IMG/VR virus record: IMGVR_UViG_3300033153_002864 | Length of the DNA: 64,000 bases | Origin: an uncultured virus (IMG/VR IMGVR_UViG_3300033153_002864) | Taxonomy: Duplodnaviria; Heunggongvirae; Uroviricota; Caudoviricetes | Reading direction: 5' to 3' (one strand) | Shown: positions 1-64,000 of the stretch, piece after piece | Numbering within the stretch: the stretch's first letter is position 1 | How the letters are laid out: each line of letters starts with the position of its first letter | Notes under the pieces: model-generated | Told to the model about the DNA's origin: nothing | The model's database searches: none | What the model saw: the letters and a program-made list of their open reading frames with translations, nothing else | Translations under genes and position numbers: made by a program

Positions 1-53
1 CTAACATTTTGTATAGTGCATTGCTTATCGGTATTTTTATTTTCTTCTGTCAT
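1..53 (-). CDS. 5' part of a small cassette ORF (MTEENKNTDKQCTIQNV...), runs off the window; start codon lies inside attC-like site 1
   Basis: ATG at 53-51, open to the window edge; manual translation. Confidence 0.5.
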   Translation of the reverse strand, partial: MTEENKNTDKQCTIQNV

Positions 54-119
54 TATTCCTAATATTTAGTTATCAATTTACTTTAGTGTTCAACGCACCA
101 TACAAGGGGCGTTATAGGC
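1..119 (+). mobile_element. attC-like recombination site 1 (left end truncated)
   Basis: CTAAC at 1-5, inner inverted repeat 9-23/91-105 (2 mismatches that are G.T pairs on the bottom strand), GTTATAGGC at 111-119. Confidence 0.7.
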
Positions 120-130
120 AATAAAAATTA

Positions 131-307
131 CTACCTCTGCATATAATGTATGCGAACCATCTGTTCAAACAAACCAAGTAGCTTGTCGTTATCAATACTG
201 TAAATATCAATTTCATTCATATTTTCACCAAAGTATTTTCTATTTGCAAATCGCATACTACTTTGTTTTTTTATTTCTTCTATTCTGTCAATTATTTTCT
301 GTTTCAT
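131..307 (-). CDS. cassette-borne hypothetical protein, 58 aa (MKQKIIDRIEEIKKQSSMRF...)
   Basis: Manual translation ATG307 to TAG131; fills the space between attC-like sites 1 and 2. Confidence 0.7.
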   Translation of the reverse strand: MKQKIIDRIEEIKKQSSMRFANRKYFGENMNEIDIYSIDNDKLLGLFEQMVRIHYMQR

Positions 308-325
308 AATTCCGTAATTTTAAAA

Positions 326-421
326 GCCTATAACAAAGTATATAGTTAAAAGCCAAGTTAATATTGTTCTAAATTGAAAGTATCTGCAATGGCTTCTAAC
401 CATATACAAATCGTTATAAAC
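326..421 (+). mobile_element. attC-like recombination site 2
   Basis: GCCTATAAC 326-334, 18-bp inner inverted repeat 338-355/390-407 with 2 bottom-strand G.T pairs, GTTATAAAC 413-421. Confidence 0.75.
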
Positions 422-423
422 AA

Positions 424-651
424 TTAGCTTGGCTCGTTGTCTATCATTTCATTTGCTTTGTCGCAATCCATATCATTAACAGCATCAAACCAATATGTAA
501 CTGATTTTTTAAGCCGTTCAATTTCACTTTCTAAAAACTCTTTTTCTTTGTCAAAGTCTTTTAGTTCTATCTCAACAATTCCAAAAGTTCCCATACACAC
601 TTCATCGTGTATTAATTCCTTTACTCTTATACTTCTATTTGATAACTTCAT
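424..651 (-). CDS. cassette-borne hypothetical protein, 75 aa, acidic with short coiled coil
   Basis: ORF track; fills the space between attC-like sites 2 and 3. Confidence 0.7.
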   Translation of the reverse strand: MKLSNRSIRVKELIHDEVCMGTFGIVEIELKDFDKEKEFLESEIERLKKSVTYWFDAVNDMDCDKANEMIDNEPS

Positions 652-667
652 AATATTTATTTTAAAA

Positions 668-742
668 GTTTATAACACTCTGTCATATTGCATAATTTTT
701 CGTACCTCAAAATAACGGCAACATACAGTAACCGTTATAATG
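668..742 (+). mobile_element. attC-like recombination site 3
   Basis: GTTTATAAC 668-676; arms CTGTCATATTGC 680-691 / GCAACATACAG 718-728 with one unpaired C (extrahelical G on the bottom strand); GTT at 734. Confidence 0.7.
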
Positions 743-1154
743 TATTTGCTAGTTTATAAATAAGTCTAAGCAACTTTTTGTCTTTCTCAACTAATTCACC
801 ATCATTCCCAAGCTTTATAATTAAAGCCATTAGATGCTTTTTCTTTTCTTTCTTTGTTGGTGATTTTTTTACTTTTTCTTTGGTTGGTAATTTATCAGTC
901 AAATCCCATTCTATTACATTTCTTCCTGTAATAGAACATTTCTTAGAACCTTTTTCATAGATAACTCCCAAATCTCTCAATTCAGTAAACCTTGAACCTA
1001 TCCCAAACAAACTTGTATTTTTATTTCTTACCGCTTCAGAACTTGTGCATGGAGCATTTTCTAATAATGCTTCATATACTTCTAATCGTTTTTTCGACAA
1101 TAATCCTTCGGCTTTTATTTCATTGTAACAGTTAATAGATGTCTGTCTAGTCAT
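735..1154 (-). CDS. small winged-helix DNA-binding protein
   Basis: wHTH-like pattern (VYEALLENAPCTSSE...SRFTELRDLGVIYEKG...CSITGR) with a basic tail. Confidence 0.6.
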   Translation of the reverse strand: MTRQTSINCYNEIKAEGLLSKKRLEVYEALLENAPCTSSEAVRNKNTSLFGIGSRFTELRDLGVIYEKGSKKCSITGRNVIEWDLTDKLPTKEKVKKSPTKKEKKKHLMALIIKLGNDGELVEKDKKLLRLIYKLANTL

Positions 1155-1351
1155 ACCGTTACAATTCTACAATTAGCTTTAATCTCATTAATAGGTATTC
1201 TTACTCTTGAAGAATAATAACCTTGTTCACGATATTTGTCAATAAATCTTCCCAAAGCTTCCATAGCTTCTTTAGAATCTTTATATTCAGCATCTCTTTC
1301 AATAGGAAATCCATCAGGACTTAATACAATATATTTTATTTCTTTTGCCAT
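1151..1351 (-). CDS. hypothetical phage protein
   Basis: ORF track; ATGA overlap with the downstream gene. Confidence 0.65.
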   Translation of the reverse strand: MAKEIKYIVLSPDGFPIERDAEYKDSKEAMEALGRFIDKYREQGYYSSRVRIPINEIKANCRIVTV

Positions 1352-1383
1352 AATATTTATAGGTTTAATTAATATTTAATCAA

Positions 1384-1401
1384 GGAGCACCGAAGCGCTC
1401 C
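1384..1401 (-). terminator. RNA hairpin with cUUCGg tetraloop (hairpin family)
   Basis: Minus strand GGAGCGC-UUCG-GUGCUCC. Confidence 0.6.
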
Positions 1402-1406
1402 AATAA

Positions 1407-1562
1407 TTATAAGCAGTCAATAATTAACTGCTCAATCTTTTTGTTCATATCAATACGAACTCTGTTAACTACTGTTCGATTATGCATCCTATCTAATGTC
1501 ATATTCAGATAGTAACTAATCATATAGAAGTCCTCTTTAGCCTTGGTGAAGGTTTTAATCAT
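1407..1562 (-). CDS. hypothetical protein, 51 aa (MIKTFTKAKEDFYMISYY...)
   Basis: Manual translation; fills the gap between two hairpins. Confidence 0.5.
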   Translation of the reverse strand: MIKTFTKAKEDFYMISYYLNMTLDRMHNRTVVNRVRIDMNKKIEQLIIDCL

Positions 1563-1574
1563 ATTATAAATTTA

Positions 1575-1616
1575 AGAAAATAAAAAAGAGTAGCCTACAA
1601 TAATGTAGACTACTCT
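1575..1616 (-). terminator. intrinsic terminator
   Basis: 13-bp stem 1587-1616 followed by a U-tract on the minus strand, just after the 1631 stop. Confidence 0.7.
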
Positions 1617-1630
1617 GTATTTTTAATACA

Positions 1631-2068
1631 TTAATTTAAACTTGCTCTATACTCCAATGATGTCGTAAACTTATACCTGTCATTAGGTACTGGAGATAAG
1701 GTCGCGTGTTTTCCATTGTTCTTATTGAAATCAATATCTACATACTCAATAAATGTACCTGGATTCCCTGATTTAACATGAATAACCTTGTTCGGACCAC
1801 TAGCTCCAACAAATACTATCTGGTATTCTATGTTAGTAGACAGTTTTAATGAATATCGATTTTTATTTCTTTTCTGCTTCACTTGTTCCCAAGCTTCATC
1901 ATCTTCACTTTGAGCATACAAGTAAATGTCTGCAGTATAATCATTAACAATGTGACCTTTAACTTTAAGATAGTTTGTATTTGTTTGGGCTGAGCAACTG
2001 CCTATCATAATAGCTCCCAATATTAGTATTACACTAAGTATTGCCATAAAAGATTTTGCACTTTTCAT
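1631..2068 (-). CDS. exported protein / putative lipoprotein with beta-rich domain
   Basis: N-terminal hydrophobic signal ending MIGSC. Confidence 0.6.
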   Translation of the reverse strand: MKSAKSFMAILSVILILGAIMIGSCSAQTNTNYLKVKGHIVNDYTADIYLYAQSEDDEAWEQVKQKRNKNRYSLKLSTNIEYQIVFVGASGPNKVIHVKSGNPGTFIEYVDIDFNKNNGKHATLSPVPNDRYKFTTSLEYRASLN

Positions 2069-2131
2069 AATAAATAAGTTTTAGTTAATAATAAATTCAA
2101 AGAGCCGTTAAGCTCCTTGAAGTATGTTGCA

Positions 2132-2467
2132 CTACAATCTTACTCGATTTATTCCATCTCCGAATATATCTGAAGCTCGAAGTACTACACCATTCCAATT
2201 TAACATTAGATAATTGCCTCTAACAAAGGGTTTCACCCATAGGCAAATGTTCTTCTCTTTTGGGTTAAAGAAATTACTAGAGAGATTAATACGAACCCTT
2301 TTAATATAGTGTCCTTCCATCTCAATCATTGTGTTACCTCTGTTACCAAGCCTTTCAACTAGGTTATTCATTAATTCTCGACCTACTGAGGTCTTGGTCA
2401 TTTTCTCCTTGGTGCTTTCCATGGATTTAATACCCTTTTCCGATAATAATTGTGCTAATCGTGTCAT
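2132..2467 (-). CDS. hypothetical protein
   Basis: ORF track, co-oriented with neighbours. Confidence 0.6.
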   Translation of the reverse strand: MTRLAQLLSEKGIKSMESTKEKMTKTSVGRELMNNLVERLGNRGNTMIEMEGHYIKRVRINLSSNFFNPKEKNICLWVKPFVRGNYLMLNWNGVVLRASDIFGDGINRVRL

Positions 2468-2530
2468 TTTCCTTGATTTAAGTGAATAAATAATTTGTTA
2501 TGATTCCTGCAGAATATGTATATAATAAAA

Positions 2531-2809
2531 TTAAGGCTTATATAACCCTTGAATATGATTGTGAACATCAGTAAGTAGAAACGGATCATTAATGATGTGC
2601 TTAATAGTCCAAACATCTACTCTATGATAGTACTTCCAAGCTTTTATCTTGAATCTTATAGAATAAAGCATTTCACGCTCATTGTCCTTCTTATTTAAGC
2701 TATTTATGTAGCTATTTAAAGAATAGTTCCAGTCTGAAACTAATGCATTGACATAAAGCACGCGAAGAATCAGCAAAAACAAACAAATAAATAATATAAT
2801 GTAATTCAT
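2531..2809 (-). CDS. hypothetical membrane-anchored protein
   Basis: N-terminal TM helix. Confidence 0.55.
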   Translation of the reverse strand: MNYIILFICLFLLILRVLYVNALVSDWNYSLNSYINSLNKKDNEREMLYSIRFKIKAWKYYHRVDVWTIKHIINDPFLLTDVHNHIQGLYKP

Positions 2810-2894
2810 CTCTATTGTATTAAATTAATAAAAGGTAGTTCGAGTCTTTCCTCACTCTTAACTACTATTAAACAACATACTCGAAGTATGTTTG

Positions 2895-2937
2895 TAAAAA
2901 ATAAGCCAACCTACGTTCTTACGTAAGTTGACTTATT
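2895..2937 (-). terminator. intrinsic terminator
   Basis: 17-bp stem 2900-2937 with G.U pairs and a U-tract, after the 2945 stop. Confidence 0.7.
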
Positions 2938-2944
2938 GTTTGTA

Positions 2945-3541
2945 TTATAGCTTAGGCTCATTGATTGATACAAGACGTTGGAATCCTCTGTCTTTATCCA
3001 TCTTTGTTTCCAAATAGAATACCTCTCCAGCAAATCCCTGCAATGCAGTAATTAACTTAGCAATGTATTCAGTTGGGTTGGTAAATCTTATAGCAATTCT
3101 AGAGTTATTATCATCATCAGCCCAAATAAATGTAACATCTTCTCCATTAGCCTCTTTAATCTCAGCTAATTCTTCATTAGTAGTAAATACTATTGGTTGA
3201 CCATCAGCTCCTACTACGTATTCAACAGGATTACCCAATTGAGCAAATAATGCTTTAGCTGCCTCATTCTTAGAGTGTTTAGCGATGTAAACTACTTTAC
3301 CAAATACTCTTAAAAACCTAGCACCTTCAGATAAACTAATGTATTCATCATGACCTGCTGTATCATCAGTTGGAGCAGCATTGCTACTAAAACTAATCTT
3401 TGCACAATCATTACCTTTCTTAGATAAGTGTGCTGTTACTGATTTAATAGTAGCTAAACCATTTTCCATTGTAACTTTAACTGAATCAGAAGTGTTAGCT
3501 ATTGCTCCTGCTCCTGAAAATAATGCGTTTAAATCTTTCAT
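2945..3541 (-). CDS. hypothetical early protein, possibly OB-fold/SSB-like
   Basis: ORF track; SKKGNDCAKISF resembles DUF669-type SSB hairpins (weak). Confidence 0.6.
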   Translation of the reverse strand: MKDLNALFSGAGAIANTSDSVKVTMENGLATIKSVTAHLSKKGNDCAKISFSSNAAPTDDTAGHDEYISLSEGARFLRVFGKVVYIAKHSKNEAAKALFAQLGNPVEYVVGADGQPIVFTTNEELAEIKEANGEDVTFIWADDDNNSRIAIRFTNPTEYIAKLITALQGFAGEVFYLETKMDKDRGFQRLVSINEPKL

Positions 3542-3636
3542 CTTATTGTATTTTGTATAAGTTTATTTATTAGGTTAATCCCAATAAATTCAAATAGCCA
3601 CAAAGCACTCAAGCTTAATGACTATTTGATATTACA

Positions 3637-3765
3637 CTATACTATTTCTAATGAATATTCGTGAATAGCATCCAACTCATCAAGAGTTAAATCACTATCA
3701 ATTAAATATTGTTGGTATTCTGCATCTCCAATGTTTTCTATTAATTCATCTACGCTTACTATCAT
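3637..3765 (-). CDS. very acidic 42-aa protein
   Basis: Manual translation MIVSVDELIENIGDAEYQQYLIDSDLTLDELDAIHEYSLEIV; 12 D/E, no K/R. Confidence 0.6.
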   Translation of the reverse strand: MIVSVDELIENIGDAEYQQYLIDSDLTLDELDAIHEYSLEIV

Positions 3766-3800
3766 AACTTTATGTATTTATGGGTTAATATCAAAGAGCA

Positions 3801-4007
3801 TTAAAGCTCCTTGATTGAATACCAGTCAACATCATTCTGCTTAACAATAGCACGTAAAACTAAATGATATGTACATTGCTCCCAAGCATCTTTAAACCCT
3901 AAATGTTTAAATGTTTCAGCTATCTGTATCTTCCTATCATCACTACTGTTACCATTGAACTCCATCATCAATGCTTTGACTATTGAATTAGCTACTTCTG
4001 TTCTCAT
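3801..4007 (-). CDS. hypothetical protein, first gene of the leftward block
   Basis: ORF track. Confidence 0.6.
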   Translation of the reverse strand: MRTEVANSIVKALMMEFNGNSSDDRKIQIAETFKHLGFKDAWEQCTYHLVLRAIVKQNDVDWYSIKEL

Positions 4008-4168
4008 AATTATATGTATTAGGTGAATAATAAACTCCCTGCACTACCATAAGGAGATGACATCATTTACGTAGAACCACAAAGGGCTGATGACAATGTT
4101 ATACTACTCTAACGAATCAATCGTATTCATATAACAAATAGCCTAAAAGAACTCGTGTATCTATATCC

Positions 4169-4319
4169 TTATTTAGAATCATTCTAAATAACATAATACT
4201 CCACACTATTTAGACTCATTCTAAATAACAACTATACTCTATTTAGAATCATTATAAATAAGCTCATAATATACATAACATCAGTACATTACAACACTAT
4301 TTAGAACCATTCTAAATAA
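4169..4319. repeat. four 23-bp palindromes YTATTTAGAATCATTCTAAATAA (putative Fur boxes)
   Basis: Copies at 4169-4191, 4206-4228, 4239-4261, 4297-4319; 11-1-11 dyad symmetry. Confidence 0.85.
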
Positions 4320-4766
4320 GATATACTTGCAACTGTCCTAAATATTCCCGAACTTCGTACACATACAATACGGATAACACGTATAGCACACACACACATC
4401 ATCATCATATAAGCAACACACAAGACATAACGCTTGTAAGCTTAATCAATCACATTAAATAGATTAAAACAGTCTCTTGCTGCTCTACGTAAGTAGTTAA
4501 AACAATACGAAACGTATTCAAATAGCAATAAAGAACTAGGATTTGCTTTGATTTTGAATCCTAATTTCATTTTAATGGGGGGTATGTTTCCAATTTGATA
4601 AGGGTATGGGGGTTGATAGTAGATAGTCTTCTCTTCCTTCACTTTCACTAATAGTATTTGAGGTACGGGTAGTACGTATAGGTACGGAAGGGGGGCTTGG
4701 TTATAGTTGTGTTTAGGGGTAGGGGTTCGATTAACGGGCTTTTATATAATTAATAAATAATATATT

Positions 4767-5000
4767 ATGAAGAGAAGGAAAATGTTAATGATGGTAATGG
4801 CTGTGTCTTTGGTTGCAGTTGGTTGTACTAAGAGTGAGGAGTATGGATGTACTTGTACTCATACTTATTTGAATGGTGGTGGGGTAGATCCTACACTGTC
4901 TTTTGTAACTGCTAAAAATCGTGATGAAGCTGCGGAGGAGTGTGCTAGTCGTTCTAATGTAGATAGTTCTAATATTACTCATTCGTGTAGTTTAGATTAG
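4767..5000 (+). CDS. small Cys-rich lipoprotein
   Basis: Basic N-terminus, hydrophobic core, lipobox-like AVGC; 4 further Cys. Confidence 0.7.
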   Translation: MKRRKMLMMVMAVSLVAVGCTKSEEYGCTCTHTYLNGGGVDPTLSFVTAKNRDEAAEECASRSNVDSSNITHSCSLD

Positions 5001-5059
5001 CACATTAAATAATATCGTTATATTTGATTTCTTATTATATTAATTTAAAATAGATAATT

Positions 5060-5323
5060 ATGTCAAGAAATAAAAATGCTGTATCAAAAGCTGCTGCGAG
5101 GTCAGCAAAGTCAGTTAGTAAGAAAGGTGGGGTAACGACTACTACGAAGACTAGTAGATCAGGTAAAACGACTATAACTAAGAAAGGTCCTAATATTAAT
5201 ATGAAGCAAACTACCAAGGGTAATAAGCAGAAGGTTAAAGGAACTGTAAGTACTAAAAACAAGAAGTATAGTGTTAACAGTAAAGGAACTGTAGCATCTA
5301 AACCAAAAAGAAGAACGTATTAA
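5060..5323 (+). CDS. small Lys/Thr/Ser-rich basic protein
   Basis: Composition; TATATTTG element at 5019-5026 upstream. Confidence 0.65.
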   Translation: MSRNKNAVSKAAARSAKSVSKKGGVTTTTKTSRSGKTTITKKGPNINMKQTTKGNKQKVKGTVSTKNKKYSVNSKGTVASKPKRRTY

Positions 5324-5376
5324 TATATTTGGATTAAGAATATCATTTGTAATTATTTAACTACATTTGCTGACCA

Positions 5377-5721
5377 ATGAAAATGAACAAGAAAATATCA
5401 AGAAGAATAGTTTCGGCTATTTGTGCTATCCTAGTTGGTGGTATAGGATTTTTTTCTGGTGCTACCTTGGAAAAGGATAGTCACGTAGTTGAGAGGAGAA
5501 CTTTACTTGATTCATTAGATACTACTCAGGCAATAGTTGATGATTACGAACACACTGCCAATTACCAGGCTATGTTTAATTACAAAGCTAAAGAGGTTAC
5601 TGCCAACTGTAACAAGTGCGGCCCTCGTCTAACCGACATTCAATCGATGTTGGATTCCATAAAGGAAGTAAAAGGAGAGTTGGTGGTGCCAAAGTACCCT
5701 GGTTGGTCGGCACTTGAATGA
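5377..5721 (+). CDS. membrane-anchored hypothetical protein with CxxC
   Basis: N-terminal TM; TACATTTG at 5362-5369. Confidence 0.6.
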   Translation: MKMNKKISRRIVSAICAILVGGIGFFSGATLEKDSHVVERRTLLDSLDTTQAIVDDYEHTANYQAMFNYKAKEVTANCNKCGPRLTDIQSMLDSIKEVKGELVVPKYPGWSALE

Positions 5722-5795
5722 CAGGTAAGTTCGCAGCCAACGAAAGAAACCTTTAATCTTAGTAATTTTCGCAAAAAATATTCTAAGATAAATTA

Positions 5796-5835
5796 AAATC
5801 CCCTGAAAGTGGTTGAGACCTGCAGGGGATTTTTT
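5796..5835. terminator. bidirectional terminator between convergent blocks
   Basis: AAAATCCCCTG...CAGGGGATTTTTT. Confidence 0.7.
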
Positions 5836-5873
5836 AGTAGTTGGTATTAGTGAATTTATTATTAACTACTCTA

Positions 5874-6209
5874 TCATGCTTTATTTTGTCCTTCGACATT
5901 TCTTCTATTTCTATCAGCTGTTCTTGCGTACTGCCAATGTAGAGCTTCTTCAATCTTTGTAATAGTTAAAGCATTCTCCCTACATGGAAATGCTTCATTC
6001 AAACTCTGGAACAAACATTTAGTGTAGTTTAAAATATCTACTGCTTGTAATCCATTCACTCCAACCTCTCCGATGGGATCTGATTGTACTTTAAATGATA
6101 CAATAGGAGCAACTCCTTTCTCATCTGCGATATTTTCTAATCCAATGAAGTCTATTACTTCTGGGTGTGTTTCTTTTAACTTTTCAAATGCTTTTTCTAC
6201 GTGTCTCAT
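5874..6209 (-). CDS. Tad1-like (Acb2/Tad1 family) immune-signal sponge protein
   Basis: FPCRENALTITKIEEALHW..R..DR..RNVEG.NK matches the Tad1 C-terminal signature (SRENACALTHVEEALMW..R..DR..RNVLGTN) as recalled. Confidence 0.75.
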   Translation of the reverse strand: MRHVEKAFEKLKETHPEVIDFIGLENIADEKGVAPIVSFKVQSDPIGEVGVNGLQAVDILNYTKCLFQSLNEAFPCRENALTITKIEEALHWQYARTADRNRRNVEGQNKA

Positions 6210-6271
6210 TTTATCTTTCTTTAAATTATTTAGATTCGACCTTAATGGTCTTTGTTTTTACTACTTATTTA

Positions 6272-6568
6272 TTAAGAGCTCCAATCATCTTTTAGTTCTA
6301 CTTTAATTGTTTTTGGTGCTATAGGTGCTTTTGGTAATGGCATCCAATGGGTAATCTTATAATCCTCATAAGGTTCCATTTCACGAGTTGCAAACCAATG
6401 TGCTTCTTTATCGTGAAGGTGACCACTATCCTCTTTACTATTGGGATCTATTACCCTTTCCCATCTTTGTACACTTGCTTCATAATCATTAAAGAATCCT
6501 TGTCCAGTTACAAATACTGTAACTCCTGGTTCCGGAAGTTCGTCTTCTACGCTTATCCAATTTTTCAT
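6272..6568 (-). CDS. DUF551-family protein
   Basis: WISVEDELPE ... ITHWMPLP signature. Confidence 0.85.
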   Translation of the reverse strand: MKNWISVEDELPEPGVTVFVTGQGFFNDYEASVQRWERVIDPNSKEDSGHLHDKEAHWFATREMEPYEDYKITHWMPLPKAPIAPKTIKVELKDDWSS

Positions 6569-6573
6569 AAATA

Positions 6574-7020
6574 TTATTTTTTAATTCTATATATTAATTC
6601 AAATGTTACTGAGAACATTGTTTTTATTATGATGAAAGCTATTAATTTATAATACCAATCCTCTTGTCCATTAACTGATATTGTCAATGCTATAATTAAT
6701 TGCCAAGTAGAATAAAATAAGAATTGAGCTAAATGCCAACCATCAGTAAGAAATACAAATATTGTTGTTGAGAAAGGAAATCTTTCTGCATGTTTTGGTG
6801 CGAATCCAAAGTGATACCATTTTGGTATATAACGATAAAGGGTAAATTTCTTATCAGTTATATTGCTAGGTGTCCATGGTATGGTTTTATACTTTCTCCA
6901 CCAACCATCATTCTTATTCCAATAGTCAGAGTTAAACTTTCCTTCGCTACTCCAATCCATCAATACATTTAGTGGGGCAAGTAGTAAGATAAGTATTGCT
7001 ATTATAACAATCATCTCCAT
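6574..7020 (-). CDS. multi-pass membrane protein
   Basis: Several TM segments, FLTDGWHL motif. Confidence 0.65.
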   Translation of the reverse strand: MEMIVIIAILILLLAPLNVLMDWSSEGKFNSDYWNKNDGWWRKYKTIPWTPSNITDKKFTLYRYIPKWYHFGFAPKHAERFPFSTTIFVFLTDGWHLAQFLFYSTWQLIIALTISVNGQEDWYYKLIAFIIIKTMFSVTFELIYRIKK

Positions 7021-7223
7021 ATCCCTTTATAGTTCATCCAAGCTCCAAATGGAACTAGAACAATACCAATGAATAGAAATACTAAAGCAAGCCACCATTC
7101 GCTGCTCTCTCTGACTATTTCAAATATTAAAACTATAATTGTCATCAGTATTAGCACTAATGAAGTGTTCTTGTATTTCTTTCTAAAAAAATACGCTGTA
7201 AATGTTTCGTTTTCTTTTTTCAT
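7011..7223 (-). CDS. small 2-TM membrane protein
   Basis: Two hydrophobic segments; overlaps neighbours. Confidence 0.6.
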   Translation of the reverse strand: MKKENETFTAYFFRKKYKNTSLVLILMTIIVLIFEIVRESSEWWLALVFLFIGIVLVPFGAWMNYKGIWR

Positions 7224-7483
7224 AATTTATTTGTTTTTACGTTTATGTTCAGGGTATCTAACCCCTTTTGATTATTAATACTTAAAACTAATTGCTCTCT
7301 TGCTATATTTAAGGCCTTTTGTATTCTATTTAATTTATGAAATCCTTTTGAGTTTGGCTTTATTCTTTGTATTACCTTGCCACTAAAACAATCCCTCCAT
7401 TCAATTAATACAATGCCAGTTTTATCATCCGTAGTGATGATTACCTTGCTATCATCTAAAGAATCTTTCTTACTTAATTTCAT
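7220..7483 (-). CDS. hypothetical protein
   Basis: ATGA-coupled operon. Confidence 0.6.
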   Translation of the reverse strand: MKLSKKDSLDDSKVIITTDDKTGIVLIEWRDCFSGKVIQRIKPNSKGFHKLNRIQKALNIAREQLVLSINNQKGLDTLNINVKTNKL

Positions 7484-7686
7484 TGTTTTCTTCCATTAGT
7501 AAAAAACCATCCAAACTTTCTGTTAAACCATTTTTCAAATCTTACAAACCTATTTGGCTTGATGTGATTCATTAGGTCCTTTCTTATTTGTTCAGGGGTC
7601 TTTCTGTCTTTATCCCTTTCTTTTATTAGGGCCTTTCTTTCGTCTTGTTCTTGTTCGTTTTTATATATCGATCCGATTCCGCTCAT
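7480..7686 (-). CDS. hypothetical protein
   Basis: ATGA-coupled operon. Confidence 0.6.
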   Translation of the reverse strand: MSGIGSIYKNEQEQDERKALIKERDKDRKTPEQIRKDLMNHIKPNRFVRFEKWFNRKFGWFFTNGRKQ

Positions 7687-7689
7687 TGC

Positions 7690-7995
7690 TTAATGTTTAA
7701 ATTCATCGAACTTGTAGTTAATTCTACCATGTTCCGATATTATTGATAGGTTAGTTAATTTGCTTTCGTGTTCTATTTCTTTTCCAGAGATGCCGAGAGT
7801 AGCCCATATCCTTGTGATCAGCTTTTCTCTCATTCTATCTGTTGGGATTTTGTTGTTATCATCTAAAACCATTACAATCTTTTTCGCCTGTAGAGAGCTG
7901 GCTCTCTTTGTTTTAATCTTAGTGTATGTAATGGTGCAATTCGCTAATACAATCTTAGGCTTATATCCGACCTCATACTTCCTTTCCTTTTCCAT
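7690..7995 (-). CDS. hypothetical basic protein
   Basis: First gene of the operon, TACATTTG immediately upstream. Confidence 0.6.
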   Translation of the reverse strand: MEKERKYEVGYKPKIVLANCTITYTKIKTKRASSLQAKKIVMVLDDNNKIPTDRMREKLITRIWATLGISGKEIEHESKLTNLSIISEHGRINYKFDEFKH

Positions 7996-7999
7996 ATAA

Positions 8000-8058
8000 C
8001 AAATGTAAATAAATAATTGTATTTAAAATACACTTATACTGATTTATTTGTATATTTG
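8000..8058. promoter_or_regulatory. divergent Bacteroidota sigma-70 -7 elements
   Basis: TACATTTG on minus (8007-8000) and TATATTTG on plus (8051-8058) match TAnnTTTG. Confidence 0.55.
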
Positions 8059-8062
8059 CCTT

Positions 8063-8380
8063 GTGAGATTACATAAAAAGAATACAGAAAATCCTTTTCA
8101 GGAGGGTGAATTAAATATTAAAATGGAAGAAGCATACATCATAAAGGGTTTGAGCAAGACAGCTATGAAGCTGTATATGTTTCTGCGTGAGCATGCTTTC
8201 CGAACTAATGGTCGCGTGATATTTGATTTCGCTATGGCTAAAGGAATTTGTAACTTTAAACAAGATAAGTCTGTTTATAATGCTTTAGGGGAGTTGATAA
8301 ATAATGATATTATTGCTGGGTCTGATGATTCTATTGAGTATTACTACAACCCCAGTTTTATGTCAAACGAAAAAGAATAG
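8063..8380 (+). CDS. winged-helix DNA-binding protein (RepL-like)
   Basis: LSKTAMKLYMFL...SVYNALGELINNDII...YYYNP pattern; start uncertain (GTG 8063 or ATG 8123). Confidence 0.6.
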   Translation: MRLHKKNTENPFQEGELNIKMEEAYIIKGLSKTAMKLYMFLREHAFRTNGRVIFDFAMAKGICNFKQDKSVYNALGELINNDIIAGSDDSIEYYYNPSFMSNEKE

Positions 8381-8382
8381 CT

Positions 8383-8601
8383 ATGGACGTTTTAAGGGTA
8401 GGTGATAATTTAATTGTAGTAGACGGTTTATCTGTCTACCAGCCAAAGGGTGATAGTAATTGGTTTGCCTGCAATAATAAAAGAATTGGTACTATTCGTT
8501 TACAAGCCTTATATTTGTATTTACATAATGAGGATAATGCTCGAAGAAAGCGATTCAATACTTATGTGGATAAAGTTATTAATAAATTAATATACAATTA
8601 A
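8383..8601 (+). CDS. hypothetical protein
   Basis: ORF track. Confidence 0.5.
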   Translation: MDVLRVGDNLIVVDGLSVYQPKGDSNWFACNNKRIGTIRLQALYLYLHNEDNARRKRFNTYVDKVINKLIYN

Positions 8602-8602
8602 G

Positions 8603-8761
8603 ATGAATATCAATCAACGAGTTGCATTCGCGAGAGCTGCACAAGAAGAGGATGCTAAGATAATGAGCAAGAGAAAGCCAAAAGCCACAAAGAACAAGAG
8701 AAAGGCATCAACTAAGATGAAGCCAGTAAGTAGGAAAGGTAAAAACAAATTCACGTATTAA
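8603..8761 (+). CDS. small Lys-rich basic protein, 52 aa
   Basis: Manual translation MNINQRVAFARAAQEEDAKIMSKRKPK...; TAATG-coupled to the next gene. Confidence 0.6.
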   Translation: MNINQRVAFARAAQEEDAKIMSKRKPKATKNKRKASTKMKPVSRKGKNKFTY

Positions 8762-9306
8762 TGTATAACGAACTTATTGATGTAGATACTGATGGGAATG
8801 TTTTTGTTAAAGACAATTCTATTGGGTTAATGCCAAAACTGTTTGCTGTCTATAAGGATAAGCACATGGGTAGTAACATGGTTAAATACATTGTTGGTGT
8901 ATATGATTACAAATCTCCTTTTAGAAGACTCCCTGAAGACGAGCGCTCAGCAAGAGTTTCCTATTCTGTTTATTCTAAAGACAAACCTCCAAAAGTTTCT
9001 GATACAAAAGTTGAAGAAGCTATTGAAGAATATCTTAAATTACAATATGACCCACTTATTGACCAATATAATACGATGGGTGAGCAGATGTATAAGATGA
9101 ATAAGGTTTACAAGGCTATGATTCCTACGGAGAAGAATCTTGAAGACATGAATAAGATGCAAGAGCAAATGGGTAAAGCTGCAATAGCTAGAGACAAGAT
9201 AAAAGACCTCATTCTTAAAGATCAACAAACAGAATCTAATATCAAGGGTACTGGTTCAGAAGACTTTAGTATTTGGGAACAAGATGAGATGATAGGGAAA
9301 AAATAA
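8761..9306 (+). CDS. putative terminase small subunit
   Basis: Helical 181-aa protein directly upstream of TerL, as in crAss-like phages. Confidence 0.6.
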   Translation: MYNELIDVDTDGNVFVKDNSIGLMPKLFAVYKDKHMGSNMVKYIVGVYDYKSPFRRLPEDERSARVSYSVYSKDKPPKVSDTKVEEAIEEYLKLQYDPLIDQYNTMGEQMYKMNKVYKAMIPTEKNLEDMNKMQEQMGKAAIARDKIKDLILKDQQTESNIKGTGSEDFSIWEQDEMIGKK

Positions 9307-9309
9307 TCT

Positions 9310-11304
9310 ATGATAGCGGCAAAGAAATACTCTCCAATAATATTTGATAAGAATCAGAAGGACTATAAGCAATTAAAGAAAAATACTTCTGAATACTTTT
9401 CCTTTTGGAAAGAACAGAAGAAAAGATTAAAGGAAGGATATAAACCTACTGGTGGTTCTTGGATTCCAGGAAACTATTATTTCTATTTAAACTTTTCTAA
9501 GATACATGGATTACCAAGTCCAGAATCAAGGCGTAAGTCTATGATTCCTCCAATATATCGTGACCAAGATCATGAGTATTATCAAGAAGTTCATCACGCT
9601 AAGTATGGAGATGGAAAGGATAACAAAGGTGGGTACGGTATTATAGTATTAAAAGCAAGACGTAAGGGGTTCTCCTTTATGAATGCTAATATATTATTAC
9701 ATGAATGGACCTGCTATGCTCACTCAGAAAATGGGTTAGGTGCACAGCGTGAAGATTATGTTCAAGATTTTCGTAAGAAGATGTTATTGTCCTATAACGA
9801 ATTACCTTCTGAATTGAGGAATAAGATTCTCAATAACAATGAGGAAATCTTTATGTCGGGATACAAAGAGAAGGAAGATGGTATTTGGGTAGAGAAAGGG
9901 ATGAAGTCTATGGTTCACTTTAGGGTGATGGAGAAGCCTAATGCTTTCAGGGGAACATCTTTGAATTACATGGTATTCGAGGAAGCGGGAGAGTTTTTAA
10001 AGCTTAAGCGTTCATTCCAATCATCTGAGGATTGTTTTAAAGAGGGTAATGTATTTTTTGGTACACCAATTATCGGTGGAACTTCTAATGCTATGGAGGT
10101 TGAGTCTGATGATTACATGGATATGTATTATAATGCTGAACAGTTTAATTTAAAGCCTGTATTTATTAAGGCATCTAAAGTGTTTGGTAGTTTCTTTGAT
10201 ATGTCTACGGGTGCATCTGATTCAAAAGGAGCAGAAGAGTTTATTATAGCTGAGGCTGAAAAGCGTAAATCTACTGGAGATTTACAATCATATTACTCTT
10301 ACTTACAAGAAAATCCTTTAGAGGTGGAGCATGCTTTCTTTAAATCAGGGAAGACTCCATTTGATTTAGAAAAGATTAATAAACAGATTGCCAATATCAA
10401 TACTAATCCTAGTTTTCAGAGAGTTCAGAAAGGAACATTGGAATGGCCTAGAGATAAAGAGGGGAAAGAAATATTTGGTGCAACACCAGAGTTTATTTTA
10501 GATGATGGATCCCATGATGAGGTAAATCCTAACAATGAGTTGTTTCCATTTGAGATAGTTGAACAACCAATTCCTTCTATGGCTAATATACATTTAGCTG
10601 CGGTTGATCCTTATCATATTGATGATGAACTGGAGGAGATGAAGAAAAAGATGTCTGATCAGAAGGATAGGTCCGATGGTTCAATGTGTGTGTATCGTAG
10701 ATTTGTTGGACAGAATACAATAGGTGAGTTACCTGTAGCGTTCTATACTGATAGACCTTATTCTAAGGAGAAGTTCTACGAGAACTGTTTAAAGTTGGCT
10801 GTGTTTTATGATTCTCAAATACTTGTGGAATATAATGATGATGGTTTCCTTAAATATTTTATAGCCAAGAAAATGACTAGATATTTAAAGGAAAGACCTC
10901 GTGCTGCTGATAGTCCTTGGAGTCAAGCGACAAACAGATATGGTATTCACATGAAGACTTTCCAAAAGAAATTATTGACTGAGCTTGTAGATGAATATGT
11001 TAAAAAGCATTGGGAAGATATTTACTTTTTAAAATTATTGAATGAATTATCCGTTTATGGAGTGAAAAATACAGATAGGGTTATGTCTTTTGGTATGGCT
11101 CTAATACATGATATGGATGCTACTAAAAGAATCTATGACAAAGACGAGGAGGAGAATATTGAGCCAATGGATGGATTGCCTGGGTTTAGTAGAAATAGTC
11201 AAGGTGGAATAGTAACTCTAAGTAGTAATAATAATAATCATTTTGAAACTAATAAAAGAAAGGTTACTTTTGATTACAAACTAGACGAAGATACTGAACT
11301 ATAA
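9310..11304 (+). CDS. terL: terminase large subunit
   Basis: Walker A variant LKARRKGFS, Walker B MVFEEAG, coupling motif GGTS, nuclease AAVDPY ... NTDRV. Confidence 0.93.
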   Translation: MIAAKKYSPIIFDKNQKDYKQLKKNTSEYFSFWKEQKKRLKEGYKPTGGSWIPGNYYFYLNFSKIHGLPSPESRRKSMIPPIYRDQDHEYYQEVHHAKYGDGKDNKGGYGIIVLKARRKGFSFMNANILLHEWTCYAHSENGLGAQREDYVQDFRKKMLLSYNELPSELRNKILNNNEEIFMSGYKEKEDGIWVEKGMKSMVHFRVMEKPNAFRGTSLNYMVFEEAGEFLKLKRSFQSSEDCFKEGNVFFGTPIIGGTSNAMEVESDDYMDMYYNAEQFNLKPVFIKASKVFGSFFDMSTGASDSKGAEEFIIAEAEKRKSTGDLQSYYSYLQENPLEVEHAFFKSGKTPFDLEKINKQIANINTNPSFQRVQKGTLEWPRDKEGKEIFGATPEFILDDGSHDEVNPNNELFPFEIVEQPIPSMANIHLAAVDPYHIDDELEEMKKKMSDQKDRSDGSMCVYRRFVGQNTIGELPVAFYTDRPYSKEKFYENCLKLAVFYDSQILVEYNDDGFLKYFIAKKMTRYLKERPRAADSPWSQATNRYGIHMKTFQKKLLTELVDEYVKKHWEDIYFLKLLNELSVYGVKNTDRVMSFGMALIHDMDATKRIYDKDEEENIEPMDGLPGFSRNSQGGIVTLSSNNNNHFETNKRKVTFDYKLDEDTEL

Positions 11305-11310
11305 ATACGT

Positions 11311-13500
11311 ATGGATTTTCCACAACAGAATGTTCCCAAGGGAATGAAAGATGAAGAGTGGCACTTAGAATGTGTTGACTCATTAATGCGCCATCATCAG
11401 GATTACAGCTCTTTTCTTGATTCAAGAAAGAAAGATCACGATAATTATTTAATCACACAAGGACAGTTTAATCATAAGGAGTACGAGTATGTTACCGACA
11501 CTTATGGATTAACCTCCCCTGCTAGATTAGTTAATTACCCTATCATATTGCCAAAGCTTGATTTATTGGCAGGAGAATTAATAAGTCAACCATTACAATA
11601 TACTGTTAATGTTATTAATCGTAATGCATTGCGTAAGAAGAATGAGGAAAAGATTACTCTAGCTGCAGAGGTAGTATTGAGGCCAATTCGTAGGCAGATT
11701 GAGCAAGCATTGGGAATGCCAATTCCTGACGAGAATGTTGGTCAAGAAGTACCGCCAGATGTTGAAAGGTATCAAAAACTAAAGTTTAGAAACGCCATTG
11801 AAGAGATGGTTCATGTTGGATTAACATTCTGTATTCAACGATGGGATTTAAAGCAAACCTTTAAAAGAGGTTTCTACGATTTAACTATTACTGGTAAAGA
11901 ATTTTATAAAATTTATATTAAGGAGGGAGATCCTTATGTTGAACGTCTTGACCCACGTTCAATGATATTTGATTTAGATATTGAGAAGGAAAGCTTACAA
12001 GATTCTAAATATGCTGGTCACGAAAATTGGTACACTGTCAATGAGATAATTGACCGATATGGCTATGACCTATCTAAGAAGCAAATTACTGAGCTTGAAA
12101 AATTACAAAGTAAGGGTGTGGGTAGTGACGTATCTGGCACATTCTCTTTAGATAATTATTCTACTACATCAGCAACCGATTTAAAGATTAGAGTTGTTGA
12201 ATTTCAGTGGAGAAGTATCAGGATGATGAAACATAAAGTTTCTAATAATGAATTTGATCCAGAGAATCCTTGGCTGAAAAAAGTGAAGGATGATTATAAG
12301 GCAAAGAAGGGAGAAACTATTATTGATAAGCCTATAACTGAAATACGTCAAGCAGCAAGGATTGGTCATAATATGTTATTGAATTGGGGAGTAAAACCTA
12401 ACCAATATCGTATTGAAGAAAACTATGCCAATACTTGTTTAGATTACTACGGTGCTATTAAAGGCGCTTTCAATGGCAGCACTTTATCTGTTGTTGATTC
12501 ATTAAAGAATGTCCAAATACTATACAATATTACGATGTATCAGATTGAATTAGCTATGGCTCGTTCAGGTGGTAAATCAATTGTTTATGATGTATCTCAG
12601 AAGCCTAAGAATATGACGTTGAAAGATGTTATGTATCATGCGAAGAACAGTGGACTTATCTGTATCAACAATAAAGCTGAGGGTATGCAAACCAATGGCT
12701 TTAACCAATTCCAACAAGTAGATTTTACTCTTAGTCAATCTGTTTCTCAGATGATTAACCTTAAGATGATGCTTGAAGATACAGCTGATAAATTAACTGG
12801 AATATCTGCTAGTAGAGCAGGGGTTCAGAAATCAGGAGATTTGGTTGGTGTTACTGAGCGTAATGTGATGCAGTCTACTTTAGTTACTGCTCCATTGTTT
12901 GATATTCACTACCGATTGGTTGGTGATGTGCTACAAGGGTTAGCTAATCTAATGAAACCGGCTTGGGGTAAAGAAGGTCGTATGGCTAATATCTTTGGTG
13001 ATATGGGTATGCAGACTTTTAAGATTGATAAGAGTATTGCTTTATCTGAGTATGGTATATTCGTAGAGAATAGCGGTAAAGAGGTTCAGCGTAAGCAAGA
13101 GATGATGGGATTATTAGAAAGATTCTCATCTTCTGGAAATGTGGACCCATTAGCAATTATACAAGCTGTTAATGCAGAAGGATCAAGTGAAGTTGAGTCA
13201 ATCTTAACTGAAGGACTTACTGCTATGAAAGAACAGTCTGCTTCAATGGAAGAGAGACAAGTTGCTGCTCAAGAAGAAGCGAATAGAATCAATGAAGAGA
13301 AAACTACAATGCCTTTACAAGTTCAACAGCTTAAATCACAAACTGATATACAGCTTGCTGAAATGGAGCTTAGTGGTAAGTCACAACTTCAAAATAATGA
13401 CTTGATTCATAAGGAGAATATGCAACAAGAAAGTAAGAATTCAAAATTAGATGAAATGATGTTATCTCAATCAGGTGATGATGAGGTCGCTGAAAGTTAA
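11311..13500 (+). CDS. portal protein
   Basis: 729 aa after TerL, podoviral portal features, C-terminal coiled coil. Confidence 0.88.
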   Translation: MDFPQQNVPKGMKDEEWHLECVDSLMRHHQDYSSFLDSRKKDHDNYLITQGQFNHKEYEYVTDTYGLTSPARLVNYPIILPKLDLLAGELISQPLQYTVNVINRNALRKKNEEKITLAAEVVLRPIRRQIEQALGMPIPDENVGQEVPPDVERYQKLKFRNAIEEMVHVGLTFCIQRWDLKQTFKRGFYDLTITGKEFYKIYIKEGDPYVERLDPRSMIFDLDIEKESLQDSKYAGHENWYTVNEIIDRYGYDLSKKQITELEKLQSKGVGSDVSGTFSLDNYSTTSATDLKIRVVEFQWRSIRMMKHKVSNNEFDPENPWLKKVKDDYKAKKGETIIDKPITEIRQAARIGHNMLLNWGVKPNQYRIEENYANTCLDYYGAIKGAFNGSTLSVVDSLKNVQILYNITMYQIELAMARSGGKSIVYDVSQKPKNMTLKDVMYHAKNSGLICINNKAEGMQTNGFNQFQQVDFTLSQSVSQMINLKMMLEDTADKLTGISASRAGVQKSGDLVGVTERNVMQSTLVTAPLFDIHYRLVGDVLQGLANLMKPAWGKEGRMANIFGDMGMQTFKIDKSIALSEYGIFVENSGKEVQRKQEMMGLLERFSSSGNVDPLAIIQAVNAEGSSEVESILTEGLTAMKEQSASMEERQVAAQEEANRINEEKTTMPLQVQQLKSQTDIQLAEMELSGKSQLQNNDLIHKENMQQESKNSKLDEMMLSQSGDDEVAES

Positions 13501-13510
13501 AATAAAATTA

Positions 13511-13518
13511 TATATTTG
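13511..13518 (+). promoter_or_regulatory. Bacteroidota -7 promoter element for the capsid genes
   Basis: TATATTTG 17 nt upstream of ATG 13536. Confidence 0.55.
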
Positions 13519-13535
13519 TATCTAAAGAAAATGTT

Positions 13536-14663
13536 ATGGAAAAAGATAATGAAAGCAACAAGCCTAGCGAGGAAGTTGTAGAAAGTACTCCAGTTAATGA
13601 AACGCCTGCTGCAGAAGGTTCAGAAAAACCAGAAGCAAAATCAGAAGAAAAAGAAAGTGTAGATTTCGATCCATCTGCTTTTTCAGATGTAAAGGTGGTA
13701 AATGCTGAGGTTGAAAAACCAGATAGTGAAATTACTGAAGGTGCTGCTGCATCAGAAGAAGGAAAAGAAACTATTCCTGCTACAGAAGAAAAACCTGTAG
13801 ATGCTCAGGAAGGTCTTGAATGGGTAACGGATGAGGCTACTCCAACTGAAGGGGCAGAGGCTCCAAAACCTGACGAGGTGATTCCTACTGATAAACCAGT
13901 AGATGAAGCTCCAAAAAAGGTTAGTGAGGATCATTTCAAACAATTCTCTGATGAGTTAGGTTTGAAATTTGACACAATGGATGAGATGAAAGAACATCTT
14001 AAAACTGTTGAAGAAGAGAATAACCAGTTGAGAAATGCAAGTGGTAGTGGAGCGAAAAACGAAGCCATTCAAAATCTTGAATCCCTTTTGAAAAAGGATA
14101 ACGAAGATTTAGTTAGGTTGTCATTAGAGAAGGATGGATTTAAAGGAGAGGAATTAGATGACGCAGTTGATAAGTATATCGACAATGGCTTAATAGATAT
14201 TGAAGCAAAGAAAATTCGTAATACAATTAGTAATGCTATTGTAGGCGAACAAAATAAAGTAACACAATCGACTGTCGATGCTGATGCAAAGCAACAGCAA
14301 GAATATGCCGAGAGTGTTAAAAAGCTTGAAGAGCACATAAGCAAGACTGAAACAATGTTCGGTTTTAAAATGGCTAAAGACCCAGAAAGTCTTAAGCAAG
14401 TTCAACAAGGACACGCTGAATACATCAAAAGTGGTAAATTCATGGATGATGTATTTGCAAATGATGAAAGTTTAGCTGAGGCTGCATGGTTCGTTAGAAA
14501 TAAAGCAGTGATCATTAATGCCATAGCTAATAAGAATTTACAAAAAGGGAAGCAGTCTATCTTGGATGATATAAGAGAGCCGGAAGTTGTAAGTCCTCAA
14601 AGGTTTAGGGATCCTGAAGGCTCTGATGAGTTTGATCCGCAAAAATTTGGGGCGAGAAATTAA
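13536..14663 (+). CDS. scaffold-like protein
   Basis: Acidic disordered N-terminus plus coiled coil, between portal and MCP. Confidence 0.7.
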   Translation: MEKDNESNKPSEEVVESTPVNETPAAEGSEKPEAKSEEKESVDFDPSAFSDVKVVNAEVEKPDSEITEGAAASEEGKETIPATEEKPVDAQEGLEWVTDEATPTEGAEAPKPDEVIPTDKPVDEAPKKVSEDHFKQFSDELGLKFDTMDEMKEHLKTVEEENNQLRNASGSGAKNEAIQNLESLLKKDNEDLVRLSLEKDGFKGEELDDAVDKYIDNGLIDIEAKKIRNTISNAIVGEQNKVTQSTVDADAKQQQEYAESVKKLEEHISKTETMFGFKMAKDPESLKQVQQGHAEYIKSGKFMDDVFANDESLAEAAWFVRNKAVIINAIANKNLQKGKQSILDDIREPEVVSPQRFRDPEGSDEFDPQKFGARN

Positions 14664-14692
14664 AAATAGTATAAATTTAAAAATTAGAAAAA

Positions 14693-16066
14693 ATGAAGTT
14701 TCATTCAGGTACTTATGGGAAAGAAACCCAAGAATCAAATGCTTTAGTAACGAACTTATTAAAGTATCCGGAAATTGCTAAAACATTAATTAGACAATAT
14801 CCACAATACTCGTTAAACTACTTCCTTGACGGAACTGGTAGATTTGCGAAAGAAGAATTAATAGGCGAAAACGCTTTTAGATGGCCAATCTTAGGAAGAT
14901 TGAATAGACCTTCTACTTGCTCTGGTGTAATTACTGGAACTGGTGTTGGAAATTCAACTTTTACTGTTGAGTTTGAAGAAAACTTTTTCAATCCTAATGA
15001 TGTAGTAAGATTTGCTGGTGAAGAACAAGCAATCGTAATGGGGGAACCTGTACCAACAGCTGGTGGTTACACTTTCTCTTTTATCTTACAAACTAACGAT
15101 GCTACTGCAACTATCGCTCCTGCTTCTGCAGCTGCTGGTTTAACAGCTAACACTGTTGGTTCTGCATTTCCAGAAGGATCTGATAGAGGTTTTGAAAACC
15201 ACGTTTATCCAGACTGGTATATTAACCACATTGGTATTGCAAGAAAATCTAAATCAATCACAGGTTCTGCCTTGACTGATATTACTTGGATTGAAAACAA
15301 TGGTCAAAGAGTTTGGTTCTTTACTGATGAGAAGTTAATGAGAGAAGAGTTCCTTTACCAAAAAGAACTTGATTCTTGGTATTCTACATCTACTATGGAT
15401 GCTAATGGAAACTCTACGGTTATCGGACCAGATGGTAAGCCTATCGTAAAAGGTGACGGAATCCTTCGTCAAATTGATGCTGCTAACGTTGATACTTATA
15501 ACGGTCAATTGACTGAAAAAAGATTAACTGATTTCTTAGCTCAATTGCAATTAAATACAGGAAGTCAAGATAAGCACTGGATGGTGTTTACTGGTACTGC
15601 TGGTAAAGTTGCTTTTCACGAAGCTATGAAAGATTTAGTTTACCCTGCTGGTAACTTAATTTACGATGCTAACGTTGGTGCTGATACTGAAATCGGTGTG
15701 AACTTTACTTCGTATAATGCTTTAGGTTCTAGATTAACTTTAGTTCACAATTCATTATTTGATGATCCGAATTTACATGGAAACAACATTGACCCAGTTA
15801 GTGGTTTCCCTAAAGAATCATTTAGAATGGTATTCTTAGATATGGGAACAACTGATGGTGTTTCAAATATCGAAAGAAAAGTTAAAGGTGCTGCAGGTAT
15901 CGATAGAGGAATGATTATTAAGTATATATCAGGAATGGTAAATCCTTTCAATCAGTCTTCAATGGAAGCTGCTAACTCAAGAGATGCATTTACTTGCGAG
16001 ATTCTTTGTGAATCAGGTATAATCGTAAGAAATCCATTGTCTTGTGGACAATTAGTATTTGCATAA
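14693..16066 (+). CDS. major capsid protein (crAss-like HK97 fold)
   Basis: Size, position, GDGILRQI and FTGTAG motifs, highly biased codon usage. Confidence 0.9.
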   Translation: MKFHSGTYGKETQESNALVTNLLKYPEIAKTLIRQYPQYSLNYFLDGTGRFAKEELIGENAFRWPILGRLNRPSTCSGVITGTGVGNSTFTVEFEENFFNPNDVVRFAGEEQAIVMGEPVPTAGGYTFSFILQTNDATATIAPASAAAGLTANTVGSAFPEGSDRGFENHVYPDWYINHIGIARKSKSITGSALTDITWIENNGQRVWFFTDEKLMREEFLYQKELDSWYSTSTMDANGNSTVIGPDGKPIVKGDGILRQIDAANVDTYNGQLTEKRLTDFLAQLQLNTGSQDKHWMVFTGTAGKVAFHEAMKDLVYPAGNLIYDANVGADTEIGVNFTSYNALGSRLTLVHNSLFDDPNLHGNNIDPVSGFPKESFRMVFLDMGTTDGVSNIERKVKGAAGIDRGMIIKYISGMVNPFNQSSMEAANSRDAFTCEILCESGIIVRNPLSCGQLVFA

Positions 16067-16092
16067 TTATTAATTACATATTTTTTTAAAAC

Positions 16093-16794
16093 ATGGAAAG
16101 AGGAAAAGAGCCTTTAAACAAGGCAAAGATAAAGGAACTAATGGAAGGTGCCCCTACAACGGGTAACGTTGAAATTAGATTGAAAGACCCTAAAAGAACA
16201 GGTTCAATAACATTGCGTGGATATACTGGAGATGATGGATCTTACAGACCTTACGTTGACCAACATGGTAACGAAAGAGTTTTTAAGTTTATTAGAACTA
16301 TATATTTGGATATGAGTAAAGAGGGTGATAGGTTAACGCTTCAAGCGGTAGCCAATCATCCCATTTACATCAAAGGTTCAAGACCAGTCCTTGTTGTTGT
16401 AGACCATGAAGATGATGCAGATGCTTTTGTAGCATTAAAAGATAATGAAGCATTAGCTGGTAAAATAATTGCTGACCTTGAAGGTAAGGATTTGCAAGAT
16501 TTTGCTAGAGTGCTTTTAGTTACGGTAAAACCGGGCAGTTCAGATAAAGTGATCAAAAGAGCAATCTATGAGAAAGCTGAAACTGAGCCTGGAGAAATTC
16601 TTAATGAATGGAACGATGAAAATCGTGAGCTTAAAGTTATTCTAAGAAAAGGATTAGAGAAGCAATTGTTTACTTATAAACAAGGGCGATATACTTTTAG
16701 TAATCAATTGATGGGTACTACCTTTGATATTGCTGTAGATTGGCTTAAAGAAAACGAGGATTTAATTCCTTCAATGCGTAAACAACTAAAGTAA
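16093..16794 (+). CDS. conserved crAss-like protein downstream of MCP
   Basis: Synteny with the crAss-like capsid module. Confidence 0.65.
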   Translation: MERGKEPLNKAKIKELMEGAPTTGNVEIRLKDPKRTGSITLRGYTGDDGSYRPYVDQHGNERVFKFIRTIYLDMSKEGDRLTLQAVANHPIYIKGSRPVLVVVDHEDDADAFVALKDNEALAGKIIADLEGKDLQDFARVLLVTVKPGSSDKVIKRAIYEKAETEPGEILNEWNDENRELKVILRKGLEKQLFTYKQGRYTFSNQLMGTTFDIAVDWLKENEDLIPSMRKQLK

Positions 16795-16795
16795 G

Positions 16796-17437
16796 ATGGA
16801 TATAATTGAGATGCAAGATGCCTGCGATGTAGGTTTAGATAAGGCTAATTCTCCTTGGTACACAAGTACTGAGAAGGATTATTACCTAAACAAAGCTCAT
16901 CATGAGTTCGCTGAATCTCGATATAGAAATTTTGAAAAGGATGAACGTACTCGTAAAGAATTATTGCCGTTAGTTAGAACAAGCTCTGGAGCTAATACTG
17001 ATACGATTAATTATAGCAACATACCTGATTTTATGTTCACCCTAAGTATAGGGGGAGTATTTAATAAGATGTGTGGTAAAGGAACAAGTTTAAAGGGTGT
17101 TCATCCACTTCAGCTCGATGATGAGTTTGATGTAGAGGAAGACCCTTTTAATTTAAGTGCTGATGATAATCCCAACTATGTTGAGGAGAATCTTAATGGT
17201 GATGATGTTGCCATTATTAAATCTACCACAACTCCTTTATCCTATAAGCTAAAGTATTTAATGATACCGACTACGGTATTTCGAGATGTTAATAATCCTT
17301 CTAATAATGTTAATTCAATTATGCCTATATTTACGCATGATGAAATTGTTAGTATTGCGGTTAGAATGATGATGGCAAATACTGAACAGTTTCAGAATTA
17401 TCAAGTACAAGAAAGAGAAATACAAAACGAAAATTAA
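16796..17437 (+). CDS. head-tail ring (adaptor) protein
   Basis: EKDYYLNKA ... THDEIVSIAV ring-protein pattern. Confidence 0.7.
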   Translation: MDIIEMQDACDVGLDKANSPWYTSTEKDYYLNKAHHEFAESRYRNFEKDERTRKELLPLVRTSSGANTDTINYSNIPDFMFTLSIGGVFNKMCGKGTSLKGVHPLQLDDEFDVEEDPFNLSADDNPNYVEENLNGDDVAIIKSTTTPLSYKLKYLMIPTTVFRDVNNPSNNVNSIMPIFTHDEIVSIAVRMMMANTEQFQNYQVQEREIQNEN

Positions 17438-17443
17438 AAAATC

Positions 17444-17791
17444 ATGGCAAAAGTAACTTATACAAAAGCTCAACTAGAAGCATTTACCGTTAAGGAAATG
17501 AAGACGTTGGACTTGTTTTCAAAAATTGATCCTAAAGGATTAGACAAAAAAGGAATCGTTAAAGCGTTGATTAGTACTCAAAAAGCTGAACAAAAAGCTC
17601 TCAAAGAAGAAGCTGAAAAATCAGAAATTAAAAAAGAGACTAGCCCGATAGTGGAAAAACCTGTTGTTGAAACTGAGGAAAAATCTGGGGAACCAGTAGA
17701 AGAAGAAGCTAAAGAAGTGAAAGAGGAAAGTAGTTCTGAACCTCATTTTCATAGACCAACAAAAAGGAGAAATCCTATGAACTTCAGATAA
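17444..17791 (+). CDS. small protein with helical N-terminus and E/K-rich tail
   Basis: ORF track. Confidence 0.6.
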   Translation: MAKVTYTKAQLEAFTVKEMKTLDLFSKIDPKGLDKKGIVKALISTQKAEQKALKEEAEKSEIKKETSPIVEKPVVETEEKSGEPVEEEAKEVKEESSSEPHFHRPTKRRNPMNFR

Positions 17792-17820
17792 AAATAAATT
17801 ATTAATTTAAAACATATATT

Positions 17821-18519
17821 ATGATTTCAGGAAGAAATTATTTTGCATTAATCAATGGGGTAGCTAACACGCCTGCTGCGAGTGGAACACCTTCAAAAAT
17901 TAATGTAACGGCACAATTCAATCCGTTTAGATCGGAATTAAAAAGCGCTATCAGCATTGCTCAGCAAGTTGGTACTGCTGGTTTTTTAACTGTAACTTTT
18001 GCAGGTACTTACGCTGTAGGTGACTTAGTGAGATTAACGATTACTTCTAATTTGACTTCTCGTCAAGCTTGGAGAAAATCTTATACTCATGTTGTTCAAG
18101 CTGGTCTTGCAACTGTAACAGATATAGCTAATGCTTTTACTGCAATGATTGCGGCTGATGTGGCTAACACATTAAATACGCCTTATTCTGCTGTAGCTAA
18201 TGTAGCAGGTGTTATGACTGTTACTCAGTTAGATGATGACAAGAAAGGATTAGTTGGTTATACATTTACTGATAGTGCTGCTGGTACTATTGTTAATGTT
18301 CCTACGGCAACTGTTATTTCAGAAGGTCAGCCATCTGATTTAGTTGACAAAGGTATCGATGCGGGATTAATTACTGCAGCAAATTATACGACTGTAAGAA
18401 TTACATTCCATGCTGATGCTGCTATTCCTTTTATCGATTCTCAAGGAGCTACTTGTAGAGAGATATACTGGTATGGTACGCCTGCACAAGCTGCGGCATT
18501 GGTTGCGTTAATACCGTAA
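17821..18519 (+). CDS. virion structural protein (auxiliary capsid/decoration-like)
   Basis: A/T/V-rich beta protein, high-expression codons, followed by a terminator. Confidence 0.6.
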   Translation: MISGRNYFALINGVANTPAASGTPSKINVTAQFNPFRSELKSAISIAQQVGTAGFLTVTFAGTYAVGDLVRLTITSNLTSRQAWRKSYTHVVQAGLATVTDIANAFTAMIAADVANTLNTPYSAVANVAGVMTVTQLDDDKKGLVGYTFTDSAAGTIVNVPTATVISEGQPSDLVDKGIDAGLITAANYTTVRITFHADAAIPFIDSQGATCREIYWYGTPAQAAALVALIP

Positions 18520-18540
18520 TCAACATACAATTGTTCATTC

Positions 18541-18574
18541 AAAAGGTGGTGGTCCAAAGCCACCGCCTTTTTTT
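18541..18574 (+). terminator. intrinsic terminator after the capsid operon
   Basis: AAAAGGTGGTGG-loop-CCACCGCCTTTTTTT. Confidence 0.8.
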
Positions 18575-18585
18575 AATTTATAAAT

Positions 18586-19284
18586 ATGCCTACTTTAGAC
18601 CAATATGCTTATAACATCAGAAACATTGCTCGTGGAGGGCAAGGAGATTCTGACGATGAAAGATTAAAAATCAAACAAATTAAATTTTGGATAAATGGTT
18701 ATCGTGCTTCCGGAATCTTTCAAGTTTCTGATTATGGTAAAAATATCGATCCACAATTAATTCAAGACTTAGGTGTTGTTCCCTTACAAGAAGTTGATAA
18801 GGCTGATTCTGATTGTCCAAAAGTAGAGTGGGGCTGTACTATTAAAAAAGTTGTTATCCCAAAATTGGTTGATTTTCCTGAGATGAGAGCATTGTCTTAT
18901 GTTGGAAAGATTGATAAGCAATCTCCATTCATTGTAAATTATCCTGACGTTGCTCAATATAAAGCAGAAACAAAATTTGGACACTTATCTAGTCGTGCTT
19001 TTTTAATTGGACAGAACCTATATGTAATACTTGTTGAAGATGATGTTAATATGGCGTTTATAAATTTTAGAGGTGTATTTGAGGAGCCTGAAAATGTTGA
19101 GGCATATCCATCAGAAGGTTGTGATGTTAAATGTTATGATTCTTCAACGGATCCTTACCCAATGCCTTTTAGGTTATATGAGTATGTTCTTACGAGTATT
19201 CTTAGGAATGAATTAAATTGGACAACGCAAGCAATTAATGACGAACTTAATAACGGAAGATTAGATAATGCAAAAATTGGATAA
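18586..19284 (+). CDS. tail ring protein
   Basis: QIKFWINGYRA ... RGVFEEP ... YPMP pattern; crAss-like synteny. Confidence 0.7.
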   Translation: MPTLDQYAYNIRNIARGGQGDSDDERLKIKQIKFWINGYRASGIFQVSDYGKNIDPQLIQDLGVVPLQEVDKADSDCPKVEWGCTIKKVVIPKLVDFPEMRALSYVGKIDKQSPFIVNYPDVAQYKAETKFGHLSSRAFLIGQNLYVILVEDDVNMAFINFRGVFEEPENVEAYPSEGCDVKCYDSSTDPYPMPFRLYEYVLTSILRNELNWTTQAINDELNNGRLDNAKIG

Positions 19285-19783
19285 CCATGGCCGTTATAAT
19301 TTATACGGTGTATATTTAGAATGTAAGGACGAAATGGATTCTGGTATTAATTCCTTTCCAAAAGGAGTTACAAAATCTAAGGAAGTTACATACCGAACAT
19401 TTGCAATGGTGATTAAAATGTATTTCAAAATTTCATTTGAAATGCTACTCAAGGGAATGAGTGTTCCTTTGTTAAATAAGTTTGGAATACTTAATGTTGT
19501 TAAAACACAATGTATTCGATATAATCCTTATAGATTTGCAATATATAAAGATGAGTCAGGGAAAGTTATAAGTAAAAAAGTTAAAATAAAATTAAAGTCT
19601 GGTTATTGGTATTTTGTTTTCTGGGATTCTCCTAAGAAATGGAGACAGTACAGGTTTAATATCAATATAAAATATAAAAGAGCATACATGGAGTTGGTTA
19701 ATGATGGATTTGATTATCTTGACTACACTTTAGATGGTTACGGTAGGAATGCTTCAATTGATTATATACAACATATAAAATAG
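19268..19783 (+). CDS. IHF/HU-like protein of the crAss-like structural module
   Basis: GMSVPLLNKFGILNVVK HU-fold segment; synteny. Confidence 0.6.
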   Translation: MQKLDNHGRYNLYGVYLECKDEMDSGINSFPKGVTKSKEVTYRTFAMVIKMYFKISFEMLLKGMSVPLLNKFGILNVVKTQCIRYNPYRFAIYKDESGKVISKKVKIKLKSGYWYFVFWDSPKKWRQYRFNINIKYKRAYMELVNDGFDYLDYTLDGYGRNASIDYIQHIK

Positions 19784-19785
19784 CT

Positions 19786-20988
19786 ATGGGTAATACTGCA
19801 AATAAAATTTCATTAAACAGAATCATTGGTGATGTTATTGGGAATCTTAATTTAAAAGTTACAAATAATATCAAAGATGATTTTGCAAGATGGGCTTGTG
19901 AGGCTGAAGGTAAGATAGGTTCTACTTCGTCTTATCGTCATTATGAATGTGAGTTAACAATAAGAAATCGTAAAGCATCTTTGCCACCTAATTTCTCTTA
20001 TCTAGAAGCTCTTAAGATTGGTAATAAGATTATCAATGTAACTGAGCGTTCATTTAGATTATTTAATAAAGGATTTAAGGCTGGATCTCCACTTGCACCT
20101 TCTAATTTTATTGGCGGTCAAAAGGTTACAAATACTCCAGGTGTTCCATTAGTTATCGATGTGAAACTAGCAGGAGCTTTTACTGCAGGTGATGTTATTA
20201 CTGTAACGGTAACTGCAAATAATTGTGGTTCTGTAAACTCAAACACTTTTAATTACATTGTTCAGGCGGGAGATTCGTTAACTGTAATTGCTGCAAATAT
20301 TTCTACACAAATTAATGCTATCGGAAGTATTGGTTATTCATCTGCTCCCGGAAACGATTTGTTTCAAGTTATTGGTGATGACCCTACTATATCTTTTCAG
20401 GTTGCTTTATTTACTGATAGTGTTAATGGAAGTTTAACGCAATGTGTAACTCAGCAAAGAGTTCCACCTAAAACGAATACTGTTAATTTAAACAACACAA
20501 ATAAAAACCCAATACTACAATCTAATAATCTTGCAAACGCTTCTGTTGCCGAATTGAATACTGGTTTACAGTCTAATGGCGCTAATGGATGGAGTGGTCG
20601 AAACAGTTTAAATAGTAATGGTTATGATTACGGTGATTATTCTGCTTCTGTTTTCTCTATAGATAATGGTTGTATTAATTTTAATGCCTTAGATGATACA
20701 AAAATAGGTGTCTCTTACATGGGTGTTGAATTAGATAAAGAAGGTTGGCCGTTAGTATCAGAAACTCATGAAGATGCTGTTACTGCTTATATTATGTATA
20801 TGCACAAAGCAATAAGTTTTTACAATGGGAAAACTCCATTATATGTTTATGAGAAATTAGAGCGTAGATGGTTTGACTTATGTGGTCAAGCAAGAGGTGA
20901 CGATGAATTGCCAAATGCAGAAGAAATGAAATATTTAGCAAATATGTGGATGCAATTAGTTCCGCTACCAAGTCTTGAAAACTTTTAA
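19786..20988 (+). CDS. tail tubular/ring protein with inserted beta domain
   Basis: KASLP...LDKEGWPLV...AVTAYI ring pattern; upstream of the muzzle gene. Confidence 0.7.
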   Translation: MGNTANKISLNRIIGDVIGNLNLKVTNNIKDDFARWACEAEGKIGSTSSYRHYECELTIRNRKASLPPNFSYLEALKIGNKIINVTERSFRLFNKGFKAGSPLAPSNFIGGQKVTNTPGVPLVIDVKLAGAFTAGDVITVTVTANNCGSVNSNTFNYIVQAGDSLTVIAANISTQINAIGSIGYSSAPGNDLFQVIGDDPTISFQVALFTDSVNGSLTQCVTQQRVPPKTNTVNLNNTNKNPILQSNNLANASVAELNTGLQSNGANGWSGRNSLNSNGYDYGDYSASVFSIDNGCINFNALDDTKIGVSYMGVELDKEGWPLVSETHEDAVTAYIMYMHKAISFYNGKTPLYVYEKLERRWFDLCGQARGDDELPNAEEMKYLANMWMQLVPLPSLENF

Positions 20989-20990
20989 TT

Positions 20991-23900
20991 ATGCAAGGAG
21001 ATTCAGCAATAAATGTATTTAGTGGAGGAATGTCTGGTGATATAGATATTCTCAATACTGACCCGTCTACTTATAGAGATTCTATGAATGGTAGACTGAT
21101 GTTTAATAAGGATGGTACTTATTCTTGGGAGACAGAGAACGGAAGTAAAATTTCGTTTATACTCTCCGCTAATGGTGGGGCAGACAGTCGGACATATAAA
21201 ATATTAGGTAACACTGGTAATGATAATATTCGTATTATCTGGTCACATTATGAAGATGCAAGTCCTGCGTTATCTAATTCTGAAATTGGAATATTCTCAA
21301 TTAATGAAGCTGGCATTGGACAATACAAAACTTTATTTAATGATGTAAATGACCCTAATGGAGATAAATTAACTCTTCTTTATAAGAATCAAATTGAAGC
21401 AAGATTTGTTTATGAAAACCCTAAAATAATTAGATGTTATTGGATTGATGGAATTGCTATTGATAGTAATCGCCCAAGAGTTATAACAATGAGTTTTGAT
21501 GAAAATCTGGCTACTCCCCTTGGAAACGAATCTGATGTAAGTGCTTATTCTGTAGATAATCCATCTGTATTCGGAATGAATAGTCAGACCAATTTTAAAA
21601 TGGGATTGCTTAAGTATGTTAAGAATGTTGGTGGTGGTTTGCTATCAGGAGTTTATCAATACACCTATAGTTTAGGAACTAAGGAAGGTTACAACACTCC
21701 TTGGTACCCACCTACACGTAGGGTATTTGTGGCTAATGCTCAGGTAGATAGTTCTAACTGGCATAAATATCAATTTAGTTCTGGAGGTGTTTCTACAAGT
21801 AAGGGAAATCAAGTTCAAATTAAAGGGATTGATCAACGATATGATAGAATAAGAGTGGCATATATTTACTCTGTAACTAGTTCTACCGTAGTTCATTCTA
21901 AAATATTTTTACAAACTAAAGTTGATAAAAACCCAGGTGGAGATACAATGACTTTTGACCATGTTGGAAATATTGGAGAACCATTATTAACATCTGAAAT
22001 AGCTGATATATTTAGTGGTATTTTAGGGGCTAAAACTTTAAACATAAAAGATTCTACATTATATTATGGAAATATTAAAGAAAATATTTTACAAGAATTT
22101 GATTTAGAACCTATTTTAGAAAACTTAACTATTACGCCATTCTTTAAAGATATGCGTTCTGATGAAGGTCAGCCAGGTGTTTCAAATTTAACCCGTCCTA
22201 TTACACATCAATATCCTAAAACTGGTATAACTCAAATACAGCAACATGATGATTCGGGTGGTACAGAAGATTATGTTATTGATAAAGATTATGTAAATTA
22301 TAAAGGAACACAAATAGATCATTCTTGTTCTGGTTATTTTAGGGCAGAAACTTATCGTATGGCTATTGTGTTTTTTGATTTATTAGGATTTGAATCTTTT
22401 TCATTTCATTTGGCTGATATACAAATGCCAAATATAACGGGAGCCGATTATGAGTGGAATAGGATTAGAGAAGATGGTTCCATTGTTAATTTTCAGGGTA
22501 ATTTAGGTGTTCCTGCTTGGCAAACAAATAATTATAACTATGATAATTTTAGAAGTCGAAAAGTTTTAGTTGGAGATGTAGGTCAGAATTATATTACTGG
22601 CACTGGAACAAGATCCGTTTCTCATTTAAAGATAATGGGATTAAAGTTTGGTGGTATTGATATTTCAAGTATTAAGAATTTAATTAGTGGATTTAAAATT
22701 GTAAGAGCTCCAAGAGATAAAACAATTTTACTACAAGGCTCTATTATGCCCTGTGTTGGAACTGATGACAATGAAGATGGACCTGTAGTGTTACCTTTAC
22801 CAAGTACGCATCAAAACTTTTATGATTTTGGTCAAAGTTCAGCTCCTAATGGAAATTCAATTGCTTCTGATGTTAAATTAGAGAAGCCTTTTGCTTTTCA
22901 TAATGAAGGAACTAATCCAGAGGATAGATATTTTGTTAGACCTAATACTTCTGTAATGTATGCTCCTGCTATAAATTTTGGTACCGCAGGACTTCCAAAT
23001 ATCCAAAGTGAAGATCAAGTTAAAATTGTTGGTTGTGCATGGGATACATATAATGATACAAATCCTGATGATGGTACAAACACTTCAAGAGCATTTAGAG
23101 CTACTGCTCAATATATGTGGTATGGCAAACATTATAACACTTGGAATGATTGGCATAAGCCAGGCTTTTCTACTAACCCTTTTCCAAGATATGAATCTTA
23201 TATGGAAGGTATTGTAAGAGTTGACCTTTTAAATCCAAGAGGATTTATAGAAGATTGGATTTCAAATACAGCTGGTGGTGTAAGATTAAATAATGATGTA
23301 ACTGCTAAGGATGCCGATGATAATAATCGCTCTGCACATGGGGCTTTTAGCACTATATACATGAATCATGGAAATTTTATTCCAACATCCTCGTCTGGAG
23401 GAACTAATGATTTTTCTTATGCTCCTTTATTTAAAAATGGGGATCCTTCATCAAGTGGTTATCCGGGAATTTCTATAGGAATTTCTATGGAGTTTATGGG
23501 GCATTTACTTTTTAATTGGGTAAGACCAAATCCTCAACCATACGGAGGGCTTACCTTAAGCTCATTAGAAACTACTATATTTTATGGAACAGGTCATTTT
23601 CAGCCTATAAATAATGTTACGTTTGATGCTCAGGGAATGCCTGCTGATAATATCTTTAACGGTATTGAAGTTTGGGGTGGAGATTGTTTTTTAGATTATA
23701 TATCTCACATGAGAATGTATCCTCACTCTAAAGATTTAGATGATGATGATTACTCTGATGGTAGGATATTTCCATGGGAAAATGAATATAATCATACAAT
23801 GAGGTTTGCAGGAACTGCAGGCGGAGTTGGTACTGACTTAATGCTTGTTTGGACTAATGTAATGGCTAGACCAAGGGGAGATTTGTCTGGCTATCCAGCC

Positions 23901-25454
23901 TCTGCTCATGGTTTGTATAGTGGAGATAGTGATCCAGATGGAGGTCCTACTGGAGTTTTTGAAGAGTTTCATATTAATGATGCACTTAATTTTCAAGAGT
24001 TAACAGAATTTTACAATCCTAAACCAATTAACTTTTTGTCTAATGATATATTTCCAGTTCGATGGAGATATAGCCCGGATAAAATATATGGAGATCCAAT
24101 TGATACTTGGAGAACGTTTCAAGTAAATGATTTTAGAGATTTGAATGGTAGATATGGTGAAATTACAAGTTCACTTTATATATTTAATCAAATATATTCT
24201 TGGCAGGTCTCTGCATTTGGAAGGTTAAGAGCTTCTGATAGAGCATTAATAGAGTCGGAAAATCAAGGGTCATTAAGTACTGGAGTTGGAGATAAGCTTG
24301 ATGGTGTAGATTATATTTCTACAGAGTTTGGGAATCAACATCAATGGAGTTTGTTTGCCTCAAATTCTGCTGCTTATTGGGTTGATGTTAATAAGAGGAA
24401 GATAATGAAGTTTGCTCAAGATGGTCAAAATCCATTGTCTGATATTAAAGGTCAGCATCAATACCTAGAGCAAGAACTTCCACTATTTGAGGACTATGAT
24501 AATCCTGTATTAAATAGAGGTGTTCATGGCGTGTTTGATTTTGGAAATAATGAGGCGATATTTACTTTCAATAGAGATAGATACCTTTATCCAGACGATA
24601 ATAATAATATTGTTTTGGTTTCTAGATCTGAACTTGGAAAAACTTATTCGCCATATATTGTTGAACAAAATCAATCGGCAGTACTTAGCTCTACATCTAA
24701 TGGTCAATCCGTTTATTTGCCTAATGGAAATATAGGTGTTGGTATTAATGAAAATACAATATTATATTTAATGCCAGAGCCTAATGCGTATGTAACATTT
24801 GATGTTTACAATGTTGACAATAGTGGAATATCATTATTATTTACCGCAAGTCCTGGAAAATATTATAGATGTTTTAGGCATGGAATTAATGATGCTTGGA
24901 TGTATGAAGAGGTTCTAAAAAATGATACTACTCCTCATAAAGAAAGTCTTACTTATAGTGAGTATGGAAATTGGTTTTCAAGTTATCATTCGTATTCGCC
25001 AACAGCATATATTGGAACCAAGTTTGTTGTGATGTCGCAAGACTCTAAAGGAATTTATAATCCTATTAGAGAGGTTATGGTTCACGATATGGGGTTAAAG
25101 GCGCACTTTCCTTCTTGGTCTAATAAATCATATTTTACTATTTCTATTAACGAATCTCCAATGGTTGCAAAATCATTTGATTCATTGAGAATAAATTGTA
25201 ACGAAGATGCTAATGCTTATATTGATACAATTCTAATGCTGACTGAAACTCAGTTCTATTTTATGGATATGAATACTGATACAAGAAAAAAATATTTAGA
25301 AGATGTATTAAGAGTTCCTTTAAGAGCCGAGGATCAACAGGATAGAATGAGAGGTAAACATTTATCACTAACAGTTGAACTAAAAAATAATACTACTTTT
25401 AGAGACAGAATCACTAACTTAGTAGCTTATTTTAGAACTTCAAAAAGATTTTAA
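20991..25454 (+). CDS. tail stabilisation / muzzle protein (P22 gp10-like)
   Basis: N-terminal FSGGMSGD...YRDSMNGR, C-terminal RMRGK; 1487 aa; synteny. Confidence 0.8.
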   Translation: MQGDSAINVFSGGMSGDIDILNTDPSTYRDSMNGRLMFNKDGTYSWETENGSKISFILSANGGADSRTYKILGNTGNDNIRIIWSHYEDASPALSNSEIGIFSINEAGIGQYKTLFNDVNDPNGDKLTLLYKNQIEARFVYENPKIIRCYWIDGIAIDSNRPRVITMSFDENLATPLGNESDVSAYSVDNPSVFGMNSQTNFKMGLLKYVKNVGGGLLSGVYQYTYSLGTKEGYNTPWYPPTRRVFVANAQVDSSNWHKYQFSSGGVSTSKGNQVQIKGIDQRYDRIRVAYIYSVTSSTVVHSKIFLQTKVDKNPGGDTMTFDHVGNIGEPLLTSEIADIFSGILGAKTLNIKDSTLYYGNIKENILQEFDLEPILENLTITPFFKDMRSDEGQPGVSNLTRPITHQYPKTGITQIQQHDDSGGTEDYVIDKDYVNYKGTQIDHSCSGYFRAETYRMAIVFFDLLGFESFSFHLADIQMPNITGADYEWNRIREDGSIVNFQGNLGVPAWQTNNYNYDNFRSRKVLVGDVGQNYITGTGTRSVSHLKIMGLKFGGIDISSIKNLISGFKIVRAPRDKTILLQGSIMPCVGTDDNEDGPVVLPLPSTHQNFYDFGQSSAPNGNSIASDVKLEKPFAFHNEGTNPEDRYFVRPNTSVMYAPAINFGTAGLPNIQSEDQVKIVGCAWDTYNDTNPDDGTNTSRAFRATAQYMWYGKHYNTWNDWHKPGFSTNPFPRYESYMEGIVRVDLLNPRGFIEDWISNTAGGVRLNNDVTAKDADDNNRSAHGAFSTIYMNHGNFIPTSSSGGTNDFSYAPLFKNGDPSSSGYPGISIGISMEFMGHLLFNWVRPNPQPYGGLTLSSLETTIFYGTGHFQPINNVTFDAQGMPADNIFNGIEVWGGDCFLDYISHMRMYPHSKDLDDDDYSDGRIFPWENEYNHTMRFAGTAGGVGTDLMLVWTNVMARPRGDLSGYPASAHGLYSGDSDPDGGPTGVFEEFHINDALNFQELTEFYNPKPINFLSNDIFPVRWRYSPDKIYGDPIDTWRTFQVNDFRDLNGRYGEITSSLYIFNQIYSWQVSAFGRLRASDRALIESENQGSLSTGVGDKLDGVDYISTEFGNQHQWSLFASNSAAYWVDVNKRKIMKFAQDGQNPLSDIKGQHQYLEQELPLFEDYDNPVLNRGVHGVFDFGNNEAIFTFNRDRYLYPDDNNNIVLVSRSELGKTYSPYIVEQNQSAVLSSTSNGQSVYLPNGNIGVGINENTILYLMPEPNAYVTFDVYNVDNSGISLLFTASPGKYYRCFRHGINDAWMYEEVLKNDTTPHKESLTYSEYGNWFSSYHSYSPTAYIGTKFVVMSQDSKGIYNPIREVMVHDMGLKAHFPSWSNKSYFTISINESPMVAKSFDSLRINCNEDANAYIDTILMLTETQFYFMDMNTDTRKKYLEDVLRVPLRAEDQQDRMRGKHLSLTVELKNNTTFRDRITNLVAYFRTSKRF

Positions 25455-25457
25455 ATT

Positions 25458-26324
25458 ATGGCAGTATTTACAAGTACATCAGAATTAGAGCAGCAGAAAC
25501 AGCATAGAAACTTCAAGAAGCAAACCGGATGGAAAGCTGGTGCAATGGCTATGATGGGTCATAATGCGGATGGAACTAAAAATTCTTTCGGTAAATATTT
25601 AGGAGGTAGTCCTTTAATGACTCTTGGTGCAGGTATTATGTCGCAAGATTCTGATGCCGAGGAAGTTATAAAGTCTCAACAAGAAGCAGAGATAAGTCAT
25701 CAGCTAGGGGTTGTTGAGTTTGTTGGTGAAATATATGGTGCGGGTGCTGCTTCGGGTGCTTCGGGAGGTGCTGGTGCAGCTAGTGGGTCTGCTACTGGTG
25801 GAAGTGCTGCTTCAATGTTTGGTCAAGGCGGTGGCGGTGCAGCAGGGCAAGGCTCTATGATGGGAAATACAATGAACTCAGCTTTAGGTGGTTCGGGTGG
25901 TGCTAATAGCTTACAATCTACAGTTGGTGGTGGAAGTTCTATGTTTAAAGAGGGAACTAAGGCAAGCGATCTTGCTAATAGCGAAGGTGGTAAAACATTA
26001 ACTAATAAATTAAGTGAACAAGGCAAGCAGTCTGTTATAGATGAAATGAATGCTTCAGCAGGTGATATACTACCATTAGAAAGTGAATATACAACAGAAG
26101 GTGATTCTGTATCTTCGGCTGGAAGTGCTAACGTTGATTCTTCAGTAAGTAGTGGACAAACTGATTCTATGAGTAGCATGGCAAGTGCGACAGAATCATT
26201 ACCATTGGTTGGTTCTGCAACAGGTTTATATGCTGAAAAAATGGCTATTGCTGATGCTTATGAAGGTAAACGTAGAGAAATTGCAGGAAGAACTACTAAA
26301 AGTTCTGGCGCTAGAAGAGTTTAA
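25458..26324 (+). CDS. Gly/Ser/Ala-rich putative ejection (cargo) protein
   Basis: Composition and position after the muzzle gene. Confidence 0.55.
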   Translation: MAVFTSTSELEQQKQHRNFKKQTGWKAGAMAMMGHNADGTKNSFGKYLGGSPLMTLGAGIMSQDSDAEEVIKSQQEAEISHQLGVVEFVGEIYGAGAASGASGGAGAASGSATGGSAASMFGQGGGGAAGQGSMMGNTMNSALGGSGGANSLQSTVGGGSSMFKEGTKASDLANSEGGKTLTNKLSEQGKQSVIDEMNASAGDILPLESEYTTEGDSVSSAGSANVDSSVSSGQTDSMSSMASATESLPLVGSATGLYAEKMAIADAYEGKRREIAGRTTKSSGARRV

Positions 26325-26326
26325 TT

Positions 26327-28474
26327 ATGGCTAAGACACAAAAAGAAATAGATAATAATGCTAGAGCTTCTGTTGAAAGGTCGCAGAAAATTTCAATGGT
26401 ATATAGAAAGCAGCAAGAGCTTGACGCGTTACAAGAAGAACTAGACTCTATTGCTGTAAAATTTAATGTAAATAAAACTGAGGCACAAAATAAAGCTGAA
26501 TTAGTAACTCCATTAGAGAGAAAGATTAAGAATGCAAAAAGTGTTTTAAATAAAGAGCATATAAAAGTAATCAATAGTGGTGATAGGGAGTTGATTAAAG
26601 ATTATAAGAAAACTTTATCTGCAGATGATTACGGTAAAAAAATTGCTTCATCTGTGAATTACAACCCTTCCAAACAATCGAAAAAAAATACGACAATGGC
26701 TAAGACTAATAAGAGAGATAAAATCGTGTCTGATTTTAGAGAGAATTTACAAGCTAAAGAAGATAAACTTGCTTATTTAGAACAAAAGGATCCTAACAGT
26801 AAGGAGTATAAGGATTTAAAAGCCGAGATAGAAAACGGTAAAATTATATCTGTTTATCAGGACCAGAAAAATAAGGAAGAACAATACGATAAAGATATTG
26901 CCGAGGCTGAGAAGAGTGGTAACTGGACAAGAGCTAAAGAGTTAGATACTGAGAAAAAATCTTTTGATAAGAATAAGGTTGATTTCGGCAAGATGACTAA
27001 AGAGCTAGAGGCAAATAATGCATTTAGATATTCGACAAGAGAAGGTGCTCAACCATTTCTTAAAACGGGTAAGGATATTTTAGACGTTAATATGGGTAAT
27101 ATTAACGAATCTTTTGCTAAAAGTAATCAAGAGTTTATTTCTGAAAGAGATGCTGAACGTGCTGCTTTAAATATTGAGAGAGCTTCTTCTGAAGATGGAT
27201 CAGGAAGTACTTCGAGTAGCGAAACTAGAAGCTCAACTTCTAGCCGTTCTGAAAAAACACAAATTGAAACTCGTCCTGAAAGACAGCCTAATGCAGCTAG
27301 TGATACTTCTGATTTAGAAAAAGGAAGTCAAGATTGGGCTCAAATAGCAGAACAAAGACAACAAGAAATTGATGATCTTAACTCAGCCGAATCTGAAGAA
27401 TTTCAATTTGATTATGCTCCAGACGGGCAAAGTGATAAAGATGTTCTTGGTAGTTTAATGGATGTTGGTAGAGGTGCTGTAGGGATGATGGGAGCTATGG
27501 AAGAAGTTCCTACTTATGAAAGAGGAACTATGTGGAATCAGGCAATGGACGAATCTGAGAGGATGCGTGATGAAGGATTGTCTGCTGATGAATTAAACTA
27601 TCGTAATCAACAAGCTGAACAAGCTTATGCATATAATGTTAAGAATATTCGTAGAGGTGCGGGAGGAAGTGCAGGAGCTTATTTAGGTAATGTTCAAAGT
27701 GCTGCTGCAGGTCTTTATGGAGAATATGGAAAGACTGCTGCTATTGATGAAGGACTTCGTAGACAGAATAGAGCTAACTTCCAAGGGATGGCTGGAAAAG
27801 ATGAGGTTATTAATCGTCAAATATTTCAAGATGATTTATCCCAGGTACTAAAAAACAAAGAACAAGGTGCTGCCTTAGTTGGTGATGCTATAAATAATAT
27901 CCAAGAGAGAGAACAATTCAGAAAGAAATATGGAAAGGATAGTGCTTCTTACGCATACAAGAAAGCTTTAACTAAAGATTTAGAATCTGAATCTTTCTAT
28001 AGAGATAAATCTAATAAAAGTAGAACTGGCAAAGCTTTACGTGAATTAGAATTTGAAAGAGATAAAGCTTTAGAAAAGTCAGGAGATGTGAATGTTATTG
28101 ATGGTGCTCAAAATGATGCGTTAGTAAAAGAAACAATGGCTAAGACTCAACAGGCTGATACATTAGGTAATAGTACTGGTTCGGGATTAGTAAATGATGC
28201 TTTAAGTAATGCTAAAACTGAAACAGTTCCTACTGAAATTAATGCAGAAGGAAAGCCTATAACTGGAGGAACAGTTACTAAGACTTCTTCTTCTCCTTCT
28301 CCTAGTGGTCAATCTGAACAAGAGATTTCTAAAGAAAATATTGCCAAAAACATAAAGAAATCTGAGCCTAAAAAACTTAAGAAAGAATTAGATATTCTTA
28401 TTGATGCAGAGCAGTATGGTGGTCTTACCAAAGAACAAGAGGTAAGAAAAAATGAATTAAAGGGATTAATTTAA
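26327..28474 (+). CDS. putative ejection (cargo) protein, coiled-coil
   Basis: Charged helical protein in the cargo cluster. Confidence 0.55.
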   Translation: MAKTQKEIDNNARASVERSQKISMVYRKQQELDALQEELDSIAVKFNVNKTEAQNKAELVTPLERKIKNAKSVLNKEHIKVINSGDRELIKDYKKTLSADDYGKKIASSVNYNPSKQSKKNTTMAKTNKRDKIVSDFRENLQAKEDKLAYLEQKDPNSKEYKDLKAEIENGKIISVYQDQKNKEEQYDKDIAEAEKSGNWTRAKELDTEKKSFDKNKVDFGKMTKELEANNAFRYSTREGAQPFLKTGKDILDVNMGNINESFAKSNQEFISERDAERAALNIERASSEDGSGSTSSSETRSSTSSRSEKTQIETRPERQPNAASDTSDLEKGSQDWAQIAEQRQQEIDDLNSAESEEFQFDYAPDGQSDKDVLGSLMDVGRGAVGMMGAMEEVPTYERGTMWNQAMDESERMRDEGLSADELNYRNQQAEQAYAYNVKNIRRGAGGSAGAYLGNVQSAAAGLYGEYGKTAAIDEGLRRQNRANFQGMAGKDEVINRQIFQDDLSQVLKNKEQGAALVGDAINNIQEREQFRKKYGKDSASYAYKKALTKDLESESFYRDKSNKSRTGKALRELEFERDKALEKSGDVNVIDGAQNDALVKETMAKTQQADTLGNSTGSGLVNDALSNAKTETVPTEINAEGKPITGGTVTKTSSSPSPSGQSEQEISKENIAKNIKKSEPKKLKKELDILIDAEQYGGLTKEQEVRKNELKGLI

Positions 28475-28486
28475 TATATTTACACA

Positions 28487-30031
28487 ATGGCAGATTGGGG
28501 ATTATATGCGGCATTGAGAGGTCAAGATAACTGGGCTCAACGTAGAGCTGACGAACAAATGGAGATGCAAGTTCTTCAAAAGCATGCAGCTCGTGAAGAG
28601 AAGAAAACTCAACAGTCAATGATGGCTGAGGAGGGAATCAACAAGTATCTTGACGAGATGGCTAATATTGATGTTCTTCCCGAAGATCAAGAAAGAATCA
28701 AGGAAGTAGAAAGACAAGCAAGGCACAATATTATTAAGGGTATTGCTCAGAATAATGGTGACTTATCTCGTTATGTTTCTTCTGGAGGTATTACTGATTT
28801 ACATGAATATAAAAATTCTATTATCCAGTCTGGAGAAGTTAAAACAGCTTTATCAAATAAGGAAAATATGGCTAAAATTATAGCCGATAAACAAGCAGGT
28901 AATCGCTGGTTTAAGCCTATAGAAGTAAACATTCCGCAAACAGATGAAGAAGGAAATGAGTTGATGGATGTTAACGGTCAGCCTGTGATGGATAAAAGAA
29001 TGGTTGATGTTGATGAGCAATTATCTTTATTTAAGAATGGTGTCATTAATAATCTTGGCTATAATGGTTCTGAAAAGAAGGTTAAACTTAATGCTATGGC
29101 ATTTAAGGGGGCGTTCAAAGATGATAAAAATAAGCAAGGACCTAATGAGGTTACTACATCTGATATTGTATTTCACGCTATGGAAGCAGGAGCTTCTGAA
29201 GAATATGCTAATCATTTGGCAGATAGTTATAAAGAAAGATATGATGCGGGTATGGATCCTTGGAAATGGAAAGCGTGGGATCAAGCAGAAGCTGATTTAA
29301 TGAATGCAAAAACTAATAAGTTGAAAGGCCATACAGGTTCAACAGAAAATCAAGGTTATAAAGACATATACAAAAGGTCTGTTACGGGAGTTGGTCACAA
29401 TCAACAAGCTGGAGAATCTAAAGATTGGGTAAACAAAGATGGTTCTGTAGGTGCTACTGATTATAAAACTCACACTGTTTCATCTAATGAAACAAGAGAG
29501 CTATTTAATCAAATGGGTATTAGTCTAGACCAATTAAAGAATGTTAAAACAGTGGATAATGATGGAGATATTATTGAGGTTGCCGATGTTCAAAATCCAG
29601 TATTAATACCTGGAGGAAAAATATATTCTCCTAGTAGCGGTAGACCTGTAGCTTTATCAAATTTACCATATACAATTACATCTATAGACCCTGTAGTTCA
29701 TAGAGTTGATGGAGATTCTTATATGCAAGTTAGTATTTATACGGATGAAAATGCTTTTGATGCTTTAGGTGATGAAGGAATTAGAAGTGAAGCTGGACTT
29801 GACCACATGAATGCAGATTGGAAACAACACGTTTCTAAAGCAGGAGGTGGTGGATGGTCAGGAGAGAACTATGATGTTACTGCTTGGATTAAAATAAATG
29901 ATTCCCCATCTGCTCGTAAGAAAGGAACTAACAATCTTCAACCTGCTAAGTGGCAAGAAGAAGGTGGGGTTTATGGTACAGGTGGTGGAGATGGTGTTGT
30001 TAAAGAGAATGTAAGGGAATTTTATAATTAA
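28487..30031 (+). CDS. putative ejection (cargo) protein
   Basis: Position upstream of the virion RNAP. Confidence 0.55.
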   Translation: MADWGLYAALRGQDNWAQRRADEQMEMQVLQKHAAREEKKTQQSMMAEEGINKYLDEMANIDVLPEDQERIKEVERQARHNIIKGIAQNNGDLSRYVSSGGITDLHEYKNSIIQSGEVKTALSNKENMAKIIADKQAGNRWFKPIEVNIPQTDEEGNELMDVNGQPVMDKRMVDVDEQLSLFKNGVINNLGYNGSEKKVKLNAMAFKGAFKDDKNKQGPNEVTTSDIVFHAMEAGASEEYANHLADSYKERYDAGMDPWKWKAWDQAEADLMNAKTNKLKGHTGSTENQGYKDIYKRSVTGVGHNQQAGESKDWVNKDGSVGATDYKTHTVSSNETRELFNQMGISLDQLKNVKTVDNDGDIIEVADVQNPVLIPGGKIYSPSSGRPVALSNLPYTITSIDPVVHRVDGDSYMQVSIYTDENAFDALGDEGIRSEAGLDHMNADWKQHVSKAGGGGWSGENYDVTAWIKINDSPSARKKGTNNLQPAKWQEEGGVYGTGGGDGVVKENVREFYN

Positions 30032-30037
30032 AATATT

Positions 30038-33000
30038 ATGCCAGAAGAAATAGTTCACAATACTGAGGATGGTAATACTGCTCAAAATCAACCTACAAAT
30101 AATGTAAATGAAGAGGATTCGGCAGCTAAAGCTTTCCAAGAAAAGACTGCTCGAACAATAGCCTACTTCAACGATATGGATAATCCTGAGTATGATGATA
30201 TAGAAAAGGATATACTTGCTACAGGAACGTCTATACCAGACTTTAAGAAAGATTTTGTTGAATCTATTGATGCGATGGGTGGTGGTGAAGGAGAATCTAT
30301 AATGGGTATGATGCCTACTGATAAGAACTATAGTAATGTTTATGATTTTAAGAATAGTGTTTGGGATGATTTTGCTACAAGTTTTCAAGGTGGTTTAAAT
30401 AGAGCTGCTTATGGTCTTGGTGCAGTTGTACCAGGTATTGCTGCTGCTACTCAAGAAAGTGGAGAAAGCCCTGAATGGACTACTGATTGGATTGAGGGGA
30501 TGGGAGATTGGCATGATGCTACAAAGGAAAGAACAAGCGATGCTTCTAAGCAATCGTTTTTTGAAACAGGAAGTGCAAGAGCATTTGCTAGTGGAATGGG
30601 AAGTGGTTTAGCCTCTATGGCTCCAATGGCTTTAAATTTTATTCCTTATGTTGGTAGTGCTGCATATCTTACAACAACCTTTTCAGATGTATTTGGTACT
30701 ATCTTAGAGAATGGTCAAGAGAATGGATTGTCCGTTGAAAATTCATCACGTATGGCATTGGCATTGGCTATTCCTATTACTGCTTTGGAAAAAGTTGGTA
30801 TGAAAGGAGTTACCAATCCTATAAAGAATGCTGCTATGAAATACCTAGAGAAAGGTGGTATGAATATAGCAATGAAAAAACTTGCTAAAGAGGGTGGTAG
30901 TAAATTAGCTAGAAAAGATTTTGTTGATTTCCTAAAAGTAGGAGCTAAAGATATTGGAAAGAAAGAAGCAGTTAAGCGTAGAGTTGGAAATATTGCAAAG
31001 GCATTTGGTACTGGTGCAGGGAGGGAAGGTGTTACTGAAACATTACAATCTATACTTGAACAATCGGGAGAACAACTTTGGGATATTTATGCTGCTGATG
31101 CAGATGCTACTATTGGTGATGGTAAGTATGGTACTGATATAAAGTCAAAAGAGTTTTGGATGCAGGCAGCGGAAGAAGGTTTTTATGGTGCTATTTTAGG
31201 TGGTGTTATGGCAGGAGGTGGCTCTGCTCATCAATCATTGAGAGATCAATCTGCATATCATTATGTTAGAACATCTTTAGATAAAAATAAACCTCAAAAT
31301 ATTACTGCTTTAAAGAATTACGCAGCCAAACAACAAGCTGATGGTGTATTAACTAAAGGAGAGCTAGATAACTTTGTGGGGAAGATTGATGAAATGGTTA
31401 AGTACGAGGGAGAAATGTGGCATCAAATGGATAATCCGTCTGCTAAGTTTCAATCTTATAACAATATGGTTACTCGTGATGCTGCAAGTAAGATTGCGGA
31501 TTCTGATTGGGTGGCTGAACAAGAGGCTAATTACCCTGAAAAGGCAATTGTTATTAAAGGACTAGCTAATGATATTAAGAATGATTCTCAAAAGATAGTT
31601 GAAGCTGTTAGTAATGCTGAAACTCAATTAAAAGAAAAGAATAAAGGGAAGGATCGTAGTATTGGTAAGAAAGTTTCTAATGCTATATTTCAAAACAAAA
31701 AAACATACGCTTATAACCCCGTTAATCAAAATGAGATTGCTCCTGATTTAACGTCAAATATAGATAAATTAAACAATCTCTTACCTAAAGAGATGAGTAT
31801 TGATCCGCTAAACAATAAGCAAGCGGAGAATGAGGGGAAGATTCAAACTGTTAGAGATGGGAAAGAAATAACTCCCGATAAGCCATTTGGTAAGGTTTTT
31901 AAAACTAAACCATCTAAAGATGATGGAGAAATCGTTGTCTTGACAGAGGCATCTTTAACTGCAGACGGAAAGCTAGAAGTAGAAGCTGCTTATAAAGCTG
32001 CTATGGAATCTAAAACTCCAGAACAAAAGCAAGAGATTATAGATAACATTGGTAATAAGTATGGTATTGATAAAGATGCTATTTCTTACATCGCCAATAA
32101 TATAGATGTTACAGAAGAAGGATTATCAGAAGTTACATCACCCGAAGAAGAAGTTGAAAGTCAGAATAAAGAATCTCAAGCAGATAAAAAAGCTAAAGAG
32201 AAAACTGATGAAGATGAAAAGACAGATCCTCTTGATGCTTTATTTGGAAAGAAGAATGAACCATCTACTAAAAAAGATTCTGTAAAGAAAACTGGTAGTG
32301 CTAGAGAAGTTGTAGATGCTGCTGTAGAGAGTATTGAATCTTTAGCTAAAAAGGAAGCTAAACCTACTGCGAAAAAAACTGAGGAAAAATCAGAAGATAA
32401 ACCTACTGATAAAGAGGAAGTTACGGAAGAAACTAAGGATAGGGTTTCTTTGGAGAATAAGATTTTACAAGCTACAGAAATATTAAGTGGTGATGTTGAG
32501 GTTGGTCCATCTGTATTAAATAGAAAAATGGGTGTTTCTCTTGATGAAGCTCAAGAAATAATTGATGAACTTGAAAGTAGAGGTGTCGTATCTGAATCTA
32601 AGGGTGCTAAGGGTAGAAAGTTTTTAGCGAAGAAATCAGAACCTAAAACAAAGATTAAAGAAGAAGTAGTTGATGAAACTGTTACAGCCGAAGAACAAGA
32701 AAAGATTGATGAGCAAGTAGCTGAAAATCAAACTGCAGAAAAAAAGAAGATTGATAGTATCAATAGTATTCTTACAAGAAGTGACCAGAGAAAATCGGGA
32801 AGCGTTTACGAACAACAATTAATCAAGGATAATCCTGAGTTGTATAATGAGATTAAGAAACACTTCAAAAGAATATTCCCATTTGTTTCTGTAAAGGAAG
32901 TTGATAAACTTGGAGAAAAATATGGTGCTAAAGTTCTTGCAAGATTAGTTGAAAGTGGTATAGAAATAGATCCTAAGAACGCTATTCAAACATCATTGAT

Positions 33001-36000
33001 TCACGAGTACGGTCACGTATTCTTAGAAATGCTTGGAGATAAGCATCCATTAGTTAAGATAGGATATAACCTTATCAAAGGTTCTGACTTCCATAAGGAG
33101 GCTCAAAAGAATTACCCAGACAAGACTGAGGCTGAACAGTTAAACGAAGCTCTTACAGAAGCTGTTGCAACTGATTCATTAGAGATACTTAAAAATAGAT
33201 TGGATGGTGCTAAGTTTAAGCAATTCCAGGAGTGGATGAAAAGTATTTGGAGTAGATTAAAGAAATATATAGGAAGAGCTAATCAGAAAGACATTACTAG
33301 AATAATTGCTAGAGAAATGACATTGGCCAATAAGCCATTTAAATCAAGTCTTGGTAATTTAGTTGGTATTAATAAAGATCAACGACATAGTTCGCCAATA
33401 TCAAGAAAGGTAAAGGAATCTGTTGATGCCGTTTATCAATCATTGTCTATTCAATTATTAGATTACATTTCTAACAAGGATGGTAATTTTAATTTTAAAG
33501 ATAATAAAGATCAGTCTTTAGTTGCTTTTGCTACTTTACTTAAAAGGTATTATGATGAGAAGCAAAATCCAGATACTTCTAAAACTAAAATATTTAATGA
33601 GGTAGATTTAGGTATTGATGTAAAGGATAATATTGAATCATACGATGATATATATGAGTTTTCTGAAAAGTTAAAAGAAATTGATAGCGAAATTTACAAT
33701 GCTGCAGATACCGTTCTTAATTCAATGTTTAAGTCTAGTCTTGAATTAGATGAACATCAGCAGACAGAAGAGGAAATTGACTTAGAAGAGGATTTAGGTG
33801 AGGAAACAAATGGAGATGCAATTAAAGCCGATAAGAAAGTTTCATTATCTGTTCGTAGTATTCTATCTTCTATCGTTGATGACCACGGTAGTAAGATTGG
33901 AAGTGATGCTGTATTTTCTTACGTTTCCAATCTTGCTGAAAGAACTTACAAAAAGGCTGGATTAAGAAACGCACTTAATGAAGATAAATTAAACAGTCCA
34001 ATAGCAAGAAGAGTTGTTCAACTTATAGATGCTTTAGAGAATGGTAATCAATCTGACAAAAGAAAACTTGCAGGATTTATGCAGGAAATATCTTCATTGA
34101 TTCAGGTCAAGAGTGTTGGTCTTAATTTCGAGAAAAAAACAGATGAAGAGTCTGGTGAAGTAAGTTATGTTGTAAGGAATCCAATAAGAAATAAAGACAA
34201 TACATACAATGGATTACTTGACGCATTAAGCAATGCTAATGAAGCGGATAGTAAATGGTTGAATAGTATTGATACCGTAAACATTATAAAGGATATTGAT
34301 AGCTATATAGATAACGACAATATTAAACCAACATCAAAACTGACAGATTTCCTTTCGGAGTTGAGTAGAATTTTGGATGTTAATATTGGCGTAGATCAAT
34401 TAGAAGATGTTATTAATGAGTTTTCTAAAACTAGAAATAGCAAGACTACCAACTTTGTTTATGCGATTGCCGGAAAGTATGACTCGATGAAGACTGTTGC
34501 AAATAAGGAATCTACATTCTCTAAGATTACTGGCTTTGTTGATTCAATTTACAAAGGATTAAAGACAAGTCTATTGAGTAATACTTATCTCAATGGCTCT
34601 AACAATACGGTTACAACTACTCAATTAGGTCATTGGGTAAGTACTCTTAATTCAATGTTAATGAATGATGAGAGTGGTCGTGTTGAAGCTATGAAGAATA
34701 GTGATATTTATAAGAACAATCCTGTCTTTAGACATTTTGTTGAACAAGGGAAAGTTGAGTACTCCACATTCGATTCATTAAAGAACTTTAATACGGGAAC
34801 TAATGTTGAGTATGCTAATATGTCAGATAGAGATTATATGATGTTACAGCTATCTAATTTCGCTACAAGCACTTCAAAGAATCATTACAACCAAACGTTA
34901 GGTGTTAAATCTAACAGACAAAGCATTTCGTTGTTTGAGGTTCCAAGCTATACTAAGGATGGTAAGTTTAGTCGTTCTGAATTAAGAAATGCTTACAATG
35001 ACCAAGTATCTATGCTTGAGCCAATGTTAAAGAGAATGTTAGCTAGTCATAGTTCTCAAGATGCCAAGAATGATTTGATAGAAGATTTCAATAAGCTATA
35101 TGTACATACGGCTGATAAGAATGGAAACATTACTTCTGGATTAAGTAAGGCTAAATATGAAAATGATATTAATGAAATTAAAGATGTTGCTAAGAATAAC
35201 AATTTAGATAAAGCTTTCTCTTCAAAAATTGGTAAAGGAAAACAGTTTGCTAGTTTTGATGAAATGGTTGAAAGTTTCTTTTTCATAGAGGCTTTGAACA
35301 GAACTTCTCTTAACGATATATATGGTGGTGTTGCTTTAGAGTATGCCAACATAGTTGCTGGAAAAAGAAATTCAGATGGAACTCGTAAAGGTGGTGGTGT
35401 TCAGCAGAACACTAAGCGAATGTCTTCTTCTGACAGTAATGGTAAGCAGATTGAAATAGATAAGCCTATTCATTATATTGTTTTTGATTCAGGAATTAGT
35501 GGAGCTGATTCATTTAAGTTCAACGGTTCACATTTAACTGAACATATTGATAATGAAACTGGAAACTTAGATCCTTTAGGAATCAATTCTAAAGAGTTAG
35601 TATTTCAAGTTGACCCAAAAACAGGTCAAACTGTTTACATTAAATCAAGTGGACTTAACTTAAAAGTTAATGAGGATGGTCATAATTTGAAAGGTTTTGG
35701 AGAGAATATGTCTAAGATTGGTGATGCTATGTTAGCTGTTGAACAAATGTTAGCTACAGATAGTGACCCAAATCCTTATGTAGTATTTATGGATTCCTCT
35801 GCATCTAAAGGAACACATAAGTTTAAAACTATTAATTATCAAGATGTAATGGATGGTAATTTAGAATCTGTTAAGGGTGCTGTGAATACCCTTGAAATAG
35901 ATAATCTAACTACTCCATTTAATCTTAACAAGACTTTAAAAGACGTTCATCAGCAAGAGGCTATACTATCTACTCAAGCTGCTATAATACAGTTTAATGC

Positions 36001-38899
36001 TGGTCAATCTATATCTTCTTTTGAGGATGCTGCTACTGAATATCTTAAAAACAAGATGAAGGCTAGAAATGGTAAGCCTGGTATTGTGGATCAATTATCT
36101 GATTTTAATAACAATATCGAGGAGCTTACCAAGGATATGAATGAGCGCGAGAAATCTGCTACTACAGAAATCCTTGACGCTATTAAAGTGTTTAATGCGG
36201 ACCCTAATAATAAAGACAATCAGATAACAGTATTTGACCACGATAGTTTAAAATTAGTTTATGAGCAATTCATTGCAAGTAGATTAGCCAAGAAAGGAAC
36301 TAAAGTTGAAATGTCTGGAAACTTTATGCACCAACTTCCTGATATGGGTGGTAAGGGTAGAAAGTTGAAAGGTAAAGAGGTTGCTGTTTCTTGGAAGATG
36401 TTCTTCAATGAAAAGCCAACTCCTCAGCAAGAGGCTGAATTTTTAGCTTCTGCTGATAATAAGGTTGCTGTTGTTCGTATTCCTGCTTCTGCAGAAATGA
36501 GTATGTTCGGAGGAACAGTAGGTTACTTTTTAGATACTGATGCAAATGTTGTTGCGTTGTCAGATGAGTTTGTTGATTTTTCAGATTCAGATCACGATGG
36601 AGATAAGGCTATGGTTTACCGTAAGGAAATGGCTAAAGATGGAAGTGTTGTTTCAGAAGAGAATAGTGCTAAGACTAAAATGTTTAATCGATTCTATGAG
36701 AATTTAACTACTGCAAAATTCGAGGAGAATAGAAAGTCTCGTTTAGATTTAGACCCTATACGTCAAGCTGTTGGTGAAGTTATGGGGGATTTTTCAACTT
36801 CAACTATTAATAAGATGGTTGAGGTGGCTCAGAAGATGGGATTAGGTCAAGTTGCTACAGGTAGATTTGCTATTGCAGGAAAGTTAATGGCATTATTAAG
36901 TCAATCAAATGAGAGTCTTAATACTTCTATTGATTTTAATGATCACGTTGGAGTAAATTCTTTAAAAGACTTTACTAATAAATCTTTAGATGATATTGCA
37001 AGACTTCTTCAAGCTGCTTTAGATATAGGTAACGACCCTATACTTTCAGAAACAGGGTTCACTGAGAATACAATAAATGTTGGTAATGCAATGTTGTTGT
37101 TAGGATTAGACACGAAAGAAATAATTACCTTTTTAAAAGCTCCAGGTATTAATGCAATGACTAAGGATTTTGTGAATAGTAATCTTGCGATGTCCTCAAA
37201 TGAACAAGTTTCTTTTGATTCCTATCTTAAAAACATTCTTTTCAAAAAAGATGATAGTGGCAAGACTGTTGAAAAAAGTGCTAAAGAATTATCGGAGTTA
37301 AAATTTGACGGAAAGAAATTAGGAGACATCAAGAATGGTGTTGAGGATATTCTTAAATACAACGAGTTTAAAGAAGTTGGTGATGGATTATCTAAGATGA
37401 TTGGATTTATCAAGTTAGATAAAGGACTTCCTAAGAATGCTGATTTAAATAAAAAGCTAATAGAAGATGTTTCTAAATTCAAGGAGCTTCCTTTCTCTAC
37501 AGAAACAATGACTAATAGAGAGCTTTCTAAACATAGATATGGTGTTGCTAAATCTCAAGGACAGATATATGCTAAACAATTATTAACCTCTAGTAAGACT
37601 ATAGTTGATTTAATAGAAAACGTTTCTGAGCTTACTGAAAATGCTTTCTTATTTAAGAAGAAGGCTGCTTCGTCTATTATGAAGATAATGGCTCAAAAGC
37701 AAATCAAAGATTCTCCTAAAGAAGTTGGTAAATGGCTGTATGATTTTGCTAACAAGATAAAAGGAATAAAAGATTTTGCTAAGTCTGGTGAGCATAACAT
37801 TTCTATTGGTAGTAATGTAGAAAATAGTCTTACAAAATCTATCTATGATGATATTCAAAAAAATCCTTTATCCAGTAAAGAAGAAATCATTGCTGACAAT
37901 GTTAATCGTGCTGGAGGTAATCCTGATACGATTATCAAGTACACAAATCTTTTAAGTAAATATGAATCAGAAATAGATAAAGTTGAAGATGTTGCCAAAT
38001 TTGCTGACAATAAATTCATTGAATACCTTAAAGTTGAAAATGATGCTAATGAAAAACCTTTAGTAAAGTTAGATTCTAAATCTGCTAAAACAACTACTCA
38101 AATAACTCAAGAGGTTAAGGATGGTTTCTTGGAGCTTCAAGAATTAGATCCTGCATTGGCTCAAGAATTTATTAACTATCAGTTATATAGACATGGAGTT
38201 AATAACAAGATAGGAAGTCTTATTGATGTTCTACCTAAGAGTATTGATGTTCAACAATTATCTGATGCTTCTCAATTTAAAAAGGGAATAGAATCTATTG
38301 ATACAAAAGATGCTTATCAGATTACTAAAGAACAATTAGAAGATAATCTAATCGTTGATAGTAAAGAATTATTGAGAGAGATTAATCTTTCTAGTATTGA
38401 TAACATATCAGGTTCTCAAGGTAATCCAATATCATTTACTTTAAAGGATAATTCCTCAAAGTATGTTACTTATAATGATGTTGTTTACAAGAAAAGTGGA
38501 GAGGCTTATATGAAAGTTGTTGGTGTAGAAAGTGATAATAATTTCACTGCATTCAATAATACTGAGAATTTAAATGATGAGATTAGCTTAGTAAAGGATT
38601 TAAGAAAGATGGAAGAAGAGGCTAGCTTAGTAGAACAAGAGGCTTATGCCGAAGCTCTTAAAAATCAAGATGAAATATTAATGCCTGATGGGACTATATT
38701 TTCTACTCCATTAGTAGATGCATTTATAGAAGTGAGAGGTGGTAGTTATACTGTCAAAACTAATGGAGATGTTATTAATACAACTCCTGGTTCAGCAAAT
38801 AATGGTAACTTAGTCGCTGTTAATACCGCTATTCATAGTGAGGTAATAGCAGAACTTCAACAGCAACAAGCTGAGGATTTAAACAATAATTGTAAATAA
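30038..38899 (+). CDS. giant virion RNA polymerase polyprotein (two-barrel), with zincin protease and wHTH domains
   Basis: RIP (about 36476) about 36 aa before DHDGD (36590-36604); HEYGH at 33002-33016; crAss-like synteny. Confidence 0.8.
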   Translation: MPEEIVHNTEDGNTAQNQPTNNVNEEDSAAKAFQEKTARTIAYFNDMDNPEYDDIEKDILATGTSIPDFKKDFVESIDAMGGGEGESIMGMMPTDKNYSNVYDFKNSVWDDFATSFQGGLNRAAYGLGAVVPGIAAATQESGESPEWTTDWIEGMGDWHDATKERTSDASKQSFFETGSARAFASGMGSGLASMAPMALNFIPYVGSAAYLTTTFSDVFGTILENGQENGLSVENSSRMALALAIPITALEKVGMKGVTNPIKNAAMKYLEKGGMNIAMKKLAKEGGSKLARKDFVDFLKVGAKDIGKKEAVKRRVGNIAKAFGTGAGREGVTETLQSILEQSGEQLWDIYAADADATIGDGKYGTDIKSKEFWMQAAEEGFYGAILGGVMAGGGSAHQSLRDQSAYHYVRTSLDKNKPQNITALKNYAAKQQADGVLTKGELDNFVGKIDEMVKYEGEMWHQMDNPSAKFQSYNNMVTRDAASKIADSDWVAEQEANYPEKAIVIKGLANDIKNDSQKIVEAVSNAETQLKEKNKGKDRSIGKKVSNAIFQNKKTYAYNPVNQNEIAPDLTSNIDKLNNLLPKEMSIDPLNNKQAENEGKIQTVRDGKEITPDKPFGKVFKTKPSKDDGEIVVLTEASLTADGKLEVEAAYKAAMESKTPEQKQEIIDNIGNKYGIDKDAISYIANNIDVTEEGLSEVTSPEEEVESQNKESQADKKAKEKTDEDEKTDPLDALFGKKNEPSTKKDSVKKTGSAREVVDAAVESIESLAKKEAKPTAKKTEEKSEDKPTDKEEVTEETKDRVSLENKILQATEILSGDVEVGPSVLNRKMGVSLDEAQEIIDELESRGVVSESKGAKGRKFLAKKSEPKTKIKEEVVDETVTAEEQEKIDEQVAENQTAEKKKIDSINSILTRSDQRKSGSVYEQQLIKDNPELYNEIKKHFKRIFPFVSVKEVDKLGEKYGAKVLARLVESGIEIDPKNAIQTSLIHEYGHVFLEMLGDKHPLVKIGYNLIKGSDFHKEAQKNYPDKTEAEQLNEALTEAVATDSLEILKNRLDGAKFKQFQEWMKSIWSRLKKYIGRANQKDITRIIAREMTLANKPFKSSLGNLVGINKDQRHSSPISRKVKESVDAVYQSLSIQLLDYISNKDGNFNFKDNKDQSLVAFATLLKRYYDEKQNPDTSKTKIFNEVDLGIDVKDNIESYDDIYEFSEKLKEIDSEIYNAADTVLNSMFKSSLELDEHQQTEEEIDLEEDLGEETNGDAIKADKKVSLSVRSILSSIVDDHGSKIGSDAVFSYVSNLAERTYKKAGLRNALNEDKLNSPIARRVVQLIDALENGNQSDKRKLAGFMQEISSLIQVKSVGLNFEKKTDEESGEVSYVVRNPIRNKDNTYNGLLDALSNANEADSKWLNSIDTVNIIKDIDSYIDNDNIKPTSKLTDFLSELSRILDVNIGVDQLEDVINEFSKTRNSKTTNFVYAIAGKYDSMKTVANKESTFSKITGFVDSIYKGLKTSLLSNTYLNGSNNTVTTTQLGHWVSTLNSMLMNDESGRVEAMKNSDIYKNNPVFRHFVEQGKVEYSTFDSLKNFNTGTNVEYANMSDRDYMMLQLSNFATSTSKNHYNQTLGVKSNRQSISLFEVPSYTKDGKFSRSELRNAYNDQVSMLEPMLKRMLASHSSQDAKNDLIEDFNKLYVHTADKNGNITSGLSKAKYENDINEIKDVAKNNNLDKAFSSKIGKGKQFASFDEMVESFFFIEALNRTSLNDIYGGVALEYANIVAGKRNSDGTRKGGGVQQNTKRMSSSDSNGKQIEIDKPIHYIVFDSGISGADSFKFNGSHLTEHIDNETGNLDPLGINSKELVFQVDPKTGQTVYIKSSGLNLKVNEDGHNLKGFGENMSKIGDAMLAVEQMLATDSDPNPYVVFMDSSASKGTHKFKTINYQDVMDGNLESVKGAVNTLEIDNLTTPFNLNKTLKDVHQQEAILSTQAAIIQFNAGQSISSFEDAATEYLKNKMKARNGKPGIVDQLSDFNNNIEELTKDMNEREKSATTEILDAIKVFNADPNNKDNQITVFDHDSLKLVYEQFIASRLAKKGTKVEMSGNFMHQLPDMGGKGRKLKGKEVAVSWKMFFNEKPTPQQEAEFLASADNKVAVVRIPASAEMSMFGGTVGYFLDTDANVVALSDEFVDFSDSDHDGDKAMVYRKEMAKDGSVVSEENSAKTKMFNRFYENLTTAKFEENRKSRLDLDPIRQAVGEVMGDFSTSTINKMVEVAQKMGLGQVATGRFAIAGKLMALLSQSNESLNTSIDFNDHVGVNSLKDFTNKSLDDIARLLQAALDIGNDPILSETGFTENTINVGNAMLLLGLDTKEIITFLKAPGINAMTKDFVNSNLAMSSNEQVSFDSYLKNILFKKDDSGKTVEKSAKELSELKFDGKKLGDIKNGVEDILKYNEFKEVGDGLSKMIGFIKLDKGLPKNADLNKKLIEDVSKFKELPFSTETMTNRELSKHRYGVAKSQGQIYAKQLLTSSKTIVDLIENVSELTENAFLFKKKAASSIMKIMAQKQIKDSPKEVGKWLYDFANKIKGIKDFAKSGEHNISIGSNVENSLTKSIYDDIQKNPLSSKEEIIADNVNRAGGNPDTIIKYTNLLSKYESEIDKVEDVAKFADNKFIEYLKVENDANEKPLVKLDSKSAKTTTQITQEVKDGFLELQELDPALAQEFINYQLYRHGVNNKIGSLIDVLPKSIDVQQLSDASQFKKGIESIDTKDAYQITKEQLEDNLIVDSKELLREINLSSIDNISGSQGNPISFTLKDNSSKYVTYNDVVYKKSGEAYMKVVGVESDNNFTAFNNTENLNDEISLVKDLRKMEEEASLVEQEAYAEALKNQDEILMPDGTIFSTPLVDAFIEVRGGSYTVKTNGDVINTTPGSANNGNLVAVNTAIHSEVIAELQQQQAEDLNNNCK

Positions 38900-38902
38900 A
38901 AT

Positions 38903-41900
38903 ATGGCTACTTGTCCTAATAAATCACATCCAGATTGGAAAGCTCTTGTCGCTAAGGTAGGAGAAAAAGGCGCTAATTTAGCGTATGTAAAGAATGGATT
39001 TGAAATACCTCGTCAAGATGGGCTTAAACAAGCTCCAAAAAAGACTACAATAAGACCTAAGATGGGATTGTTTGGAAACTACTTTAAGTTTTCTAACACG
39101 ATGGATAGTTTAAATAATCATCCAGAGGTTGCTTCTAAGATGATTGATGAATTGAAAAAACTATTTCCTGAAGTTAGAGTTTTTAAAGATAAAATTGTTG
39201 ATGAGAATGGAAATTACTTAAATATACCTTCTGATAAACAAGGTAGGCACTACCGTAATGCTTTTTTATCAGCTGTTGCTTGGACTAATGATTCAGCAAT
39301 GGAAACTCCACCACACGAATACGCTCACGAATACATTGATATGTACCGTAACCATCCATTGGTTAAGAAAGCTATTGAGAAGTATGGGGAAGAGAAATTA
39401 GTTACACTTATTGGAAAGAAATATGCTGGACGTAAAATGTCTGGTTCATTCAATACATTCTTATCTGATTTTTGGAAGTTAGTTAGAAATACATTTGGTG
39501 CTCCTTCAATGGTTGATACCCTTACAGATTCGTTTGCTAAGAATGAAGTGTTGGGAGATCAATATAGTAGAGGTACGGAAGCTGTACATAATTATCAAGA
39601 AGCTAATAGTCCTTTGTTAGAAAAAAGTACTCCATTAAATTATGATGAAGATACAAGGAAAGCTACTGCTCCAATTAAGCACGCTACCAAAAGTGAAGTT
39701 GCAAATAATGTTACTAACTCATTCATAAATGATGTAAATGTTAATAGAGATTCTGATGTACTATCAGAAGAACTATCTACTTGGTGGTATCAATTAGTTG
39801 CAGAAGCTAAAAGAGTTACCGCTATGGACGATGGTAAGTCTGAATCATCCAATGTAGCTGCTATGGATAGCTCCAAAGTTGTTGCAGTAAATGAAGTTCT
39901 TACTGGAAATAAAGAAAATAGAATAGCTATTGTTTCAAAGATAAAGGGGGATGATATTAAATTAACTCCCGAACAACAAGCTGCTCTTGATCATATTTAT
40001 GATATATTCAAAGGTGTTGATTATAGAAAGAATACAACCAATGTTTCTTATATAAGTCCTGACCTTAAAAATCCAGAAGTAATTGGAGAAGAGATCATTA
40101 ACAGTAAAGGCATTACAGAGGTTGTTGAGAATGAAGAGAAGAAAGCAAAAAGATTAGCTTCTAAAAATAAAACAGTTCAATGGCTTGAGAAAAAGATAAC
40201 TCCTGCATTAAAGTTTGTTACCAATCCTAGATTATGGGCTAAGTATATTTCTGGAAGTGAAAATTCAGTAATATCTCGTGTACTGTATAAAGGATTAAAT
40301 GATGGTAGAGAAACCTTCTCTAAGTTTGCACATGGATTTAATAAGGATAAGTTTACAAGTAAACCTCAATCTTATTGGGATGGTTCTACATTTCACAATC
40401 CTAATGCATCTATAAGTGAATTGGAAACACAAACTTTTGAATTAGATAAAGCATTTAATGGAGATGTTGCCAATAAAAGTATCGAACTAACTAAGTCTGA
40501 GCTACTTATGATTTATTTAACGAGTAGACAGAAAGGTGGTATGTCTAATTTAAAGAAGGGTATTACGCTTACATCTATTGATGGTAGGGTATTGGAACGT
40601 TCTGATAAATATAAATTAACAGATGCTCAATTAAAAGGAATTATAGCTGATATAAAAGTTGATCCTCAAGCACAAGAACTTGTTGCTGAGATTGATGCTG
40701 CTATGGAATACAATCACGCAGAACTTAATCCTGTATTTAAAACATTGGAAGGTTTTGATTTAGATAAGATTGAGAATTATTTCCCAATGTTTCATGGTGA
40801 TGAGAATACATCTATTGGAAAGAGCAAAAATATTATTCAAGATATGCGTAATCTTAGATTAAGAAGTTCTGAGAATATGGCTGTTAGACTAGAAGATCCT
40901 TTCAAAGTCCTATCTGGTGTCCAATTATCTAACTCAGGTTACGTTGCTTATGCTATTCCAATACATAATGCTCAAAAGATGATTAAGGCTCTTAAAGCTA
41001 AGAGTTTGGACGTAAGAGATTCTGCTGATTACATTAACTATTTAGAGGATAATATAAATCAGATTCAAGATAACTCATTACTATACTCATCTCGTGCTGA
41101 TAGGAAAGGTGGAGCATTGTATAATAAACTAGCAGGTAATTACGCAGTAGCGTTGTTAGCATATAACCCAGGAGTTATATTTAAACAATCTGTATCGTTA
41201 GTTACAGCTGAAAGTGCTATTAATGGAAAGTACATTAGAAAGGCAGGTGCTAATCTTGGTCCAATATCTTTTATTAATCCAATGGATTTACTTAAAAGGT
41301 TAACGACAAGTGGTAATCAAACAATGCTTCCTGTTGAATGGAAACAAATTACAGACAATCCTACTTATGCTTTATTAATGAAGTACCCAATGTTTAGGGA
41401 TAGATTTGAGGGTATGGTTTCTAGAGAGACTGGTGAAGCTGTTGCAGGGAAACAACTTCATGATGATATGATTACAGTTCCTTTTAAGAAAGGTAAAGAT
41501 GGTAAGCCATTAAAGATTTCTAAGAGTAGGTTAATGACGGGTATTACAATGATGGATAGTTTAACTATTATGAGATTATTTGGAGCCGTTGAGTTAGAAA
41601 CTAAAGATAGAATGCACGAGCCGGGCTTTAGTAATTTAACAAAAGAACAAATCGAGTTACATAATATTAACAGACTTCAAGAAATTATTGATAAAACTCA
41701 ACCTACTTTCGATCAAACAAATCGAAGTGGTTTAGCTAAGAGTTCAAATCCTATATTGAGAGTAATGACTATGTTTAGTTCTGCTACTCAGAAGATTGCT
41801 GAACAGATGCTTGATTCTATTATTGATTACAACCAAAACCCTACGTCTCAGAATTTAAAAAAGTTAAGTAAGAGATTTATTGATACGGCAATTACAACAA

Positions 41901-42268
41901 CAGTTATGTTGGTTACTATTGATATTCTTTGGGCGATGGCTAAAGGTAATTGGGATGATGAGGATTTTGAAGCGATACCATCTAAGTATCTTGCAGGTAT
42001 GGCAACATCATCATTAGGTTCTTTTCATGTATTAGGTACGGCAGTAAAAGGTATCATATCCGAAATGGATAGTCAACCTTGGTCACAAACTGTTCAAGAT
42101 CCAGTTATAAGTATATTTCAAGAAGGGTATGGAAGTGTTTCTAATGCATTGAAAGGAAACTTTCTTAAAGCATTAAAGCAGTCGTTAAATGTAGTATTTA
42201 AGTCTACTGGTGTTCCTGTAACTCCATTAAACACTCCGATAAAGTATGCGGAGAAAATGCTTGAGTAA
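38903..42268 (+). CDS. large cargo/polyvalent protein with zincin motif
   Basis: HEYAH at 39314-39328; ENYFPM and KTQP motifs of large polyvalent virion proteins. Confidence 0.65.
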   Translation: MATCPNKSHPDWKALVAKVGEKGANLAYVKNGFEIPRQDGLKQAPKKTTIRPKMGLFGNYFKFSNTMDSLNNHPEVASKMIDELKKLFPEVRVFKDKIVDENGNYLNIPSDKQGRHYRNAFLSAVAWTNDSAMETPPHEYAHEYIDMYRNHPLVKKAIEKYGEEKLVTLIGKKYAGRKMSGSFNTFLSDFWKLVRNTFGAPSMVDTLTDSFAKNEVLGDQYSRGTEAVHNYQEANSPLLEKSTPLNYDEDTRKATAPIKHATKSEVANNVTNSFINDVNVNRDSDVLSEELSTWWYQLVAEAKRVTAMDDGKSESSNVAAMDSSKVVAVNEVLTGNKENRIAIVSKIKGDDIKLTPEQQAALDHIYDIFKGVDYRKNTTNVSYISPDLKNPEVIGEEIINSKGITEVVENEEKKAKRLASKNKTVQWLEKKITPALKFVTNPRLWAKYISGSENSVISRVLYKGLNDGRETFSKFAHGFNKDKFTSKPQSYWDGSTFHNPNASISELETQTFELDKAFNGDVANKSIELTKSELLMIYLTSRQKGGMSNLKKGITLTSIDGRVLERSDKYKLTDAQLKGIIADIKVDPQAQELVAEIDAAMEYNHAELNPVFKTLEGFDLDKIENYFPMFHGDENTSIGKSKNIIQDMRNLRLRSSENMAVRLEDPFKVLSGVQLSNSGYVAYAIPIHNAQKMIKALKAKSLDVRDSADYINYLEDNINQIQDNSLLYSSRADRKGGALYNKLAGNYAVALLAYNPGVIFKQSVSLVTAESAINGKYIRKAGANLGPISFINPMDLLKRLTTSGNQTMLPVEWKQITDNPTYALLMKYPMFRDRFEGMVSRETGEAVAGKQLHDDMITVPFKKGKDGKPLKISKSRLMTGITMMDSLTIMRLFGAVELETKDRMHEPGFSNLTKEQIELHNINRLQEIIDKTQPTFDQTNRSGLAKSSNPILRVMTMFSSATQKIAEQMLDSIIDYNQNPTSQNLKKLSKRFIDTAITTTVMLVTIDILWAMAKGNWDDEDFEAIPSKYLAGMATSSLGSFHVLGTAVKGIISEMDSQPWSQTVQDPVISIFQEGYGSVSNALKGNFLKALKQSLNVVFKSTGVPVTPLNTPIKYAEKMLE

Positions 42269-42313
42269 AAATAATTATGATAATCTATTAATAAATACTA
42301 TTTTTGTTTAGTT

Positions 42314-43222
42314 ATGAATTTCAATTTAAGTTTTAACATATCACAAGGAAATGACTGTTCATCAGTTACTATCTGCGATACAACTTGTTTAATAAACCAT
42401 TACGATAATTTTGATTGTTGTGATGGCTATGGTGTTGGTGACAATATTTCGAGAGATGATATTGATTTCACTCGTTTCAATTGGAAGATGCCAAATGGTT
42501 CAGAATACCTTGGTGTTAATTTACATTGGCAACCAGGTACTAGAGCAAAAGGTTCGTTTCAAGTTACTGCAGCAACTAGCGGAGTAATTGTTGCGGCTAT
42601 TGGTAGTGTTGTAATTGGACAAGCTATTTTCATAACTGACATTGCTACAACTGTAGGCTTACTTATTCAGAGCATCAATTCAATTGCATCTCAAACAGGC
42701 TGGCAAGCTTACTTAGCACCAAACACAACTGATACTATTGTTATCGAAGCTGTTAATTTAGGTGTTGAATATAACGGTAGAGATGTAAACATTTCCATTA
42801 GTGGAGATTTTGCTGTAACAATGATTACAGATCCAACTATAGGAGCCAATGGCTTTAATGATTGCATCTGTTTCAATATTAATAATATTTATGAATTAAG
42901 TGATGACTGTCCTCCAAATGAATTTCCAGATGGAGTACACGAAGTAACTTATATTTTATATAATGCGAATAGTGAAGAGATAGGTAGAAAAAAACAAAAT
43001 GTTCTATTTACCTGTTTATTAAAATGTATAATTAGGAAGCTTACACTTCTTACTGCTGAGGACAAGTGTGCTTGTTCAGACAAATTCGACAATAGACTTG
43101 TTGAATTGAGGTTAATGTTAGAGAAAGCAGAAATACAGATGGATGATTGTTTATACGATTGTGCAAATGAGACAATGATATTAGCCCACAAAATGGCTAA
43201 TGGAATATGTTTAGACTGTTAA
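42314..43222 (+). CDS. Cys-rich tail hub-like protein
   Basis: FPDGVHEVTY motif, Cys-rich C-terminus; precedes the fibres. Confidence 0.55.
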   Translation: MNFNLSFNISQGNDCSSVTICDTTCLINHYDNFDCCDGYGVGDNISRDDIDFTRFNWKMPNGSEYLGVNLHWQPGTRAKGSFQVTAATSGVIVAAIGSVVIGQAIFITDIATTVGLLIQSINSIASQTGWQAYLAPNTTDTIVIEAVNLGVEYNGRDVNISISGDFAVTMITDPTIGANGFNDCICFNINNIYELSDDCPPNEFPDGVHEVTYILYNANSEEIGRKKQNVLFTCLLKCIIRKLTLLTAEDKCACSDKFDNRLVELRLMLEKAEIQMDDCLYDCANETMILAHKMANGICLDC

Positions 43223-43231
43223 AACTAACAA

Positions 43232-43885
43232 ATGCCAATAATACCAATAAATACACCTAACCTTGCTGCTGACATAGTTCAGATAGCTGCGTTTGTAGTA
43301 GCGATAGAAGCGACTGCTCCAATTACAGTAGATACTTTCTTTAATCCTTGTTGGGCTTTAAAGCCAAGTGGAGATTGTGAAGCTTTGATACTTACAGATT
43401 TTACTGATTATCAAGCTATAACTCCAATTGATTTGAATGATGTATCTATTTCTGCTACATTTGGTTTCCTTTCAGATTGTGGTTGTGAGGTTGTGGTAGA
43501 TGATTGCGGAGTAAAAGTATTACTTCCAAATTCAATAACAACATACGACCAACTTACAAAGGATGGTGTGTTTTGTTCTGACCTTATAATAACTTATATA
43601 GATAATACTATACCTGCTAGTCCAATTACTTATACTAAGTCAGTAAAGGTTTCTTATGAGGTTGATTGTTGTGAAAAGAAATATAGAGAACTATCTTATA
43701 ATATCTGGGGAAAAATGTCTGACATATCTTGTTGTATTAACAGTTTGTCAAAAGTTGGTAGAAATATAAAAACATTAAAGAAATCTTATCTACAATTAAG
43801 CAATCTATTATGGTTGTATTACAACAGTATTGATAGTTGTAATGAAAGAGATAAAGTTTTTTGTATATTTAATAAAATAAAATAG
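43232..43885 (+). CDS. Cys-rich tail hub-like protein 2
   Basis: KDGVF motif, similar layout to the preceding gene. Confidence 0.5.
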   Translation: MPIIPINTPNLAADIVQIAAFVVAIEATAPITVDTFFNPCWALKPSGDCEALILTDFTDYQAITPIDLNDVSISATFGFLSDCGCEVVVDDCGVKVLLPNSITTYDQLTKDGVFCSDLIITYIDNTIPASPITYTKSVKVSYEVDCCEKKYRELSYNIWGKMSDISCCINSLSKVGRNIKTLKKSYLQLSNLLWLYYNSIDSCNERDKVFCIFNKIK

Positions 43886-43890
43886 AGATT

Positions 43891-44565
43891 ATGTGTCAAT
43901 GTAATAGTCAAAGTTGTGGATGTGTTCCAAAGGATTATACTTCAAGTTTAATCTATGATGGATTGGCGATTGCCTGTCCTGCATTTGGTGCAATAAAACC
44001 TAACTGTACAAGTTTAAATCAGTTCTTGGAATTGATAGCAACAGAACTTTGCAATGCTGCTGGTCCTCCGGGTGCTGACGGAGCCGATGGTGTTGATGGG
44101 GTAGACGGAATTGATGGCACGAATGGTACGAATGGTACAAACGGAACCAATGGAACTAATGGAATAGATGGAGTTGATGGTGTTGGAGGTATGGCTTATG
44201 AGCATTATGTGAGTACTGGAGAGAATGGATGGCCTAATGTCTTAACTGCTTTTGCATCTTTAACTCGTGTTGTTACTGGCTCTACTGGAAACTATCAAAT
44301 TCACGTTAATACTAATAGCTATATTCAAATAGATGGAAGTCCTTCTACCGTATCTTATTGGCAGTTATTTGTAAATGGTGTTATGGTGAGAAGTGTTGAT
44401 GTTCTTGATGCAACAAGTAATGCTTTTGAACAGATTCATGCTTCTTCAGTATCTTGGAGAGGAGCTGTATCAACAGGTCAAATTATCGAAGTTAAATTTT
44501 ATGCTGATTCGTTAGCTAATATAAACCTTCGTTCAAGTGATATATTAATAAATAAAGAATCTTAA
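43891..44565 (+). CDS. collagen-like fibre protein
   Basis: Cys-rich N-terminus, G-X-Y run, C-terminal beta domain. Confidence 0.75.
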   Translation: MCQCNSQSCGCVPKDYTSSLIYDGLAIACPAFGAIKPNCTSLNQFLELIATELCNAAGPPGADGADGVDGVDGIDGTNGTNGTNGTNGTNGIDGVDGVGGMAYEHYVSTGENGWPNVLTAFASLTRVVTGSTGNYQIHVNTNSYIQIDGSPSTVSYWQLFVNGVMVRSVDVLDATSNAFEQIHASSVSWRGAVSTGQIIEVKFYADSLANINLRSSDILINKES

Positions 44566-44567
44566 TT

Positions 44568-45104
44568 ATGTGTAAGAGTTGTGGAGTATCAGGGTGCAGT
44601 TGCACAAAAAAACGTCACTGTTCATCAGTTGATAAAGTATTAGTTCCCGGACCTGCAGGTGAAAATGGTGCAGATGGAGCGCAAGGAATACAAGGAATCG
44701 AAGGACCTGCGGGTGCGGGTGGTGGATTACAGTATGAACATTATTTCACAACACCTTTAGATGTTAATTGGGCTGAGTCCGAAACGGTTCAGCCTGAATT
44801 TAATCATACAGTAAGTGCTGATGGTAATTATCAGATTAGTTTAAATCTTAGAGCTAGTTGTTTGGGTAACGGCTTTCCTTGTCAGGGGAATGTTTCTTTA
44901 CACATTAATGGTCTTCAAGTAGATTTAGTTGTTGTAGCTATAACATCTATTTTATCTTTAGGGCAGCAAATTATTCTTGAAAATACAATATTTTGGAGAG
45001 GCGCTATGCTTAATGGACAAACAATTGAAGTTAAACGTTTAGCAAATGCAAACTCTTCAATAATATCTTCTCATGGTAATATGTTAGTAAATAGAGAATC
45101 TTAA
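44568..45104 (+). CDS. collagen-like fibre protein (paralogue of 43891)
   Basis: G-X-Y run; shared YEHY, GNYQI, WRGA..GQ.IEVK, N(K/R)ES. Confidence 0.75.
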   Translation: MCKSCGVSGCSCTKKRHCSSVDKVLVPGPAGENGADGAQGIQGIEGPAGAGGGLQYEHYFTTPLDVNWAESETVQPEFNHTVSADGNYQISLNLRASCLGNGFPCQGNVSLHINGLQVDLVVVAITSILSLGQQIILENTIFWRGAMLNGQTIEVKRLANANSSIISSHGNMLVNRES

Positions 45105-45117
45105 AAAAAATAAAATT

Positions 45118-46323
45118 ATGTGTGGATGTGGTTCAAATGTTAGTAATAGTTCAAGTGGTTGCGGTTGCGACACTTCTAATACTGGAGAATTAGTATTTGA
45201 TGGTTTATCTTTTGAATGCTTAAATGATTTACAAGAAGAGTTGTTTTCTGTATCTACAGGAGATAGCCTTAATAATGTATTACAAACAGTATTTACTCAA
45301 GTATGCATTTCTTTAAATCAAGTTGCTGCTGGTGCTGAACCTGCTGCTAAATGGTTTGTTGCTGCAGGAGATCCTGATGATGGACTTGGAGATGATGGAG
45401 ACATGTATTTAAATAATCTTAATAGTGATGTATCACAAAAAGATTCTGGTTCTTGGGGTCTTCAAGCAACTATTAAAGGCACTACTGGTACTGACGGAAC
45501 TAACGGCACATCTTTTAGATATGGAACAGGAACTCCGGCTCCTTCTCTTGGAGAGAATGGAGATGCCTATATTGATTTAGCTACTGCTCAAATTGATATT
45601 TGGACTAAAGCAGCAAGTGCTTGGAGCAATAGTGGATTAACCTTTAAAGGAGATACTGGTGCTAACGGAACTAATGGGGTAGATGGAACTAACGGAACTA
45701 ACGGTTCTGATGGTACTGACGGTTTAAGTTTTAGACAAGGAACTGGTGTTCCGGCTGGTGGGCTAGGTGTTGATGGAGATAGTTATTTAAACAATGATAA
45801 TGGAGATTTATATTTAAAAACAACTGGTGTTTGGAATATTACAAGTAATATTTTTGATCCTCCTATTGGGTTTGAATGGGCTTTTAATGCTGGAAAAATT
45901 ACACCTCAAAGTGTGATTGGTATTGATGATAGTGCTCCAATGTTGTTTTCTGACACAACTTCTCCTGGTCGTTATAGCTATGGTGGTTGGTTAGGTGGTG
46001 TTTATACTGCCCCTGCTGATGCTGATAATATTAAATTTGGAGGAATATTTAATCTTAAAGTAACTGGTGTTGATGGTGCTTTAGATAACGATGTTGATGT
46101 TGTTGTTAAAAAGAATGGAGTTTCGACTTATACGTTTACAATGCCAGTTCCTTCAGGAACACTTGATGATGTTATTATTCCCTTTAACTTTCTTTCTGGA
46201 GGAGTATTTATTTCTGCAGGAGAAATTTGGACATTGGAATTAGTAACTGCAAATGATCCTTCATATTCAACGTTTGTAGGAGAATTACAAGAAGGAAGTA
46301 TATTTTATAACCAACAAGGATAG
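45118..46323 (+). CDS. collagen-like tail fibre with GxGxP...GxDGDxY repeats
   Basis: Three repeat modules separated by G-X-Y runs. Confidence 0.75.
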   Translation: MCGCGSNVSNSSSGCGCDTSNTGELVFDGLSFECLNDLQEELFSVSTGDSLNNVLQTVFTQVCISLNQVAAGAEPAAKWFVAAGDPDDGLGDDGDMYLNNLNSDVSQKDSGSWGLQATIKGTTGTDGTNGTSFRYGTGTPAPSLGENGDAYIDLATAQIDIWTKAASAWSNSGLTFKGDTGANGTNGVDGTNGTNGSDGTDGLSFRQGTGVPAGGLGVDGDSYLNNDNGDLYLKTTGVWNITSNIFDPPIGFEWAFNAGKITPQSVIGIDDSAPMLFSDTTSPGRYSYGGWLGGVYTAPADADNIKFGGIFNLKVTGVDGALDNDVDVVVKKNGVSTYTFTMPVPSGTLDDVIIPFNFLSGGVFISAGEIWTLELVTANDPSYSTFVGELQEGSIFYNQQG

Positions 46324-46377
46324 GAATGTTGATTGAATTATTTAATTTAGTAAATTATTAACCAAAACATAAAGAAG

Positions 46378-46905
46378 ATGAATAATGTAAAAGAAAGTGG
46401 TAAAGAAAATGGATCAGCTGATCAACCAATGAATGAAGCAATTAAAACATGTGATACGATAACATTAGGAGAGCTTTACGGTTTAAGCCGTTCTGTTTTT
46501 GAGTTGTCAAGTAGTGTTCCTTCAATGAAGGGTAAAATTGTTTACGCTTTAACTAAAAATGAAGCTGTATTTGAAAAGCATTTAACAAAAGCTGATAATG
46601 ATAGAGCTGAGATGTTAAAGAAGTATGTTAAGTTAGATAAGGATGGTCGTTTTAAATATGTAGAATTTACAGAGAAAGAACAAGGAGAAGGTCAACAACC
46701 TGTACTTGATTACAAATCTGATAAAGATAAAAATACTGCAGCTACTAAGATTCAAAACTTTATGGAAGCTGAATTAGAAATTAATCTTCATAAGATTAAT
46801 ATTTCTGAATTTGAAAATTTAGATATTAATCCTGCAAGAAATACGAACATTGGTTTGTTTATTAAATATCTTGTTTCGGAGACACCAATCATTAGAATGA
46901 ACTAA
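46378..46905 (+). CDS. putative fibre assembly chaperone
   Basis: Helical charged protein following the fibres. Confidence 0.45.
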   Translation: MNNVKESGKENGSADQPMNEAIKTCDTITLGELYGLSRSVFELSSSVPSMKGKIVYALTKNEAVFEKHLTKADNDRAEMLKKYVKLDKDGRFKYVEFTEKEQGEGQQPVLDYKSDKDKNTAATKIQNFMEAELEINLHKINISEFENLDINPARNTNIGLFIKYLVSETPIIRMN

Positions 46906-46906
46906 G

Positions 46907-47395
46907 ATGGGAGAGTTAAAAATAGTTGTTAAAAGATTTGCCGATAACGGAAAAGCCTCTATGGGGCTTTTCTATATCGACGGTATTTTTGAAACATTTA
47001 GTATCGAAGATGAAGAAAGAGATGTTAAAGTAAAAGGGGAAACTAGAGTGCCTAATGGCATTTACGCTATCAATCTAAGGTCTGAGGGCGGTTTTCATGC
47101 AAGGTACGCTAAGAAGTACGGAGATATGCATAAAGGAATGCTTTGTATTCACAATGCTCCAAATTGGAAGATTGAGAAAGCAGGTATGACTTTTCAGTAT
47201 ATTCTCATTCATACAGGGAATACAGAAAAACATACTGCAGGTTGTTTATTATTAAACGATGCTGTTAGTGGTAAAACATTTAGCGGAAGCTCAAGTGTTG
47301 ATGCTTATAAAAGAGTTTACCCTAAGATAGCCCAGGCTATTTTGGATGGTAAAAAAGTTACGATTGAATACATAGACATTGAAGAGGGAAAGTAA
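46907..47395 (+). CDS. DUF5675-family protein (putative peptidoglycan hydrolase)
   Basis: KVKGETRVPNGIY and ILIHTGNTEKHTAGCLL signature. Confidence 0.8.
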   Translation: MGELKIVVKRFADNGKASMGLFYIDGIFETFSIEDEERDVKVKGETRVPNGIYAINLRSEGGFHARYAKKYGDMHKGMLCIHNAPNWKIEKAGMTFQYILIHTGNTEKHTAGCLLLNDAVSGKTFSGSSSVDAYKRVYPKIAQAILDGKKVTIEYIDIEEGK

Positions 47396-47437
47396 TTGAA
47401 TTAAAGAATACTACAATAATAAATAAAAGCAAACAAT

Positions 47438-48844
47438 ATGACACTAGCTGACGTTAGAAAAAAGATCAACCACTATGTGGAGACTGTAAAAATCAGAAAT
47501 AATGTTTCTGGGTATCGTTTAAATATAATATTAAATGATATACTTGACCTTGTTTCTGGCGGAGGAGGTGGAGATGGTATATTTGGTGGTAGTGGAACTG
47601 TACCTACATCTGTTGTTGCAGATATAACAGATAAACTTACGCTTGATGGTGCATTAGATGTTGGAACTTCTACTCCAACTACACCAATTTATGAAAATGA
47701 TTTTGAAAGTGGAACTTTAGGTGATTTTGTTACATCAGAAACAGGTGCAGCATCCCCTTGGGCTGTTGAAATTGGTACTGGTGTTGGTGGTGGAAACGCT
47801 GCTCGTTCAGGAGCTACTGGCAACAATGAAACTACATCAATCACTGTAACTAAAAGTACTGTAATAGCAGATTCATATTTACAGTTTGATTACGACTTAA
47901 GTACTGAAGATAGTTTTGATGGATTACAAGTATATATAAATGCTGTATTAGTTTTTAATTCGGTGACTTCTACTGTAGGATATGTATCAGTTCAATTACC
48001 AGTAACAGGAATAGGGGCAAAAACAATAGAATTTAGATATAGAAAAGATGGTGGCTCTGCTGGAGGATTGGATAGAGTTTTAATAGACAATGTTATATTG
48101 GTAGATAAAACTGTTGAGTTAGTTGCTTATAAGAATGCTGAATTTAAGAGCAATGTAGCTACAGCTGGTGAAACAAAGTCAGATACATTTACTGCTACTG
48201 GTACTGGTAAAACATCTACTTTACAAGATTTAGATGTTAATGCAGTATCAGGAGATAAATTTCAGGCAAGTATGGGTGATCCAGATTCCTCTTTTAATTC
48301 ACAAGGAATGTTTCAGGCTCTTTCTGGTTCTACTCCGTTAGGTGTTAATGAAGAACTTAGATGGTTTCGTTCACGACATGATCAAGCAGGTTTTAGAGCA
48401 GAAGTTAACGTAGTAGTAGATACTTCTACTGCCTACAATAGCGCAGGTGATGGGAATGCATACCCTAGATTAGAAATGATAGGTCCTGGTGGAGCTAACA
48501 TGATGCACCTTGTTGGTATAAGTAAAGCCAATGGTGCATCTTCTATACTTAGCAGGCTTCAAGTAGGGGTTTCTGCTCCTAATTTAGCTAATTTAGATAC
48601 GCATTATGTTAACGGTAACATTGCCGCTACTGATAGCCTTGATATTAATACAGGTGCTTTTAAAGCTAAAATAGTCGCTCCGGGAATTTCAGGTAGTACT
48701 AAAACAGTTACTCTTCCAAATGCAGACATGAATTTTTCAACAGCATTAACGGAAGTATTAACTTTTGGAGGCGGATCTACTGGAGATGTTGCAACGTTAA
48801 CTATAACTAATGGATTAGTAACAGAGAAGACATTAGTACCGTAA
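47438..48844 (+). CDS. fibre/receptor-binding protein with jelly-roll carbohydrate-binding-like domain
   Basis: YENDFESG...STEDSFDGLQVYIN...FRYRKDG...IDNV module; Gly linker. Confidence 0.6.
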   Translation: MTLADVRKKINHYVETVKIRNNVSGYRLNIILNDILDLVSGGGGGDGIFGGSGTVPTSVVADITDKLTLDGALDVGTSTPTTPIYENDFESGTLGDFVTSETGAASPWAVEIGTGVGGGNAARSGATGNNETTSITVTKSTVIADSYLQFDYDLSTEDSFDGLQVYINAVLVFNSVTSTVGYVSVQLPVTGIGAKTIEFRYRKDGGSAGGLDRVLIDNVILVDKTVELVAYKNAEFKSNVATAGETKSDTFTATGTGKTSTLQDLDVNAVSGDKFQASMGDPDSSFNSQGMFQALSGSTPLGVNEELRWFRSRHDQAGFRAEVNVVVDTSTAYNSAGDGNAYPRLEMIGPGGANMMHLVGISKANGASSILSRLQVGVSAPNLANLDTHYVNGNIAATDSLDINTGAFKAKIVAPGISGSTKTVTLPNADMNFSTALTEVLTFGGGSTGDVATLTITNGLVTEKTLVP

Positions 48845-48878
48845 AATAAGATAAATAGAAATTTTAAAATAAAACACA

Positions 48879-49502
48879 ATGAGTAAAGCTGATAAATTAA
48901 GAGAGACATTTGGTGGTTCAAAGTCTGATTCATTAAGAATTTGGGCTATTGATTTTCTTGAACAAATTAACACTGCCGTTGGTGGCGGTGGCGGTGGAGG
49001 CGGATTAGCTACTGAAGCAACTTTGATTTCAGTTTTAAATGCTGTTGTCTCTACTCAGCAAGACGTAGAAATTCTTTTAGTAAGAGATAATGGAAATGGG
49101 GGTTTAGTTGTTCAACAAATAACTGACTATTCGGGCGGTGCTCCAGTTGTTACATATAAAGATGTTAACGGAACTGTTTATGTTCCTGTTGGTCCAATAG
49201 AATATTTAGACCCTTCTGCTGTTCAGAATTTAATTCTTGCTGAATTAATTACAATGGCTACTCCGGTAACTGCTATTTCCACATCTTTAAGTGTTGTTAC
49301 TGTTGCTGGAGCAGCTTCTGTTGCTGCAGGTAAACGTTCAGTTTCTTTTATGGCATCAGGAGATGCTGATACAGAAGTTGATGGAGCGACATTAAAATCC
49401 GGATTATCTATTACCTATCCTTTATTAAGTGATAGAGATACTTACGATACGATACCTTATAATGCCTTAACTGGTGAATTAACAATTACAACTGTAGGAT
49501 AA
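48879..49502 (+). CDS. virion structural protein
   Basis: poly-Gly linker, LATEATL motif, fibre cluster. Confidence 0.55.
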   Translation: MSKADKLRETFGGSKSDSLRIWAIDFLEQINTAVGGGGGGGGLATEATLISVLNAVVSTQQDVEILLVRDNGNGGLVVQQITDYSGGAPVVTYKDVNGTVYVPVGPIEYLDPSAVQNLILAELITMATPVTAISTSLSVVTVAGAASVAAGKRSVSFMASGDADTEVDGATLKSGLSITYPLLSDRDTYDTIPYNALTGELTITTVG

Positions 49503-51073
49503 TGACTGATATAGCTAGATTTTTACCAAACAACGAATACCAGGCTGCTGTAAACGCAAATGCTCCAACGGCTGCTAATCCTTTTGCTACTGTTGCAGAT
49601 TTATCTGGATTAGGTGGCGAAACTTTAGCCCAAACTTTAGCTAACGGAAATATTACTGGAGCAAATGATATTGAAATTTCTAACAGTCAAGTAATTAAGG
49701 CTGAAAATGGAAATTCATCTATAGATCTTAGATTTAGTGGAACTGATGGAAAAATAGGTTTATTAGGTGATTTCTTTGAGGCTACAATGGGAACATTCTT
49801 TGTCGATGACGCAATAGGGAGTGTAGTTGCAAACACTAGTGCGGCAACCCTTTCCTTATTTAAAGGAAACCTTTCTAAATTAGGTCAAATTACAATTGGT
49901 TACAATGATGGTTTAGATGTAAGTTCAGGTTCTTTACCAAGTTATCCAACAATTTTAAGTTCTCAAAGTTCTAAGGTAAAAGATGGTGTAATTAATTCAA
50001 ATATTTTGGGAGGGCTTGGCGTTATTGCTAAAACAGATAACACGCCTTACGGTAATCAATTTGGTTTTAATGCTGGAGAAGCGTTTGAAACAATATTAGA
50101 CTATACAACAGCAACACAAGAGAATACAGCAACACTTCAAGATGCTTCTGGTACAATAGCATATTTAAGTGATCTAAGTGGTGGGGGTGGTATTTACGGG
50201 GGTAATGGATCACTAATCGGTAATACAACCGTAACACAAGTAGATAATTCTTTAACATTCTCTACATCTTTAAATGCTAACGCTTTAAAGATTGCCGGAG
50301 GTACTGGTTTTATTGGCATAGGAACATCTACACCAGGAAACGCACTTCATGTTGCGGCTGGTGATGCTTTTGTTCAAAATGGAGCTTTGGGAGTTGGTGA
50401 AGCTCCAGACCCAACACAAAGATTAAGAGTAACACAAGATGATACATTAGCAAATGCAACATGTATAAGAACAGATAATTCTTATATTACGCAAACTGGT
50501 AATTTTAGTGGTCTCCAAGTAAGAAGTACAACTTCAAAATCAGGAGCTTCGAGTACACTATTTGGAATAAATTCAAATATTACAGGAGGTGCTACAGCAG
50601 GAGTTCATACTTTCTACGGTGTTAGAGGTCGTGCTGTATCAACTACAGGAGGAACTGCAACAGTTACTAATATAGGTGGTGTTTTTGAAGCATCAGGAGG
50701 AGATAATAATCATGCTATACAAATATTAGATGGTAGCCAAGGAGTTGGTAAAGTATTAACATCAGATGCATCAGGTAATGGTACATGGCAAGCTGCTGGA
50801 GGAACAGGCCCTTCATTAAGAAATGTAACCTCAACAGATACTTTTGCTACAGCGAATGAAACTATTAATTGTACTTCGGGTACATTTACGGTGAATCTTC
50901 CAACAGCAGTAGGTATTCAAGGAACTACATATACACTTGTTAACAGTGGTGTAGGAGTAATAACATTAGATGGTAACGGAGCAGAAACTATACAAGGTTC
51001 TGCAACTGTTGATTTAACAACACAAATAAGTATAAGAGTTCAATCAGATGGTACTAATTGGATAATAATCTAA
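49502..51073 (+). CDS. tail fibre protein
   Basis: GIGTSTP, GKVLTSDASGNGTWQ, C-terminal TVNLPTA...SDGTNWII domain. Confidence 0.7.
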   Translation: MTDIARFLPNNEYQAAVNANAPTAANPFATVADLSGLGGETLAQTLANGNITGANDIEISNSQVIKAENGNSSIDLRFSGTDGKIGLLGDFFEATMGTFFVDDAIGSVVANTSAATLSLFKGNLSKLGQITIGYNDGLDVSSGSLPSYPTILSSQSSKVKDGVINSNILGGLGVIAKTDNTPYGNQFGFNAGEAFETILDYTTATQENTATLQDASGTIAYLSDLSGGGGIYGGNGSLIGNTTVTQVDNSLTFSTSLNANALKIAGGTGFIGIGTSTPGNALHVAAGDAFVQNGALGVGEAPDPTQRLRVTQDDTLANATCIRTDNSYITQTGNFSGLQVRSTTSKSGASSTLFGINSNITGGATAGVHTFYGVRGRAVSTTGGTATVTNIGGVFEASGGDNNHAIQILDGSQGVGKVLTSDASGNGTWQAAGGTGPSLRNVTSTDTFATANETINCTSGTFTVNLPTAVGIQGTTYTLVNSGVGVITLDGNGAETIQGSATVDLTTQISIRVQSDGTNWIII

Positions 51074-51091
51074 AAAATAAAAAATAAAGAC

Positions 51092-51964
51092 ATGACTTAT
51101 ATACCACCACAAATAGCAGAAGCAGAAGCATTTAAAACAACAGCTACATTAGCAAATGGAGCGACATTTGATAGTGGAGTTTTAGATGCAGAAGGAAAAT
51201 CACAAGTTCAAACAGAGATTCTTGCATCACACGATGGAACTATTGATATTACATTTTATTCTGATGCAGGAGGAACAGATGCAGTTAGAACTTTATCAAT
51301 CCCTTATTTAGCTGCAGATGGGTATCAATTTTTTGCTGCCCCTGCCTTTGTTAATTTCATAAAATATGAATTTACCAATACTGGAGGAGCTGCGCAGACA
51401 GATTTTTACTATACTACTAAGTTTCTATCTACAGCTTTAAGCCCTCAATTGCTAACAACAGATGCTTTCATTTCTCCAGCAATGGTTGCGACTTTAGATA
51501 GGTCGATAATTACTGGTCAGGATGAAACTGGTGCTTTCGGAAATGTGAGTATTGTTAATACAGCTAATGATGCAGGAAGCTATAAAAACCTTCAAGTTGT
51601 TAGTGGTGCTAGACCTTCGCAGTTACCTGGAAGATCATCAGTCAGTGTCGTAGTTGACAGTACAGCTAGTGTATTAGAGTACACAGTTACAGCTTCAAAA
51701 ACCTTTTATGTAACTGACATTATCTTAACGATAATAAATCGTGATACAAGTGGAGAAGGAAAACTGATTATTCGTGATGGAACAACTGTTGCAGGAGCTA
51801 TAGTTTTACCTCTTGGTATTGTTGAATCTGCTAATAGTACAAGTGGATTGACTGCAATATTAATGACATTTGCAGAACCCGTTTCATTTGATACAGCTTT
51901 GTTTTTCGAGGAAAATGTTGGTCAACTTGAATGGGCTGGAAATATAAGAGGATATGAAGAGTAA
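51092..51964 (+). CDS. virion structural/fibre-associated protein
   Basis: Beta-rich T/A/S composition, fibre cluster. Confidence 0.55.
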   Translation: MTYIPPQIAEAEAFKTTATLANGATFDSGVLDAEGKSQVQTEILASHDGTIDITFYSDAGGTDAVRTLSIPYLAADGYQFFAAPAFVNFIKYEFTNTGGAAQTDFYYTTKFLSTALSPQLLTTDAFISPAMVATLDRSIITGQDETGAFGNVSIVNTANDAGSYKNLQVVSGARPSQLPGRSSVSVVVDSTASVLEYTVTASKTFYVTDIILTIINRDTSGEGKLIIRDGTTVAGAIVLPLGIVESANSTSGLTAILMTFAEPVSFDTALFFEENVGQLEWAGNIRGYEE

Positions 51965-51968
51965 TTTC

Positions 51969-51998
51969 TTGTTTATTTAGTGGCAGTTCGTATATTTG
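51969..51998 (+). promoter_or_regulatory. Bacteroidota sigma-70 promoter
   Basis: TTG-N19-TATATTTG. Confidence 0.65.
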
Positions 51999-52035
51999 GA
52001 AAGAAATATTTTTATAAACCATAAAGAAAGAGAAA

Positions 52036-52338
52036 ATGAAAAAGCTAGAGAACAAGAGTATCGAATTGAAATTTGAAGAAGGAAAAGAAATGGGATTTGC
52101 TGATTTAGCAAAAATCTGTTTAAATCAAGTTCCTGAAGGTGGTATTGCCCCTATAGAGATGTCTAAAAGAATAGCTGCTATAGCTAAAATGGATAGTGCT
52201 AAATTAGGAGAGAAAATTGACTTAGAAGAGTCTGAATTTAAAATGTTAAAAGGATTAGCTGAAACTACTGGATGGAGATTAATACACGCAGATATTGTAG
52301 CTTTTAACGATTATTTAATTGAAATAGATAAAAAATAA
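52036..52338 (+). CDS. putative fibre chaperone-like protein
   Basis: IDLEESEFKMLK motif; follows the fibres. Confidence 0.5.
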   Translation: MKKLENKSIELKFEEGKEMGFADLAKICLNQVPEGGIAPIEMSKRIAAIAKMDSAKLGEKIDLEESEFKMLKGLAETTGWRLIHADIVAFNDYLIEIDKK

Positions 52339-52341
52339 TAT

Positions 52342-52554
52342 ATGGACCTCAAGGAAATTGAAATAATACTATTTGAGTTTAAAGTTATTAGCGGTCTGTT
52401 TTTGGCGGTTACTACATTACTCCTTTACGTTTGGAAAACTGAAAGCAAAAGAAACGAGAAGATGTTTGAAAGGCATGGAAAAATACTTGAAGAAATAAGG
52501 CTTTTAACAGCCGTTCACGAAGTAGAAATTGAAAACTTAAAATCTAAAAAATGA
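52342..52554 (+). CDS. small TM + coiled-coil protein (holin-like)
   Basis: One TM, C-terminal coiled coil. Confidence 0.5.
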   Translation: MDLKEIEIILFEFKVISGLFLAVTTLLLYVWKTESKRNEKMFERHGKILEEIRLLTAVHEVEIENLKSKK

Positions 52555-52811
52555 GTTCTGTAATAATAAAAATGGTTTATTTATTAATGACAACTTTTTT
52601 GATTGTTCTGTCTTTTAAATACAAGAAAATTAAAAATCACGATATTTTTATCCGTTTGTTTTTCTTGGCTTTAGCTTTTTGTTGGGGTTGGTGGGGTGTT
52701 TCAATAATATTCAATAATGCTGAAGGCTACCCTCCTCAATGGTTTTTTTATGTTGCTTCTACTCCTGTTTTTTTAGTGACGGCTATAATGATTTTTAAGA
52801 TAAAAAAGTGA
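52551..52811 (+). CDS. 3-TM membrane protein
   Basis: Three hydrophobic segments; coupled overlaps. Confidence 0.55.
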   Translation: MSSVIIKMVYLLMTTFLIVLSFKYKKIKNHDIFIRLFFLALAFCWGWWGVSIIFNNAEGYPPQWFFYVASTPVFLVTAIMIFKIKK

Positions 52812-53083
52812 ATGTTGATATAAATAAAATATCAAATAATACAAAGAGTATCGTTGTATTAGTAATGCTTATAGGGGAAGGAGCTTGGCTTGTATTTTCT
52901 ATTCATGCCAATGAAAAAGAAATCCAAATTATAGATGCTAGGAATGAAAAAGAAATCCAAATTACAGATGCTAGAAGTGAGAAAAGATATAAGAGGGGAA
53001 TGGTGTATGCTAAAGATCACGAAGCTAGATTAAGAAAACTTGAAGCCTCTATGAATTTCAATAAAGGTAAAAATTCAGAATAA
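52808..53083 (+). CDS. TM + coiled-coil protein with internal 11-aa duplication
   Basis: NEKEIQI(I/T)DAR twice. Confidence 0.55.
   Translation: MNVDINKISNNTKSIVVLVMLIGEGAWLVFSIHANEKEIQIIDARNEKEIQITDARSEKRYKRGMVYAKDHEARLRKLEASMNFNKGKNSE
52910..52975 (+). repeat. 33-bp tandem duplication
   Basis: 52910-52942 and 52943-52975, 2 mismatches. Confidence 0.9.
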
Positions 53084-53157
53084 GATATTTTGAATATCAT
53101 GAAGAAAATAAAAAATGATTATATTTATACTTTAATAATTAACTAAAAACAAAAGCT

Positions 53158-53286
53158 ATGGCTGCTACTAAAAAATCACACAAATTAACAAGTACTAAGA
53201 CAAGAACGCCTTATACTGGTTCTTTACCAAGTACTAACTCAAGTAAGAGAAAAGTAACTACGGATATTCGTCCTCAATCTAAGTAA
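53158..53286 (+). CDS. small basic K/T/S-rich peptide, 42 aa
   Basis: Manual translation MAATKKSHKLTSTKTRTP... Confidence 0.55.
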   Translation: MAATKKSHKLTSTKTRTPYTGSLPSTNSSKRKVTTDIRPQSK

Positions 53287-53287
53287 G

Positions 53288-53491
53288 ATGGCTTACGGAG
53301 ATACGAGTAAAAAGAAAAAAAAGACTGTTAGTAAAGCTGCTAATCGAGCTAAGATTGCTGATAAAGCATCAGCTACGGCTAAAAAAAGCGGTAGCACTCA
53401 AGATAAGGCAATAAAAAAACAAGCTATTGCACGTAAAAGGTCAAGTCCTAAACAAAGAAAGCAGATAGCAACTTATAAAAATACATTTTAA
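53288..53491 (+). CDS. small Lys/Ala-rich basic protein
   Basis: Composition. Confidence 0.6.
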   Translation: MAYGDTSKKKKKTVSKAANRAKIADKASATAKKSGSTQDKAIKKQAIARKRSSPKQRKQIATYKNTF

Positions 53492-53727
53492 TGAGTTTTT
53501 GGTCAGATCAGTTTAGGGAAAAGCCAAAAGGTAAATTTTCCTCAAAGAAACTTTGGGGGTTTATTGTTATGCTACTTGTTTGTGTTTCATACATTTTAGC
53601 TGGATTTTCTTTTTATACTGCTAATGAAGAATTGTTTAATTCAATGTTGATAGCGGGAACTACTTTGCTTGGTCTTAGAATATTAGGGGAAACTTTTAAA
53701 AAAGGAAATAAAGATGCCAGTAAGTAA
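53491..53727 (+). CDS. putative holin (2 TM)
   Basis: GKFSSKKLWG then two TM segments and a basic C-terminus. Confidence 0.6.
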   Translation: MSFWSDQFREKPKGKFSSKKLWGFIVMLLVCVSYILAGFSFYTANEELFNSMLIAGTTLLGLRILGETFKKGNKDASK

Positions 53728-54022
53728 TCGAATAGTTATATGGGCTTTAGTGGGGATTCTTTCGTTAGGATCTATATCTAGTATATTTTCTAATATAAGA
53801 GATACATTCTTTCCACAAGAAAAAACGTATAGCCTCGAAGCAGTTCAATTGATGTTAAAGCACGACAGGTTAAAGCAAGAGATTAAAGACTTGCAAATAG
53901 AAAATGAAATAATAGAAAAGGATAATGAAAGAATTACGCACAATATTAGTTCCGATAGTGCTACTGTTTATAATAGTAGCAGGGCATACAGAGACAGCTT
54001 ACGGGCAGAATTGTTTAGATAA
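53714..54022 (+). CDS. i-spanin-like protein
   Basis: N-terminal TM plus coiled coil, after the holin. Confidence 0.5.
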   Translation: MPVSNRIVIWALVGILSLGSISSIFSNIRDTFFPQEKTYSLEAVQLMLKHDRLKQEIKDLQIENEIIEKDNERITHNISSDSATVYNSSRAYRDSLRAELFR

Positions 54023-54314
54023 CGATTCACTTATCCATTACACTATTGAAATGGATAAAAAATGTCTTACTTGTCTTATAAACTCGCCAAAGAAAGATAG
54101 CCTTATTCAAAATAGTGCTATTCAAATCTATAATTTAAAAGAAGCTTTTAAGAAAATGCAAGTCATTCAAGATGATGATGAGCAAACTAAAGCTAAATTA
54201 AATGAAGAAAATCAAAAAATTAATTTACATTTGACCAAAGCAAGACGTAATGTAAAGATTTTTGGTGTCGGAGGTATTGTTATTGGCGTTGTTGCCGTTT
54301 TATTGTTAAAGTAA
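53925..54314 (+). CDS. spanin-partner-like protein
   Basis: Overlaps the previous gene by 98 bp; signal peptide, coiled coil, C-terminal hydrophobic tail. Confidence 0.5.
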   Translation: MKELRTILVPIVLLFIIVAGHTETAYGQNCLDNDSLIHYTIEMDKKCLTCLINSPKKDSLIQNSAIQIYNLKEAFKKMQVIQDDDEQTKAKLNEENQKINLHLTKARRNVKIFGVGGIVIGVVAVLLLK

Positions 54315-54319
54315 ATGTT

Positions 54320-54556
54320 ATGGGTTATCAGGAAGTAGAAATAGAGGTTATAGGTCACGAAGGTAAAGTTCACACTCAGTATATGAATATTCATAATATC
54401 AATTATTATAGACCTTTTATAGAGAGTTCTGAAAAGATGGGCCATAAGCCAAAGATTATGACAATGGTTTATTTCAAAGGTTCTGTAAAGGCAATGCATG
54501 TAAATTGTTCATGTGAGATTTTCCAACAAAAGATAAAAGAAATACAAGAAAATTAA
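54320..54556 (+). CDS. hypothetical protein
   Basis: Last gene of the rightward block. Confidence 0.6.
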   Translation: MGYQEVEIEVIGHEGKVHTQYMNIHNINYYRPFIESSEKMGHKPKIMTMVYFKGSVKAMHVNCSCEIFQQKIKEIQEN

Positions 54557-54592
54557 GATACAACTTCTACCTTCCCTGGTGTAAGTCAAAAG

Positions 54593-54627
54593 AAAAAGAG
54601 CAACCCTTAATTGGATTGCTCTTTTTT
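54593..54627. terminator. bidirectional terminator at the module convergence
   Basis: AAAAAGAGCAACC...GGATTGCTCTTTTTT. Confidence 0.7.
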
Positions 54628-54798
54628 GATTATACTACATAATTCATAGTTTTCTTTACGCATTTCAAAATGCTCTTTTATGCTTGTAATTAATAGATGT
54701 CGCTTTGGTCTACCTTGGAATTTGGTTTTGTAACCTTGACTATCTATAAAATAAGCACTAAAATTTACTTCATCGTATGATATTATTACTTCAATCAT
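54607..54798 (-). CDS. hypothetical protein
   Basis: ORF track, ATGA coupling. Confidence 0.5.
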   Translation of the reverse strand: MIEVIISYDEVNFSAYFIDSQGYKTKFQGRPKRHLLITSIKEHFEMRKENYELCSIIKKEQSN

Positions 54799-54965
54799 TC
54801 GTTAAATTTAATTAATGGTCTCATGGTATATTTATATCCAGTTGATTTATCCTCTATAGTTACAAACTTAAGAAATACTTCACCACAATACATACACACT
54901 TTGTCTTGACCTACTTGCCTTACGAAGTGATGTGAATTACAACCTATTGGTTTATGTCTTTTCAT
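54795..54965 (-). CDS. small putative zinc-binding protein, 56 aa
   Basis: Manual translation; C..HH ... CMYC. Confidence 0.55.
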   Translation of the reverse strand: MKRHKPIGCNSHHFVRQVGQDKVCMYCGEVFLKFVTIEDKSTGYKYTMRPLIKFNE

Positions 54966-55132
54966 GCTTCTGGGTATAAATGTGAGTGTAATTTATATAC
55001 AACTTTACCGTTGTCTATTTCATAAATCCAACACGAATGCTCTTCATCAATAACCATTTTTTTCATTGGTAATTTATGTATGAGTTTAGCTGGACCTCTT
55101 TCTTCTATTTGTTTTGTTTCGTTCCAGTTCAT
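54962..55132 (-). CDS. hypothetical protein, 56 aa
   Basis: Manual translation MNWNETKQIEERGPAK...; ATGA coupling both sides. Confidence 0.55.
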   Translation of the reverse strand: MNWNETKQIEERGPAKLIHKLPMKKMVIDEEHSCWIYEIDNGKVVYKLHSHLYPEA

Positions 55133-55374
55133 AGTTTTTTGAATTTACGACTTCCTTTTCTGATTTCATCTATTTTATTCTTTACCTCTTCCCTTGTGTA
55201 ATCTCCCTCATCAAATGATAATGTTAGAATAGGGCTTGCTTTATCTCTTTGTTCAATCTTTAAGTTTTTGATATTAGGAAACTCAAACTTAACTAATGAA
55301 TACATCATTCTTTTTACAGTTTGACAGTAATTCATTTCCATAAAGTCTACAATCTCTTTATTTTCTTGATTCAT
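55129..55374 (-). CDS. hypothetical protein
   Basis: ORF track. Confidence 0.55.
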   Translation of the reverse strand: MNQENKEIVDFMEMNYCQTVKRMMYSLVKFEFPNIKNLKIEQRDKASPILTLSFDEGDYTREEVKNKIDEIRKGSRKFKKL

Positions 55375-55585
55375 AAGTTCTAGGTTTAGGGTAACTATTA
55401 CGATACATTTCTTGTATCTCTTTTTCTATTTTAGCCATTAGTATATTATACATATAAAAATAGGCTCTACGTTGCCTATCTACCTCAAATTGAGGCTCTG
55501 GCTTCCAAATAACTGGTAAATATTTTAGTTTCATAATATAGTTTTTAAAAATTTCTTTCTTTCTTCCCATGATTCCATTTCGCAA
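55358..55585 (-). CDS. hypothetical protein (start probably ATG 55534)
   Basis: ORF track. Confidence 0.45.
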   Translation of the reverse strand: MRNGIMGRKKEIFKNYIMKLKYLPVIWKPEPQFEVDRQRRAYFYMYNILMAKIEKEIQEMYRNSYPKPRTYESRK

Positions 55586-55701
55586 GCTTTAAGATAATTC
55601 GGTATAGAAATATACCCTCTATTAACTAAAAAATCAAGTAATTGCTTTGGTGTAAATTTCTTTTCTTCCACCCAAGATGTAGGTAATTCGCTAAATTTCA
55701 T
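55531..55701 (-). CDS. hypothetical protein (MKFSELPTSW...)
   Basis: ORF track, start adjusted to the ATG downstream of a hairpin. Confidence 0.5.
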   Translation of the reverse strand: MKFSELPTSWVEEKKFTPKQLLDFLVNRGYISIPNYLKACEMESWEERKKFLKTIL

Positions 55702-55838
55702 AATTATAAGTTTTAGTTTAAATAACAAAGAGCCCCGAAGGACTCTTTATTGTTTTTAATCTTCAGGACGATTATAAATCCAAATACGCCATAGTAAGCA
55801 TGTAAATAATACCCAAAATATTATAACTAATGTAACTA

Positions 55839-56699
55839 TCATATACTTCCCATTTCAAGGAAACTATCAATCTTATCAGGATGCTCAATAAAATGCTTCT
55901 TATACATCTCTAAGCCTAGCTGATACTTTTTCCTTCCTTCTTCTCTAGAGTCAGGAGAAAGTTCAGCTAAACACACCGTATAAGGATAAGTCTTTTCTTG
56001 AACTAAAAACCAAAATGTATCTACTCCAGCTACATCACAATAAAATGCTCCTTGTCTATCATAATGATAGTTACGAACAGATTTTGCAAAATTAAATAAC
56101 GTTGCCGGATCCCTACTTGTTTTATAATCAAGAATAAAATTACCAGTATTGATTGCATCTACTTTAATTTTACAAGGAACACCAAGTAAAGTCTTTTGGT
56201 AAATTACTTCACGTTTCTTAGCAGAATCAATTAAATCACGTACTTGTGGATAGCTCCTAGCTTTATCAACCATATCTTGAAGTGTTTGCATATCATCTAA
56301 TGAAAGAAGTGCTCTATGCTTATTATCCTCCATTAATGGCTCAATCCACTCTTTGTATTTTTTGGTAGTTCTTGGGCGAGCTCCACCTATTTCTTCACAC
56401 TTCTCAGTATCATCTATTGCATAGTAACGAGAATTAAATGCTTCTGGTTCTAATAACAAACAATGTGCTGCTCTACCGAATATAAACGCATCAGTATCTT
56501 TTTGTCCTCTTTGGTAATAAGCTTTTAAGGTTTGTGGACCACCTCTTAATATTTGTCCTAACTGACTATTTGATACGAATTTCTTATCGGCATAATACCA
56601 ATCATCATCTTTATCAATGATGTTTCCTTCGTTTTTGTCATAGGTTTCTTGCATTTTCATGAAGTCTTCTGCTTCATTACTTGGTACCATTTGATTCAT
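55839..56699 (-). CDS. PD-(D/E)XK exonuclease, RecE/ExoVIII-like (DUF3799)
   Basis: SNSQL, FGRAAHCLLLEP, CKIKVD, DYKTS, YDRQGAFY. Confidence 0.88.
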   Translation of the reverse strand: MNQMVPSNEAEDFMKMQETYDKNEGNIIDKDDDWYYADKKFVSNSQLGQILRGGPQTLKAYYQRGQKDTDAFIFGRAAHCLLLEPEAFNSRYYAIDDTEKCEEIGGARPRTTKKYKEWIEPLMEDNKHRALLSLDDMQTLQDMVDKARSYPQVRDLIDSAKKREVIYQKTLLGVPCKIKVDAINTGNFILDYKTSRDPATLFNFAKSVRNYHYDRQGAFYCDVAGVDTFWFLVQEKTYPYTVCLAELSPDSREEGRKKYQLGLEMYKKHFIEHPDKIDSFLEMGSI

Positions 56700-56702
56700 A
56701 AT

Positions 56703-57059
56703 TTATCGTTTTTTAGGTTTCATGAATTTTTTTGTCTTTTTAGGTTCTATTGCTTTCCATTCGGGTTCACCGTATAGTCTCCAATCATAACCTCTTGTTA
56801 AGGCAAATTTGACAAATTCAATAATATCTATTTTGTAAATATCTTTCTTTAGAGGTATTCTTACCCCATTTCTTTTTACTAATTCAATATCAATAGTTTC
56901 TGAATATCCAAATTTTGAGTATTTATATTTAACCCATAGTCTTTTTATTTCGCTAGGTTTTTCATTAAATAATATAATACCTTTTAGCCCATTATCGTCT
57001 TTCCAGTAGCTTCTATTGCTATATCGAATTAATAAATTCGCGTAAAGTTCTTGGTCCAA
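56703..57059 (-). CDS. hypothetical protein
   Basis: ORF track. Confidence 0.55.
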   Translation of the reverse strand: MDQELYANLLIRYSNRSYWKDDNGLKGIILFNEKPSEIKRLWVKYKYSKFGYSETIDIELVKRNGVRIPLKKDIYKIDIIEFVKFALTRGYDWRLYGEPEWKAIEPKKTKKFMKPKKR

Positions 57060-57603
57060 TTGGTTTTGTTTTAGTTCCGTAATTAATTTTACGTGGTTTA
57101 AAAGTTTTGTCGGTCATTAAATACCGATCTGGAGTAAATGTTTTATTGAAAATTGAAGGTAGTTTGATTAGGTTGATGAAGACTTTGTGTTTTTCGTAAA
57201 CAAATTTGATGTTGTTTCTTGCTAGTCTTGTCATATTACCCATATCAAAAGTACCTTTAGTTTCTACTATAGATACTAGTTCTGGTAATTGACAGATAAA
57301 TGGAGTTGCAATCTTTCCTTTTGCTCCATTTAATTTAGATACGAATATTCCAATAGCTTTTTCTTCCCAATAGATAATGAAATCAGGAGTGTAAGAACTA
57401 CCGTTTAGTATTGTCTGTTCTAATACCTTGTCCTCAACTCTTTTCATCGGCTTGATGTAAGTATTGATTATTGGACTAGTCATCTCATACGAAGCTTCAT
57501 TTCGTTCCCAATGATTTACATATCCTTTATCTTTTAATTGGTCTAAATACCAGGAGAAATATAATTCCTCATTTGAATCGAAGTTATTTTTCATATTTCT
57601 CAA
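57019..57603 (-). CDS. PD-(D/E)XK endonuclease (T7 endonuclease I / resolvase-like)
   Basis: FDSNEE, YTPDF, VETKG. Confidence 0.75.
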   Translation of the reverse strand: MRNMKNNFDSNEELYFSWYLDQLKDKGYVNHWERNEASYEMTSPIINTYIKPMKRVEDKVLEQTILNGSSYTPDFIIYWEEKAIGIFVSKLNGAKGKIATPFICQLPELVSIVETKGTFDMGNMTRLARNNIKFVYEKHKVFINLIKLPSIFNKTFTPDRYLMTDKTFKPRKINYGTKTKPIGPRTLREFINSI

Positions 57604-57805
57604 CGTGTTTTTTAAGTGAATTGTGATATTGTTGACAGCTTGTACAGTCTGGATTACTACATAAATTTAAGTCTAGTGTTGATCTTTGTACGATGCCTTT
57701 TGTTAAACATCCTTGCATCACTATAAACTCTCTATCAGTGTCTGGCTTTAGCTCTGCCATAAACTTTTGAAGTTTCTCTATATCTAAGCCTTTGTATTCG
57801 CTCAT
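57584..57805 (-). CDS. small Cys-containing protein
   Basis: ORF track; start adjusted to MSEYK. Confidence 0.5.
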   Translation of the reverse strand: MSEYKGLDIEKLQKFMAELKPDTDREFIVMQGCLTKGIVQRSTLDLNLCSNPDCTSCQQYHNSLKKHVEKYEK

Positions 57806-57963
57806 CCTTCTACCTCCACCCAATTTTTAATATCATACTTTCCGTACTTCTTTTCCAATACAGTATTTATTTTAGCTTTAGCCCAATCTGCAGGAACTTT
57901 AAGGATAACTTGTTTCCAGTTATCCCAATTCATTGTTACTTTAATCGTTTTTAAATCACTCAT
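57802..57963 (-). CDS. hypothetical protein, 53 aa
   Basis: Manual translation MSDLKTIKVTMNWDNWK... Confidence 0.55.
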   Translation of the reverse strand: MSDLKTIKVTMNWDNWKQVILKVPADWAKAKINTVLEKKYGKYDIKNWVEVEG

Positions 57964-58016
57964 AATATAATTTTAAATTAAACAGAGAGCCACAAAGGAC
58001 TCTCCATTAAAATTAA

Positions 58017-58763
58017 TTACTGTTCTATTACTACTGCGAAGTCTTTGATCAACTCGATTTCCTCGTCAATTCTCTTATCAACAGCTTCTTCAATCATATC
58101 GGCAGCATCAACGCTTTCCAAATAACATCTAAGACCATTGTAATCAGAACCTTCAATTAAAACATTAACCTCGAATTTTGATTTCTCTTCACCTTCAAGT
58201 AATGGGAGAACTAAAGTAAATTTTTCTGGAACATTACTTTCTAAAGTTTGCTCAAAAGAACCTTTTACATTACCCCTATTGTCATCCTCAGCTTCAATGC
58301 TTTGCTTTAACTTAGCTTTGATTTGTCTAAGAGCGTTAACAATAGATGCATGTTCGGCTTTACTTTCAAATATGCTCCTCATAAATTTCAACTTCTTAGA
58401 TAACTCCATTGGAGTATATACCTTCTCTGAATTATTAATTCCAAGAGCTGTAAATTTAGAGCCTACTTTGATTGTACCAATGATTTCATAATTCCCATGA
58501 ACATATTGCTCATTAAGAATTAAATTAATCCTCTTATTTTCCCTATTAACAACGCAATAAGATTTATTCTTTTCAAAATCTTCATTACGATCTTTAATAA
58601 ATTTACTAGGAGAAGAAATTATTCCAGAAATACTAACATTGTCTGGATGATGCAAAGTCATTGCTGAACCTTTACGTATAACCACTTCCTTTACTCCTTC
58701 TAATACTAATTCTTCAACATGAACTACTTCCTTATCTTTATCTTTGTTTTCTTGATTATCCAT
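58017..58763 (-). CDS. conserved Bacteroidota phage protein
   Basis: ORF track; resembles a gene pair common in Bacteroidota (pro)phages. Confidence 0.65.
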   Translation of the reverse strand: MDNQENKDKDKEVVHVEELVLEGVKEVVIRKGSAMTLHHPDNVSISGIISSPSKFIKDRNEDFEKNKSYCVVNRENKRINLILNEQYVHGNYEIIGTIKVGSKFTALGINNSEKVYTPMELSKKLKFMRSIFESKAEHASIVNALRQIKAKLKQSIEAEDDNRGNVKGSFEQTLESNVPEKFTLVLPLLEGEEKSKFEVNVLIEGSDYNGLRCYLESVDAADMIEEAVDKRIDEEIELIKDFAVVIEQ

Positions 58764-59217
58764 TTACCGCCTCCTTATTAAGTGTTCTTATTTTTGCTTG
58801 GCGTTCAGTAGGTCTTATTGGTCTACTTTCAATACACTCAGCATTTTCATCAAATACATACATAAATCCATTCTCTTGGTCATCTACGTAATACAAAGTT
58901 CCATTACGAAATTCAGACTTATGTTTAATTGCAGAGAGAAGTTCTTTCTTATCAATGTTAGGTTCTTTTAACCTTTCCTTGAAAACATCAACAGCTTCCT
59001 TCTTTTCAACTTCAATTGTATCGATACTGATACAAACATCTGAAAGCTCAGCTCGTTTAGCAGTTACTTCTTCATCTTTTAGGATTTTGGTATATCCATC
59101 CTCTTTTACATCATAGGCAAGACTCTCTAAAGTGTCTCTTCTTGAGTTTAACGGTTGTTGGGCTATATCTTCTTGATATACATCTCCGACTTCAAATTCA
59201 CGTTTCTTTTCTGACAT
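58756..59217 (-). CDS. conserved Bacteroidota phage coiled-coil protein
   Basis: ESRPIRPTERQ C-terminal motif; paired with 58017. Confidence 0.65.
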   Translation of the reverse strand: MSEKKREFEVGDVYQEDIAQQPLNSRRDTLESLAYDVKEDGYTKILKDEEVTAKRAELSDVCISIDTIEVEKKEAVDVFKERLKEPNIDKKELLSAIKHKSEFRNGTLYYVDDQENGFMYVFDENAECIESRPIRPTERQAKIRTLNKEAVNG

Positions 59218-59243
59218 GATTTTTATTTAGGTTAATAATTAAT

Positions 59244-59657
59244 TTACTTTTTTTGCATCTTAAGAACTATGTCCAATCCACTAATGTCTAGAGTCTTGTC
59301 CATTTTATCTCCAAACATATTGTTATAGTCATCAAGCATTATAATTGCTCTATTAAGTGCTCCTAACAATACATCATTAGATTTGGCACTTTCCAATATT
59401 TGAAGGTGTTCAAAGATAGTTTCTATATCATAACAATAAACGAAAACTTTACTAAAGCAATCACCATCATACATGACATATACTTTGTTTATTATAAATC
59501 CTTGCTTAATAGCTATTCTATTAATTTCTCTTTCAATCTCAAATTCTATAGGCTCTTGATTTCCTGGCATTGAGAATTTAAACTTAATAAGTCCAACAAT
59601 TTTTTCTTCCTTAAATTTCTTTAGTAATGGCTCTATTACTGGTTTTAAATTTTTCAT
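59244..59657 (-). CDS. hypothetical protein
   Basis: ORF track. Confidence 0.55.
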   Translation of the reverse strand: MKNLKPVIEPLLKKFKEEKIVGLIKFKFSMPGNQEPIEFEIEREINRIAIKQGFIINKVYVMYDGDCFSKVFVYCYDIETIFEHLQILESAKSNDVLLGALNRAIIMLDDYNNMFGDKMDKTLDISGLDIVLKMQKK

Positions 59658-59763
59658 TAGTTATCTTTTGATATGAATAATTGATTCATTTTATGTTCAA
59701 ATTCAATGAACAAAAGTTCTATTTCAAGACATCCTACTTCAATAATATCTTCTGTTTCCTGAT

Positions 59764-60126
59764 TCATGTCGTAGTTCCTCCAGATAATAATTCTGCATGC
59801 AACCATTTAAGTTGAACACTCATTTGAATATGAACTTTTTCAGAAGCTTCAATAAGTCTTCGTAACATATACAATTCAGGATGTTTTACATTAGCTGTAT
59901 TTGTTGCTGCATTAACTTTTTCTCCTTGATTTCTTAATGAGTAAATAGTAGATTCAAAAGCGTTATGTGCCTGAGCTCTATATTTTTCTAAAAAGAACAT
60001 ATTTGAAGCAAGGGCATTTCCCATTGTCAAAAGTCCTTCAGGATGATGGTCTTCGGTATCATTAAATTCTTCAATTATTGAAGTTACCTTTTCCACAATT
60101 TCATTCATTTTTATCGCATCTGTCAT
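59764..60126 (-). CDS. helical hypothetical protein
   Basis: ORF track. Confidence 0.6.
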   Translation of the reverse strand: MTDAIKMNEIVEKVTSIIEEFNDTEDHHPEGLLTMGNALASNMFFLEKYRAQAHNAFESTIYSLRNQGEKVNAATNTANVKHPELYMLRRLIEASEKVHIQMSVQLKWLHAELLSGGTTT

Positions 60127-60178
60127 AAGCTATGATTTTAAATTACAGAGAGCCACTAAGTGACTCTCTGTATTCTTT

Positions 60179-60832
60179 TTAAAATGGTAAATCATCAACT
60201 GGTCCTGCAGGCGGTTGAGTTGCTGCGGGCATTTCATTATTCGCTGATGCATCAGCTTGAGCAACTGGTGCTACTGGTGCAACTACTTGAGGATTATCTC
60301 TATTCCACTTTTCTAACTCTGCAGCTAATTTAATTTGACCTTTTTCATCTAAATTACTTCTCAAGTAAGATTGATTTCCTTTAATTTCTCCATCAGCTGG
60401 AGCACTAAAAGAATATTCTACTTTGGTTCTAATCTCAGGCTTATTGTTATTATTACCATCAACACCAATGTATTCAACTTCCTTGAATAAAGCTTTAACT
60501 TGCTTACCCATTGCAGATTTAATAGTATTCTCTCCTCCTAAAGCCCAATCAGCTCCCGCATTTGAAAATAACTCTTTAATCCTTTTTAACTTCCATTCTT
60601 TAGAGCCGTCACTATCTGTTGGTCTTACTCTATATAATCTTGAACTGTTAATGGCTTTCGCATCACTAACTGTTTCAAATGTCACTTCAATATAAGGACA
60701 TCCATTAAAACTAGCATCTGTTGGAGACATTTTGTAACTCTTTAAAGTTACTAGTTCAACACACGCTTTATTTATGTAGTTACCACCTAATTCGGCTTTT
60801 TGTACATCTTTCATTTCATCATCAAAACTCAT
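60179..60832 (-). CDS. single-stranded DNA-binding protein (DUF669-like)
   Basis: Follows the Sak4-like ATPase; P/A-rich linker and DDLPF C-terminus. Confidence 0.75.
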   Translation of the reverse strand: MSFDDEMKDVQKAELGGNYINKACVELVTLKSYKMSPTDASFNGCPYIEVTFETVSDAKAINSSRLYRVRPTDSDGSKEWKLKRIKELFSNAGADWALGGENTIKSAMGKQVKALFKEVEYIGVDGNNNNKPEIRTKVEYSFSAPADGEIKGNQSYLRSNLDEKGQIKLAAELEKWNRDNPQVVAPVAPVAQADASANNEMPAATQPPAGPVDDLPF

Positions 60833-60843
60833 AATATTCTTTT

Positions 60844-61566
60844 TTAGTTATTAGTTCCATTTAATTCTTCTACCGTAGGCTCTATTTCCTCTGGTGTAGG
60901 AGCTTCTGTTACAGGAGCTTCATCTTCCGCATAATATGCTTCAATGTGTTTAATCACTTCGGCAATATCATTTGGCATTCTTAATGGTAACATATCCATA
61001 GGGGATTTGATACCAGTGTTCTCATATCCAGCTTGTTTATTAGTAACAAATTGATACTCAGAACCTTTTTCAGTTGTAATCATATCAGTATATAATACCA
61101 TTACAAACTCTTTTTCAACTTGCTTTTTCAGCTTTCCTTGAACATATACATATCTCTCCTCTACTCCATTAGATCCTTCAATTACACCATCTATTCCTAG
61201 GAATATAATGTACTTGTCAGTTCCTTTAGATAAGCGAAGAATACGATTGATTTCATCAGCGTAATCACTCCATATATCATAACCTGTATATGCAGCTTTA
61301 GACTTAATGTATTGATGTTCTACCATTGAGGTAAAAGATTCAATTACTATTACTTTGGCTACTGTTGATGCTATCGCTCTTTCAAATGCAACATGAAATT
61401 CACTCATATTGGCAATAGGTACATTTAGCTTAAACTTCTGTCCTGACTTAAATGGCAGGGCTTTCTGTTCTGTGTTTAAAATGATAGTTGTTGTTGGGTC
61501 AAGATTTCTTAAAGATGTTGACTTACCAGAACCCGAAGGTCCAACTATAAAAATGTTTGGCTTCAT
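60844..61566 (-). CDS. AAA_24 / Sak4-like ATPase
   Basis: GPSGSGKSTSLRNL, IKSPMDML. Confidence 0.85.
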   Translation of the reverse strand: MKPNIFIVGPSGSGKSTSLRNLDPTTTIILNTEQKALPFKSGQKFKLNVPIANMSEFHVAFERAIASTVAKVIVIESFTSMVEHQYIKSKAAYTGYDIWSDYADEINRILRLSKGTDKYIIFLGIDGVIEGSNGVEERYVYVQGKLKKQVEKEFVMVLYTDMITTEKGSEYQFVTNKQAGYENTGIKSPMDMLPLRMPNDIAEVIKHIEAYYAEDEAPVTEAPTPEEIEPTVEELNGTNN

Positions 61567-61570
61567 TAAA

Positions 61571-61843
61571 TTAATTTTTGAAGATTAGAAAATTGGTTCC
61601 TTGAGGATCAACAATTACATCATGTATTACTTGGTGCAATTCGATACTACTCAAACCTGTTAATTGATTTATTCTACTTTTTTTTAACTCAGAATGTTCG
61701 CAAACTTTCTGAATTTCGTCATCACTATCTATTTTGTCAATTACTCTATTGGTACTTAATAGATGTGGTATTAATTCACACCCTTTTTTACCGCCATATG
61801 ATAGTCGGTTTATAAGGGTTATTCTGCTTTTAAGTCTAGACAT
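61571..61843 (-). CDS. hypothetical protein
   Basis: Start adjusted to MSRLK, just downstream of a promoter. Confidence 0.55.
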   Translation of the reverse strand: MSRLKSRITLINRLSYGGKKGCELIPHLLSTNRVIDKIDSDDEIQKVCEHSELKKSRINQLTGLSSIELHQVIHDVIVDPQGTNFLIFKN

Positions 61844-61850
61844 AACAATA

Positions 61851-61881
61851 CAAATGTACAAAAAATACACAAATAAAACAA
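61851..61881 (-). promoter_or_regulatory. Bacteroidota sigma-70 promoter
   Basis: TTG-N20-TACATTTG on the minus strand. Confidence 0.6.
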
Positions 61882-61882
61882 G

Positions 61883-62152
61883 CTATTTTTTATACTTTTT
61901 ACCATAAGCTGTTTTTTTATCTTTTCGCTTTCTTAAATTAATGTTTTTACTTTCTTTTTTCACTTTTCGCTTGTAATGAGATGATAATTTAAGGACAAAA
62001 AAGCCCTTTATGTTTATCTCCTCGTTACGAAGCATTAACTGTCTTAATCCAAAGTAAAACTTCCTAATAATTAGGTGTACTACTTTAGGGTCTAAATCAG
62101 TCTTTTTAGAAATTTCAGCAATAATTTTGCTGTGTTTATACTTCTTTCTCAT
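61883..62152 (-). CDS. HU/IHF-family DNA-binding protein
   Basis: IIAEISKKT...EEINIKGFFVL. Confidence 0.7.
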   Translation of the reverse strand: MRKKYKHSKIIAEISKKTDLDPKVVHLIIRKFYFGLRQLMLRNEEINIKGFFVLKLSSHYKRKVKKESKNINLRKRKDKKTAYGKKYKK

Positions 62153-63570
62153 TATGAAAATTCTTCACTGTTAGGTAAATCTCCTAGTTGATCATGCTTT
62201 AGCAATTTCATTTCTTCGTAGCTATTACTCATAAATTTGGCTTTGCTAGATTGAAATGCTATTTCAACCATTCCCATACCCGTAGACCTTCCTTTAGCAA
62301 ATATCAATTCAGCATATTCAATGTTTGGAATACCACCCTGGATATTAAAATAAGCAGGTCTATGTACAAAACATACCATATCGGCATCTTGTTCAATAGC
62401 TCCTGATTCTCTTAAATCTCCTAGCGTTGGTCTTTTATCAGACCTTTGATGAATTGCTCTATTAATCTGAGATAAGGCTATAATAGGGATTTTAAGTTCT
62501 AAAGCTAGATTCTTAAATTCTCTTGATATAATAGCTACTTCATTCTCTCGATTAGAAGGTTTGCCCATATCGCAAGTTATTAGCTGTAGATAATCAATCA
62601 TTATAAGTTTAACCTTATGTCTAATGACAAACTTTCTAATCCTATTAGAAATATGAGAAAGCTTTCTTGAACGGTCATCAATCCAAAACTTCTTATTTTC
62701 AAATTGTCCAATAACCGTATCAAGTCTTTTTCTTTCATCTGTAGATATTAATCTTTGTCTTATTTTACTTAAATCAATATCAGCTTCTACGGCATACATT
62801 CTGTTTAATAATTGGGTTTGCCCCATTTCTAAAGAGAAGATTGCTACCTCAGTATCGTGTGTAATTTGATTTTTAAAGATTTCAAGAGCTAGTGCTGTTT
62901 TACCCATTGATGGTGCTGCAGCTATTATTATTAGTTCAGTAGGCTCAAAACAATAGATAAACTTATCTACTACTGCTATGTGCGACTGCACCAATATATC
63001 TCCTTTCTTCTTAGGCTCTAAACTTGCGTAAACTTCTTTGTTTGCTTTGTTTATATCAAACTCTTCAATATCTCCCATTTCCTGAATATCAACTATAGTT
63101 GTACTGATTCTATTAACCGTATCTTGAGGGTCAACCATATCATTACAATCTTTATTAATATCTTCGGCCAGTACTGTTAATGCTCTTCTTTTTGCATATC
63201 CATTTAAGATCTCTACATGTTGCAATAAGTGATTATCTGAGTCAATTCTTTCACAAATACCGTTGAGGTGAACAATAAGGTCAAAACCTTTCTTCACTCC
63301 ATACATAATATCAACATACTTTTTTTGAATAAGTTTGTCGGTAACGGTAGCTATGTCAATTTTAGATACTTCTGAAAGCTCTTTAATGGCTTGATAGATG
63401 TATCTATTTTCTGTAGATGAAAACTCATTAATCGTTAATTGGTCTGCAACTCTAAAGTATGATTCTGGATAGTTTACAAATGTTGCTAAAACGACTTCTT
63501 CTACATCAGCATTAGACTGACCTATAAATTCGCTTTTACTCATTAAATTAAATTGTAATTTATCATTCAT
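62152..63570 (-). CDS. dnaB: replicative DNA helicase DnaB
   Basis: AAAPSMGKT, FSLEM, IDYLQL, LSQINR, DLRESGAIEQDAD. Confidence 0.96.
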   Translation of the reverse strand: MNDKLQFNLMSKSEFIGQSNADVEEVVLATFVNYPESYFRVADQLTINEFSSTENRYIYQAIKELSEVSKIDIATVTDKLIQKKYVDIMYGVKKGFDLIVHLNGICERIDSDNHLLQHVEILNGYAKRRALTVLAEDINKDCNDMVDPQDTVNRISTTIVDIQEMGDIEEFDINKANKEVYASLEPKKKGDILVQSHIAVVDKFIYCFEPTELIIIAAAPSMGKTALALEIFKNQITHDTEVAIFSLEMGQTQLLNRMYAVEADIDLSKIRQRLISTDERKRLDTVIGQFENKKFWIDDRSRKLSHISNRIRKFVIRHKVKLIMIDYLQLITCDMGKPSNRENEVAIISREFKNLALELKIPIIALSQINRAIHQRSDKRPTLGDLRESGAIEQDADMVCFVHRPAYFNIQGGIPNIEYAELIFAKGRSTGMGMVEIAFQSSKAKFMSNSYEEMKLLKHDQLGDLPNSEEFS

Positions 63571-63633
63571 ATTATCTAAATTTTTAATTCAAAGAGCCAC
63601 AAAGAACTTTCGTTCCTTGCAACTCTTTAGTTT

Positions 63634-64000
63634 TTACATTAATAATCCTTGACCATTATCATCAAAACTTGGAATATCTTCAATATATTGAATTTCTTTA
63701 GGTTTTTCAGATTTCGGTTGAGGTTTAGCTTTTGGCTGATATTTAGCCATTTCCTCCTCATACATACCTTCTGGTAGCCAATTCTTTTGAGCTGCCGCCC
63801 TAATGTTGAATTGTTCCCATAGTTTTTTATCCTTAAACCTTAAATGTGCTGTACCTTTCTTATAAAACTTAATTTCAAAGAACTCGCTTTCACAAGTATT
63901 ATCAAACTTATCTCCTGTTTTAACTTTTCCAATCTCTTTAAATTTAATTTGCAAAGCATCAGTCATAAGTCTAATATTATTATAGTCTTTACCTGTAATG
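63634..64000 (-). CDS. 3' part of a DUF4942-domain protein (usually methyltransferase-associated)
   Basis: FFEIKFYKKGTAHLRF...WEQFN; frame open to the window edge. Confidence 0.7.
   Translation of the reverse strand, partial: ITGKDYNNIRLMTDALQIKFKEIGKVKTGDKFDNTCESEFFEIKFYKKGTAHLRFKDKKLWEQFNIRAAAQKNWLPEGMYEEEMAKYQPKAKPQPKSEKPKEIQYIEDIPSFDDNGQGLLM

Follow-up and report, generated by a model that had tools for sequence, protein, structure and literature searches.

A probable mobile, integron-like gene-cassette array in an uncultured phage, with related arrays beside phage-encoded Xer-like recombinase genes

Background

Why are the small genes at one end of a phage genome fragment set apart, one by one, by imperfect palindromes whose ends match across the genes? 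The question is raised by positions 1-742 of a stretch of 64,000 nucleotides from an uncultured crAss-like phage (IMG/VR record IMGVR_UViG_3300033153_002864), here called the window. This region contains three hairpin sites together with two complete cassettes and the beginning of another. A first-pass annotation, made from the sequence alone, had seen in it an integron-like array whose cassettes are integrated by an IntI-type recombinase.

Integrons are regarded as a device of bacteria whose working requires a special domain of IntI. According to Cury et al. 2016 (PMC4889954), IntI recognises attC sites by their structure partly through an additional domain of about 35 residues near patch III.

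Our analysis makes it quite probable that positions 1-742 are the outer part of a mobile gene-cassette array of a kind that is widespread in phages of Bacteroidota. The array is integron-like and not a canonical integron. This reading is carried by what we observed of the anatomy of the sites, of a complementarity rule, of breakpoints at the cores, of a link to a recombinase and of an insertion polymorphism in cultured phages.

Results

Layout of the array

The features of the region are given in the direction of transcription.

735..1154, minus strand: 139-aa gene (phrog_1123), which borders the array and is not itself flanked by the rule described below
668..742, minus strand: site 3, the first hairpin site of the array, with 5' core CATTATAAC (742-734) and 3' core GTTATAAAC (676-668)
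424..651, minus strand: cassette gene p75, 75 aa, of no known family, with GTTATAAAC upstream and GTTTATAAC downstream
326..421, minus strand: site 2, a chimeric hairpin site with 5' core GTTTATAAC (421-413) and 3' core GTTATAGGC (334-326)
131..307, minus strand: cassette gene p58, 58 aa, of no known family
1..119, minus strand: site 1, a long hairpin site cut by the window edge, with 5' core GCCTATAAC (119-111)
1..52, minus strand: start of the left-edge ORF, with its ATG at 52 inside the loop of site 1 and its frame running through the right arm and the 3' core

The p75 unit including hairpin 3 extends over about 413-733 and the p58 unit including hairpin 2 over about 111-412. Within site 2, the 5' core belongs to the p75 unit, and the arms, the loop and the 3' core belong to the p58 unit. 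Neither PHROGs nor Pfam nor the protein atlas indicated a function for p58 or p75. The 5' core CATTATAAC of site 3 overlaps the stop codon of the 139-aa gene. This border gene has 74 relatives elsewhere, none of which has the neighbouring genes in common, and among the 73 relatives listed, 71 lack a hairpin site after the gene, L052 and L053 being possible exceptions.

In site 1, the left arm (105-91) pairs with the right arm (23-9) to form a 15 bp stem on the minus strand (87% complementary over 15 nt). Only the first five bases of the 3' core, GTTAG (5-1), are inside the window and the remainder lies beyond its edge; its partner is expected to resemble ACTGCTAAC, as in the cultured phage Freya_10. 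The first-pass annotation had rightly let the array continue past the left edge and had described three palindromes running from AAC to GTT between single small ORFs. Each core pair does flank one ORF and site 2 is strong, but site 1 had been delimited wrongly, since 91-119 is a small local hairpin and the true span is 1-119.

Searches of the wider region gave little. Rfam returned chance matches only for positions 1-9000 (E up to 10), blastn of positions 1-6000 against 50,697 phage records a single irrelevant 89-nt match, and tblastn of the 2,953-aa protein no match. Ordinary hairpins are found in other nearby intergenic spacers, at 1364-1400, 1579-1624 and 2896-2941.

Complementarity across the genes

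The ends of the units follow a simple rule: each gene has GTT+N6 before it, at the 3' foot of a hairpin, and N6'+AAC after it, at the 5' foot of the hairpin that comes next, and the two 9-mers are exact reverse complements. As read from the plus strand, GTTATAGGC (111-119) and GCCTATAAC (326-334) are exact reverse complements that flank the minus-strand ORF 131-307, and the same holds for GTTATAAAC (413-421) and GTTTATAAC (668-676) around the minus-strand ORF 424-651. Both testable genes of the window thus obey the rule, and the cross-site complementarity that had been pointed out for sites 1/2 and 2/3 is exact. Window-wide, these are the only two GTT-N6/N6'-AAC 9-mer pairs at gene borders; the other 24 are in coding DNA.

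The rule is not peculiar to this phage. It holds at 20 of the 24 sites with the same conserved hairpin in other phage contigs, where the partner 9-mer lies 156-735 nt downstream and many different N6 satisfy the complementarity. Two of the four sites that break it are cut by contig ends. Units at odds with the rule include the 59-aa gene of L206, the p58 copy of L204 and the p77 gene of L196. Homologous exchange within conserved leaders may be the source of the first two and could act alongside the main mechanism. GTT-started inverted 9-mer pairs numbered 36 in 57,008 nt, compared with 11.1 +/- 3.5 (maximum 20) in 100 shuffles.

Within a site the cores match less well, as had also been noted. 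The two N6 of one site are fully paired (6 of 6) in none of 19 sites, and the outer triplets of site 2 form four Watson-Crick and two G.T pairs out of six. The sites are chimeric: the ends of a cassette are complementary to each other across the gene, and the outer N6 within an array site rarely pair, which leaves a short outer stem when such a site folds. The extended pairing includes a G.T/G.U position.

Folding of the hairpin sites

The sites share an AAC/GTT stem, an asymmetric internal loop, a conserved inner stem and a loop of 35-70 nt. In stem, inner stem and loop they have the form of attC-type imperfect palindromes with AAC...GTT outer boxes, and together with the GTT-N6/N6'-AAC rule these parts define one conserved hairpin family. 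Site 2 folds much better on the minus strand, both with RNA parameters (-36.3 kcal/mol, z -7.95, 0/200 shuffles, vs -22.6 on the plus strand) and with DNA parameters (-11.0 vs -7.8), which bears out the bottom-strand folding proposed at first. Site 3 has the same bias with DNA parameters (-8.3 minus vs -5.7 plus), but its fold taken alone is within chance (z -1.24 with RNA and -1.91 with DNA parameters). We also built a covariance model on related sites. It scored 85 bits on the minus and 37 bits on the plus strand of site 2, which is itself in the training set, 18.3 bits (E 0.063) on site 3 at 668-742(-), and gave a weak match (E 9.3) to site 1 at 2-119(-).

All non-Watson-Crick stem pairs in the minimum-energy folds of the minus strand are G.T pairs (three in site 2, two in site 3 and two in site 1) and appear as A/C on the plus strand. 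To this extent the original description of the mismatches stands; in site 1 as first delimited (91-119), the mismatch is A/G. Seventeen sites from other contigs can be aligned with site 2 over its full length, and the alignment shows covariation and conserved G.U pairs. Among the 19 pairs common to these 18 sites, G.U is invariant at one (18/18) and occurs in 15/18 and 16/18 sequences at two others, and one stem pair covaries, being GC in 11 sequences and AU in 7.

Chance palindromes in AT-rich intergenic DNA can be dismissed as the origin of these structures. In their favour, site 3 is weak on its own and the window has no excess of the 8-mer GTTATAAC when one mismatch is allowed (41 found vs 39.5 expected), but the fold of site 2, the 9-mer pair counts, the rule at 20/24 sites, the covariation and the link to a recombinase far exceed the controls.

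Relatives of the cassettes and their breakpoints

Relatives of p58 occur in 11 other loci with 79-88% amino acid identity and with different neighbours. The p58 unit is found in three covarying core states, ATAGGC, GTACGC and GTGTGC, that is, with compensatory changes of N6. Homology between copies of one cassette stops at AAC|G. For example, L201 and L202 agree in every base as far as AAC-GG, beyond which they are unrelated, and L206 and L207 are alike from directly after CAAC|GG. Identity inside the p58 unit is 0.84 (21 pairs); it drops to 0.59 on the upstream side (6 pairs) and to 0.65 on the downstream side (21 pairs), compared with 0.57 for random 60-mers.

For p75, there is one partial relative only (L194). 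Homologues of site 1 are present in L196 (4535-4670) and in the Polaribacter phage Freya_10. The leader (TTTTAAAATTA..) and the trailer (TAATTTTTATT) are conserved and recur with the hairpin between unrelated small genes. A search of viral contigs for the 16-base leader pattern yielded at least 115 stretches, none of them related to the window by tblastn; the pattern is too AT-rich to be specific.

A recombinase at the end of related arrays

In relatives, the arrays are located directly upstream of a gene for a 266-aa Xer-like tyrosine recombinase, on the same strand and with a gap of 17-98 nt. Across the 80 retained recombinase loci, we counted 494 rule pairs in 273,928 nt upstream of the gene (1.80/kb; shuffles 0.28/kb) and 97 in 361,271 nt downstream of it (0.27/kb; shuffles 0.23/kb). 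Where at least 1,500 nt are available upstream of the recombinase (58 loci), every locus has two or more rule pairs there. In L245, eight consecutive rule pairs are followed by the recombinase, and in L244 the gene begins 54 nt past the last core.

This enzyme is not of the IntI type that the first-pass annotation had named. It aligns with VchIntIA in two pieces, with 22 residues opposite 73, lacks the IntI-specific insertion and does not qualify as an integron integrase: it scores 144-156 bits on TIGR02249, the NCBIfam model for integron integrases, which is below the cut-off of 265 bits. Its closest solved relatives are XerA (4a8e, 126 bits; 5hxy) and XerD.

In agreement with the first-pass annotation, Pfam on 80 ORFs and tblastn with two array recombinases revealed no tyrosine recombinase in the 64-kb window, whose array runs off the left edge. 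Either the recombinase gene for this array therefore lies beyond the window, or the array is a remnant. PF00589 was likewise without a match in five partial related records (G002-G006) and in four records rated 100% complete that carry hairpin cassettes.

Cultured phages that differ at a core

A homologous recombinase (38% identity) is encoded by the Polaribacter phages Freya_1 to Freya_10 and by the Cellulophaga phage Ingeline. In contrast to the window phage, all of these are siphoviruses and not crAss-like; the Freya phages also carry arrays. Freya_10 differs from Freya_1 by an extra 4,942 nt, which sit precisely between ...GTTTACAAC and ACCCC..., i.e. at the AAC| core, about 46 nt before the integrase gene. 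The hairpin of the first Freya_10 unit is 90% identical over 129 nt to that of L196 and 92% identical over 25 nt to positions 1-25 of the window. Bartlau et al. 2021 (PMC8776804) interpret the Freya gene as that of an integrase and take it as a hint of a temperate life; the words 'cassette' and 'hairpin' are absent from the available part of the article.

Taken with the varied N6 that obey the rule, the homology ending at AAC and the arrays ending at a recombinase, this 4.9-kb insertion at a core in two isolates supports the proposal of an integron-like array.

Discussion

How the cassettes might move

On the transcribed minus strand, a unit consists of a G, the imperfect hairpin (left arm, loop and right arm), the 3' core GTT+N6, a short leader, the small gene and a trailer that ends in N6'+AAC. 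In a circular cassette, the complementary ends of the unit would close one long stem, and it is because both close this stem that they would be complementary. Recombination at AAC|G on the folded strand could then insert the circle into another site, and insertions at folded sites would leave chimeric sites in the array, following the logic of integron attC sites. A folded single strand would be the substrate of this reaction and the 266-aa Xer-like recombinase is its likely catalyst. On this reading, the cassettes of the window phage may be mobile at present. The difference between Freya_1 and Freya_10 lends indirect support to recombination of folded strands. Several findings weigh against this account: the window, five partial related records and four records rated complete are without a recombinase match, some units break the rule, site 3 folds weakly on its own, the folded sites of an array have a short outer stem, and the recombinase of related arrays lacks the domain that helps IntI to recognise attC sites by structure.

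The genes 131-307 and 424-651 are thereby marked as exchangeable cargo and not as core genes. Their exchange also accounts for the divergence of close relatives at exactly this place. In the nearest related record, G001, the region is absent.

The hairpins as RNA elements

The hairpins might instead act at the RNA level only, as intergenic terminators, processing sites or stabilisers of a polycistronic transcript, with the core complementarity being a selected pairing of the 5' and 3' untranslated ends of each message and the shuffling being ordinary phage mosaicism. The genes coincide with the better-folding strand and the G.U pairs would sit in the mRNA, so that RNA structure accounts for the G.T bias equally well. 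Other spacers nearby are occupied by ordinary hairpins, and the G.T/G.U position within the extended pairing also fits. We nevertheless consider it very unlikely that RNA function is all there is, since it does not account for the exact end of homology at AAC|G, for the position of the arrays next to a recombinase gene in 58/58 loci or for the insertion at a core by which two isolates differ. Moreover, the hairpin loop holds a possible promoter, judged by consensus, and transcripts from it would lack the left arm of the hairpin. An RNA role of the hairpins may exist as a second function of mobile cassettes.

Comparison with integrons and CALINs

The phage arrays have much in common with integrons, especially sedentary chromosomal ones with near-identical attC sites, and with CALINs. 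The imperfect palindromic sites are closed by AAC...GTT, there are ORF-less units, site sequences are kept alike within a lineage, and in relatives the array ends at a site beside the recombinase gene. Crossover would take place in the 5' core of the better-folding strand, which is also the strand encoding the recombinase. Unlike integrons, however, the phage arrays are associated with a 266-aa, Xer/XerA-like enzyme that has 22 residues where VchIntIA has 73, and their outer stem comprises 9-14 bp with free N6 in place of the 7-bp RYYYAAC/GTTRRRY box. Integron arrays lie beside an attI site and the integrase gene, where new cassettes enter, and their cassettes have the ORFs on the top strand, each followed by its attC and read from a platform promoter. 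The genes of the phage cassettes lie on the folding strand and come after their hairpin, the loop of which can contain a start codon and possibly a promoter. Integron arrays, too, have chimeric sites and consequently complementary cassette ends, as far as described in the available part of Cury 2016 (PMC4889954).

From these similarities, one could suppose that the array is a fragment of a canonical integron, i.e. a CALIN, whose true attC sites were made and are moved by a bacterial IntI of the host, with the phage as a mere carrier. The cores do fit AAC...GTT and some fit the attC consensus GTTRRRY (GTTAGGC in L204 and L206, GTTAGGT in L191), and the sites, with 75-136 nt, are within the length range of attC. 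Such clusters are also known from virulent phages: in the available part of Qi et al. 2023 (PMC9892861), 17 integrase-less CALINs were found in 10,705 genomes with bacterial attC models, one of them in a Polaribacter phage, five of six tested sites recombined with the bacterial IntI1, and phages are seen as carriers of cassettes. That part of the article contains no phage-encoded Xer-like recombinase with arrays, nor the terms 'crAss' and 'Bacteroid'. Such an origin of the present array is very improbable, as arrays of this kind are tied to a phage-encoded recombinase without the IntI insertion and, by the integron convention, every cassette gene is on the wrong strand. Furthermore, a search of 185,579 species genomes did not yield the p58 cassette, and blastn did not find the hairpin in 50,697 phage records.

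Comparison with other modular elements

Repeated modules of a promoter and a stem-loop between small genes, shuffled by homologous recombination as in the PeSLs of T4-type phages, are a further explanation, and a highly improbable one. The conserved hairpin, leader and trailer do recur between unrelated small genes, and PeSLs also are repeated stem-loop modules that flank small ORFans in plastic regions, with shuffling of whole small genes and mini-circles (available part of Arbiol et al. 2010, PMC2839356). PeSLs are direct repeats exchanged by homology, without AAC/GTT cores, cross-gene complementarity or a dedicated recombinase. Exchange between direct repeats would give no reason for a free N6 with its complement across each gene, for chimeric sites, for a dedicated recombinase at the array end or for breakpoints at AAC|G. 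The modules of the window, whose promoter and terminator activity is putative, do not qualify as PeSLs.

With Xer systems (XerA, XerC/D), the phage arrays share the closest solved relatives of their recombinase, XerA and XerD, and modules bounded by inverted half-sites, such as pdif modules, are a known outcome of Xer-type exchange. In contrast to the short double-stranded cores with a fixed spacer that Xer enzymes use, the half-sites of the phage arrays are separated by 60-120 nt and can come together only through folding of one strand. A pdif-type arrangement was rejected by reasoning, since site orientation alternates there and all sites here point one way. By reasoning, we also set aside IS200/IS605-type single-strand transposons, which need a hairpin at both ends where the units have one, elements with 9-bp terminal inverted repeats, which do not account for a hairpin that travels with the downstream gene, and N4-type hairpin promoters for a virion RNA polymerase, which leave the cross-gene rule and the recombinase link unexplained.

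A phage-borne form of the integron principle

Beyond the mobile cassette array itself, a wider interpretation is plausible but tentative. Phages of Bacteroidota, crAss-like ones included, might share a common pool of self-contained cassettes that are moved by a phage-encoded Xer-like recombinase that lacks the IntI-specific domain and acts on single strands in folded form. Such a system would be a second version of the integron principle, borne by phages, or else be related to the ancestor of that principle. Phage CALINs are known, and in the published literature that we searched we found no description of a cassette system with an Xer-like recombinase. Widespread phage contigs of marine and saline origin, as well as cultured Polaribacter phages, have an equivalent gene-capture layout with a shorter, Xer-like enzyme. 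If the interpretation is true, structure-guided cassette exchange is not tied to IntI and there is a mechanism by which phages can rapidly replace their small accessory genes. The Freya phages with Polaribacter sp. HaHaR_3_91 are a cultured system suited to testing this.

As part of the same tentative interpretation, the hairpin 5' of the gene could carry a promoter and the first approximately 20 codons, so that recombination would re-pair the N-termini of proteins with new bodies. In the L196 homologue of the left-edge ORF, the first 22 amino acids are 73% identical to those of the Freya_10 unit, and the proteins diverge past the 3' core.

Layout of the array

Every gene in positions 1-8000 of the window is carried by the minus strand, and the source of the window is a crAss-like phage, with Pfam matches to Crass_capsid (7.9e-53), crAss_MUZ (2.7e-96) and ring proteins 1 and 2. 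The array comprises the following features.

1154-735, minus: 139-aa gene, first in reading order
742-668, minus: site 3, between the 139-aa and 75-aa genes
651-424, minus: 75-aa gene, between sites 3 and 2
421-326, minus: site 2, between the 75-aa and 58-aa genes
307-131, minus: 58-aa gene (p58), between sites 2 and 1
119 to the window edge, minus: site 1, after the 58-aa gene
ATG at 52, minus: start of the left-edge ORF, inside the loop of site 1

The two pairs of 9-mers named in the first-pass annotation (111-119 with 326-334, and 413-421 with 668-676) are indeed exact reverse complements. Its outline of site 1 as 91-119 has to be corrected, since that segment forms only a small local hairpin containing an A/G mismatch; the true stem of 15 bp pairs 105-91 with 23-9, and the 3' core (GTTAG at 5-1) is truncated by the window edge. 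Recombinase searches of the 64-kb window came back empty, in agreement with the earlier statement that it holds no integrase, and the portion seen here is the small end of an array, without a recombinase.

Complementarity across genes

On the transcribed strand, GTT followed by six variable bases (N6) closes the hairpin before a gene, and the reverse complement, N6'+AAC, opens the next hairpin just past the stop codon. The 58-aa gene has relatives in nine metagenome loci and three viral contigs; L208, one of the metagenome loci, and L196 are one and the same contig.

Flanks of the 58-aa gene
Window: GTTATAGGC / GCCTATAAC
L195, L206, L207: GTTGTACGC / GCGTACAAC
L201, L202, L203: GTTGTGTGC / GCACACAAC

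The flank changes among the copies are compensatory, and the cross-gene complementarity is a rule. Further genes in the same contigs keep it with N6 = ATAGTG, ATAGAG, ACCCAC, ATATGC, GGGCGT and AGCCAC. It is broken where GTTAGGCAT precedes the p58 copy in L204 and a 59-aa gene in L206, in L196 and L205, where a host-type promoter occupies the place of the upstream site, and at the L196 homolog of the left-edge ORF, whose cores do not match each other. Within 57,008 nt of oriented loci, we counted 36 exact 9-mer inverted pairs starting with GTT, vs 11.1 +/- 3.5 (maximum 20) in 100 shuffles. Scanning viral contigs with the conserved right-arm pattern yielded 28 loci, 24 of them with a whole hairpin; an exact partner lies 156-735 nt downstream in 20 of these 24, and contig ends cut two of the four failures. 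Within one and the same site, N6 is never fully paired (0/19 sites, with 1-5 Watson-Crick pairs of 6), and the array sites are therefore chimeras.

Hairpin folding and strand bias

The bottom-strand folding proposed earlier was borne out for site 2, a strong hairpin whose minus-strand fold is far more stable than its plus-strand fold with RNA parameters (-36.3 kcal/mol, z -7.95, vs -22.6) as well as with DNA parameters (-11.0 vs -7.8). The fold of site 3 alone is weak (z -1.24 and -1.91). As for the supposed A/C mismatches of the inner arms, that is, G.T pairs on the bottom strand, all non-Watson-Crick stem pairs in the minimum-energy minus-strand DNA folds are indeed G.T (three in site 2, two each in sites 3 and 1); only the A/G in site 1 as originally drawn departs from this.

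Eighteen sites, including site 2, are alignable end to end and give a consensus fold of 19 pairs. One pair is G.U in 18/18 sites, two further ones in 15/18 and 16/18, and another covaries (GC in 11 sequences, AU in 7); on the opposite strand, the conserved G.U pairs would read as C.A mismatches. The covariance model built from this alignment, run over the whole window without filters, matched site 2, a member of the training set, at 326-421(-) with 85 bits vs 37 bits on plus, site 3 at 668-742(-) with 18.3 bits (E 0.063) and, weakly, site 1 at 2-119(-) (E 9.3). Beyond the three sites no match was better than E 2, and the array in the window is therefore limited to its left edge.

Unit borders

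Copies of the p58 unit, compared over the stretch that opens with the G behind the upstream AAC and closes with the downstream AAC, have a mean identity of 0.84 (0.79-1.0, 21 pairs). In the 60 nt outside, identity drops to 0.59 upstream (6 pairs) and 0.65 downstream (21 pairs), vs 0.57 for random 60-mers. L201 and L202 are identical as far as ...GCACACAAC-GG and unrelated beyond, and the likeness of L206 and L207 starts directly past ...CAAC|GG. By the identity drop and these breakpoints, a unit is made up of hairpin, 3' core, leader, gene and trailer, plus the 5' core that opens the following site, and the crossover point is at or beside AAC|G; the hairpin moves together with its downstream gene. 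The close relative L191 shares about 91% identity across window 714-3631, but its 139-aa gene is already divergent (48% aa identity) and an unrelated gene follows its version of site 3. None of the three genes is present in the relatives L192 and L193.

A recombinase beside related arrays

PF00589 is present in 6/21 records bearing the hairpin family. In G015/G023 and G017, the protein has 266-267 aa and its gene shares the cassette strand, directly past the last 5' core. Eight consecutive rule pairs precede the recombinase gene in L245, and a single cassette does so in L244. Five partial relatives have no recombinase, and four records rated complete contain cassettes and lack a PF00589 match.

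When viral contigs were scanned with three aligned array recombinases, 129 relatives emerged, and 80 were retained. The 273,928 nt upstream of these 80 contain 494 rule pairs, or 1.80 per kb vs 0.28 after shuffling; downstream, the figures are 97 pairs in 361,271 nt, or 0.27 per kb vs 0.23. Where the upstream sequence extends to 1,500 nt or more, every locus (58/58) has at least two rule pairs, and in 46 of the 58 the last core ends 17-98 nt ahead of the recombinase protein match.

The enzyme carries PF00589 and PF13495. Its best NCBIfam matches all fall under their cut-offs, among them a XerA-type family (171-189 bits, cut-off 220) and the integron integrase (144-156 bits in two stretches, cut-off 265). 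The closest solved relatives are, in order, XerA (4a8e, 5hxy), VchIntIA (2a3v) and XerD. Aligned with VchIntIA, it has 22 residues opposite 73 in the region that passages of Cury et al. 2016 (PMC4889954) describe as the IntI-specific domain of about 35 residues. By the accepted definition, the array enzyme of the relatives therefore does not count as an IntI, and the IntI-type label of the first-pass annotation does not fit it.

Cultured Polaribacter phages

Forty-nine phage records, chiefly of Polaribacter and Cellulophaga phages, encode homologs of the recombinase with about 38% identity. In Freya_1 (43,978 bp), ...TTTTTATT-GTTTACAAC runs straight into ACCCCTATAAC..., and the integrase ATG follows about 46 nt after the junction. 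In Freya_10 (48,920 bp), 4,942 nt with 12 small annotated ORFs lie between the same ...TTTTTATT-GTTTACAAC and ACCCCTATAAC...; thus the whole length difference resides at the AAC core beside the recombinase gene. The insert starts with GG and a hairpin and finishes with ...GTTGCTAAC. Its first unit keeps the rule (GTTAGCAGT / ACTGCTAAC), and the hairpin of this unit matches L196 4547-4675 at 90% identity over 129 nt and window 1-25 at 92% over 25 nt. The likeness of its ORF to the L196 protein is limited to the first 22 residues, the part encoded by loop, right arm and core. The Freya phage paper reads the integrase gene as a hint of possible lysogeny, and a search of its text finds neither 'cassette' nor 'hairpin' (PMC8776804).

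Mechanism and alternatives

Most likely, the facts reflect recombination of folded, palindrome-like sites with one crossover point at the 5' core. A circular unit would pair its ends, N6'-AAC with GTT-N6, into one long stem; the cross-gene stem often reaches 14 bp, with G.T at position 11. The circle would then enter at the AAC of another site, so that the inserted unit would be bordered by its own complementary ends and the neighbouring sites turned into chimeras. The substrate is probably single-stranded DNA and the Xer-like protein the probable catalyst, and the cassette units of the crAss-like phage may still be mobile.

The description as an integron-like cassette array holds with regard to the rule, the chimeric sites and the borders at AAC. 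As in integrons, unit ends and sites follow the same logic and geometry, and the better-folding strand bears the crossover in the 5' core and also codes for the recombinase. Unlike in integrons, the enzyme is Xer-like without the IntI domain, the outer stem differs in length and freedom, and the cassette genes occupy the strand that folds, each preceded by its hairpin. CALINs and a few integrons in phages have been reported (PMC9892861); our literature search found no published description of such arrays beside a Xer-like recombinase in phages.

A role purely at the RNA level would account for the strand bias of the hairpins, but it leaves the breakpoints, the recombinase link and the Freya insertion unexplained, and we consider it improbable. 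There is similarly little chance that the window sites are a canonical CALIN of a host IntI, as the hairpin family overall is linked with a phage enzyme that lacks the IntI domain. Shuffling of regulatory repeats by homologous recombination, in the fashion of PeSL, may underlie the rule-breaking units because leaders and trailers are conserved, but as a general explanation it is very improbable, since it would yield no free N6 complementary across each gene. Chance palindromes are excluded by the shuffle and random-sequence controls.

Other features of the window and its relatives

Between the 51-aa and 66-aa genes, window 1364-1400(-) holds a hairpin of 7 bp that has a UUCG-type tetraloop and, on the mRNA-sense strand, one G.U pair. 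This hairpin is conserved in L191 and resembles ordinary RNA hairpins, unlike the cassette sites. The intergenic inverted repeats at 1579-1624 and 2896-2941 (21-nt arms, A/T runs at the flanks) resemble two-way intrinsic terminators. Three copies of a palindromic repeat of about 22 nt (TTATTTAGAATGAnTCTAAATA type) in the non-coding spacer 4008-4300 could represent an operator, or an array resembling an origin, close to where gene direction switches. An ORF-less, C-rich stretch with runs like CCCCTACCCC and CCCCCCTTCC follows at 4571-4784 amid AT-rich DNA. The 111-aa protein encoded at 5874-6209(-), with a weak match to the Acb2/Tad1 hairpin domain (E 7.8e-4, 20 bits, under the cut-off of 27), is possibly an anti-defence sponge. 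For the 2,953-aa protein (30038-38899), which is presumably the crAss-like virion RNA polymerase, tblastn at E 1e-5 retrieved nothing from 50,697 phage records; the crAss-like lineage of the window is far from cultured or deposited phages.

Many marine phage contigs with relatives of the 139-aa gene (L001-L073) have a next gene starting MKSISKLKKELDKWFSLYIRLRD, with overlapping stop and start, which is missing from the window. One promoter-like sequence of about 45 nt (TTG + 19 nt + TAGTATTG) occurs three times in L196 (~620-655, 3900-3959, 5065-5123), each time ahead of a gene with a MLNSL/MFNSL-like start, and one copy occupies the expected hairpin position of the p58 copy; the sequence fits the Bacteroidetes -33/-7 pattern. 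ORFs at L195 5189-5323, L196 3960-4253 and L209 814-1098 start in hairpin loops and continue in frame across the right arm and the 3' core, and the recombination point therefore lies inside coding sequence. Strong AGGAG-type ribosome-binding sites stand ahead of most genes in L195 and L197; the p58 unit in L195 has none and looks foreign to that genome. In L201, long arrays of short tandem repeats (GTGAAACGGCCATGTTC and GGCCATTTT types; ~261-626 and 3920-4181) adjoin the cassette region.
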